A stretch of 64,000 nucleotides of DNA, taken from positions 1,912,260 to 1,976,259 of the forward strand of contig NW_002060952.1 in NCBI RefSeq assembly GCF_000150275.1, read 5' to 3'. The translations under genes were made by a program, and so were the position numbers. Positions 1 through 64,000 of this stretch are shown here, in pieces. The notes beneath the pieces were generated by a model, which did not search any database, was not told the origin of the DNA, and saw only the letters and a list, made by a program, of their open reading frames with translations. Each line of letters starts with the position of its first letter. Position 1 is the first letter of the stretch. Origin of the DNA: Trichoplax adhaerens (lineage: Eukaryota; Animalia; Placozoa).

Positions 1-2480
1 GATTAACATAACACTTCTAGCCTTGAACCGCTTGATCAATTTTAAAGTTCAACCTTGACCTAAATAAATGATTTAGTGATAAGATCAGCAAATCATTGGA
101 TTAACAGTTCCTCCCGGAACCGTTTATGTATTTTTCATTTAATTTTAACTTTAATGGCATGAAAGTGAAAAATTAACTAATGTACGGCCGACAGTACGGT
201 TTCTACTTTAACGCACATGTTCGGATATTCAAACTTACTTGTTAGCCATACTAGAATTGCCAATCCAGCTAAAACTTGTGATAGGTTCAGGTTTGTTTTT
301 TATTAGGAGAAAACAACAGATAGACCATTGTCACCCACACGAGTAATACCACTGACTACTCTCTTCTAATGTGAGCGAACAACTAACTTACCAGCTACTT
401 AGTCACCAACTAACTATGGATACTGTAAGCAAGACTAACAACTTCCTCACAAGTATAATAAGCGGCTTGTTGTAAGATTAGTTTATGAGCTTTTACTTCT
501 GGTCATACCACGAGAGTAATACTGCCATGTCTACAATAGTGGAAGAAATTTTCGAGCTCATTTCATTTAATTTTGATCCAACCACGAAACTTATACATGT
601 AAATTCTACAGTAGTCATAAGAGCCTTGAGGTCATCATAATTAAATCCATATAAGACGTACTTTACCTCAAGACTAAACGTACAAGTATCATATCGAGTA
701 TATTATGCCTTTAATCTCTCTGCTATATATAACTATACAACTAATACAAGAAAAGTACGATGTATTTCATCCTCACAAATTGCGATTTGCAACACTTTTA
801 GGCAAAAAAACAACTTTATCTGCTTAAATCATTGCAATATTCTTAGTTGTATTTTGCTGTATTATGACTTTATTATTAGAACATCATTGCTACAGTATAA
901 CGACATTAACGACACCAGCAAAGCATACCATTATATAAATAGTAATGAAAGCATGCACAGATAGAATTGAGAGATTAATGACGGTTTCTTATCTAATCTG
1001 AGATAAAAAAAATTACGTAAGTAAGTAAAATGCATTCCATTAATAAATAAAGTACCGTATTTGAAAAATTGATAGAAGCAGCACTATAATTATACATACA
1101 CGACTTATACATGTTTAACGAGTGTATTGACAACTTACCGATTTCAATAAAGAATATTAAAAGTAGGATCGTGCAACAAAATTTAATCTATGAATTAGGA
1201 AATTATACGAATAAAACACATAAAATAACAATTAGCAAAGAAAATGAATTGAAATACAAACTTAGCACCATAAAGATTCCAACATTAAAATTTTACATTA
1301 AGTTGCTAGAACGACACGACAAAAACTTGGTTTCTGATACTCTTATTACAACCAAATCTTTAACCTACATTGACAGAATCAAACAGTATCCTTGATATTC
1401 TGTGATAAATCTATTGCAACATGGTATATCTAACAACTAATAATCGCGTTATGAATTTCGTAAGATTGATCTTACCAATATTGTTCGCCTCCTTTACAAT
1501 ATTATAGTTGTTATATTAGAATCGTCACTCTTTGAATAAATATTATAAACTTCTAATTATTTTACTACGCTCTACATTATGCAGCTGAATCATTTAAGAA
1601 AAATTCATTAGCTTTGATATCAACAAGCGGATTGCGTGAACGTTGTACATAGATTACGTAGAAGTTGAAATTTTCTATTTTTAACTCTTAACTTGGCCAC
1701 CTACGCTTTCAGAAATGAAATTTTAATCTTTAGTCATATGTGTTAACCTATTTACTGTAGCAATACTACTATAGGGCCCTCTTTATGTTATAATTGTCAA
1801 TTCTTGAACTAGCATTTTTATTGGGGATAAGCTATTTATATTATTGCCTTTACATTTACCACATGTAGCGTTTTCAATCATAGCAAAGTTTAAAAATAAC
1901 ACTCAAATTATTACTAATTACCGTAACGAATTGGGTATCGCATAAATTCAATTACTACGTGAACTTTGATAGAACTATAATAGAGAAAAAATAAAACACA
2001 TTTATAGATTAATTTATGTCAATAATGATGCACCAGGTGTTTTCATTATCAAAGGCTTCTTTAGACCATTTTTGTAATAAAGCCAATAATAAAAACAGTA
2101 TGGCCAGCGATTTAACCTATGATTAATTCCTACTGTAACTTAATTAAATAGAATTAGTAATACATAATATGAGAAAATAATGAATATAAGTATCTTTAAT
2201 AACCATAGTTCGATGGAAAACAAAAAATCATTTACTAGCCAATTATACCATATAAAATTATTATTTTTTTTTCGTAGGTACAAAAATATTTTACACAAGC
2301 GTAAGCTTATTGGTGAGCTGATTAATTTACTACCGAATCATCCTTTTAAATATAACGACCTAATCATCTTTCCACATTATCGCTTAAGCTCGGTAAGATC
2401 GCAGCTACTTGGTGAAAGAGGTCGACTTCAAATCGATAAGCTATAAAGAGTATATTTAAATTGAAAGTGAAGCATAAAAA

Positions 2481-3524
2481 ATGGGACCATCACCAATTGT
2501 CGATATCGGTATTGCTGTAATTTATATAATCATGTTGGCAATTTCTATACCCGGTAATGCCTTAATAGCATTAGTCATTTTTAAAGAGGCTCCTTTACGC
2601 ACTCCGATGAATTTATTGGTTTGTAATATAGCAATAGCAAGTCTACTGATTGGCATAATGAGAGTTCCATTTAAAATTTTCTCTCTAATGCATTTCAATA
2701 TGGATTATCCCTTTTCTGTCGCCATGTGTCAATTCCAGCAGTTATTACCGACCGCTGGAGTAATGGTCATTTCGTTAACTTTAACAACTATCTGCGTAGA
2801 TCGCTATATAGCGATTGTCCATCCTCTTAAAAAATACTTAAAACTTAGTAAATGTAGAACTACCTTTCTCATATTTGGCTATTGGATGTTATCACTAGCA
2901 TACTTTGCACCTTATGCTAGCTTTAACGAATTATATGAATATCAATCCAGAAATTATTGTATACCAATCTATCCAGAGTCGCCGGATGATATTGTCCTTA
3001 CTAGAAATGAAACAACCGGTAAAGCTTTATCTTCAATCGAATTGTCAAGGCTGATTAATTGGATCTTCTTTGGATCGCTAGCCTTTTTAATACCAGCGCT
3101 TATCATGATTGTGCTATATTCGAAAACCATCTACACATTATGGTTTAGTAAAGCTCCATGTGATCGTACTCAAATCAATATTCACCACTTACAAGAAAGG
3201 CTGAGAAAAAATAGGAAAGCTATTAAATTACTCGTCGCTTGCTTCCTATCATTCATTATCTTCAATACCCCTTATTATACTATTTTTCTCCTTATGGATT
3301 TAAAGCAACTAACAATAGATCGTGCTTACAGCGGAATTCTTATTAACATTTTAATATTTTTCAATTACTCTTCCATCGCTTATAATGCAATCATTTATGG
3401 CTACTTTAATTTAAGTATAAGAGAGCGCATATTGGTAGCATGTAAAATATCAGTTCGAAAAGCATCCTATCGTATTATAAGTAGATTTAGCAAATCTGAA
3501 CATATTGAAATATCTACTGTTTAA
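2481..3524 (+). CDS. Class A (rhodopsin-like) 7TM GPCR, peptide-receptor-like orphan, single coding exon, 347 aa
   Basis: Seven hydrophobic segments. TM1 GN (IPGNAL), ICL1 LRTPMN, TM3 Cys and CVDRYIAIVHP, ECL2 Cys (NYCIP), TM5 FLIP..IMIVLY, TM7 NAIIYGYFN. A likely 5'UTR splice acceptor (ttttttttcgtag) ends at 2277. Confidence 0.93.
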   Translation: MGPSPIVDIGIAVIYIIMLAISIPGNALIALVIFKEAPLRTPMNLLVCNIAIASLLIGIMRVPFKIFSLMHFNMDYPFSVAMCQFQQLLPTAGVMVISLTLTTICVDRYIAIVHPLKKYLKLSKCRTTFLIFGYWMLSLAYFAPYASFNELYEYQSRNYCIPIYPESPDDIVLTRNETTGKALSSIELSRLINWIFFGSLAFLIPALIMIVLYSKTIYTLWFSKAPCDRTQINIHHLQERLRKNRKAIKLLVACFLSFIIFNTPYYTIFLLMDLKQLTIDRAYSGILINILIFFNYSSIAYNAIIYGYFNLSIRERILVACKISVRKASYRIISRFSKSEHIEISTV

Positions 3525-5253
3525 GTTATGAACAAGTTTCTAGATATTACCTGATTAATTGCTTATTTTTTTTAATTATCTGCGATAATTTCGCGCTAAT
3601 CAATACACAGTATTGTATGGACCTTGTGTTTTCTACAATAATGCATCGAAGAGTAATCGATGCCATAAAATGAGCTACCATATCATATAGTAAATGATAA
3701 GGTTTCGTCTTGAGCAACAGACTCAGAATTAAGATTAGATCCAAAGGATTCTACATGTATATTAAAGTATCTGAAAAGTTACTTACAGCACAGCTATAAT
3801 AATTATGCTAACAACATCATCAAGAAATTTCTAAAACAAATGATTAAAAGGTTACTGTCAAGAAATTAGACTCATTATCGGTACACACATAGGCGATATT
3901 CACTTTGGAAAAGTACTTTAATCTATCAGGCATAAGTGAAATACTTACAGCTCTACCAATAAATGATTGTTATAGCAAACTACCCCCCCCCCCCAACCAG
4001 ACAATTTCTGATGAATTATCTCTTCTTGCTATCTTTATAATATACGTAAAATGTCGGTTTGGTACATTGTCACAATTCACTGTAAGTTTGAATAGCTGTT
4101 GTACGTATTAATTATACAAATGATAGTTAATTATTATCAATGCTTACATATTCGGGCATCAAAATTGATTAAATTGTGTTACTATAATTTCCTTTTACTC
4201 GCCTTGGTCATTTTTTTTGAAGATCAGCCAAATCCGATCGTAGCAAGTAATGTTGTTAAATTCCGGACTACAATACAAATATTATGATAGTAGTGTAAAA
4301 GAACATTATATAATAACCTGGCTGTTTACTACCTGTAAGACACAGCTCCTTCTCACTCCTTACCGAAAATTTATTTTTAATTAATGATATAATAAAGAAG
4401 TTCAAATGGAGTATAATAAGGAAAATCTATTCTACTTCTTTGGTCAATTGATTGCAAAATGTGCTTTTCGATATAGTTTCTCTATATATGTACTGTATGT
4501 CAGCTGTTTGTGTCCTATGTATTAAACAAAATTTGGAGAGAAACTATGGTGCAAGAAACATACTGTAATAATGCTATCTTAATAAGTCATCAATGAATTC
4601 TTTATCCTTTTCTTCCGTCAAATTGCAGCATTTATAAAGGCAGAAACATTAGTCTACAATAGAAGGTCCAGTACTTTGCCATAACGCATACTATAATATC
4701 TATCAAACTTTTTTGATCACCATTCCTGCATTTACGTTGGCATCTGCAATACATATAGGTACAAAATTAATGTTGTCTTACTTGCAGTGTCTTACTATTG
4801 GAAGTGCTTCACTCATGCATACGATTGTCAAGCTAAAGAATGGGTTCTGTATGTATGAGAGCCAGCAAAGTGGAGTAAAATGACAGATGCATACAAGTAA
4901 TTATGCATATCGGATGCATTACTTGTCCGCATTATTATTAATGCTTGCGTTGTTTGTGCGCCTATTCATACAGACAAGTAATAAAATTAAATAAAATAAA
5001 TCCTGAATGCATGCATTGGCTGTACTGTAGACACTGTACAGTACAGTTATGCTACGCCAGTTCAATATCATATCATGCTAATGTTTATAACCCATTAAAA
5101 AAAAAAAACAATAATGGCTTTACTTGCAGTTCACTACTTCATTTTAGATTGCCTTTTGCGACAGTTAGGAAAATAATTCGATCAAGCGCTCAAGACGAGG
5201 CTAATGAGCATTACTAAGTCAGACATTAAAAATAAGCCTACAGAACTGTTAGT

Positions 5254-5497
5254 AGGGACTACCAAGAAGAAAGGGACGGACCGACAACGGTCGTTCAGTG
5301 TACTAAAAATGAGTGGGCTGACTATCTTGCTAGTCATCTCGGCTGAACCTCTTTACAGTACTGTATGTCTGGAACGATACACTGTACGGTTTCGCTGCTA
5401 GCGTATAGTAGAATGACCAGAAAAATGATCAGCCTATTCGTGATTTTAGACTGAACGGCCGCAAGGCGTCCCTCTCTTTTTAGTACTAGTAGTCCCT
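5254..5497. mobile_element. MITE-like fold-back element with ~87-bp imperfect inverted arms
   Basis: Left arm 5254-5340 (agggactac...agggacg...cggtcgttcagt...ggctga...gtcat) aligns to the reverse complement of 5411-5497 (agggactac...agggacg...cggccgttcagt...ggctga...gtcat). No convincing coding capacity. Confidence 0.6.
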
Positions 5498-5796
5498 TTA
5501 CACTGTACAGTACTGTACTCTAGAGACCCTTAATAGAGTCTCTTTTCAGGGTCTCTACTGTACAGTATTTGTAGAACGATACAGTACTGTACACTGTATA
5601 ATAGGGAGCACGGAATGAGTTGCAACGAAGTAATGGGATTTACTGATAAATTGGATGGAAACATTTCATAATAGAATATTTATGCTTATTGCAGAACATA
5701 TTAACGGTTAAATAAACAAATTGGCGATTAACTATAGCCTATAATGACAGAGTTACTTCGATTGAATGTTAAAACTTTTGAATAAAAGAAAATGTG

Positions 5797-5918
5797 AAAA
5801 AAACAGTGAGTGATGTCGAACCAACCGCAATCATACTCTTACGGTCTTACCATACACTCGCACGGTACAGTATACTGTACTGTATAGTGTATACAGTACT
5901 GTACCCTACGCTATGCCA
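5797..5918 (-). other. Degenerate tRNA-derived / Pol III promoter-like segment interrupted by a palindrome
   Basis: On the minus strand: A-box-like TGGCATAGCGTAGG (5918-5905), B-box-like GGTTCGACATC (5822-5812), then T7 (5803-5797). A ggtacagta...tactgtacc palindrome (5864-5905) sits between the boxes. It does not fold into a clean cloverleaf. Confidence 0.35.
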
Positions 5919-6982
5919 TGGATTGCTTGCTAAAAAAAGACCGGTGTCGCAAAATTTTCAATGGAAATAAAATGTCTGATTATGTAATACGTATATGCCC
6001 TTGGCTTAGCTGCCGTACTCTTTTTAGTGGACTACAAAATAAATGCTGTCAATAGTATAAATATCTTTCGTAGTTTAAAGCACCCAGTGACAGTGAGACT
6101 GTCCTGTCCTCTACAGTACAGTACTGTACTGTAGGTTCAAGCTTTAATACTGTACAGTACAATGTAGTCCACGGTCGCAGAAGTCCCTCTTTCGGTCCTT
6201 TCCTTTTTCGTGCAATGACAGTATGTCCACTACAGTAGTCCGTAACATTTCCTTGCGACACATCCAAATATGCCTCTGAAAGGATGTAGAGTGTACAGTA
6301 TACCTTCAATATACTTGGTCAAGTAAATATGTCAAGATTGAACAAAATGAGCTATAGTGATCAGACCAGGTCTTCTTCTTCTAGTCTATGATACTGTACT
6401 GTACAGTGTACTGTACTGTGTACATTGTACAATCACTGTACGCCAATGTCACAAATTTCGTTCGTTACCATGAATTCTTCTTCTCTGATGACCTGTAAAA
6501 CCTTGTACCGTATTGTAAATCTACTACCAAGCGTCACTACTTTCACTACCCTGGCGAAGGACCTTAGTCAAGAGTAAGAGTCAGTTTAGAAGTGGACTAA
6601 CAGCCAAGTCTACTTACTCATGGACTACTCGAAGGCCCTTTCTCTTCTTTCAAGTAGTCCATACTGTACCGTCGTAGTCACACAGTACGTGCAACTACAG
6701 CACGCCAACGGCAAAATTGAACAGTGAGTCTGTAAAAGCAAGTCCAGTATAATACTTCCAGCCTTGATCGATGGCCATGGTGGTCTTGGCCTATGGGGGA
6801 AATTACACCAGTCGATGGATTGGTTGTGAGTGGTCGTAAAACACGAAAGGAACGGAAAGACAGCCAACGGAATCGCTGCTACAGTGCTTCCTTGCTTGCT
6901 ACAGTACCGTAGAATGTTGTGCAGGACACTGTGCAGTGTGCATTGTACTGTACAAAGCAAATCAATCGCCTGACTTGTCGAG

Positions 6983-8367
6983 ATGATCATTCGGAGTGTT
7001 GGAACTACTTGCAAGTATTTAGTTCGAGCTAATATTGCCACTATTCTGCCTTGTCGTAAAATGAGCTTGCAACAATCCATTACTTTAAGCTCTGGCTATC
7101 AAATGCCCCTTTTAGGGCTAGGGACGTGGAAAAGTAGCGACGATGAAGTCGGTAATGCTGTTAAAGCTGCTCTTGATTGCGGCTACAGGCATATTGATTG
7201 TGCAATGTGCTACGATAATGAAGAATCGGTTGGTAAAGCATTAAGCGAAAAAATTGGTACCAGCGTCCAACGGGATGAATTGTTTATCACTTCAAAATTA
7301 TGGAATACGATGCATGCACCTAAAGATGTCAAGATCGCTGTAGAAAAAACCTTAAAAGATTTACAACTGGACTATCTTGATTTATATCTAATACATTATC
7401 CTCAAGGATTGGCTAATCTAGGCCTGACCAACTGGGAGCCAACTAATCCTGACGGTTCCTACATCTACTCTGACGTTCATTATAATGACACTTGGAAAGC
7501 GATGGAAGAATTGGTGGATGAGGGTAAAGTCAAGTCAATTGGCGTATCCAACTTCAATAGTAAGCAAATTGATGACGTATTAGCTAACTGCAGGATCAAA
7601 CCAGTCATCAACCAGATCGAAATACATCCATACTTTACTCAAAGTCCTTTGGTCGATCATTGTTTATCTCGTGGTATTTCGGTGACAGCTTTTAGCCCTC
7701 TTGGATCTTTCGATAGACCGCAGAAAAAAGAAAATGAACCTGTACCACTAGAGGACGCTACAATTAAAGCTATTGCTAAAAAATATGGAAAAACGCCGGC
7801 TCAGGTCATGATTCGATTCGCAATCGAACGCGGTTTAACGGTTATTCCAAAGAGTAAGTCGGCTGCAAGAATAAAAGAAAATGCTCAGGTAGGATGTGCA
7901 AAGTCAATTTTCTTAAATTGTTCTTATAGCAATCGCGTGATGCGCGTATACATGCGTACGAGTACTAAAATTCACCTATACGCACATTTTAATAATATCA
8001 ATCCTTATAGTCTGCTCTACAGTAAGCATCGTAATCGCTCAATTGATAGGCTTATTTACTATGATTATGATGATTAAAATGGAACTGAAGGGAAATGTCC
8101 ATGTTGCAGGTTTTTGACTTTTCCTTAACGCCTGAAGATATGGACTCTATATATTCTCTCAATCGTAATTGGAGAAGCTGCTCTTTTACTGTTGTAGTAA
8201 GTATAGTTTTGAGCCCCCATTCATTAACTATTTATTGGATTGACATACATTACTCTTGGAATAATATTTCTATCTGGTTATTGTTTTATTTAAATCTGTA
8301 GATCAATGGAGTTGAGTATCCTGAATATCACGATCATCCGTTGTATCCCTTTTATGAGCCGTATTAA
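6983..8367 (+). CDS. AKR1A1: Aldo-keto reductase family 1, aldehyde reductase (AKR1A1-like); exons 6983 (or 7061)-7888, 8110-8196, 8302-8367
   Basis: GLGTW; catalytic tetrad in HIDCAMCY (D,Y), TSKLW (K) and LIHYP (H); SIGVSNF, NQIEIHPY, VIPKS. C-terminus HPLYPFYEPY matches the AKR1A1-type [10 protein letters not shown]. Both introns are GT-AG, phase 0. Confidence 0.92.
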
Positions 8368-9440
8368 ATGGTTTGATTGTTGCTATCATTTTGTATATTA
8401 GCAATTTGATATCGCAAGGAGGAGCCTGCATGACGATTCCATGCAATTTCTACTTTACAATTTTAAAATCCTATTTCAATCTTAAATTGCTTTATCTATC
8501 TTATAGTTAATCAATCCTTCAAAGTCAGACTTGAAGACATAACGTAAACGCGTACATAATGCATATCTGTATATCCAATGTGAATGACTTGTACGCTTTC
8601 TTTTTAACAGATTATGTCTTATATAATGGAAGATATAGGAGTACGTTTGTATGTAATAATAAAATTAATGATTATGATCCAATACTGCGGCAAGTACAAT
8701 TCTTTTTGAATTCTTGTCTCATTCAAGAGCTATGTGGATTGCTAATAAAGGCGTAATGATGGTGTCACAACCCTCACTTGTGGCAAAGGAAAGTAAAGAA
8801 CTCTAGTGTAGTTACTTAAAACTTGGGCTATTTCTCCCAGTACTTTCAGTTTCTATGAGAGAAGTATTTGAGAACTCGATTTCTCGGCTGATCTCCACAG
8901 ACAACTGACTAATTATTACACTATTCTTCACGATATGAGTCTTGCCGTTTCTTGAGCAATTACTTACTTTATTCTACAAACACACGCGCTTAAATAGGTT
9001 TCTACAGTGAATTCCAATATTAACGAGTGAGAATTCATGCTTTACAAGTTACATTAATTAGTATAATACCATTACTAAATATACATATCGATATTCTCAG
9101 ACTTAGATAGCTACAAGCTATCAGGTGTTAAGACGCTTAACCTTCGTCCATATACAGCTCAATTTTTAGAGATTAACACACCTTATAAACCTACAGTAAA
9201 TTAACTGCTAACAACTTCTATTTTTATCTCATTCCTACCATCCTATTATCAGCTACAAGCGCATTAAAACATAGCACATAACCTTATCTTATCTATTCAT
9301 AAGCTTTCATTAATTTACAGTTACTTAATTAGTAACGGCGTACCGTGACAGATGGACAAACTATCAACACTGCGGTAACTAAACTGTAACGTTCATTTAA
9401 AATTTTGATAGCAAGGAAGTAATTACCTAAAACCAGCAAA

Positions 9441-9690
9441 TCCATGGTAAGACACTGATATAGGACAGAAACATATCAAGATAGCCATAACAACTTTTCG
9501 TCAATTTATTATCCTCGTAATAAAACTAGCTCATAACCGAATACTGTATTTCCGATGTAGTCCATAGTAAAACACTGATATACTATAGAATAGAAACGCT
9601 CAAGAAAGCAACAAGGACTTGTTGAAAATTTATTGCCTTCGTAGTAAAACTAGCGCGTGGACAAATTCTATATTTCCTATGCAAGATACA
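9441..9690. repeat. Degenerate tandem duplication, ~120-bp period, 2 copies
   Basis: tccatggtaagacactgatata...aatttatt...tcgtaataaaactagc...tatttccgatg at 9441 versus tccatagtaaaacactgatata...aatttatt...tcgtagtaaaactagc...tatttcctatg at 9561. Confidence 0.8.
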
Positions 9691-9717
9691 GTATATAACA
9701 TAATAACATAGGTTAAC

Positions 9718-9734
9718 ATATATATATATATATA
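9718..9734. repeat. (TA)n microsatellite
   Basis: Uninterrupted atatatatat run; a similar run lies at ~42060-42074. Confidence 0.8.
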
Positions 9735-12147
9735 ATACGGTATAGGGTCTGTGCATATACACGTGTTTACGTAATGATCGCGTGAAAAATAATTGAGACT
9801 AAGATGCCTGAAACTGATTATTCGCTGGCAGTGTGCTATATTAACTGCATGTATAACTATTTAATATCAAGGAATGTGAGAGCTGCTGCTCTATACGCGT
9901 ATTAAAATTATCGGTGGCTGTAATCAGTTTTAGCATAGCATACTTCTGCCCACAAGTAGCGTAAGATGCAATCTTATTTACAATTACGAACGAATCATGT
10001 GCATTTCACCAATCAATGAATGGCCTGTTAAAGTCGATTATACTGGTGCCACAACTACCTTTGCGGCACAAGAAAACAACAGAGTACTTGTAAAATAAAC
10101 TTTACTTTAATCCACAGAACTACTTCCCTAGCCTATGGTATAGTAAGTGGAATCCTTGCTAATTACTAACTCACTCAAAACAAATACGATATACAACAAC
10201 CACACAACTCAGTCTAAACCTGAGTCACTTTTTATTGATCACAGCCCTTCTTATATACTCTTTCACTGCTTATAAACATATTTACTATGCTATCAACATA
10301 TTTCAATAACAAACATGTCAGTAAGATTGAATTATCAAATATGGACATTCGAGGTAATAAACAATTTCATACGTAAATCTACTTCGACTGTAAGCCCTGT
10401 CAAGCTCCTATATTCTCAATACTTACTTGTACCATATTACTATATCATTATTATATCATAGTAACTTCGGTTACTACTATCAATAAGAATTCCAAAAGTA
10501 GTAGTTCATACTTCTAAAAAGTTCAAAACAAAATGTTATCATAACCTAAACATCCATATCTAAGTTATTTTGATGACTGTGACAACTGGGTATACCCGAG
10601 CGGAAAGGGAACTTTCAGGAATTTCTACAGTATTTACAAAATTAGCCACATAATAAATGTAGCAAAGATATTGCAACTTTAGAGCGCATACATCGAATAA
10701 GCAATGTGCTCTTCTAAGATCATAATGTAAAATTATTATATTCTACAAAAGTATCTCTTCTTTTAAACACATTTACGCATATTGGATAGCAAAAAAGCGT
10801 CGTGTTATAATTATCATCGTTAAAGTATTTATCTCAATGTATCTGTTTATTTCCAAATAAATTTTTAGAGATTAACTTCAATATTGCAATATTTGTTGGC
10901 AGCTCTTGCATAGCTAAATTGAAAAATATGGTATCCAAGTACAGACATGATTAACCCTATCAAAGAGTAATTTATATTCCACAGCAGATTCAAATACTTC
11001 ACCTTTTTCAGAATCCTTATCAGATAATTATAAAACATTGCTTACGTAGCAAAATTTAAATTTTGATTGTTAGAAAATATCCCGATATAGACAGGAATAG
11101 CTCTCTTAAGCAGTTAACACTCCTATAATATAACTCAATACACCGCATTTTGCAAGGTTTTCATATGCAAAACTATCATTTATATTGGGTTAACCCAATT
11201 GCATTCGTCTATAAGATATTCACTAGTGATCACAATGTAGAGAATACAATTTCATTAAAGAAAGAATCATATGAAGCAAGAACTGCTTTTTTTAGCTAGT
11301 CTATATTTCCACTTAGCAGTTTACCGTCTGGTTATTTAAGCTGTATACATAATGATGGAAAGAAAGTTTCCATATTTCTTGAAATACTGTTACTTTCTAT
11401 TTGCATAATTTTAGTTAGTGTTTATATGTCAGTCAGATCACTCAGTTTTTATTATTAATAAAAAGATTGTAATTAAAAATTTACAGATCTGTTTATGTAT
11501 CTGGTTAGGTAGTATGAGAATTGATGGATAAATGGTTTACTTCACAACAGTGTTAAGCACCAAAACGACAACGTTTTGGAAAATTTTACAAAAAATTACA
11601 ATGGTATAATATTTATAACATAAACCTTAGTCTTTTTAAAATGCCATGATAGGAACAGGTAAAAATCAACGAATAGCTACTGAGGTTAACTCTATTCTAA
11701 TGAAGAAAATCCTTCTTATGAAATATCGCATACAGCAATCACTGTTAGCTTGAGTCTTATCTGAATCCTAATCATCTTATGTAGTGTATGCCTATTTAAG
11801 CTCTCTCCATTTTTATAATGTTATAATTGAGGGGAGATCGAGCCACAGTATAATAACCACTTATTATGATTAGTCTAATAAACAGCTAATATCACAGTTT
11901 CAATCAAAAATATCTTTGGCATCCAGTATTTTTGCATAGCTGCATTGGAATTGTAAAATGATAATATCACGATTGCTATTTTTCTGGTCTGTTAGTACAG
12001 AAATTTTAAAAGTCGGAAATCTTTCGAAGATAGTATTTCCACTAGAGCTGTTACACACAACAATCTTGGTGATCCTTAAAAGAACTATGATACTACGACA
12101 ATGTTAACGTAATAAAAATAGTTGAGGACAAAGTTAATATCAAACAG

Positions 12148-15100
12148 TTAAAAATTTTCTTTGCGAAATTCAAAGCCGTATTTCTGACAGTAAGATTTTA
12201 GTAGACTGCCTAGCTGATGTGAACCGCAGAAAAATACTGATACTTTTCCATGGTTGGATTGGCTTAAACTATCAAATACCTAGTATAACAGATAAAAATA
12301 TCATATTAGTAACAAAGTCTGCATCCTTAATGTTATTTATTGTTAAAGTTGTGAAAGTTACCTGATTCCAATCAGGCCTACCAGCTTCTGTTTTCGTTCT
12401 TAAGCCAGTAATTAAATCTTTCTCACTTTTCTTATGAATTAAATCGAGGGCCATCTGTAAACCAATGGCCTTCATGTCAGTTTTTCTCAATGCTGAGGTC
12501 ATGTACATATGCATATCTAAGAGATGATTTAAATTTCCATCTTCTGTTTGTTCAATTTCAAGTTGGCTTAATAAGCTAATAAACCATTCAAATGCCTTTT
12601 GATCTCGATTGATCCAAAAAAAATCGACCTAAATTATAAAATTTTGCATGGAATATTAAATTCACATGCTGGAGTTGCAACTAAGATTTCATATTTCTAT
12701 GCACATAGATTGCATCTGATGCATTTACATTTTACAACACCTTTATGATATAGAAAATGAAGATACAAATGATATTCCATGTTGCTTTATGTAAATCTAT
12801 GATATAGAAGTGGCACCTTTTTTAGGTTCATAACTGATGATGGCAGTTTATCAGTCCAAGTATAATTGCACTGAGGGCAAACTTGTCTTGCTGCACTTCG
12901 ATATCGGAATATGATACTCTGTAAAATAGACGCAAATGGAGTAACTCCTATTCCAGCACCGATTAAAACTGCGTGATCCGCTTGAAAGATATGTGTACTC
13001 GGTGTACCATAAGGACCATCAATAAATACCTATATAAAATATAATAATTACGCTTAAGAGATTCTCACTTATGTACAATAAGACACATTTCTATTTGGAT
13101 CTGCTATTTATTCCGAAGGCCCATTCTTTAGTGATATATTTATGAATTCGAAATTAAATTACGGTTCTTACTTCAACTTTTGTCCCAACAACGCTTTTCC
13201 TTGCAGATCGACGTCGCTGGAAATCACGAATCTCGTAGTCTTCTGGTATGGCAATACTCACTTGCCTCTTTCTCATTTCTCCAGAATTAGGACAGACTGG
13301 TTTTAGGATCCCGTTATTAGTGCCATTCCCAGCAGCGAGCTGTTGGCCTGAATTAGTAGCACTACCAACTCCGCCATCATTTTGCAACGGAACTGCCACA
13401 ATAAGATCATCTTGAATAGCTGACATCCTTTGCAACGAGTTAGGTACTCGTTTTGCTGCTATTGCAGGATCTCCAGAAAATTTAACTGAAGACTGACTAG
13501 CTGTAGAAAACTTCCTGTCTAAGCTGTTGGCACGGTTAACATTAATTGATGACATCGACCTCACTGATCCTCTATTTTGATCTAAGGAATTCAATTCAAT
13601 ACCGAATGAAGTAGCTACAGGCGATGGACCGGGTGATTGAGCAGGAGATGGTTGTGTAGAAATAACCGGAGTATAAATCTTTGAAGGCAGTTGAGAATAT
13701 CGAATTGGTGCCACTGGTGATGGAGCATCAGAATGAACCGGTGATGGAGCTGCAGAATTAACAGCCGAATGGGCAGGAGAAGGCATTGGCGAAAAAACTT
13801 GCATCTCTTTCTCTACTGCTGCCTCGATAGGGCCTAATATATCTTCGCGAGCTAAATCGCTGACTGCTTCACTTCGAGTTCTCCTGACTTTGAGATGTTT
13901 TTTATTTGCCTTTTGATCACTGATATCCACACTGCTACTTCTTGTTCGATCTTGCCGATGCGTAGGCGATAATGGTGTTGTTTCTAGGGCCTCATTTTGA
14001 TTTTCATCATCGGCGGTGAATGCGGCGTTATCAATGCCATAACTAGCAATTTCTACTGCTTCTGATTTCATATTTTTAAATCCGTTTCTGTCGGAAAATT
14101 TTGGCGTTCCTATTGTACTTTCGTTAAATGATGAATTACGACTATTGCCAGTATTCGTTTCTGTCATATCAAAACTTCTTAAAGACGAATTTGTACTCAT
14201 GAATGAATTCATCGCCCGGCTTCCTTTGGAGAATTTGCTTTCTCTCTACAAATAATGAGTAAAACCCATGATATTATTAAAATATTCCAGCACTATTTGT
14301 TTCTCTATCAATAAAGTACCGTAATAGAATATAACGAATAGATATGATATCATATAATGATAGCTATTTACCTTCGGAATTTTAGGCGACAATAAAGGTG
14401 GAACATCACTACCAGCTTCGACGTGCTTTCGTTCAAAATATTCATACAGCCTTGTTGTCCAGGTGCCAACTGATCTAACATGGAACCATAATGTATGCTT
14501 TTGCTCTGGTGCACTACTAATTGTAAAAGGATGCCATTCAGCGTATTTAGCAATCGCAGGAATTTGCAGGAAGGCATAGTCTCCAGGCTGAAAGTGAAAG
14601 TTACTCGGCCTATTGATAACTAAATGTGTTACCTAGATAAAAATATACATGCACAAGTATTTATTTATTATATTAAAATAGCATAAAATGATTTAACCGT
14701 AATCCAAAACAATTTTAATTAAAGTTGAAGCTATCAAATAATACATTCCTATATGTAACGATAGAAAAATCAATGTTATACTTTTAGGTAATTCAATCTA
14801 CATATATTTTAATCCTTATATTAAGGATCAATTACCTTGGAAGGTAGCATATTGGCTGCAATAATATATGTTCTACCATATCTCGCTAATTTAACGAATT
14901 TGGAACGATAAATTCTCTCTAAAACATAGATGGATCCAGGTACAATAAACCAATGCCAAAAATTAGGACAATGTATTATCAGTAAAGCAAACCAAGGTAC
15001 AAATAATAAATGCGTCCAATAAAAAACCTATATGCGATCAGAAATTAATTAATCATACTGTCTAAAACACAACAATGTTGAAATATGATTATTGGCTATA

Positions 15101-18100
15101 CGCTCCTCACCTGAAAATAACCTTTCCGCCTGACGAATGGCATAGAGCATATAATCATAACTAACAAGATAATAACTAAGGGATAGCCAGTTATGTAAGC
15201 AGTTCCACCAACCCAACCAATTTTGTACTTGGTTGTAAATAAGACATCAACAGCACTGCGATTGTTTGGAGGATCTGGTAAAACTGATGATAGGAAAATA
15301 AAATACAAAATCGTCAAGTTATTACTGATTTAATTAAAATTTGAATCATTTTCAAACACTTTAACATGCAATAATATCTTAGGAGGTTCAAAATTTTGGG
15401 CCATATAACTACGAATAATGTGTTAACAACACTGCCTATTGCAGTACTTAACCGATGTAATCATAATTATAAAGTCTATCATCAGTTCTATTGAATTGTA
15501 TCGATATCAGAATTTCGATTATAATTTATCCATTAAGTTCATACTAACCAACATTAAAGACATGAGCAACAGTATGTACCAAGGCAAAGAATCCGATAAC
15601 AATTCCAGTCATTTTATGAAAATCAATATGTTGATCAATTGGCAAATAAGAGCCTAAAGTCGTTGATCTAATAATAGTTAAAGTTTTCCTTAACATCAAA
15701 ACCATAATAAATGTGCAATTAAAGTTTAAGCATAAGCCACAACCACGCGCTATCTTGATCCAAATATTTTTCTCTCGCTGCTGGTAAACAGCAAATCCAA
15801 ATAAACCAAAATTAGTCAACCAATAAACAATCATAAATAATGTGATACTCAAGTTGTTACGAATATAACGCAAGGTTAAATAATACGGGTAAATTTGTTT
15901 TAAAGAATTTTTCTTTTTTTTCGGTGGTGGTTTAAGCCAATTGGCAGCACTAATAGTGGATAAAGTTAATTTATAAGACATTTTTTCTATTTACAAGTAA
16001 ATTAAACTCAATAACATATGAATACATGTACATCATGCTACATTATTCGATCCCATATTATGTATTATACGAATATATTAAAAACTGACGATAACATTAG
16101 TTCTCATTTTTAACACCCAGCATAACTGTATTGATCTGATTAAAGTATCCTAACTATCCTTTAAATTGTTCGCAAATAGTAAAGAAATGATAGAGTAGAT
16201 TCACACAAATACATCAGAAAAATTATCCTCGGAAATACGGTAGTTGCTTTTTATCTTCCCTTAAAGTAACTACAGCGAATGTACGCATACGTTGTAATAG
16301 GGACACTGTAAGATCTCTACATTATATATCATTTTGGCTACCGAAATTTAAAGGATAATAAATAACTTTCATACGTGTATGGAATTAAATCTACAATATA
16401 ACCTAATGACGTACCTAATCGTTAAATTTTCGATGACACCAGGGTGTTTCTGTAATTCTCCTTCTAATTCTTCGTAGGTTATGGTGCCACTACCGTCAGC
16501 ATCAGCGCTCTCGAACAACGCCTGCGTTAATGCATTCAAGTTCGATTCACTAAATTCTAGAGAACTTTCACTTATGCAGGACTGAAGAACTGTCTTTAAC
16601 TCAAAAGGATCAATAAATCCATTACCTAATCGAGAATATTTTTAAAATAACTTCAAAATGAATTCTATAACTTTTCGAAATGTTATTCCTACTAATTGCT
16701 CTTTAAATCATAACCTTATGCCCAAGCTTACTCTTTAGATAAACGGGAGCTACAGTTTAAGTATTGATAAGAAATAAGCGGAAATATTTTAAGCGTTAAT
16801 CTCTGTACGTACCGTCAACATCATAAACTTTGAACAAAAATCTTAGTTTCTCCGAATTATCGCCACTTGTTAATTTATTTAATCCGCCCATTAACTCATT
16901 CAGACTGATAGTACCACTACCATCTTCATCAAACAGCTGAAAGAAGCGTTCTGCGAAGAAAGACTAAAGGTACCAAAAAATGAATATAAAACAGTGTTGG
17001 ACTAAGTATTTCTCACTTTCTAAACTGGAGTAAGGCAATGATTCAGTTTAAATTTGAATCTATTTTATGGTGACGAATCTAGTGAAGAATTATGATATTT
17101 AATGTAAGATATATGTTTTGCTGCTTTACTTTACCTTATCTGATCAAAACTGTTTAGTAATTGACAGTCTAGCTAAAATAGGAAATTATCGTACCTCCTT
17201 AACATTCAAGGCATTTTTAAATTCTACTATATTGATTTGCCGATCTTCACCAGCTACGGCAGCAAATTGCTGTTCAAACCAACTAAGCCATTTTGCATCT
17301 CTATCCAGACTATAATAATTAGTTTACAAGAATCAATAAATTACCCCATCTGATATTTATAACTACCTGACTTGATAACGCATAAATTATTACATCTTTT
17401 AAGATATACGCATAAAACATGAGTTAGCAATAACTACGAGAAAAAGATGTTGTAATAGTAAAGACGTCAGTAAATGGTTTACCATGTTAACTTTTCCAAG
17501 CTTCCAATTAATTTCTGGAAAGCTACGCGGCCACTGTTATCACCATCTAGCAGGTAGAAAAATCGCTCAAGGAACTGTAATGAACATTATAAAATTAGTT
17601 AAGTATCTAATTTTCGATTTTAACCATATTGTAAAATCGAATGTGAGTAATTAAGTATCACAATGACAAAGTCAATAATCTCTAGTTTTTAAGAACGAGA
17701 AATTTATTTCGAAAATAGTTTTAACCTTACCCCTCTGCTAGTAATCGCTTTTTTGAACTGGCTGTGATCAATATTTTCGTCATCATCACAGACTGCTGTG
17801 AAGGAATTCTTAAACCATTCTAATTTCTTCTTTCGACTATAAATTTACATGGAAATAAAATGGAATACGGGTTAAATTTAATGATTAATGGTATCAATGG
17901 TAATGAGATTTTTCAGCGTAAGCAATAACAAAACCAAAGGAAGAAATGATTGATCTAACTAAATTAATTTGTCTCATTAGCAAACTCAGTATGGTAAAAC
18001 TTGACGTTCGCTTTATAACGAACACCTTAAATCTAAATGTTATTATTACCGGTGTAAAAAGTAAAAATGGATCAGAGGCGACTATTACTAGTCTATTAGT

Positions 18101-21100
18101 ACCGGCACCGAATTAAAAGGTTCAGACTCCTTGTCAATATTAAAATTTTCTCTACAATTATAGGTAAATATTCTGTTTAATTACAATATTAACAGGATGC
18201 TGTAGATCAGTATGTACAGTAAATAACCGAAATTTTATTAAAATATGAAGGAAAAATGGCGTTAGTAGTCAAAATAATTTTGTTCATGTCGAAATGACGG
18301 CAAATATGATAATTGAATTGATAGAGGATGTGAGTACCATTGAAATTTGTACACATTAACATAATAAGTGATTGTAGTGCTGTCGAGAGAACTGCGTGTA
18401 TAGATAGATATACTTATAGGACGTGGCAGGATATTAGATTGCGACAAGAAATAATATTTAATAACATACAGTACTATTAACTAGTCACTGCTTAAATGCT
18501 AGCAAATAGTGGTATTGTATTAAATCCGAAAAGCATTTCCCGTATTGTCAAAAACCATTTGAGGAAACTTTTAACATAATATTAATGCATTTAATTTTCA
18601 TTTAAAATTGACTGTTAGCTATAAAGTAAGCAAGTATTTCATTCATGAAATTTCTAGATATCATAAGATTTTTCACTAGTATTGGAGTCAAGGCCTCAAA
18701 AATACCAGATTGAATGTACACTATTATCAGCGATATGCTATCAAAGATTAATTATTTTTAATGCTGCTTAATATTATGCTGTACTAAGATTACGCATAGC
18801 AAATATTGCTATAATTCTTTAAAAGTAGTTAATGAATGGATATCCGAATTATTTATGAAAGTGCATAATAAATTTAAGTACCGAGCCAGCTCTTTACGTA
18901 TCATCGATAGCAGCAGCATATCCAATTTACTACACTCAATATTACGTACTGGTAATTAGTAAAAATCTTTTTTTAACGTATAACATTATTCAATGGATGC
19001 AATAGCAACAAGCCGATTACACTTAACGTAGAATATAACCTTATCAGAAAATATTAAATTTAAAATTATTCATGACTCAACTTAAGCCTATTTTCTAGCA
19101 GCTTTGGGTAGAACGAGTGTTTATGTTACTTCTAAAATTCGAACCCCGGCTATTATGTGTAATAACCATGTATAAAATCTCTCTTAATATGACTAAGATT
19201 ACACTTAAAACATTGGCATAGCCGGTTAATGCTGGAAATTCTTATGTTTTACTCTTAATTTGAACTTTAGCCAGATGATTTATATTCGTCTATAGTAATA
19301 ATTAAAGACTATTACTTGGTCATTACAATAACTCAACTTATCCCTGTTTTCTAACAGCTTTACGTAGAATAATGTGGAACGTTATGTTTATGATCCGATA
19401 AATATACATCGTAATTATTTTAAAGGAACGATTTTTCAGCTAAAAAACGGATAGAGTTGAGATCTGATAACAGTTTTTCCGGTAGATTTTAATTGTGGTA
19501 TTAATATAAATCGATGCCATAAAGGAAGAATTTGGCGTCATTAGGCTATTTCTTCATCAATTCGTAAAATGAGATCGTAGATCTAATTATTTCTAATTTT
19601 CTGTAGTCACTCAATTTTAACAACTTCAGTCATAAACAAATAATTTGAGAACAATAAAAACTGTTATTGTATTTTCTTCTTAATTTATATTTATGCCTTC
19701 ATTAAAACAAAATCTTTGAAGATTTATTAGATACTCTACCGACAAGTGCGACAAGCAATTTCTAACTGCATTACTAGGTAGTTCTATTTACAGTATACCA
19801 TTCAGCTATGCCCCTCTAGCTATTTATTCCGATATAATATCATCATTAACTCTATCCAATTAGGTAAACAACAACTATTCATTTAAATTCATAGAATATT
19901 CATCCTCAAAGTCATAGAATTCCCATTCTCATCATGTATAATTGACTTTTTACCACTATCTTGTGTAAAATAATAGCACAACACAAAGAAGTTCAAGGGA
20001 TAAAATAGGTGAAGAATTGAAATATTGCTGATAGCAAAGTAGCATCTTTCATTCTAAAGAGGGAAAGATAATAAAGAAATATATTCGCACCTTTTCGCCT
20101 AAAGTAGCCGCATTATTTTATAAATAAGCTTCCGAAACAATATTAAGAAATATTGAAGTACAACTACCGATCATGACTAAGAATTAAATACACCTTCATA
20201 AACTCCTCAGTCGTAGCGATAATGGCTGAGATCTAACTTTTATCGGTGCATACCAATGTCAAGTAGCATTCAATTTATCCGTAACAGACGATAATTCACG
20301 TATTTCTAAGCAAACCTAATATCTATTAAAGTTAATAGATATTCCAATAAACTGATATAACAAAGGTTGCTTTATGACTGCAAGAGATATTTTTAACTGG
20401 ATTCATCAAATTGATATTAAGTTAACCTAAATCTTAATGTGACTTTAACAAAGATCTTTTTATATAGCTAGAATAGATGCCATGATCGATTTTGATGAAG
20501 AGCGACGTGATCTTTTGCAAGAACTAATAAGTATTATCATTGGATGTAGTATAATACTTATGTAATTATACTTAACGAGGTTAAGCTAATGCAGGTTGCT
20601 CAAGATCAAATGAAGATATTTATAAACTAGAAGAAATCTATCATATCGTTTTATAACACAGGATCCTTAAATCATATAATAAAATATTCGTACAAAATTG
20701 ACAAAGAAACGTGTAACTTGTCATTCTTTAAATAAACTTTATCAAAAGTGCTGATTTATCCAAGCTGTTATCCGCTACACTATAGAAAGCATAACTCAAT
20801 GTACTTTATTCAATTTTATCACGGACCTACTAATCCGTAGACTATTTCCGATCATTCTGTGTCTTGTAGCAAAGGTAATAACTATCTAATCAGTTTTGAT
20901 CATGAATACAGTATCGCTATGATTAAAATAAATTTTATCGCTATTGTATTTCTGAATAAGCCACTAACTTAGACTTCATAATATCTATTTTTCAAGAATT
21001 ACATGATTTGGTTTGATAGTTTAGACACGATCTAAACTGCTACGTCATCCAACTTTTTACATCTTATCCTTTAAAGAATGTGATGCGTTGAATTCAAAAT

Positions 21101-24100
21101 GTTTAAAATATATTCAATTCTTCTGTGTAGTACTTGCATAGTAATATCAATATACGGTAGTAGGATTTATAAATTGATATTTCTGTAATGAACAGGCTCA
21201 TATTATAAATTATACTATTAACCAACTATCAAATAAAAGTAAATGTAATAGCTACGAAATTTTGTTTCATAATAGACAATCATTTATCTTTCAGGGTTAA
21301 TTACTAAATATCGAAAGAGATTGCATATGTAAAATGATAGGACGATAAAGGCCATTCAAAAAGTTTAAAATAAATTTAGAGTTCTTGTTTTTTTTTTGAC
21401 ACGCTGTTCAAATAACCTCTAGTAATATAACAAAGTAGCCATAAAGATAAATGGAATATTTTCAAAAAACTATTATATTAAAATGAAATCAGGTCACATA
21501 TTAATCACAATGGCTTCAGGTGGTAAATTTGCTAGAGAAAAAATATATTTAGGTATAATTTCAGCTTTACTTTGATAAAACATTGATTTTAAGACCTAAC
21601 ATGGTAATCAATGTTATCGGATTTTGGATCATTGTTATTTCCTATTTCCAATAACTATCCTTAAATTAGCTTTTGATGTAGATAATCAAAATTTTTACCA
21701 TTACCTTGAACTACAGAAGAATAAGGGATTGTTGTGTAAGGGCAGTCAACTTTGAAAATAGGTTAGATATTTAAGACATTGCCCCACAATAGTAGTAATG
21801 AATTGTAAATGGGAGAAAAAAATAATCATTCCAAATAAAAATTACTTTAGGTATTATATCACTATGATGACGACACAGCCTCAAGTAAGAAAGAAGGCAC
21901 CCACGTAGACAGATGGCAGCATTACTATTACAATGTAAAATGGTTCATTAAGATTTGGATTAAGTAGAGAGGCAAAAACACCCCTGCATGCCTATTACTT
22001 TCCTTTTTACTAGTATAACGGATTTACTATTAAATCTGAAAATTATCTCCTATCACTTCTACTAAACATCTCTTATGATTAGAAAAATCTGCTACTAGGC
22101 TTAATCATCGATTGCTCTCATAACATAATGTAGGGATAAGAATGATTCAGATCCTTAGTTAAGCCAGATGTAATAGTAACAGAAGAAAAAAAAGAACTGC
22201 CTCATAGCGGAGTAATACAAAAAAGGTTTACTAGAACTGAATATCTTCAGCACAGAGTCAACTGGCAGCTCTAATAGTACCGTAGCTTTTTAAATAAAAT
22301 ACCCAGCGATTATGTTAATCTGTAATACCTAGGTTCAATCTATTCTCAAATTGAACTAGGGATGTAAGCTGAAATGATTTTTGTGACAAACTGAAATCTT
22401 GTCATCTCTACTATTTACGACACTTTCTACATTAATTAATTAAGAAATGACGTATTTATTATTATTGTTTAAAGAGATGTTGACAACAACATTATTAGAT
22501 CTATCTGGAAATTAATTTAATTACTGTATTCTACTTCCATTAGAAATTATTCTAGTGATTTAATTCATTATGATGTTTTATAATAAAAAAATAACGATGA
22601 CCTATTTGTAACGCGCGTCAACAGGGTAGTTTTATGTCAGCATTCGAGATCTTTCCGAAGCTATTAGCCCACCTACATATTCAAATTATTAGTTACGTAA
22701 CAAATGCCGCGAAAATGTACGTAATGTAAAATGAATCATTAACTTGGTATGAAAAAAGATTGTGTTAGCTATTCAAGATATCTTATAGCTATAACATAGC
22801 ACTAATTCGATATAAACTCCAAATGAATAGCTCCCAGTTTAAATTGTAGTGTCGAGTATGAAACTTTGAGTAATGATGGATATTACATTCGAATTTAATA
22901 TCAAAAATGCTAATCCAATCTAAATAGACTGCCATCATAATCATTAAAGCACTTTATAATGATCAATAAAAGTAAATATCAAGCAATTAGTGTGACAATT
23001 AGATACATATCAAATAGATCGGTGAAACAACAGATGACTTATTAATTTCTATTTTTTGCCTCATTTTCACCACAATTTAAATGATGCCCTAAACGACATT
23101 TAATCAATTGAATTTTCTCTATTTATGTATAAAATGATCTAACCTTAGCTCCTACTAGAGAATACTCCGATTATCTTTGTAATCGCGTTACAAACGATAT
23201 TAAGTTTAAGAAACTTACTCTGTCAACTTTGCAATTCCTCCAATGACCTCTTGTAAAGTAACGGTCTTGTTACCATCTGATGCAAACATTCGAAATAATT
23301 GATGAGAAAACCCCTAAAAGTAACATATAATGTGTTACACATCATCTACGAATTCTTTAACTGAGTAATCTAAATTATATTGTTAAACGTACTTTTGATA
23401 TTTATTTGCATTTAGTCAATAACGTAAAGTAATACATCATAATTAAAAATGAACATTGCGAATGTATTCTATCGATAGAGAATCGTACAATGTCAGAACT
23501 ATCCTATCACGAAAGTAAAATATACACCAAAAGTACAGATATTATAGGCTTAACAATATTTTTTAATATTCGGAATAGTATGCTTGCCACATTTAGCCAT
23601 TATGGGCCAGTAAGGGGATGATATTATAAGGTGAAAAATACTTTATTTTACGAACGTAACCTGAGATAATAAAAAGTATAATCAAGTTCATCCTTGGATG
23701 AGGTAATGTTCAGTGCTGCTATAGATTTAAACTTTTTCTCAAGCAATACCTTTCCTTTATCGTATCTCGATAGTACAATAAAGGTTATATAGTACAACTG
23801 TAATATTAAAATGTAGTACATTTATTACCTATCATATAGTATAGAGGTACAAAGCAATATTAGATTATCTCAATTTCCATTAATATCGTTTAGTATTGCA
23901 ATAGTTACTGTATCTGAAATTTGATCAAAAAAATAAGTTTGGTTTAGATTTGTGGCATTAATGTCCAAAAAGTCTTAATTTAGATCATTAGCAGCGAGTA
24001 ATAAACTACATAAATGCCAAGTACATAGGAATATGATTAATTCATCATTTTGTTATTTGCCTTTTAATACGCGTATTAGAATTAAAAATCAACCGTCACG

Positions 24101-24971
24101 CGGATTAAATTAAACAACACTTTAAACTCTAAAGTAAATTTGCCTCTAAAGCTATTATTTATATATAGCGAAAAATAGTTCAAGGTCTAGAGTAGTATAT
24201 GGATACTATAATTTTATCACGTATTGATGTTGCAGTTGGTTACCTGTCATGCAAACTATAATTTTATCACTTATTGATGTTGCAGTTGGTTATCTGTACA
24301 TAGATTTTTCAACTAGGCTGCAATTTGTAATTATTTTCTTAGAAGAAACTGTATCCGAATCAAAAATAATCCGGAAGCGAGACGATAGCTTTACTACTAA
24401 AGCTATCGATAAATAAAACAGGTCAAAGTAAACTTAATGGAAACTTTTAATTATACACGAGTAATATAACAAGTCATTTGCCAGCACAAGTGCTGATCGA
24501 AGATGATGATACCAACTAATTCTAGGGAATCTGTAATGTAATATTCTATCACTTCTTGACGTTAACACGTCATAGAAAATCATCTCCAAGTCAACCAATA
24601 AGCATTACCAAAGTTCCCTATCATATTACTATTATGCTATTACTTTATAAATAGCATTAAAAAATGACTAATATCATACCAATGGATTAGCTTACCTCCA
24701 GTTCCAGTCCAGCTTTTTTAAATTGACGAATGGTAAGACGATCATTTTTAGCATATTTCACCAAATTATTGGCAAACCATTCTATAGCTGGGACTTTGAA
24801 GTCAATAGAAAATTGCTTTTTTGAGCCTAGCCTACTTAATGTAGATCTTAAACTCATATTGCTAGGACCTCGAACTACTCTCTTCTTGGGTGTATTTATT
24901 ATTTCCCTATCGAGATTAGATGATGATTCAGGATTAAGAGGTTGAACGGATGCCGATCTTTTCAAATACAT
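12148..24971 (-). CDS. NOX5: Calcium-activated NADPH oxidase NOX5, ~1252 aa, 15 coding exons: 24971-24696, 23313-23219, 17836-17731, 17574-17483, 17309-17195, 16963-16813, 16625-16415, 15949-15549, 15283-15111, 15027-14836, 14632-14372, 14245-13172, 13029-12817, 12628-12362, 12279-12148
   Basis: All introns GT-AG with consistent phase. EF hands DEDGSGTISLNE, DVDGNGFIDPFE and DADGSGTITYEE; ENLTISAANWL followed by polybasic PPKKKK; haem histidines in FHKMTG...HTVAH and YWTH...IIH; FAD motif EWHPFTISS; IDGPYG; NADPH motif GAGIGVTPF; VDFFWINRD; FFCGS; terminal KENF*. The start codon is uncertain; a possible upstream UTR donor lies at ~25230. Confidence 0.93.
24205..24297. repeat. Tandem duplication, 50-bp period, in the first NOX5 coding intron
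   Basis: actataattttatcac(g/t)tattgatgttgcagttggtta(c/t)ctgt at 24205 and 24255. Confidence 0.9.
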
Positions 24972-27900
24972 TATGTAATCCAAGACACTTATGATGTAAT
25001 CAAGATAGAGCAATTGAAAAACTATTGACTACTGAAGATAGACAAATACGATGTAGAAACAGCATATTACAAAATTGATGACAATTGTTAAATAGAAAAA
25101 TGGTTGGTAAAAGCAGATTCGGCGAGACGAATACCCAATGATAGCCATAGCCAATTTTAAATCATAGTGATAATAAGGAAAAAATAGAAAAAAATAAAAT
25201 TAATACGGCAAAATTATTAGATTAACTTACTCCTAAAGATGACTTGCAATGCCATCCGGTAATCTCCAACAAAATATACTGATATTCCAAATGTAAACAA
25301 CTTAAAAGTAGAAAAGTTGTTGAAGATGATAATGGGCAATTAACAAAATGACGTGGAAATATTCAGAAGCAATCGAATTGTCAGCAGCATCAAGGTTTTT
25401 ATGAAAACTCTTCCTATTGAGACTATCGAGATAGGTAAACTGCAAAAGGATCGACTTTGAAATGGCAATTGAATCAAAGAAATACCATGATATAATATAA
25501 GGGTCATATGTTTGAATAAAGGCAGCGAATAGTAATTAATCTAACGTCCTGACTATTGATGGTTCTATATCAAGTTGACTAAGATCACTTCTTCCTTAGT
25601 ACTAGCTAGAATGATAATGACTATATGATTATAGCCAATGTTATGATTAATGGAAATCGATGGCAATACAATTCAATATTTTCAATATTCCGATGATGAC
25701 GGAGTTATTTTTACGTGAACTAGCATTTCAAGACAGAGTAGGAACAATCTAAGACGAACAATACATCAAACAATTTTGAACAAGGACTTCAATTAATGTC
25801 AACAAGGCATGTATTCTATCAATAGTAACAACTTGTGACATGATAAAGTTCAATAATTCGATAAAAGCCCTCCCTAAGGAAAATCGATGGGATGACGTTG
25901 AATATCCTGATCATAGCATGCATAGCAAGGCTAGAATAGAGAGCAGTCAAAGGACAACATTTTTTGTTACTGATGATCAATGACTCGGTTAAATGAAGGA
26001 TCAATGCAATCCTATCTAACATGAACCAACCATATCTAATAATAGAACAATAAATTAACTCAATCTATTGTTGCAATATAAGCAAACAATTTGAAATTGA
26101 TTCAATGAAGTTACAAAGAGAAATTGAGTCAAGATTGTTATTCTGACTTCATTTCACCAACAGAAGGTATTTCAACGATCTAAAGAAATAGACAATCAAG
26201 CATATGATATCCATTTTGTCTGGCTTTCTATTGTCCTATCAGTGAATATAGACTTTATTCAAGTTGAAGTTAATGCGGCACTATAATTTGATGTATTAAA
26301 TACCTGAATTATATACTGTAAGTCATCAAGTCAAACAAGAAACAATAACTCTTTAACGAGAGGCGATAGCAGTTCCAAAGATCATCCTTAGTGATTTTTG
26401 ATCTTGTCAATTGACTTGGATAATAAATTGGCGATTTAATAGATGAGATGGTAAATTCATTTTATCTGCCCATGAAAAATTTCTAAGTATTTATAACCTC
26501 ATTGATTACAGACTGCTTGTCATTAAAAGGAAAATGAGATCGAGACAAGTCAATACGGGATTATTTTCATTAATTTTTTTATCCATCATTTAGAGATATA
26601 ATACAAAATTAAAAATCAGACTAGTTCAAGTTGCAGTAAATCTAGCTCAATCCTTTGTTGTTTCATTAATGCACTATAAATCAAATAGATATCCTTGAAC
26701 TAGTCTCAATCGTAGGCCTTGTACAGCTACATCGGATCACAATCATCTTCCCTATTCCTCTTGGTAGCGATATCACGTATATAAAATGCTTTGTTTCTAA
26801 GTTAGCAGCACAGTTTTGATTACAGAAAAACTCCAATTTATCAATATCATCAACATTAGTCTACGTAATGATATAGCAAACAGAAAATAATCTATTCTTG
26901 TTAGCTTGATTAAGTATACACTATCTCTATTTTTAAAGCCTATCTCATATAACCTTCTAGTCCTCTATTAGATAACCATTTATAGACGACTCAATTTTAA
27001 TTCACTTTACAAACTAGTGCTAGAAAATAGAAAAAGAGGGCTGTTCAGATAAGATCAAGATTTAAACTATAGAAAGAATAGTCATGCGCTAATTTATTAA
27101 AATCCTATGCGTATACATAAATATAAAAATTTCGGGAAACTTTCATGTGTCGTAACATTATATTTTTGAGTGGTCAAATTTTTTATTTAAAGTTGAACAG
27201 TACCCGCCACTAATATTAATCTGCTGTCATCCCTTAACCGCGATAAAGTTTAAATTCACTCCATAAAAATCGATTCAACGATTATTATCCTATTTCTTAT
27301 ATTTATAAATAATCAATTTCTTTTATAGCCTGCCGACGCCTGTATCTACCGATATTATAAATACGCGTAACTTGTAATGCACTAATAAAAAGTCAGACTT
27401 TATTCATCTATTATTGACGACTAATTATTATAACTAATTTAATAAATAATTTCATCGAAAGAATTACAAAATATTTTAATTCGAAAGAAATTTATTAATG
27501 AATATATCACCTTTTATGTTTATATAGCATTATTGTACCATAACAACTTAGACAACATAAAAACGTTAGTATAGCATCCAGTAAAATCCTTTAAGCTGAT
27601 CACTATGAATTAAAAATTTGTTTCGCGGTTATCTAACTTCTGAGGATAGAAATTTTTAAAACTCGGTGATTGATTCTAACAGGTTCAAATTAAATTTAAA
27701 CATTAAAAACGATTTTATATAAATATTCAGTAGCTCTGTGGATATGCTGGAGTGATTGTCTAAATTTCAAGTATTTCATTTAGAGAGAAATGTTGCCTGT
27801 TCATCATATTATCCTATTTCAGGATTCAATTCTTAGTTTTGGATATTCATACCACTATCAATTTAAACATGCTAAAATATATAATAGATGGATATGCCTT

Positions 27901-30900
27901 GTAATTTGAATAATTTTACATTTTTACTGAGACAGAAATTACTGGCATTTCCGTTCAAGATCTTAATTCGGCCTTAGGTGCATTGACCAGAGGTCAACTT
28001 ACCGACGCATTTCATAGCACCTTAAGTGATTTTCTATATTGAGTGTAGGAAATTATACTGTCATAAAACTTTTTATAAACGCAAATATAGTATGACGCTA
28101 TCAGAGTCTTAAATTATATCATCAATATTTAACTCTTCGATCTCAGAGCCCTTAATCCCATGAAAGCGAATATACTATTAGCTTCAATGGCAAACATTGT
28201 CATTTTATTGAAAGTAATATATGTGAAAATAATTTACACAGCAAGATCCACGTATAAGAGTTTTTACGTGAATCTATTTTACTCGTAAGCATACAATATT
28301 TTTACTCCCACATTACGCAACAGTAGAAGACGATTTCAAGTTTTGTAAGTAAACTTGATATGCTGGAAAGATTTATTTAACCTCTCACGTTTGATATTCA
28401 CTGAAACTGAGACATTGAATAATTAGAGTCCGAAATAAGAAAATCAAGATTAATGGAATACGGTAATTACAGTATTTAATATTTCCGATAATAATTTCTT
28501 TATATTGCATAACCTTACAATTTAGTTCGATTATTTTTTTAAATAGTCAAAAAAGAATCAGATAAATTGACCTGTCAACTAATTTACGCTATTCTATGTT
28601 GTTATTATTATTATGAATCGCATTGGATACTCTTTCAATTTGTATTATGGAATCTTTTCGGTAGAAATGGGTTCTGCGTATAATTATTTCTTGATCTGAA
28701 TGTAGACAATTTTAAGTTAAAATTACGCCTTGACAGCATAATATTCGTTCTATCAATCATCCTTTGACTTTCTAATGGAACGGTTCTTTCAGTTTAGAAA
28801 CTAAAAATAACGTTGTCATTTTATTCCTTTATCCTAGATTAAAATATTGCACACAGTAATATTCCAATATATGTACTATTATCGGCCATCTAAAGCACTT
28901 CCTCTCCCTATTTTGAAGTTCTTTGTATTATTTAAGCTTCAATTAGTCCATGTTTATTTTTCCTTCTGGCTATTCGCTTCCATTTTCTAAGTAATCGTAA
29001 AGCTAGTACAGCACATTATCTACTTTCACTACCTTAATATTTTAGAATAAGATTCATTTTAAAAGTATGGTACATACAAACACTGAAAAATAGGATCAAT
29101 TAGCCTAAATAGGAAGGTACTGAATTTTTAGTTGCTATCTGCAAACTTTGTCTACGTGATGATTAGATTTGTCAAAAAATCAGTTTGCATTACAACATTC
29201 ATTGAAGCGTATCCTTAAACTACATAAATTATGCGCTATTTCTCACTCCATTTCAATCATTCAAAACTCGATCCTTCTATCCCTTAGGTCACCTATGGAA
29301 AGTAATAGAGTGCCCTGATAAAAAAATCGATCAATTGACATTTCTAAGATTGATTAAAAATTTATTTTAATTCATGACCTTGTCGCTAACAATTAGTATT
29401 TCGGCTATTTTCTTTGCCTATTGACTATTCATCGCGTCTAAAGGGCGAATTTTACGTCTAAACAATAAGCACAATTACTCAACTTATTGAAATTATTTTC
29501 TATGTAGACGATGCACCTGTAGATATACAATAGGTTAGCGTTATTTACCCACAAGTAAATGTTAAGGATATTTTCATCATCATGAAGCTTGAAGACCAGT
29601 AACCTGGGAACGGTATTGTATTGCCGAAAACTTTTTTGGTGTACAATCGGAAGCTGACCTCAGCCTATTTTCATTATTTTACTTTGAGTCAAAATAATTC
29701 CGATGGAAAATTTGAAAGCTGCTTTAGGATAATAACAACAATTATAGGCGGAAGAAATATCCTAAAATCGAGTTAACTTTAAGCTTGAACTTTGCCTTCA
29801 TCCTAAATTAAACCCAACTATAAAAAATCTCTTGATATTGAGCAAAACAGGATAACATCCTTCTCATTTTTAAATTAATTGTATCCAATGTTCGGTAATC
29901 AATCATCATAGGATATTTTCTTGATGCTCATATTAAAGAAAACGTGATCGATGAAGACACTAAGTCAGTACTTTTTCTGCAAATAACCTTTAGCTTTAAA
30001 ATCACTCCCAAGTCTATTCAGAGCTAGACAGTATCCGTCTGATTTGTAAATTAATATTTTATTTAGCTTTGGATAGTCCATCGTAATCAAAATATTTATG
30101 ATTTTTATCGCCAGGAAAAAATTGAAGAATCTGAATAGTGAATTAATACTTAGCGGCAGTAAAAGGATTGCAATAATATCGATAAAGAACGGACATGAAA
30201 ATAGTTAGTATGATCGTGTATGGATCATATCCCATTCTACGTGGCATAAAGTGCATAACTATTAGCAAGCCCATTATTTCATATTATTTTTCAGCTTGAA
30301 ATCTATCGACATAGTATTAAAGCTACGCTATTGCTTTATTTTATGTTAGTCATATTCCCCTTTTAGTATTATCTATCATTTCATATTGTCAGCATATCAA
30401 TGGAAATTAAGCCGTTACCAGTCTTACTTATATTCAATTTTTACCCTCCTTACGTATTTAACAGAAATTTTAAAAGTACTTTGATGATGTAATGCAGCTA
30501 TAGTCCATAGTAATCAATAATTCTTTCCTGAATTTTCTAGAAAAAAATTTCATGAATGGTGAGGATGATAGCACACAATTAAGATCCTTTTATTCAGCTT
30601 TCTTTGTCGCTCTCCAGCCTTCTGTCATTAAAATTTCACGTAAAGTGAGTCAGTTATTTCAGAGGTGCAGTTTATTATTAATTCGTTCTGGCCAATACCT
30701 CCCCTAAACTAGTTATCATTTCAATTTATTTATCTACAAGCAGCAGCTTTAAATTAAAATTTTATTAGCAATTATTATTTCCACGATTGACAAAATGTAT
30801 GAGCTGACTGTCCTAACTTTATTTCTTACTGTTCATTAAAGAATTGAGCCACCAGAATTATTAATTTGTTAATAATTATACGCACATAATCTACTCAGTA

Positions 30901-33900
30901 AATACAGAATTATGAAAACACGAATGCTTAAGACTCTTCGTAACTGATATATCTTTATTACAGTCACGATTTTAACTGGCATCCAGAAATAATCTGCAAC
31001 GATTATTATTGAAGATTACTACTAGGCTTAAGGCTACTGTGCCTCAGAATATGTATGTCATATCCTATCTCTCAATATTCTTGTACGAAGCCTTATAGAA
31101 TGAAAAATCTAATATTTCTGTTGGACATCATCTTTATGCATAGTGTAGAGTAGTTTCAGATTTAGAAAAGCTATTTAAATACCTAATGTCCCGAATATCA
31201 AATAGAATGCATTTATTTTTTAGCGTTCCCCTCAATCTTCTCGTATGAAAGACTTCTGGGATAACTGATGCTATATTACTTAACATTTCCATGCTTTCGC
31301 CATTAAAATTTTATATATACTTCTAATGGTTTGCATAGAATAAAATATCAGACCAACTTATAAATTTCGGGTGTACCTTGATAGAGTTAACGATTACTAG
31401 CTGTATGTTAATGAGTCTATCATCAATTGTATCGATGTGAACGTACAAAATGATCATCCCAATAAATTTCAGTATGTTGCAAATAAAACTTTAGTAAAAG
31501 TTTAATGATCTCACAATTGATCTATTCTTTCAAAGTATGACCACCACTCAAGGTTGACTGAACGTATAAAGATTCTACCTGACGGTAAATTATAATAGAC
31601 AGCGTGATTTGGAATTCAATCATATCCTCTTTCTTTCAGCATGACACTATATGCCAATTCTTTCAATTATTTCAATCACGCAATTTAGAAATAAAATCTG
31701 AAGTTGTCCAACCCTAGCTATATTTCCACTTTAGTATATAAGTTTATAAGTAATTTAATATTGCTACTGCAGCTTAAAGAGTGACAAAATTACAATGTTT
31801 CCCTCCGTGAAATTTGCGAAGACAAAGCTACTCACTGAATTTCATGATAAATTTCTTTATCGTTACTGGCAATACCCAACTTAATTAACTATTTGCGTCT
31901 TATTTACTGCCCTATCAATCCCTTTTGTTAAGTCAATGCAATTTGATTTTTCGATATCATAAAAAATTAGAAATCTATCATTTTCAATAGCTAGGAAAAC
32001 AAAATAGAAACTGAAATTATGCCTATCAGCATCATTGCCTTTTATACCAGTCATTTTTCAATAGATGCTACATTTAACCATCATATTTAGATAATTTACG
32101 ATTTTGAAATTCTAGTAATCAGATTTTCTACTGTAATAATGTCAACTGATTATATTCTTTGTAAAACTATAATTAATGGAGCCTACGCGATTCCCTACGC
32201 ATTGTCATAATAAATTGACTTGCCCTAAGAATAAATTGCTTCTCAAGGATGACTACGTTAAATTCAGTCTATTCCTCAGCATTTTTATTTTTGTGTACAC
32301 AAATCTATTATAAATGATTTTTGTTTGTAAATTGGGTATTTTTCTTTTTACCTCACTAAGTTACTGTCGTTAAATAAATTATTGTATATGAATATTTTAA
32401 ACATTAGATAGAATTACTTATTATCGCATTAATCTTCTAAAGTTACGTGAAGTTACATTACAGTAATGGTAAAAATTGCTATAAAATATTGAAATCAAGC
32501 TACGACACATACCGTACCATAACTTAATTTAATTATTAAGTTTATCTTAAAGTAAACAAAGTTTAGGTAACTCACTTATAAAATCGAACATTATTATATT
32601 TGCTTATCTAACATTCCAAACTCATTGCCTATGCCAATTTGAGAATTAATTAAATTTTTTATAATCAGAAATTTAAGTTAATTCTATCAGCCACTGTGGC
32701 GAAGACGATCTAAATCTAATTTATTACGTCTACTACATAATTAATCATTTATATTCTACCGGATATGTCTTGCAAATGTGTCATTAGTCAAATTTATTCC
32801 TACCAGCCAATGCGCAAATTTAACTAGTCATCGTTGCAGATTATTGACATTTTTACTACTTTATCTGTTAATTAGCCGTTAGGTTATTTTAATGGCTCAT
32901 TTACTGCTCCACCAATCTGTCTCCATGTAATAAAGAGAATTTTGGTAGTTATTAAAATCGTCAAACTTATAACCCTCTAACTCAGCTTTACTCATGTTGT
33001 ACTCATCTAGTTCTATCGCATTTATTGTAACTTAAAATAGCCTAATGTTATCACTACATTACACTGGCGATCAACACCTTTTCGGGCTCCATTTTTTAAA
33101 TATAATATATTTTTCTTCAATTCAATTACCGACCATAGTTTATATGATTAAAGTCTCAATCATGTTAAAACTTACAGTTACTGTCATCGAAAAGAATGTT
33201 GCATCAATGATCAAACTGTTCAATGAATTTAATTAGCTAATATCTATTATTCTCATAGATGAAATAATTGGATTAACTTCTTTGGCACATTAGAGAAAAT
33301 TAAACAGAGAGCTGTAGACAAGTAATACAGTCATTATAGTTAAGGAAATGGTTGCCAACAGTCAAATAATATTAATGAGACATGTCAACGACTGATTTAG
33401 TAAGCGCACTGATAGTTATCTGCGGAAATACGCCCATATCAGTGAAGCTAATTACAAACTTATCCTGAATGTGTATTAATTGCTATGACTTTGACTTTTA
33501 ACATCAGGTTGCCAGATTTTTAATGGCAATTATTACAGATGTTTTGAGCAAAATGTGTCTTAATGATAGATGTCAGAGAAGTCTGACGCAATGGATAACA
33601 TTTTTAATAGAGTATGATACTTACAATTCGGATAAGTAGTTTTAATAAAGCTATATGTAGCTTTCCAATATCCTTTCACTAATTATAAATAATTATTTAA
33701 GTTATACAATGTACATGAACTCCATCTAAAGAATCGAAATTACTCAGCATAAGAACCACACCAAAAATGGCAATATAATTATTAAATATGGCTTGAAACA
33801 CGTTAATCTGTCTTAAGTTACATAATAATGTTATCATTTACATTGAAACTTACTTAATTTATTTTTAGATTAATATAATATAATAATTTTTCAAGTTCAT

Positions 33901-35691
33901 TTATCTATAGAAAATCAGTGTCATAAATTAAAATAGGTACGGATCCCCTTATTAAGATGTTTTTTCAAGTAAAAATATTTTACAGATGTTTGTAACAGTT
34001 TTATAAGCGCTATTGAATCAAATCTCTTTGACCATAACAACAAATAAACTTTCCGATAAATATATTTATTACTATTGTTAGTGTGCTGCATAGTGCTATA
34101 AAATTCCATTAATATATTCTGCATAATGAGTATTAGATCCTGCTCTTGCAGCTACGTTGCACGATGTAAACATAACCGCTCTAGGTTAATCAATTTAAAG
34201 CAAGGGTACCTAATTTATATTCAATATGAGCAGCTAAAAGGATAAAAGTAAAATATCGAACTAGAAGTATCAGCACTACCTATTTGAGTTTGGGCAATGC
34301 CTTTGTCAATGATCTTAATCAATTCTGGTAGCAATATCAGAAATTAGGATAAATCTCAACTACAATAAGACATTTTAGGATGATACTTTTCATTCTTTTA
34401 CGCATCAATAAACTCTTATACTTGTTGCTTCTGTAATTGATCTTCTGATCAATGGCTTTAAGCTTGTCATGACATCGAAAATTATCGTTGTTCAATAAAG
34501 CAACAACTATCTGAGTAAACTAATTTAAAGTTGATTATTTTTAACATTTTAATTCAAATTGGAATACAATATCCGACCTTCGGCTTGCACATTATTAGGA
34601 TAAAATCAACTACTTAACAGACATCAGTTAGACACTAAATTCATTTTGCGTTTTGATATACTGATCAGCATTAATTATCTGAATATAAGCCAGGGCTAAA
34701 ACCAATGCATAAATAATAGCCTATGTGCATTAGCGTAACAATGACACGAGTATTAAGATATTAACATCCACTTTCCTCTACTAATTAAAACTAGAATATA
34801 AGAATATATGCTAAAATTCCAGTTAATACATGAGGTTTATCAATATCCTTTTAAAATAATACTTGCTCTATTATTAAGTAAAAATATAACAAATGTTTCC
34901 TTACGTGAATTAAATAAGACTCCCTGTATATTCAGCTATATGTAATGCATGAGTGAGCAAGTAGGATAAAAGAGGTTGCTACTTCTACTAAAGTAGTGCT
35001 TGCCTACTTTAAATTAAAATGCGCTTTATAATGCAGGCTATAATAAAACTTCACATAATATAGAATATTCCGAAAGTCGTCTACGTAAGAGTTGAATAAT
35101 CTCTAATACAAACTGAACCAAAAATTTCCTATACAGGCTACACTTAATCTAGGATATATCTATTAAGAACAATCTAAATAATAAAAGAATTTTAAATTGC
35201 GAATGTAAGCAGGACGGGCAGGAAATAAGCTGTAGATTGAGTTAATTTGTCGTTGTCTAACCGTCTAGTCTTTTTCTATTCAACTTAAAGTAGATACAAA
35301 TAGGCTAGCATAATAACTAACGTAATCTCATAAACTAAAATAATTGAATTAAAAATATGAAAAATATGCAGCTTGAGTTAGTATACAGGTATATAAGTAT
35401 ATTCTCATTACAGTATAATGTGATGTCATCAGTTCTAGCTTAGATCAGTTCACTAAACTCTAATTACATCGTTATTAATGAAATGTGATGATCTAAACCT
35501 TCCATCAAACTATTTAATTTAATGGTGATAGCACTTGTCACATCCTATAGTAATCAAAATAATGATTTAGCTAGAGATTAACTTAATAATTCATTATACT
35601 ATAAACAAGTTTTCTGACTGATTCCTCCACTTCCTAATGTTGTTGTTGCTTATCCGCCTTATTGATAACCCTCAACATTTAATTTCGTGTA

Positions 35692-35753
35692 GCCCACACC
35701 CCGCATATTATACAGCGCTATAAATTGGTAAGGAATCCCGTTGTCGTGGTAAC
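35692..35753 (+). promoter_or_regulatory. Candidate promoter cluster: KLF/Sp CACCC box, TATA box and RFX X-box-like site
   Basis: GCCCACACCC 35692-35701, TATAAAT 35719-35725, GTTGTCGTGGTAAC 35740-35753 (one mismatch to GTHNYYATRRNAAC). Confidence 0.35.
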
Positions 35754-38700
35754 AGTTGACTCGAAGAGGGAAGATATAGTTGTCACAAACTTGTAGTATC
35801 AATAATGAAGGTTACTCACTCTACTCAGGACAAAAAAATGATTCACTTAGTTTATTTCAATAATTTATAATGGAAACAGCTGGTGTTCGATATCCCACTG
35901 ATATTTAGAACATAACAAAATCGGCTTCTAAAAACATCAAAAAAGGGTTACTATATATTGGTTTATTGTGTATTATTCGATAAGCATAACGAAATTTTTG
36001 CATGGCCTTTCTTCCGTGAAATGTCAAATCTTAAAATATCGGGGAAAGTTAATTAAGATAGAACATCTATCATTTATGTATACCCCCTTGCACTGTAAAA
36101 GATTTACAGTCGTACAAACAGCTGTTCGGGGTTTTTAATTATGTCGAGGTTATGATATTAAGTTGCATACCATATAATGTAGTACAGCATACTGTAGTCA
36201 GTATGTTAAATAGAACACAGATTACGAAATGTTGTACTATTTGATTAGCTTTTTAACTTTCATAGTCTAACTGAAATATATGAAATCGATCTGTTAAAAA
36301 TGGTAAAAATTATGAATGACGAATTCGACCATTAGACTGGGAAAGATTTTTGAAATATCAATATTATAGTATTTCTGTAGATAAGTATTAATGATAGATA
36401 ATTGACTGTATCGTTCTACCACCTAGATTCTCTTAATATCTTATATTTAAAAAAATCTGTATGTAATAATTTATTAATTACGATAATCTGCATTATTTTT
36501 ATGTTTATGCCATAAATTAAGGATTTTTCAATTGAACTTTAAATTTTACATACGTAAACTACTTCAAGATTATCATATCTTTCATTAGATAATTAATAAA
36601 ATGACAGCTAATTAAGTTAATATTTAAAGAGATAAGGTAAATAACTAGAGTAGCATTAAAACCGAAAATCGGGTTAAAATGTATCAAACTAGGAATACGA
36701 CCATTTGCTACGTTCATATGTACTACAATCAATTTTAGCTGTCATCATCAGATTAATACAACATTGATATATATTTGCAGATTTATAAATTATACTAAAT
36801 ACTCATACCTAATTCAATCGTTATCGATGCCTTTAAAGACTACAGTATATTAATTGTACGATTGTGAGAAATCCATATAAAGGATTGCTTTAATAACAAA
36901 TTAGATGAGCTATTAATTTCTAGTTTATTGGGTAGCACTTAGCTTTACTCATGAACTCATACTATCTTCGAAAAAATCAAAAACAGTTACAGTGAGTCTG
37001 ATACTAAGCGGAACAATAATCCCGTAATGGAAAGTTATCGTAGTAAAATAACTAAGGATATTGAAATATTAGTTTCGGCAAAGTATGCACAATAGTCACG
37101 TATTTACTTATTTTTAAATAACTATTGATACAGAGTTCTCTCGATGATATACTAATAGCATAGGTAGAACTAGCATCTCACGAAGGCTTGATTTAAGCCG
37201 CCAGCATTACTCGGTCTTAATGATGTTTTATGGATTACGTACAAAAACAATAAATAGTAGTGAACGTAGAAACACAAGTTTATTAGAAGTAAAATTAAAG
37301 CTTTAATAACTATCGATTTTATTTCTAATCAGAACGACTAGATTATTTATAGTAGAACCAATTAGACGTATTACATCCCGTGTCAAACGCGAGAGAATAT
37401 TTGAATTTATTATTATATGCAAAGTTTGGTTTTAGTTGTGGCAGTATAGTTCTATACTGACCTGATTTGTTTCATAAAGTAAACGCCAAAATTTATATTT
37501 TTAAAAATATATATTCTATAGCGCTATCAGCTATAGAGATACGACAAGGCTAAAAGCGATATGAACTATATTTATATGTCATAGATGAATCTTTGCTCTC
37601 AGTTAATGGAATAACATTTAATTCACCTTTAGCATTTTTATCTATCGCAATATTTAAGTTTTAATTTCTTTAATATTGCAAATTCCCTATGAGAATATTC
37701 AACTTGTTTATTGCGGTGCCTTTCGATGAAGATTAATAGCTTCCGCACGCAATCCTATCTCATACTTTTTTGTATCATTAATAAATGAAATCTATAGCTA
37801 ACTTTATGGATGCGATTTAACGCTTTGACCCAAAATTTTATTCTAGATAATTCAGATCAGTAAAAGTATAGACGTATATTGAGTACATCCAGTTAATACG
37901 GGGCAAATTCACTTAAATGCATCAATATAACTTAGGAGTTTAGAAACAATTTTAGACTAACCATGTAGGGAATAAACTGTTGGAATTAGTGCTTATCAGA
38001 AATGGGCGACATAGAAGAATTAATTTTATTTTATTGAAACGATTAATTCTAACAGGTGACAAAGCTTTTATCGTTATCAGTTGGAGTGAGTTGCATCAAA
38101 ATTTTTTCGGTTTCTTATTAAACTGACCTGAATTTTGTGGCTGAATCCAATGCGATGCTTAAGCTTCTTTTCACTATTTAGTTTTATCCACATAGATGTT
38201 TACCGGCAAATAATTAACCGCAATTTAGTAATGGAATAAATTAAATTAGTAACAGATATAAAAACATAAGCTAAGGATGATATAGGCGTAAATAACTTCT
38301 GAAATTCGTCAATTTGTAGCCTAGAAGAAGTATTCTATCAAAATGATCGGTGCGAAGGTTTTTATCTCTTACAAACTAACTCGCTATTTCACCTATACGA
38401 CTACTGTACTATTTTTTTTAATAAAGTCGCTAAGCAATATATCAATCTTATAAAAAGTATCCTACTAACTTTCTAACGTCAATTACTTCTTATTATTTCC
38501 GCCTTATTCAGCGTTAGACCAGCATGAAGGAGTACTTAATTCGTAAAGAGATTATGCCAAGTTCACAATGATTTTATAGTCAGATCCTATGACGATACAT
38601 TTATGGTAGAGCTATCATTATAATATGAATGTTAATTCTAGCAACGGTAAATTATCGATTATAGTATTATTTTATTGCATAAAGTCAATCTATTCATGTA

Positions 38701-41700
38701 TTTTGCACAATCATAATTATACAACTTGATTTCATCTAATAGATGAATAGGAAGCTTAATAATAGATTATTTTATCCCTAGGTGGTCGTCTACAAATTAG
38801 CCTACTTATTGATTACTATCACTCGTTTTACTTAATAACAACAAGATGATGACTTATTTCTTGTCAAGCTAAGGCAAACGTCATAACAGCACGTTTGTAA
38901 CGTATGATAAATACATTATGTAATAAAGGTGGAAAGAAATACAATACGACACTTAAATATTGAACGAGCAAAGATAAGCCAACTTATTGACAAATGGTAT
39001 AGTATCTATTGTGTAGGACTATATATGCTAATGGACGATGTCTACCTCAAGATGAAGAACGGGAAGGGATGCAGTAACGGCTATAATAGATTTGTTGGAT
39101 TGAAACAACGAAAATAAAACAAAAAATTTATAAACACGGATGGAAGCTTAATTAATTTTACTATCAAATTAGCATCTACACTTTAAGCTTACAAGATATT
39201 ACTATAACAGACCCTTAATGCTATCGTAACCAATTGTTTCATTATTTGCTAATACGATAATTTAAATAAGATTTTATGATTTAAGCATAATCACAAGCAA
39301 TTTTTGCCAAACATCTGTTCTATTAGGTAGAATAGATTGAAGTTTATAGCAAAGTATATCAATATTTTACGATACTCTTTAAACAGCAACTGAACTAGGT
39401 TAGTTACATATCTAATGACATTAGCAAAATTGCCATGGCGAGATCGCTATTCCATTTTGCCTCAAACTAAGCTTGAATAGGTATGCCGATGTTTCCAAAT
39501 CGAGATATTTCGTTAACAATTTCCTGATTGCCAATAGATGATCTTATTGTCATGTATAAGAGACATAATCTTTGTATAAACCCAATGAGGATAATAAATC
39601 AATTTATACGCAGGAAACGATTTACAAACCGAGTTTACAATGAAACCTAAGCAATGGATCTACAGCTCAGCATCTTATCGGCTGTATACTGTATAGCTGC
39701 AATTCAAACAATTCTGAACATCAGTAGTTCGTCAGAATTTCTCTATTAAAGCATCTCTCTACTCGGATCAATGTTGCAAAATCCGTGCCTCATTAAGTTA
39801 CAACAGAATTTATGCTTTGGCTATGTAAGCATCAATTAGCAATACTTAGAAAAGTTTGCAAGAACACGCCTTTATCTATAGAAATAAATGTAAAAACATG
39901 GCTAATGTTATAATTCAACGATTTCTTAATTATCAAATGACGAAAAAGCTGACTGACGACCACTATTCCAATAGCTGAACCGCTGCAACAGGATAAATTT
40001 TTAACAGACTTTAAATTCAAAGTGTTGCAGTAGAACTAATTTTCAGTAAGAATCAATTTTAAGTTCATCGACAATGCACAGTATTGTACTCCAACATTTT
40101 GGTAGTGATCTACGCGATAAAATTACTCACATCTGAAAATACTATGAATTTAAGCTAATGGTAATAGACTGTTAGTTACCACCTTTAAGAATGATCTACC
40201 CCTCAATATGTTCTTACTTCATCATAATGCTACCTTGAGCTAATTGTAGTTAAATGAAGTTACGTGTCCGGTAATAACAAAATCTCGTTTTATCGATCCA
40301 TGGCTTTTATAGCATACTCTACGTTGTTAGCGCTATGGATGAATTAATTATTAGAATGTCTGAAAGCCTCCAATGCAACGGTATTATCACGACCTATTGC
40401 CTAAGGTGAAATTTAACTAGAATCAACTTCAGAAATAGCCGAAGTATTCTTTGGTCTCAATAAAAATCATTAAGAAGGGTCTACATAATACAGGGCACTG
40501 GCACTATTCAAGTGTTAATAATGTGGCGGTAATTATGATAACGCACTTTCATATCTTGATCAAAGTGCAAAATTAAATATTCTGTAAACCATTAAATCAA
40601 TTTGTAACAAACGTACCGAGCGAAGATAGAAAGGCTTTTTCAATATTCTTTTTTATAAATTTCTATTGAAAAATACCAATCAAGATTGCTAATTAGATCT
40701 ATTATATGCATCTTCATACGGACTAACTGTTCTATCGGATTTGACAGATTATCAATAATCATTTTAGTAATACCCATGATTCCATTGCAATTTATACTGA
40801 AACAGCTTGCACGACCAAAGAAAAGCTTAATGGCCATCTTTTATTTTTGTTATATTAGTATTAATTAACATCTGTGGCCCATACTTTATACGTGAATGCC
40901 ATCATCAAATAATCAAAAATTTAAGCAGAATTTTCTATCAACCCTTGTGGCCTTATCACTGATATACATTAATGAATTCTATTGAAATATTTTTAACAAA
41001 ATTAAGTAAATCCGCCCCTTTCAGACGCTAGTATTCCCTTTGATAGTGAATAAACTCCTCTCATTGTCATATAAAATGATGGATCTCGAAACACATTATT
41101 CAAATTGTGATGCTGATTTCTTTCGGTAAGGAATTACGATGCAATGATGGAGTATCTTTAATGGATATTATGAAGTTAAAATTAATTAAACGGATAAAAG
41201 CAGTATTTTGGCAGACTTAAATTAGAGTAAGAAGTAGCTACTGAGGCGGATGAAAGAAGAATTTATAAGCTTGTTGCAGATGGTTGAAAAGGCTCCAAAG
41301 GCAACGTATATATTACCAAATTATATCATCATACCAAGATAATCTTAAGGATTTTATACTGCAAAATCACTGCACATCCTGATATTACAGCTGTTTATCA
41401 TACTATCTACTGTTTAATACTCCACCTAGCTTTACGTTATATCTAATTATAGTCATCACTCATATCGATCGCTAAGTAGACTTTGAAGAAATTAAGAACT
41501 AGTAAATTGCGATGATTATTGTCATATCAGGGAAGAGCTATCAAGGTTTTGACAGAAAATACTGCATAAAACAAATATCAATCTTTTATTAAATGAAGTT
41601 TTACGGAGTGCAGTGCACGTATTTGATCACCAAGTAGGCTTAATCTAAAGCCAGAAAACATTAACAGCTCAACGCTTAAAAGGTGTCTTCTACTCTAGTT

Positions 41701-44700
41701 AAGAACACTTTACAATCTTACCCAATTCTTTGACTTAAAATGGATTGCTAAACGAAGATATTCCAGAAACCATCAAATTTTTTTGGTGTAGCCTAGCGCT
41801 AATTTATAATCTTTACTTTCCTATTCCCCTATAGATATAACTATCTCCTTTTGCACCACGCTTAAACTACGGTATTTGTTTTATTGAAGTAATCCTTCGA
41901 TTCTAGACCTAGATTTTTTTAATTACTACGATCTCCAATATTATCAGCATTGGTCGACATGATTCGATATAGAGAATATGCCGATATAGGACAACAAGCG
42001 ACGATCCATTAGCTCACTCATGGCCGAGATTGGTCGTAGATCATATTTATTTAAGGATCTATATATATATATATGTTAAAATTTGCCTCAATATTGTCCT
42101 ATTCTATCATCTGTTAAATCCATAATCATATTGTCAAAGATCATTGGCTATATTCATTTAAGTTGGTGCCAAAAGTAATCACAGATCAACATCAACATAT
42201 TGTGGATAAAAGGGCTGATCTAATATTTAAATCTAGATCAAGTGGGTGTCTCTATAATCTATTGTTAATATAGATTAGTACAATGATATACGATAATTAT
42301 TGCAAGAGAGATTATTGCAGTTGCATTCTAGAAATCATTCAGCGATAAATTGGAATTTCATTTATAAGCTATTGTAGAGTTAGATGATTTCTGGCTAATT
42401 CTGAAATAATTCTGTAAGCAATAATTGTACCACAATTAGGTTGAAAAAGAGATTATGATCATCAACATATGATATATAGCAGAAAATTACAAGGCTAATC
42501 AAATATAAGCGATTTCAAATATTGAATTCAATCCTTATATCTTCTATAAGGAATTTTGCAACAGGTTGCAAATGCAATAAATTACGGTAGAAAATTATGT
42601 TAATATCATAATATGAGCATGATAATAGTAGTTATAGAACTCTATCATTCAGAATTAGGTTTTACATTATAGTGACCATTGATGACATTTAATTTGTAAC
42701 CGAATTCTAACAAGAAACGGCGAATTTCCATGTTTCATTGGTGCCAAAGTGCTTATAAATTCATATTGCATAATTTGCCTTATTATGCCTCTTTTGGGTT
42801 GTACCATAAATCTCACAAGTCTATTAACGACAAACTAAATAATTTGTATTCATGCAAATGTTAACACTAATACAGAAATTGCTCTGCCTTCCAATATGAT
42901 GATGTTATCAAACTGAATTTATCAATACTTTATTGGAAAGAGTAAAAGAAACAACTAATAGGATTACCCTTAAAGCAACTAAAGTGATTTTCAAATAAAT
43001 ATTGATGAAACTATTATTTTTGTTAGAGCTGAAATTATCGAATCGATTGGTAATATCTTATTACAATTAAGAGCCCGTAAGATTAAATGTCACTATCGAT
43101 TTATTTTTTATAGTTAAAGTCTAGAATTGTTACTGCATCTTAGACCTATATATCTAAGTTAAGATGATTTAATATCCAATCGGACTGCAAATTAATTTAA
43201 ATTAGCTACTGATTTTAAATTGGTATATACAATTTCGATTTGTAAATAGATGATCAACACTAAGTGCATTGTCTTGACTACTGAATATTAGTAAGATTAA
43301 TACCATACCAAAATGGTATAATAAACTATTTTATCAATAGTACTCAGCATATTGTATTAGTTTTAAACAACATTAACAGGTTGAATGAGAAATAGGTAAG
43401 AAATTAGACTAATTTATTTTTCCTACTTCTTCAATAGATATTCCAGCAACGTATTTCAGATTAACTGGCTTAAAAGTTAGAGAAAACCTTACGTAATCCA
43501 TAATTGTAATGTTTTCATATAAATAAATCCAGTTAAACTTACGCTAATAAAATTTAACGAAGTTATTTTATCTGTTAAGTTATACATATCAATAAAATGG
43601 TATGCGGCTTATCTAAATATAGAACATTTTAATAGCCATATGTTTTCTGTAAAAATGCGCAAGTCATTAGGCAATCAGCAGATTGAGCATTGATATCCAA
43701 TTTTCTCAAATTATTAACATCTTTGAGGATAAGGCACTTCCAATTAACGAATATTCAAGTTCTGATATATACTTAATTTGATATTTTATCTGACTAAGAA
43801 ATTAAAAATCGATACAAGAACATCCATCCTTTTCACCTATTATCAACAGGTAAGCCATGATGTAGCTTTATGTCAAGCCGCTAAATATACTTAAAAGGAA
43901 ATGAATGCTGCAAATTTCTTACTTTCTTCATAATCATAATATCCTTTAAAAAGGAATAATGGAAACTGAGCACTAACATGCCCATGTTCTATGCCTGGCA
44001 TATATATCAATCTAGCTAGTCCAATAGAAGATTATTTCATCATTTGGATCCTTTACAATTTATGTCATTTTAGCTAATTGTAGGAAGTAATAGCGCGGTC
44101 GTAACATATTCAATTGCATTAATATTCATTATCACTTGATTTTTTTACTCTCTCATTGAAAAGAGCTGACGAAAAAATGATTTTTAAGATATTTAAATCA
44201 AAAATTGTAATGAATTCAGCTAATTGTAGTAGCACCGTAGCTGGCTAATAGGATAAGACGGCGCACTTGTACTGTTTCTAGTATAAGACTGGGATTCTCC
44301 AGTTAAGGCCGTATCTGATAGCCAAGCATAGGATTATGTAGGCTGTCTTTAGTTCAAGAGTTAAAGTATAATTATCCAGTTTATCGTATTCGCTTTCAAC
44401 TGTTCTTATAAGGAGAAGAAATTGGAAATCTTTTCCGATAGACGGACGTATCAATAGCGTTGTTATTCATAGCTATTTTTTCGGTCTTTATGTTCATGTA
44501 TCACATTAGGGAAAATTACTCAATCCTGTTAATTCAAATTTTGGGTTAAGTAAGTGAATCTACCGTAATAAGAGGAGGCTATTACTCGGTCATTACAAAG
44601 ATTAACTAAGAGTATAAGCGTATAAGCTAGTTTAATCCATAACTTTTGGTATTCAGATAACTAATTCTTTCTCCTTACTCTTTATGTATTTATCAAATAT

Positions 44701-45528
44701 TTAAGAAAGGAGCATTAAAATATTAAGATGGATATTTCATCTAGGAGTTCAATTAGCTAAACTATACATTGGTTGTCTAATGATTTTTACAGTAGTTCCA
44801 TGATAATCTACTGATATGCACAGTAGTAGAAAATATGTTAATAACGAAAAATATTAGATATTGCTTTTTCGTCAACTTTATATTATCGTAAAAAGAATTT
44901 CTTAAAATAAATTATAGGATACTTATGCTAAAAATCACGTGCAGTATATAGTGTAGATTGATAAATCTCTTCGTAATTTAGACAACTATTGCGCGGCTGA
45001 ACACAAAAATTCTAATTCTTATATCCTAATTAATTGAAAGTTGATTAGAAACAATAGTATAGTTGCTACTGAATACTAATATTAAGGTATCGTACTATTT
45101 CTTCATTAAAAATTGAATTACAGTATGAGTATCAGTTAGATGACAAAATGTAATAATTCCACCAACATTAGTTACTGTACTCAAGCATTAAGGAATCTTA
45201 GAATTTTCTGACATTAAAGGTTTATAAATTAGTATTATAAATTAAAGCTAGCGTTATGACACGATGCATCAGTATATTTGAAACTTTAAGAATTTTTAAT
45301 GCTGTTCATGTAAAGTATTGGATGTTAAAACATGCGAATACGTTGAAGACTTATCGGTTATGAAAATTAACACAGGGTTAACAGCGATATATTTAATTTC
45401 AAAATGGACTCTTAGAAATGGCAAAATCAAGCATTATTCACTTAAGATTTAATATAAATAACTTCACTATCTATTACCGGCTTACTCATCTGTTTAATTT
45501 TTTATGTTGTATGGGAAATTTCAATAGA

Positions 45529-48500
45529 ATGAGTCAATCTAGTGACCATGACAGTAACAAAACAGCAAGCGATGAAAGTAGCACAGATGCGCATCCAAAT
45601 TCTCAAAAAGTACCGATACTTTCGCACCAGGACGAAGTTGACCAAGATAATCCTGAACCAAGGAACCGTTTTGACTTAGACTTTAGGTGGCGCCCAAGTA
45701 TAGAACATGATGAAAACTTTCCCTTCAGTGCTAGCTTTCATGGAATTGAACATATTTATGAAGGAAGATATGGAACTAGAAAAATTCTGTGGATTCTCTT
45801 AGTGGCAGCAACGATGATTGCTTGTTTTGTCTTTATTTTCATCCAAGTAAGGTTTTACATATATGTTAGCTACAATTACAGTGATAAGGCTTGTCTGACA
45901 GATTTAAATAGAAAAAAAGGAGTCATTTTCATAACTAAAATAATCAAGTCACAGTACCAAAGTGTTGTTTACACTTTAAGGCATCATTCCAATATTTATA
46001 GATTTAGCAGTAAAGCCTACAATATATTCCGCAATGATTATCTACAAGCCCAAATCATCGTAAAAATTGCACTTAAATTGATCCCAAGTATAAAATTCTT
46101 AATTTTTAGCATCATAGGATAGTCTTAAACAAAAATTAACTTAAATTAAGTATTAAATATATAAATTTAAAGCAATTTATAGTATTAATGTCGACTACTA
46201 AATCAATTACTATGGTCTACTTCTAGCCGCTACTCCATGATAGCCGTTAAAACTTCATTAACTAGCTTTATAGCCTTACAACTTAGCTATGAGTCTATGG
46301 ATTTACCTGGTTCGTTGTATACTATCTCATTTACGCACCGAACCAATAATACAGTAATAATACATACTCATAAAAGTATCTCTATGTATAAACGAGATAT
46401 TCTAAAGGTGATTTTAAAATTTATCTTAGATTGCTCACTATTCCGCCTTCCATACGACAACAAAGTCAACCTTAGTCTATGAGAAACAGTTGGCATTTCC
46501 AGCAGTAACCATTTGTAATTATAATAGCTTTCGACGCTCTGCTGTAACCGCAAATGATCTAATCCATATGGCTTATCTTGTCAAAGCCTATCGTCTAAAT
46601 CAAGGAGTAGTATCCGATTTTATTGGAGAAAAGGAAAGGCAGAAATTAATCAATTACTGGAAAAAATATGATGCAACTCACGCGAAGAAATTTAATTATC
46701 AATTATTTGTAGAAAGAGTAGGCTACCATGCAAGTCAAATGATTAAATCGTGTCATTTCCGTGGATTGAAATGTGGACCTAAAAATTTTAGCAATGTTCT
46801 GACCAGTTATGGTAATTGTATTACATTTAACGGTCCTAAGCTCGAATCCAATCCGAAGCTGTATCAGAAAAATCCTGGGGCCCATCAAGGACTAGAGTTA
46901 TTAATTAATATCCAAGAATATGAATATACCGGTTCATGGCATTCTGATCGACCAGATATCGGTATTAAATTTGTTATTCATGAAAGACATTACCCGCCTG
47001 ATGTGACCTCGCAAGGTAAAGCTGTTGGCCCTGGTTCTCACGCTTATGCCAGTGTTAAATATAAAACGGTCAGTAAAATGATATTCCCTGTTTCACTTAC
47101 AATAGTAAATGTAAATTTAGTTCAAAATGTCTTTGATTTATTACTTGCTTTTATTTCAAAATTTAACATTACCTTTCAAAATCAAACACATTACTCATCA
47201 ATTTTTGTAGGAGTTCATTGTTCTTGCTATAATAGATAAATTAATTAGCGCGGAGTTCTATAGGTTACGTATTTCCCGGCTTCACTAGATATAAAATTAC
47301 CCCTTTGTACTAAATGTGAAACACAATCTAAAATTTAAATACATTACTCATCGGTAATTCCAATTGCTACTCTATCATATAAAATATTATTTAGTATACC
47401 ATCTTGCTATTTATGTCGCCATGATCAAATAAAGTGTTTATCGTACAATTTGCCCACTATAATTTAGACCAGCTTTTTGATCTCATATAAATGTTCATTA
47501 TTCCTTGATATAGTCTTTGATTCTTTTTCTTCTATACTATATTGCATATAAAATTATTAGATGTATCAATTTCATTCGGTGGATACGAATACCTCTTTCA
47601 ACTAATACTTTGTTTATTACATCACGTTAGTCAATATACAATATAATAAATCGAAATCGTCCCTTTTAATTAATTAGGTAGTGCTCTTATAGCTTTAATC
47701 GTCAAATTTTCAACGATTCTTTCCACTTTATACGAACTGGTTTAACTTTAAAATTTTCTGACTATACAGTTATATTCATTACCTTGTTTGCCTAGACTTC
47801 ATTTCTCCTATCAAATTGTCATATACATAGTTACATGACTTCGATATCGACTTTCAGCTAGCACATTACCACTCTGCTACGTTATATATTATCCATCATT
47901 TAATTTAAAGTAAGATTTATTCTTATAAGAGCTCTGATATTTACTAATATCTTAGATTAGCAACCTACCTTCACCGTACGGTCATTGCGGTAGCAAAAAA
48001 CTAGCCTTCTATAAAAAATATACTTATGCTGGATGCCAAATTAGTTGCAAGACTGAATATGTCCAAAAGAAATGTGGTTGCCGAGCTCCTGACATGCCAG
48101 GTAATTATTTATACAGTTATTACTTTACTTCACTAAATCAGCATACTATCCGTCGCATAATAATACTATAAGACACTATACTATCATTGCCATTAATTAA
48201 GTAAAAGTTGCCGTGTTAAGGGGAAAAGATGTTTATGAATATTACTTCATTAAAGTTATTTCACTTCGACAGGACAAAATATTATTCCAGTTTGCTCACC
48301 ACAAAAGATGATTGAATGCGTTTCGCCTAATTTAGGTAAGATAATCTTTTCAATTTTTAACTAAAAGTAGTTTAAAAAATATCTATAATCGAACTGTGAT
48401 AGCTACTACCGTATAGCATTCAATAGCTGGTATTTCCATCTCATCTTATACTCGTACAGTCTATATGCATGGCCGGTAATGCAATGCTCTAATTGTTATA

Positions 48501-49591
48501 CTTAGCCTTTAAGCATGTATTTTTACTTCTATAACAGAAAAATTGATAACTATTAACGATAAAGTATGTATTTGTCCGATACCGTGCCACATTGTGCATT
48601 TCGATACCACCATCAGCTATGCAAAAATACCCAATCCTCAAATGGCCAAAGATTTAACAGAAAAAATTAACAAGACAGCTTTTCAAATTGAAACGCATGG
48701 TCTTGTTGACCCAGATATTGATCCTACACTTTACATTTCGTAAGTTTAATCCATTTTAAATTAATAATAAAACTAGATATGCTATCTGTAAAAACATTTT
48801 TCATATCTATCTGCCAACAAGCCCCAATCGAAATAACTTTGAATTCGTCGTATCAGGACATCAATTTTAAACCCAGAATTCTTTTTGATACCTTACATCG
48901 CAATTTAGGCAAAATTATATTCTGCTAAATGTCTTCTTCGACGATCTGTATTATGAAAAGACGGTCTCAACTCCAGTTTATACATTTACTTCATTACTAG
49001 GTATGATGTTCGACGCGAACATACATATTTCTAACTTGAATATATAATTTTTGGTTGAAGACGAATGTCAAAGGATTATTTACATACCATACTTGCGCTT
49101 ACATTATTCACTGACAATAGTAATAAAATATTTCATAGCTATCTGAACTTAGTGTATTCTATAGATTATTCATTAATTGCACTATTTTTTTGCTACATAG
49201 GTAATATCGGAGGTCAGTTGGGATTATTTGTAGGTGCTAGTGTTCTTACCCTTGTAGAAATCATTGAGTTTGGATTCTATCGTAGCCGTGGAGCAATCCG
49301 ACGAAGTGATTGGAAGCAAAATTTACGTAAGAGTATTTCTAGAAGTCGAGAAGTGACGGCAACTGAAGAAAAAGAACCACTTTGCAGTGGTAAGATAGAG
49401 ACGAATAAATAGTTTCTACTCTCACTAAAATATCGAAACAAGTGCAATTTCATCAATATCTTACGATGCATTTATTTTAATGATAGCTAATATTCAGCAA
49501 TCAACATCAAGTAGAAAATACATTAACATTATTTTATTTGTCACCTATCTTATTTTTAGTTGAAAATGGCGATACCCAATTATCAAAGTGA
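45529..49591 (+). CDS. DEG/ENaC (ASIC/BASIC-like) sodium channel subunit, ~559 aa; exons 45529-45846, 46430-47068, 47956-48100, 48273-48335, 48538-48739, 48909-49000, 49201-49389, 49560-49591 (alternatively exon 7 reads on to a stop at 49412)
   Basis: Pre-TM1 HG motif (SFHGIEHI), TM1, FPAVTICNYN, YGNCITFN, GLELLINIQ, LPSPYGHC, Cys-rich thumb (CQISC..CGC..C..C..CICPIPC), TM2 LLGNIGGQLGLFVGASVLTLVE with the GAS filter. Splice phases are consistent. Confidence 0.93.
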
Positions 49592-52500
49592 AGTGTTTCA
49601 TTCAAGTAGCTGCCTGTGCGAGCTAAAATAGCTCAAAATTTCATCAGAAAGTTATAAGCTATCATTTACCTATTCTAGATTGGCCCACTCTAACGAAATG
49701 CTACCGGATTTCTTAATTAGGCCATGCGTAAAAGTGTGTAACTGAAGTATCTATGCACCTTTCTATAGTTAATAATAATAATAATTATCTAGTTTTGTTG
49801 GTTCATGTTTGTCGTATAATGGTCAGCTAGTTATTTTATCTAGCCATTTTTAAGAGATTTATTTACCCCTGAGCTATCGATTATTAATAATAGAAAATGT
49901 AATTTGTTTCTTCTCATCGTAATTTAATTGTCTTTACAATAGAATTACGTTAAACTATACGATATGAGATCATATTTACCGCAGCAAATAAAAGATACTG
50001 CATGTAGGTATATTAAAGGATAATTGTAAACACACATACAGTATATTAAATTTTTATTCAATAATTTGCACTATAGCCACAGATTTTGATAGATACCGTT
50101 GTAGTTATGGTATTAAACTGAGACAGATCAATAACAAAATTAATAGTAAATGACAGAAAATTTGGACTAAAATTTCTATAAGAAACACTAAAACATGGCA
50201 CTTAATCTTTCCCAATTATGCTATAAGAGATATTGCTATAAATCTTTCTATATTTTTTGTGATCAATGATTTATCAGAGCTGAATCACATCCGTTTAACT
50301 TTTAAAAATTGAACGATATGATGGAAGCCGCATATCAGCCGAGTTTAATCTGATAAGATCATGATTGCAATTATCTTAGAAACGCTGTAAGCCGAGTAGG
50401 CTATATTTATATCCGCCTTAGAAAGACGATAATTTCGCTAATTAGATAAATTGTTCGTTCATATTTCGCAGCGGAATGCAATATTAAACATTACTTATTA
50501 GACTTAGAAAGTTTGCTGACAGTGGCATCGGCCAGCCTGTATTTTATTCTATAATAATAATCCTGTATTAAGCTTATTAAAATGTTGATAATTATAAATA
50601 CTAAAGAACTTATTTCTTAGTACTCCGATATGAAATTAGCTACAAAACTACCTGCAATAGAGTTTAATATTCGTACCGAATAGTTTTCACGGTGCAGTGC
50701 AAATAGCGGTTTGGAAGTTTTAATAAAAAAATTTGTAGTCAATGCATAGAGTACATGAATACCGATTAAGACTGACATTGTAGGAGAAAGTAATAATTAT
50801 AAGCGTGCATCGAAAAATGAAGGAGCGTAGGGTGCACGATAGCAGAAAACTGAGAGAAATTACTTTTCTGATGTTAGACTTACGATCTGCATGAACGAAT
50901 GATTTTAAGAAAGTACTAATAAAGTTCTTTTTACAAGAGATTGCATTACCAATTTCTACCATACTGTATAGATTAAAATTTACACGACGCCGCAGTTTTG
51001 ATTAAAAGTATAGTAGAAATGCTACTGTTTCATCTTATTGTAGAGTAATTGTCTTCATATTAGTAGATTTATGATCATATCTGTCATTATAAAGCTTAGA
51101 ATAGTCAGACTTAGGATTAACCGCTATAACTTCAATGGTGCAGAACCAGATGCGCTTACATTGATAATGACAAAGTGGATGAACTAGTAGCAAGATCCGA
51201 TGAGCCTTACACTAATTACAATTACCGTAATATCACGATTGAACAAAAGTTAATACGTATTATATTTATCCGTGCTGAGTTTTGCCATATTTTTTTAAGG
51301 GTTATTGTAGCAGTTTCAGCTAATTACAGCAGTGATTGAAGTACCTTAGCATTAAGAAGTAGAACAGTCTACTATGCTGTCACAACCGAGATTTCAGCAC
51401 AAAAATTAACGGGATTCTTTTCTCTAAAGTAGTCTTAACTATCTAAGCAACTCCAAGCACTCTTTAAACTACCAAACTTATATTCGAATCTTAGACGATA
51501 GAATACTCACGGGGGGAATCAAAAATTTATTCTAAAAGCTATTTATTAAAATGACTGATTGAACTCACAGCTTACAATCTACTACTAATAACTGAAAAGC
51601 ATCTGTTATCGACTAACTTATCAACTCCCTCAATTGAGAACTTTGAGGCTTTTATATAGCCTAACAAACTTCATTGGTGCAAAGCAATAATAAATTTATA
51701 GCCAAGCGTTTACATACTGAATATAGCAAGAATCACAACATACTTTCTATGACATTTAATGATAGTTAATCAATCGTTAGGTGCTAACATATGGTTCATT
51801 TTTACTGAACGAAATTATATCATTAATGATGCAATAATTAATTAATTATTACGTATGCTTATAAGGTAATTTCATGATTGCTGATGATAAAACGGTGCAC
51901 TTATGATATTCGTACCATGTGTGTATAAGGTGGCAGTAGTCGGCAATATAAGGTGATGTTTTCGTGTAATGTCTTAATATAACTATTAAATAATATGGAA
52001 TTGTTATCGTGGAGACTAAGTCGATTATCCGGTTTATCTTAACCACTTTTAATTATTATTAAGAAGGAAGAAAAGTGATTTCTTCTTATGTCAACCGTTC
52101 TATTAATAAACGATACATTTAACGTTCAGCATGGCGTTTACCTGATTTTGTGTCGCGTTAGAGGTTTGCTCAATTTTAATAACTAAGATTTTGAGTTAGA
52201 CGGTTGCGAACCTAAAGGGTTGTAAAACCCAATCACTACATGATATATTATAAGTCTTTATTATAATAGAGTGTTCTACAATTGAGTGAAAGCATTAAAC
52301 ATATCTACGTATGCTGGACAATTAATTGCAATAAAAAAGTATGGTTAAGGATAGCATAGTTTAAATTCGCTAAAGTCATGTAATGTGACTGCTGCTGCTG
52401 GCATAACAGTTTACTGCAACCTACGAGATAGGAATAATCAAGCTTGCTGAAACATTCTGATATTCAAAAATGAGATTACTTACGGTACTCACTGATATGT

Positions 52501-53022
52501 GAATAAATAGTATGAGTACTGCATACATAGGTAAACAAGGATTGAAAGAGACACTAGTCATATAACTAAAAAGCTGATTTCTTTAAATATTAAACAAATT
52601 TATAACATTCGCAATACGAGTATTAGTAGTAATTAATCACTACAGACTAATACTCTGAGCAGAATTAAAACAGGTATACACGTAAACAAGTATAAGTATA
52701 TATTTTAATAATAAATGTATACTTATGATAATAGAATTGCGACACTTACTGTATGGTGCATTGGAGTATATATTACAAATTCTGTACTAGTTGCGATACA
52801 ATATAATAATTGATCTTAGAAACCTTAAAATTACATTATTTCTGGGAATTTATGCACTAGTAATAAATTTAATACTTGTATTTTAAATTTCTTTCCCTTT
52901 ATTACCCTTTATTACTAATTATTTCGTGATATATAATATAGCACAAACGTCTATACAAGCACAGTATAACTAAACATATACTAACCTACTATGGTTACAA
53001 GCTGAAACACGATCATTCAACC

Positions 53023-53036
53023 GTTACCATGGTGAC
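53023..53036 (-). promoter_or_regulatory. RFX X-box upstream of EFCAB7
   Basis: GTTACCATGGTGAC; the minus strand GTCACCATGGTAAC is an exact match to GTHNYYATRRNAAC. It lies ~900 bp upstream of the ATG of a ciliary gene. Confidence 0.7.
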
Positions 53037-53935
53037 AAGATGGAAAAGTGCATACTCCTACAAACTAGCAAAGTAAAATCAGATTGTCGGAGATCGTCTT
53101 AGTTTAGACCGACTGGTTTGTTAGCTACTGGAAACGAACGGTACGAAAAGTATTATTCAACTATTACTTCGATGCTACTGAACGTGTATGTAGTCTATAT
53201 TACTAAAACCTTAAGCATATACTTATTGGCGGCCAAATACGTCGTGAACGGTATTTTGTAAAAGCGTTGTTACTCTATTACCTTCTCGGTTGCATATGAT
53301 GAGCTTAATATTTTGCTATTAAGCTTCAGAAGTTCATAATAAAGGCTGAATATACCACTTTAAATAATATTGGTCATCGACATAACTTTAATGTAACTGC
53401 TGTTTAGTACTCTAGCAGATCATTTATTGTTGGATTGGGTACGGTAATTATCTTGTAAATCAGAAATACTTCTTTGACTTAGCAGTTGGTTCCAAATCAA
53501 CGAGGATTAATTTGATTGAAAGCGACAACGTTTACTAATAGTTAAGTATCCTGAAGCCGTAATATCATCGAAGTACCTAAATAAAATTACTATTAATTTA
53601 ACTCTGAACAGGGAAATTATCGTATTCAGGTAACTTATTAAATAAATTTTTATCAGATTCACGCTTTAATTACTAGTTCTAAAGGAACAACATCTCCATA
53701 AGCTAGTTAACTATATAAAATATTAAACATTCCGTACCATTCTTGCTAAACAATTAACCTTCACTTTAGACGTAATAGTAATTTATATCAACTTATCTCT
53801 GTAAACAACCTCATGATTAAAGGAGAAATGTGACTGCGATTCATAGTGCTTAAATTGCCCCCTTTGACTTTCTTAACATTTATTCCGATCGAAAATATTA
53901 TCTTATCAATATTAAAATATCAAGAACTAGCCAGG

Positions 53936-56900
53936 ATGCTCTCCAGATTGGATAATAAAAGTCGTCTGGATCAATTCTTAAAAGAATGTAGGTCAGCGTA
54001 CGAAACAGTGACTGGCTCAATCAGTAACGATATTCGATCTAAAGAAGATTTAGAATTAAGTAAGAGAATGATACCGAATATATCGATAAAGATGTTACAA
54101 ATTGAATAATTATGCTGTTCCTCGACAACTTCTTACGCTCTATTTAATATACATAAAGTTAAACTCTAATATACATTACAAGCATAGCTTGGCTTAATTT
54201 ATTTTAAACCACACAATCCTCCGTATTTGACGGTTAAGTATTTTAGATAGCAATCTTACAGCATTTTTTTATAAATTTAATTATGATAGTTCTTAATATT
54301 ATGGGCAGAAATCCATCTAGAGCTAATATGAAATATTATTGGTCTAAACACACTGGTAAGTAAATAAATCTGAATGGATAACTACCCTTAATTTAACTAT
54401 CTTAATATTAGCGATGTGCAATAATAATTGCAGTAGTTTATACGAGTATAGTATTTGGATTATAATTAATCATCATAAATCGATATTCAGTCGTCTAAAA
54501 GTGTGATCATTTATATTAGAGTCAGTAAGCTTTGACGAATTCTGCGATTACGCTGGGCAAGAAAGAGAGGTTGATGAAAATTTACTTTTACGTGCTTTTG
54601 AACAAGTTGATCCAAACGGTGATGGTTTTATTGAGAGAGATGAATTAGAGCGTGTTCTGCTAAAGGTTGGATATAAGACTTAGATGTAATTTAATGTAAA
54701 TTTATAAAGACATAATCTTTTCAATGGTACCTTAGTAAATTGAGTCCTATGTTTACACTCATTTTTAATGATATCAAATTTTGAAAAAATGATTCCTTTA
54801 GTATGGCGAAAGGATGACTCAGAGCGAATTAAAGCAGTTGTTAGATGATTTTCCCTATGACGATAAAGGAAGATTTCCATTTGAGGAGGTCCTTTTCTAT
54901 AATTAAATAGAATAACATTCACTATTATTTAAATAAAAATCTTTGTATTACACGGTTAGATGATGTAAGATAAAGCTGAGGCTTTGATTTTACTACTGAC
55001 TGATCAACCTTCATAACATTTAGTTCTGCAGAAAATTTGCGGATATTATCGAAGAATGTCAGTCTATTACTAAGCGAACAGGTGCTCAAAATGGCGTTAA
55101 AGAACGAAAAAATCTAAGTATTAAGCAACCAAGACCTTCAAAGCGATCTTCTAGTCGATTATCGATAACTTCCTTAGCTTCTATCCGAGAGCAAAAACCA
55201 GACGAACCTCCTAGCCCTAAAATCTCTCCAAGAAAGTCGAGCACCGCTTCGCTTCCTAGAGAGCGTAGTCTATCGATGACTCGGAAAGATAGCATTAGTT
55301 CCGTAAAAAAATCTTCATCGCAAACGAAATTATCGATTGTGGAACCTAAGAACTTAAAAGTATGAGATGGTTTAATGTTACTATATAACTAAACTGTAAC
55401 CACTTGGAAGTAATTGGTACTTATAATTAACAGCGATCATTTCTAATTGATATAGTCATGGCATAATATTGTCAGAAGAGGCTGTTTATATGTAAACGAC
55501 AGATGCAAATTCAGCAGTCAGCAGTATAGACTAGATCTAGCTACTGCTTCAGCAGTTTGGATTTCCATTTGCCCTCAACCAATAAGTATGATAAAGGCAT
55601 AAATCTCTTCTATTTCGAATTACAGTTGGACGTTGTTAAATCTCGTTTGCTCTACATTTTATTTAAACCAATTACTGCTTTAGCTAAAGAATTAGCTCGT
55701 GTGGACTTGGAATTATTCATATTTAAGGAAGAAGATAATGAGATCAAAGAGTACATATCGTGTCAAAATGCAACTATCAAAGGCAAATACTGCGTAAAAA
55801 CAGATTTAAGATCAGGCAAATACAGATTGATTCCATATACAAGTGGCTGTATATTTAAACAGAGATCTGAGGAATCAAAATCAGTTGCAAAATTAGTAAA
55901 AGGCAGTGGTGAAGCAGCTGAAATAACACAGGCATTCATGTAAGCTTTGATCTCATAAACGCGATGATACTGTCAAAGTTTATGCAGAATAGTTTGTTTT
56001 ACTAATATTGAAAATATCAAATGATGTCATTAACTATCATAGAACATTCTAATTCAAAGTTTTAACATTATAAAAATACTGTTATACTCTTATACTGTTA
56101 TTATTACAACTAAAAGAAATGAAACCTTAATTTAAATGAGCGTAGCAAGTGAAAGGCATGCTTATACGATTTTTCTCACTGACTACTTAGTGATGCATTA
56201 CATCATGCATTCGATTCTTTCGACTTGGATGGCAATGATTTACTTAATTACGAAGAATTCAATAACTACTATATAAGAGCAAATGATGACGAATGTGATT
56301 TAGAAACCTGGGGACATGTTACAGGTTAGGAAATATCAATTCAATTTTCCAAATTTTTGAGTATAAAGTCTCCATGTGCTAGCCTTATAAGTTAATTGAA
56401 GTTCTTTTTCAAACATTTATTGCCTATAGATATTGTAAAAATATTAATAATGTTACTTATACTTGTATAATTGCAGTCCTGCAGGAACCAGAGCAGTTTT
56501 TTTATAATCATCCAATACATCTCTAATAATCCACATAATTAGGAAGTGTACTCTTACGATTTTCGCGCAGCGATAAAATATATGAAATGATTTAACACTG
56601 CTCAGCATTTACTAGCATTAAGCGATGTTATAGTTTACATACCACGTTATTGAAGAGAGCCAACTTATCATGATTCATTTTCAAGGATAGGGTTTAATTT
56701 TCTTTTACGTTATCTTAGAGTCATATGAAACGAAAGATGGAGAATTAACACGAGCTGGATTTATCGCAATTCATGAGCAAGAAGCCCTCGATAATCCTGA
56801 TGATGTAACCGAACTTTGGTTTACATTACATGGAATCGGTCTTAATAATTCACTTGTTCCAGACGAGGTAAGGCAACTTCGATGAGACCGATAGCGATAG

Positions 56901-57715
56901 GTATAAAACAGATTTATCCATTCCAAGACAGCTGTTTATGTTATACTTAGTAAAATATTTTCCAGCGGTCACGCAACTTAAACTGCTGCGATAGATGCGC
57001 TATTTCATATCTTAGCGACATCTTAGACACGGTAGCTAGCTAAATTAATTGACTGACATCGCGTATGTTCCTATATACATCTAGATATGTCCATTCATCG
57101 TTGAAATTCATACAGAAGATTGTGAAGGTCACGTCGAGACAACATCAATCAGAGAAAATGCCGATTTACTTGATAGAGCAGTCTGTGCAAACGTAGTTGC
57201 TAAGGGGACTAGTAAATCGATTAGTGACTTAAAGGACCTACAGTTATGGACTTATCAAACAGACACTCGAGCAAGTTTTGTCGTATTAAATCAGGTAAAT
57301 GGCAGTAATATCAATTTTCTCTATTATCCTTTTTATAAAAAATCCATACAGTACGCAAGCTCTATTTCTGAATTGGACTCACATTTTTGTTACTTAATTA
57401 TGATAAATAGATGAAAAATCCGATGGCTGTGAAAATAGATTGCAGCGGGAGCCAGAATTGTATCAGTAGCATTGATGATCTCAAGTGCAATGTTAAGATC
57501 AAACCAGAAGAAGCAACGGTAACTCATACGGCTGATACAGAGTAGCTTCAAGAGCATTAACTATTATGCTACATCTATGAAAATATACTCTCGATAGTAA
57601 TTTCTTAAAACAATCTGATATTCGAATTGCTTATTAGGTCGGAATACATTTAATGAAGGAGAATCCAACCAAAGACTGGAGTATAGTATGCTACGAAGAA
57701 CTAGATCAACTATAA
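53936..57715 (+). CDS. EFCAB7: EF-hand calcium-binding domain-containing protein 7, ~607 aa; exons 53936-54059, 54290-54355, 54520-54665, 54802-54888, 55024-55359, 55456-55585, 55684-55939, 56191-56324, 56719-56867, 57085-57294, 57411-57518, 57638-57715
   Basis: FLKECRSAY, MGRNPS..YW, FDEFC, EF hand DPNGDGFIERDE, GERMT, YRLIPYTSGC, DLDGNDLLNYEEF, LTRAGF, CPFIVEIH are collinear with EFCAB7 as I recall it. All introns GT-AG with consistent phase. Confidence 0.9.
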
Positions 57716-58414
57716 GATATGCTGACCACAGTAAAGTGGTCGTAAAATAATCGACGTAGCGTCGATCTCAGTAATCATTCTTCTTTAATTAAAAAGTATA
57801 CTATTCGATATACGTTCATGTAGCTAAAGTAACTAAGCACTGCTATAAAATTTTTTATCACAGCATAAACTCTGTATCTGTTTAACATCAACGTGAATAC
57901 TATAACACATCATAACTATTATTATGAGTAGAAAATCAAATAGTGAGGTTATTTATTGTACCTGAAATTCAATAACATTAATTCAGCAAATTTACCATAA
58001 TTTACTCAGATGCGAAGTACTCGTATAAATACAATACAGGTTATCATACAACAATCATTCGCACGTCTGAACACAGCGACTGGCATTGCTTTAATTTCCA
58101 TAGCATTCCACGAAGACTTTCATGTATTATATAGCACTGAAAAGGTGGCGGCGTTAAGCAACACAATAACGGACTGTCCAAAAGTACTGTGTTAAATCTC
58201 ATCCATAACCTTAATGATAAAATATATTTAAAGAAATTTGAAGCCAGCAAATATACCGTGGCATTCTTGATAAATTTTTCTTTTTACGTAAGCAATGCCC
58301 AACATTAACGCTAAAGAAATCATTAAAATTTTGTTTAGTTTACAGGCAAAAAGGTTAATAATTTAAAGTTTACGAAGTTAGTAATAAATTGCGATATAGA
58401 CATCTTACATTTAC

Positions 58415-61400
58415 TCATCTCTTGTAGCCTTGAGAGCTGTTTCTACTAGTTTGCAAGTCGAATTGCTATAGATAAATATAGGGAATATATTATAGATCAA
58501 TGCTAACGAAGTCAGTAGTGATTTATTAAATTCTTTCTAAGTTATATAATGACACAAAAATAATGCCTTAACGATCGCACTTAGCATAAAGTGCTACAAA
58601 AAACACTTCTAAGAAGTAAGGAATCATAAAACAATCTACGTACTCTGAAATGACGGGTTTCGGAAGAATATGTAGATGAGTTAACTCTTGCATTCTTTAA
58701 GTTCGGCTACAAAGTAAATAAAAGGTCATGCTATAAAATCACTACAACGTCCAATACTTACACTCGCATAATAACAATTCTATATACTCAGTAAAATCAC
58801 CTCGTAAGTCTTGTTCTCACGACGAAATTCATAGTCTTTCCTGTTAAAAACAGCGAAAGTTACTTAAATTTCGGATTAAAGGAGAATTAAGAGAACGAAA
58901 CACATACCTCTTTTTGGTATTATAACTTCTATCTTCTATGTCTATTAAAACAGAAGCGCACAGTCAATGATCAATAAGGCTGCCTTCCAAAAGACTGCTA
59001 ACTAGTTATATAATACAATTTTGTATCAAAAGATCCCAGGGATTTCATGATGTGCAAGCTTACAAACCTGAACGCTTCTGTACTTTATAAACTTTTGTTT
59101 GCAGTTTAGCATCAGAATCATACCTAAGAAAATTGTAAACAAATTTGATACAATTAATATTTGAAAGGTCTTACCGTAATTACCCTCGTTGTAATTGATG
59201 TAGCTTGATAGTAACTTGAGACGTTGAAATAGAGACCGTTAAGTACATCAGACTATCTTGCATTCAAATAACCACATCTGATAGCTGCTTATACACTGTT
59301 GGATATTACGAGCGACGATTTAACTATTAGACCATTTATCTGACGTAATCTACGGGAATATCAGATTGATCGGATTGGGTGATAAAGTGTGTTGCAGTAA
59401 GCACGTGTAAGACTTTTCAACTAAGATTAAATTTACGATAAACCAGTGAATTTTGATTGTAATTTCCAAAATCGTGGATTAGTAGTTGCAGTCTTGGCTT
59501 ACAGATTACATCGAATTATGATAATTTGTCGATTATATTTACAACAGATGAAGAGAATCCAAGCACATCCTGCATTTGGTATATTTCATTATCTGTATTA
59601 CACCTCTAAGAACTATTTTTAGTACGGGTTGTATGCTGGTAACACCAATGACGAAGGCAATCCCCGATAAACTCCAAGATCTCAAGGACGCACCATGCAG
59701 TTTCGAAGAAGCTTCACAAACGACAAGATTAATAAAATGCTAAAGGTCTAAAGACACAAGTGGTATTCCCGTTGAAATTGACCCTTTCATACGAATTATG
59801 TCTTACAAAAAATGTACTTCAACTCCAGAATAAAAACGCTGAAAAATTGATCACTTCATGGCATTGCAAACTCATTAAACCAAATTTCGTGCAATGACTG
59901 CCATATCACAGCCTTTCAATTAATAATTACGTCACGTCCTAAATCTATTGATGAAAATCACGATCTTTCTATAAGTACTGAAGTAAATTGATATCAATAG
60001 CCACAGTCTATCTTTAACTCAATACACCTCACGTTAGGAATAACCCAGAAAGCAAGACAAAATAACAGTACGATAGGGAAAACGTTGAACGGATCTCGCA
60101 CGTCTCCAAAAATAATTGATAATCACCGACGGCAATCCTAACCTAAATAGATCCACTTTTCGCCTCCTTCTATCTGAGCAAGTTTTCACAAGAGAATACA
60201 AAGTTGAAAGTGATATTCCAGGATCATGCTTAAACATTTTGCATAACTCTTTAGCAACATCTGGATCAATTTCCTATAAACAACATACATCAATAACAGG
60301 TCAAAAATATAGCTTCGAAATCTATGGCGGTATACATCAGATCATATTATATAAAGACTACAAATTACTTGTCCATCCCGGCTTGCTTTCACAGGCCTGT
60401 TGTCATTATAAGAGTTTCGAAATCGGCATGAACTGAACGGTAACTCAGACCTTTAATAACACATACAGTGCCCTTAATATAGACCAATTATATTATTTTT
60501 AACAACTACATAATTTGTCTCCGAAGCAAACCTATTTAGCCATTGAATCTGTAATATTCCATTAATTCCCTTAGGATCCATTTTAGAAGGTAAAGTCCAT
60601 CGTACGTTATGATTATCCAATACTTGTGATGTCATTAAAGCAAATCCTGTAGATAAATATGGGCAATAATGTGAACTCTTTGCAGTTAACGTTTAGTTAC
60701 CGTACGGTTTGCTATAATATTTACTCTATAAGAAGCATTTTGTAAAGTATAGCCAACCTTGCCAGCTTTTACTCTCAATCACGGAAAATAATAAAACTAC
60801 ATTTCTCCCAGCCTACGAAGAAATAGATTAATAGTTACCGTAATCGTATCATAGCTCTCTCTAATTTATAATATCATAATTTAAACTTACACGAAAAGCG
60901 CTATCAAATTTTTCTTCATTTTTGAATTGGATAGACCACACACCCTTTTAAGAAAAATAACATTACTGATATCAAGATATAAATACAAGTAAATTTTCTT
61001 ACTATATAAAAGATTACAGCTAATAAGTGTAATACATATAAATATCTTCTGAATTTTAATTTTACGATATTGATATTACTGATGTTACCTCTTGCTTAGA
61101 TAAGGCGACATTTTCATAATTATCACTTTTTACAACATAAAATTCAGCATTACAAAAAAGAGTTTGTAGTAACTTGTCACGTTCGTCAGCCTCGGAGTCA
61201 TCTAAAAATGAATAAGGGAGTATTACTCGAACAATTCCCATGATAGAGCCTTAAATCCTCTGCTATATATGTCTACACGTCAATAAATTTCTAGCAATTA
61301 ATTTTACATCCAGCAGGAACTAAGTGATATCGCATCATACAAATAAAACGAAATGAATTACCTATATGATATGGGCTGCTATCTTTCTTGGTAGGGTAGC

Positions 61401-63855
61401 TTTCGTTCGGCGACTTATACGATTTTTTCTTTAGAGATAGCGTCTGGCCAGATTTGTGCACATCAATAATTTGCGTAGGCCGTACTGTTCCCTCTTCACG
61501 AGTTGATAGCTTTCCTGATTGCTGTTTAGTTTCACGATTTCGATAAGACGACGTGGGTCTATCTTTCACAGTTGTATCTGCTTTATCTTTAGCGGAATTA
61601 GAGAATCTCGACCTGCATATCTTAAAAGGCAGCCCACTGGACTTTTTCATACTTTCATCTTTAATAGTTGATCCTGGTTTCGTTTTGGTTTCTATTTCGG
61701 TGCTAGGTACTGAAACATTTAAGCTTTCAGTCTTCACTTTATTAGGCAATACAGCTGTAGGTTTAACAGGTAATTTATCATTATCAGGAATCATTTCGCA
61801 TTTGGTTTCAGTTTTCTGGTCTGTTGGTTAGCCAAGAAGATGTAAATCAGTTTTATGTATCTTCCGTTATAATATGAATTAAAACCGTTATTAATTATAT
61901 TCTTCATTATTTATATCGCATAGCCATCAAAACTAATTCACTACCTAAGTGCTCCATATTGGCATTAACATTTTCTGCCTCAACATCGCTGTCTCTATAG
62001 GAATCGACGGCAATAAATTCTTCACTCTCATCATCGTCACTTGATAAGGCGTCACAACTTGATAATATTTTGGTTAACGATAAAGGTGTTGACAACGGAG
62101 AATCTTTCTTTTGCTCAGCTAGAGTAAAAATTAAAGCATTTTTTTTCTAAGAAATCAGCGTTTGTACACTGCTGAAGTTCTCTTTTTAATATATTTCCTC
62201 AAGTCACCTTTACCGGTATGTTGGACTGATGATAGTATTTTGGATTGATTTTCAGTATCTGCCGACTATAGCAAATGAAATAAAGCATGAATTTCTTTAC
62301 GAATATGTAGGGTGTTGTTATTTAAATTGTACGTGATCATGTTATTGTAAGATTCTTCGTAGAAGATGACTATCGTAAATGAGAATGGAAGTGCAAGCTT
62401 TGCTGACTGCATTACTGTACGTAGATGTCCTAATAATATCGATAGTGACCATCAGCTGTCTCGACTACATACCATTACGCTCTGGCCAGATTGGCGAGAC
62501 AAAACGTCTTCACTAGGGCTTAATTCGAATTTATGGGAGTAACTGAAATCTCCTTCTAGGTCCGTAGTCTTTCGCTTTTCAAATTTATTATCATCTGTAT
62601 GGACTGACTTCATATTTAGTGAATTACTCGATCTCTTTACGCCGGACCGATTGCCGCTATTGCTTCTAAAATCATCCATCATCACGTTAGTATTGATATT
62701 GTCGCCCCTATAATTATAATTAGATGACCTTTCTCTACTTTGCATTTTCTTGCTACTTTTTTCATCATCGTAGTATCTTCGCTGTTCAGGCCTTCTATTT
62801 CTGCTAAATCTTTCACTTTCAGCTGGCATCACTCTGGGACTACCAGATCCACTACGTTGATATAAATTTGCTTTATTCCTTCCGTAATTTTCACTTTCCC
62901 CTCGTTTCAGTCCTCGCGAATCTAAATAATCTTTACGGTCTTTGCTTCTATTTGTACTATCAATAAACTGTAAATTTTCTGCACCAACACGGTATCTGTT
63001 GTTGATATGATAACTTGACGCTGTTTCCCCTTCATAATGTTTTATTTGGGAGTTACCTTCACGTCCGTACCTTGCTTCTTCATATTTATACGATTGAACA
63101 CTGTCTGTTTTAGCGCGCCGTTTCAGTGGTCGGTCATCACCTGAATATGATGATAAACGCGTAGTCTTTGAAGATGAAATAACCTTCTGTTGTTCTCTAC
63201 CCGGCTTTTCCATGCGCTTGCTACCAGAAGTATGTTTCAGGTTTCTTTCTACCGTATCTTTACTGCTACTAGTTTCTAGGGAATGACAATGAGTAAAAGA
63301 ATCTTTTAAGCTTCAAAGAATTACTATATTGGAAGCCACTAACTAATATATCAGTTACCGATTTTATACAGTTCATTATCGAATTCATCCGCAACTTCAT
63401 CGTCGCCACCAAGAATATCTTCCAGAACGTTTATCTCGCCTGGTTTTCCTTTACATAAAACATAGACTACTTCAATACTCTATTTATGGCTACTATTGAT
63501 GAAATATTAACCAGCAATGATGGATAGCATATCATTACGAGCTATAAACTAGTCCCACACTACAGTAGCTGCAATAAATGTCTTCTTATTACGTAACGAG
63601 CAAGCATCGACCATACGCGTACGGCAATTTAGAATAGGTACTATTTAATACTGATTCTGTCCAATCTTCTACCTAGCCATTCCAATATTACATATAGATA
63701 TCTATAGCATACAGTAGATATTAATATAAATTTACAGTAGCAATCATGATGCTGCTAGTTGAGAGCACTATCGAGATGTGATTAGGAAGAGTTTCTGAAG
63801 GCGGTAGGACAACATCAAGTTCCCCACAACAGTATGATACCGTACTCGAACTCAT
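58415..63855 (-). CDS. YTHDC1: YTH domain-containing protein 1 (nuclear m6A reader), ~790 aa; exons [first exon uncertain, ATG at 63855 or 63614], 63448-63359, 63275-62473, 62265-62214, 62118-61945, 61820-61362, 61201-61089, 60944-60891, 60812-60758, 60646-60532, 60450-60369, 60273-60143, 59123-59068, 58941-58908, 58840-58801, 58706-58644, 58465-58415
   Basis: N-terminal GEINVLEDIL..DNELY (YTHDC1 has GELNVLDDIL..DDELY). YTH domain: FYVVKSDNYENVALSK-GVWS-VVLLFSV-QGFA-RWTLP-WLNRSELPF-NDNRPVKASRDGQEI. Long R/S-rich low-complexity N-terminal region. The small C-terminal exons are phase-consistent but less certain. Confidence 0.88.
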
Positions 63856-63936
63856 TAAGACTAAAGTTGCCGTAGATCACGACAACTACTACTTGATATT
63901 AGTCTTAGTCGCCCTTTATTATACAGTAAATATCCA

Positions 63937-63945
63937 AACATGGCG
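63937..63945 (+). promoter_or_regulatory. YY1-type motif AANATGGCG just upstream of YTHDC1
   Basis: aacatggcg in a GC-richer patch ~80 bp from the candidate YTHDC1 ATG. The ATG inside the motif opens only a 9-codon plus-strand ORF. Confidence 0.4.
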
Positions 63946-64000
63946 CCGCCAAAATGTGTCAGCAATTGAAACATTTTACCTTCGAAGTTGATAGGTCCGC

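What the first reader, a model, noticed from the sequence alone, without database searches (positions are those of the whole stretch)
16813..24790. NOX5 with a triplicated EF1-EF2 lobe built by exon-pair duplication; the extra copies look Ca2+-blind
Seen: upstream of the normal four-EF-hand domain there are two more copies of the N-lobe, each a two-exon cassette. Exon A copies: IEWFANNLVKYAKNDRLTIRQFKKAG / LEWFKNSFTAVCDDDENIDHSQFKKAI / LSWFEQQFAAVAGEDRQINIVEFKNAL. Exon B copies: GFSHQLFRMFASDGNKTVTLQEVIGGIAKLT / FLERFFYLLDGDNSGRVAFQKLIGSLEKLT / FFAERFFQLFDEDGSGTISLNELMGGLNKLT. The A-B intron is phase 0 in all three copies and the B-A intron is phase 2 in both junctions. The extra loops lose key ligands (Q, K or Q at position 12; A at position 1). 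Established: vertebrate NOX5 has four EF hands that activate the enzyme. Inference: eight EF-like motifs, the outer four acting as a structural, decoy or interaction module that could retune Ca2+ sensitivity. The most diverged copy sits beyond a 5.4 kb intron, so isoforms with 1, 2 or 3 N-lobes are possible.
Basis: partly seen in the sequence, partly recalled or inferred. Interest (0 to 1): 0.78.

Follow-up and report, generated by a model that had tools for sequence, protein, structure and literature searches.

The report
Eight-EF-hand NOX5 shared across animals
This gene for the calcium-switched superoxide enzyme NOX5, from a Trichoplax-like animal, is spliced to carry three copies of the first calcium-sensing lobe instead of one; sponges, a soft coral, amphioxus and mosquitoes share the arrangement, so it is likely an ancient animal form, and here the two extra lobes are predicted to be calcium-blind and likely tune the switch.

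Summary
The minus-strand gene has 15 coding exons and 1252 aa, and differs from Trichoplax sp. H2 NOX5 (RDD42245.1) at 8 residues. All five N-terminal junctions appear in RNA-type contigs from three studies; none skips a lobe. The triplication is not a placozoan invention. Three lobes occur in homoscleromorph and demosponge sponges, an octocoral, amphioxus and mosquitoes, and they match by position; a Trichoplax-only triplication is rejected (AU p=0.002). Vertebrates, echinoderms, hemichordates, molluscs, chelicerates and 31 of 31 bacterial N-termini show one lobe. All four extra loops of Trichoplax miss a key calcium ligand, while three sponges keep canonical loops, so calcium-blindness looks secondary. 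The lobes are predicted to fold and keep their hydrophobic core. Best reading: calcium still switches the enzyme through the canonical four hands, and the extra lobes ride on the mobile N-lobe arm and tune activation (inferred, untested). The papers read give NOX5 four EF-hands (five in some insects); nine searches found no description of the triplication. Whether vertebrates lost two lobes or descend from a one-lobe paralogue is unresolved. New variant of a known enzyme.

The parts
24696..24971 (-). First coding exon (aa 1-92): about 58-aa disordered tail, then helix-loop-helix A1 (EF1-type half of extra lobe 1, from about 24794)
   Evidence: joint to 23313 in X4, X5, X9, X13, X16
23219..23313 (-). 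Exon B1, EF2-type half of extra lobe 1 (aa 93-123); Ala at loop position 1, Lys at position 6
   Evidence: weak EF-hand_6 hit below the curated cut-off; joints
17837..23218 (-). 5382-nt phase-2 intron between lobe 1 and lobe 2
   Evidence: joint in X4, X9, X13, X16; not in X5
17731..17836 (-). Exon A2, EF1-type half of extra lobe 2 (aa 124-159); Gln at the last ligand position
17483..17574 (-). Exon B2, EF2-type half of extra lobe 2 (aa 160-189); Lys at loop position 12
17195..17309 (-). Exon A3, canonical NOX5 EF1 (calpain-like loop intact; aa 190-228). Human NOX5-beta aligns from residue 192 on
16813..16963 (-). Exon B3, canonical EF2 and start of EF3 (aa 229-278)
16415..16625 (-). EF3-EF4 (C-lobe), both loops canonical (aa 279-348)
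14836..15949 (-). Three exons (15949-15549, 15283-15111, 15027-14836) for the ferric-reductase membrane domain with His460, His474, His546 and His559
14372..14632 (-). FAD-binding exon (HPFTISS at aa 638)
13172..14245 (-). 1074-nt exon: 358-aa Ser/Pro-rich insert at the place of the human INS1/PhosR segment
12148..13029 (-). Three exons (13029-12817, 12628-12362, 12279-12148) for the NADPH-binding domain, CxxC motif and C-terminal ENF; stop TAA ends at 12148
25231..25639 (-). Alternative 5' non-coding exon (upstream end not fixed) spliced to 24906; skips the ATG at 24971, in-frame stop just upstream, next Met still precedes lobe 1
   Evidence: joint 24905/25230 in X4 and X13
38128..38232 (-). 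Distant 5' non-coding exon (upstream end not fixed), inferred to be joined to 25031 across a 13-kb intron
   Evidence: loose end at 25036 in X4, X9, X13 maps once in the window; GT donor follows

Best explanation
This spliced NOX5 gene carries three tandem copies of the EF1-EF2 lobe, an arrangement shared with sponges, an octocoral, amphioxus and mosquitoes and so likely older than the split of these groups; its two extra lobes are predicted to fold without binding calcium and likely tune activation. Shown: exon structure, splicing, shared architecture, loss of key ligands in lobes 1 and 2, intact ligands in lobe 3 and the C-lobe. From published work on human and cyanobacterial NOX5: calcium opens EF3-4, which releases the inhibitory REFBD segment, while EF1-2 swings towards the membrane; the N-lobe is folded without calcium, does not detectably bind the dehydrogenase domain, and is needed for activation. 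Inferred: the Trichoplax enzyme is switched the same way, and lobes 1-2 form a semi-rigid extension on the swinging arm. Lobe 1 is basic and would meet the inner membrane face or an acidic partner as the arm moves, shifting the calcium threshold or the duration of activity. In sponges the extra EF2 loops would add real calcium sites; placozoan and mosquito copies likely lost these independently and kept the fold.
For: Splicing. Architecture: 18 of 220 stored NOX5-type proteins have three lobes, 4 have two, 194 one and 4 none (isoforms and near-duplicates included, sample dominated by vertebrates). Names. Position-wise orthology: same-position pairing of lobes 1 and 2 beats swapped pairing in 28 of 36 species pairs; lobes grouped by position are not rejected (AU p=0.31), per-species triplication is (p=3e-7), and so is a Trichoplax-only triplication (AU p=0.002, SH p=0.12). 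Two amphioxus isoforms differ by one residue at the column of the A1-B1 intron, and Dysidea isoform X2 joins X1 at the column of the B2-A3 intron (indirect signs of shared introns). Loops: 0 of 2 extra EF2 loops fit the canonical pattern in Trichoplax and in the mosquito, 6 of 6 in Corticium, Oscarella and Dysidea. Fold: block pLDDT 79-94 over residues 61-190, pTM 0.62 with 55 of 364 residues disordered; the same in Corticium. Constraint: lobes 1 and 2 are 44% and 48% identical to Corticium against 18% for the tail and 13% for the insert, and core columns stay hydrophobic. Net charge is +4 and +2 against -5 for lobe 3. Known mechanism: PMC11088703, PMC7317449.
Against: No calcium binding or activity was measured. 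The direction of any tuning is unknown. The extra lobes evolve faster than lobe 3 (44-48% against 75% identity to Corticium) and are absent from many lineages, so the enzyme can work without them. Lobe 1 is not basic in all species (-1, -3 and 0 in the Amphimedon cluster, Paramuricea and Ochlerotatus). Mosquito lobe 1 groups with lobe 2 sequences in the free trees, so the insect copies may have a separate history. The lobe alignment has only 71 columns.
Confidence: 0.5

Rival explanations
1. The extra lobes are a docking or oligomerisation module for a partner protein (localisation, scaffolding) and do not affect calcium gating.
For: The hydrophobic core and an exposed-looking W/F-rich first helix are conserved while ligands are lost. 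The two mosquitoes keep lobes 1 and 2 at 89% and 93% identity without canonical loops. The canonical domain's closest folds are target-binding EF proteins: calcineurin B, KChIP, NCS-1, CIB.
Against: No partner is known. Between the two mosquitoes the insert is as conserved (89%), so that pair says little. The lobes are joined to the moving N-lobe by linkers of only 3-5 residues, so some effect on gating is hard to avoid.
Confidence: 0.2
2. The Trichoplax extra lobes still bind calcium (or another cation) weakly through non-canonical loops and act as a high-calcium sensor.
For: The lobe 1 EF2 loop keeps Asp3, Asn5 and Glu12; the lobe 2 EF1-type loop holds an acidic run. Calpain-like loops use a backbone oxygen at position 1. 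The human N-lobe is already the low-affinity pair, Kd 15-20 uM.
Against: Three of the four loops lack the bidentate acidic last ligand (Gln, Gln, Lys). The fourth lacks Asp1 and Gly6, and its paired loop is dead.
Confidence: 0.18
3. In Trichoplax the extra lobes are a decaying remnant, kept only as a harmless folded spacer.
For: Ligands are lost, the lobes evolve faster than lobe 3, and many animal groups have one lobe. A RefSeq one-lobe isoform exists in Dysidea.
Against: The frame is intact across four exons and is the only spliced form listed. Identity to sponges is well above that of unconstrained parts. Only 1 of the 8 differences from RDD42245.1 lies in the lobes, and it is Ile/Val.
Confidence: 0.12
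4. Evolutionary rival, independent of mechanism: early animals had two NOX5 paralogues, one with three lobes and one with one; vertebrate NOX5 descends from the one-lobe gene and never lost lobes.
For: One-lobe vertebrate, hemichordate, echinoderm, mollusc, annelid and nemertean proteins form a clade (aLRT 98.9). A two-paralogue tree is not rejected (AU p=0.30). Sea urchin has two NOX5 types. Bacterial NOX5 has one lobe.
Against: A tree with bilaterian proteins nested among three-lobe ones is not rejected either (p=0.36). An unnamed three-lobe protein (P0031) is sister to all named animal NOX5 in the free tree (aLRT 82). Monophyly of three-lobe proteins is rejected (p=3e-6), so loss did happen at least in chelicerates or echinoderms unless their gene models are cut short. 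No one-lobe gene of its own was seen in sponges or Trichoplax.
Confidence: 0.3

Closest known systems
Human NOX5-beta (PDB 6sz5, 8u7y, 8u85-8u87; PMC11088703)
   Same: Aligns over residues 192-701 and 1048-1252 (E 1.6e-242). Four-EF domain, membrane domain, FAD and NADPH motifs and CxxC motif are present. Top Foldseek hit for the full-length sponge model.
   Different: Human starts at the third lobe. This protein has 130 more residues forming two further N-lobes, and a 358-aa insert where human has a segment of about 36 aa.
Cyanobacterial and other bacterial NOX5 (Cylindrospermum stagnale, PDB 5o0t/5o0x; PMC7317449)
   Same: Same domain order and the same N-lobe family.
   Different: One full N-lobe at the gene start in 31 of 31 loci that include the N-terminus (6 of 37 loci lack it; one locus has an extra half-lobe hit upstream).
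Insect Nox/Nox5 (mosquitoes, planthopper, Drosophila Nox)
   Same: Mosquito proteins have three lobes with degenerate extra loops. The Drosophila sequence printed in a 2007 supplement begins with a stretch that matches mosquito lobe 2 by eye (not computed).
   Different: Papers count four or five SMART-predicted EF-hands (PMC7564065) and, in the passages read, do not describe a duplicated lobe. Insect lobes are more diverged and lobe 1 does not group by position.
Annotated record RDD42245.1 (Trichoplax sp. H2 NOX5) and sponge, octocoral and amphioxus RefSeq/GenBank NOX5 models
   Same: The gene model built here from RNA joints has the same length and 8 substitutions, so the sequence itself is already public.
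   Different: The names carry no note of the extra lobes; Pfam finds at most 2 EF stretches per family at E<=0.001 in the Trichoplax protein.

Membership tests
NOX5 (EF-hand NADPH oxidase) | Ferric-reductase membrane domain with two pairs of haem histidines | tested here: met
   PF01794 above cut-off; His460/474 and His546/559, aligned to human His
NOX5 (EF-hand NADPH oxidase) | FAD- and NADPH-binding dehydrogenase domain with conserved motifs | tested here: met
   PF08022 and PF08030 above cut-off; HPFTISS, GPYG, GIGVTPF, FFCG, terminal ENF
NOX5 (EF-hand NADPH oxidase) | N-terminal domain with calpain-like EF1 and canonical EF2-4 | tested here: met
   Lobe 3 and C-lobe loops fit (criteria from PMC9421330)
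NOX5 (EF-hand NADPH oxidase) | No peroxidase domain (distinction from DUOX) | tested here: met
   No peroxidase family among 8 Pfam hits; both 5' forms have an in-frame stop upstream of the first Met
NOX5 (EF-hand NADPH oxidase) | Groups with animal NOX5 in a tree of the core | tested here: met
   (no DUOX or RBOH in the tree; outgroup were unnamed one-lobe proteins, one of which has cyanobacterial relatives up to 95% identical)
NOX5 (EF-hand NADPH oxidase) | Calcium-activated superoxide production | not testable with these tools
   Needs an assay
Four-EF-hand NOX5 as described in the papers read | At most four EF-hand motifs | tested here: not met
   Eight helix-loop-helix motifs by profile and model; 'up to four' in PMC9421330, 'four' in PMC1940245, PMC3591440, PMC5372347
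Calcium-binding EF-hand (extra lobes 1 and 2 of this gene) | Acidic ligand at loop position 1 and bidentate Glu/Asp at the last position (calpain-like loop: acidic position 4, Glu at 11) | tested here: not met
   Gln, Gln and Lys at the last position in three loops; Ala1 and Lys6 in the fourth. Sequence test only; the PROSITE-style pattern in the script was recalled
EF-hand pair fold (extra lobes) | Two helix-loop-helix motifs with a short paired strand | tested here: met
   Predicted only: helices 61-73, 81-90, 94-102, 112-120 and 126-139, 148-155, 160-168, 178-189, with strands in the loops

The most novel reading that the evidence does not exclude
The NOX5 of the common ancestor of sponges and other animals had eight EF-hand motifs, up to seven of them calcium-competent, built by two tandem duplications of the N-lobe exon pair. 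The textbook four-hand NOX5 of vertebrates is a derived truncation, reached by starting the transcript in the phase-2 intron before the third lobe, as one annotated Dysidea isoform still does. Placozoans and insects, probably including Drosophila Nox, turned the extra lobes into a calcium-blind regulatory arm.
Probability: 0.5. Interest if true: 0.7.

Novelty: new variant of a known kind. Interest (0 to 1): 0.55.

Why it matters
Published reconstructions treat four EF-hands as the maximum for NOX enzymes and explain variation by loss (PMC9421330). A conserved eight-motif form in sponges, placozoans, a cnidarian, amphioxus and insects changes that history. It also means that insect Nox, studied genetically as the human NOX5 orthologue (PMC11173305, PMC7564065), likely has a regulatory arm that the human enzyme lacks. 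The function of the NOX5 N-lobe is stated to be unclear (PMC7317449). Nature supplies a graded series to test it: one lobe, three lobes with live sites (sponges), three lobes with dead sites (Trichoplax, mosquito), and possibly one gene making both forms (Dysidea). The limits: the sequences are already in public databases, the enzyme family is well known, and no function of the extra lobes is shown.

Tried and rejected
No genome is held for this window, so further NOX5 copies in this animal and intron positions in other animals could not be checked directly. A word-based search with lobes 1-2 alone returned only the Trichoplax protein among 196 candidates, although the sponge homologue exists; that blank reflects low sensitivity. 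The ESM Atlas gave only generic EF-hand clusters below 0.9 for lobes 1-2 and did not place the unnamed three-lobe protein P0031. Complex prediction of residues 58-190 with 193-356 gave no verdict (score 0.09, mark 0.34; the alignment was not used), which is no evidence either way. Fold searches matched mainly residues 189-356; no solved chain in the rows shown covers all three lobes well, but the extra lobes were barely tested. No DNA repeat links the three copies (52-57% global identity), so a recent duplication or an assembly duplication was rejected. No fourth lobe was found in the window. Lower contig depth over the 5' exons in X5 and X16 was not taken as a short isoform, because contig depth cannot rank parts of a gene and X4, X9 and X13 carry one depth throughout. 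The 13045/19050 joint in X16 (21-nt side, non-canonical ends) was treated as an artefact. X8 and X11 had no joints, which is no evidence of absence. A histidine-column check used positions off by one or two and returned 0; the positions cited come from the motif search in the same call. Look-ups of earlier scan findings gave nothing for this locus and only bacterial NOX5 notes (8 of 15 shown).
Full report
Observation. Six exons from 24971 to 16813 join through GT..AG introns of phase 0, 2, 0, 2, 0 into one open frame. With the RNA joints the whole gene has 15 coding exons and 1252 codons and ends at 12148. It differs from Trichoplax sp. H2 NOX5 (RDD42245.1, found) at 8 residues, 7 of them in a 358-aa insert. 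The window is therefore from a Trichoplax; no genome was held to say more. Lobes 1 and 2 are 32% and 43% identical to lobe 3, with local scores of 101 and 133 against shuffle maxima of 49 and 46.

Splicing. I laid 8 of the 20 runs listed. All five N-terminal joints are in X4, X9, X13 and X16 (three studies). X5 has four of five and lacks the 5.4-kb joint. X8 and X11 have only unspliced pieces. X1 covers introns and exons alike without joints and behaves as DNA. Only X5 is on record as RNA; the others are guessed. One 2541-nt contig carries the joints in X4 and X13, and X9 has a contig of the same length and one depth for these joints. No listed joint skips a lobe (one row hidden, none), but contigs drop rare forms. 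Two 5' non-coding exons exist, one ending at 25231 and joined to 24906, the other ending at 38128 and inferred to join 25031. Both forms have an in-frame stop upstream and keep all three lobes.

Origin. The three A-B donors lie 9 codons after the same Phe, and both B-A donors follow K-L-T plus two bases, as expected from tandem duplication of an exon pair; the third exon B has no intron at that point. DNA identity among the copies is 52-57% and no repeat is detected, so the event is old. A lobe profile run on the 220 stored proteins that have both the C-lobe and the FAD region found three lobes in 18, two in 4, one in 194 and none in 4. This set holds isoforms and is dominated by vertebrates, so it is not a prevalence. 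Three-lobe proteins are named from Trichoplax, Corticium, Oscarella, Dysidea (isoform X1), Paramuricea, Branchiostoma, Ochlerotatus and Uranotaenia. An unnamed member of the Amphimedon cluster has a weak middle lobe, and one unnamed protein (P0031) has three. Two lobes were scored in Allacma (partial model), Orchesella, Trichogramma and the named Amphimedon model. One lobe was scored in vertebrates, echinoderms, hemichordates, molluscs, Owenia (partial model), Lingula, Lineus and chelicerates; some of these models could be cut short at the 5' end. Bacterial NOX5 has one lobe in 31 of 31 loci with an N-terminus.

Orthology of lobes. Each Trichoplax extra lobe is 37-48% identical to the same-position lobe of Corticium, Oscarella and Dysidea, but only 28% to its neighbour. 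Lobe 2 remains as close or closer to lobe 3 sequences, the slowly changing parent. Same-position pairing beats swapped pairing in 28 of 36 pairs among nine proteins; the misses involve the mosquito, the Amphimedon cluster or P0031. On a 71-column alignment of eight species, grouping by position is not rejected (AU p=0.31), per-species triplication is (p=3e-7), and so is a Trichoplax-only triplication (AU p=0.002; SH p=0.12) (the faster run gave 0.23, 2e-76 and 0.02). Mosquito lobe 1 falls with lobe 2 sequences in the free trees. Isoform differences in amphioxus and Dysidea fall at the columns of two Trichoplax introns, which is indirect evidence that the introns are shared.

Direction of change. 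In a 25-sequence subset of the 56-sequence core alignment (fast search), monophyly of the three-lobe proteins is rejected (p=3e-6), so lobes were lost at least once if the gene models are right. A two-paralogue tree (p=0.30) and a nested tree (p=0.36) both stand. Loss on the line to vertebrates is likely (about 70%, my estimate) but not shown. No ctenophore or named unicellular relative was sampled.

Calcium sites. By the criteria in PMC9421330 (section 3.2), lobe 3 and the C-lobe have four intact loops. The four extra loops fail: Gln, Gln and Lys at the last ligand in three, Ala1 and Lys6 in the fourth. In Corticium, Oscarella and Dysidea 6 of 6 extra EF2 loops are canonical and lobe 2 EF1 keeps its Glu. 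Paramuricea keeps one canonical extra loop, amphioxus one by the stricter rule only, and the mosquito and the Amphimedon cluster none. Calcium-blindness is thus lineage-specific and inferred from sequence alone.

Structure. AlphaFold models give both extra lobes as EF-hand pairs with block pLDDT 79-94 in Trichoplax residues 1-364 and similar values in full-length Corticium NOX5. Linkers are 3-5 residues, and pTM is 0.62 despite a 55-residue disordered tail, which hints at a defined arrangement. The canonical part matches human NOX5 and calcineurin-B/NCS-like proteins. Core columns remain hydrophobic in all three lobes, and identity to Corticium (44%, 48%) is well above that of the tail (18%) and the insert (13%) but below lobe 3 (75%).

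Mechanism. In human NOX5, calcium opens EF3-4, which displaces the inhibitory REFBD segment, and EF1-2 moves towards the membrane (PMC11088703). The N-lobe is folded without calcium, shows no binding to the dehydrogenase domain, has the lower affinity, is needed for activation of the cyanobacterial enzyme, and its function is called unclear (PMC7317449). I infer that the Trichoplax enzyme is gated by its canonical four hands and that lobes 1-2 extend the moving arm. Their net charge is +4 and +2 against -5 for lobe 3, and the first loop of lobe 1 carries basic residues in Trichoplax, three sponges and amphioxus. Contact with the inner membrane face or an acidic partner is my preferred way for them to shift the threshold or duration of activity (0.5). 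Rivals are a gating-neutral partner dock (0.2), weak residual calcium binding (0.18) and a remnant (0.12).

Literature. Nine searches found no description of a duplicated NOX5 N-lobe. What I saw: passages of PMC1940245 and search hits in its supplements; passages and section 3.2 of PMC9421330; passages of PMC9524095, PMC11173305, PMC7564065, PMC7317449, PMC5372347, PMC3591440 and PMC4938588 (97, irrelevant); parts 1-2 of 6 of PMC11088703. These give NOX5 four EF-hands. The nearest prior hint is five SMART-predicted EF-hands in planthopper, honeybee and flour beetle. The fly and Anopheles sequences in the 2007 supplement begin, by eye, with lobe 2, while the legend of its EF alignment names only EF-I to EF-IV. 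Subscription reviews and the supplements of the other papers were not seen and could mention the extension.

Verdict. It is a variant of a known enzyme with no function yet shown. Interest 0.55.

Noticed in passing
window 14245-13172 (-): One 1074-nt exon encodes a 358-aa Ser/Pro-rich insert at the place of the human PhosR phosphoregulatory segment; 7 of the 8 differences from RDD42245.1 lie here. Long unrelated inserts occur at this place in sponge and insect NOX5 too.
   Followed up: partly
window 38128-38232 and 25231-25639 (-): Two alternative 5' non-coding exons, one 13 kb upstream. The nearer one skips the first ATG and carries a short out-of-frame upstream ORF.
   Followed up: partly
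P0325 and P0211 (Dysidea avara RefSeq isoforms X1, X2): One sponge gene is annotated with a three-lobe and a one-lobe isoform; X2 is two residues plus X1 from residue 193 on. RNA support was not checked.
   Followed up: partly
P0330, P0217 cluster (Paramuricea clavata): An octocoral has a NOX5, although PMC5372347 (2017) states that none had been found in Cnidaria.
   Followed up: no
P0030 (Branchiostoma): In amphioxus the canonical lobe 3 has degenerate loops while extra lobe 2 keeps the ligands of an EF2 loop, as if sensing had moved outwards.
   Followed up: no
N-terminal tails of P0002, P0210, P0030, P0330: A short Val/Ile-rich, strand-like stretch followed by Pro recurs upstream of lobe 1 (by eye); possible docking motif, a lead only.
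   Followed up: no
window 2478-3524 (+), 6974-8077 (+), 45397-49412 (+): Neighbours: a rhodopsin-family GPCR in a single ORF, an aldo-keto reductase and an ENaC/ASIC-family channel gene.
   Followed up: no
window 24199-24297: Two tandem 49-nt copies at 92% identity inside the A1-B1 intron.
   Followed up: no
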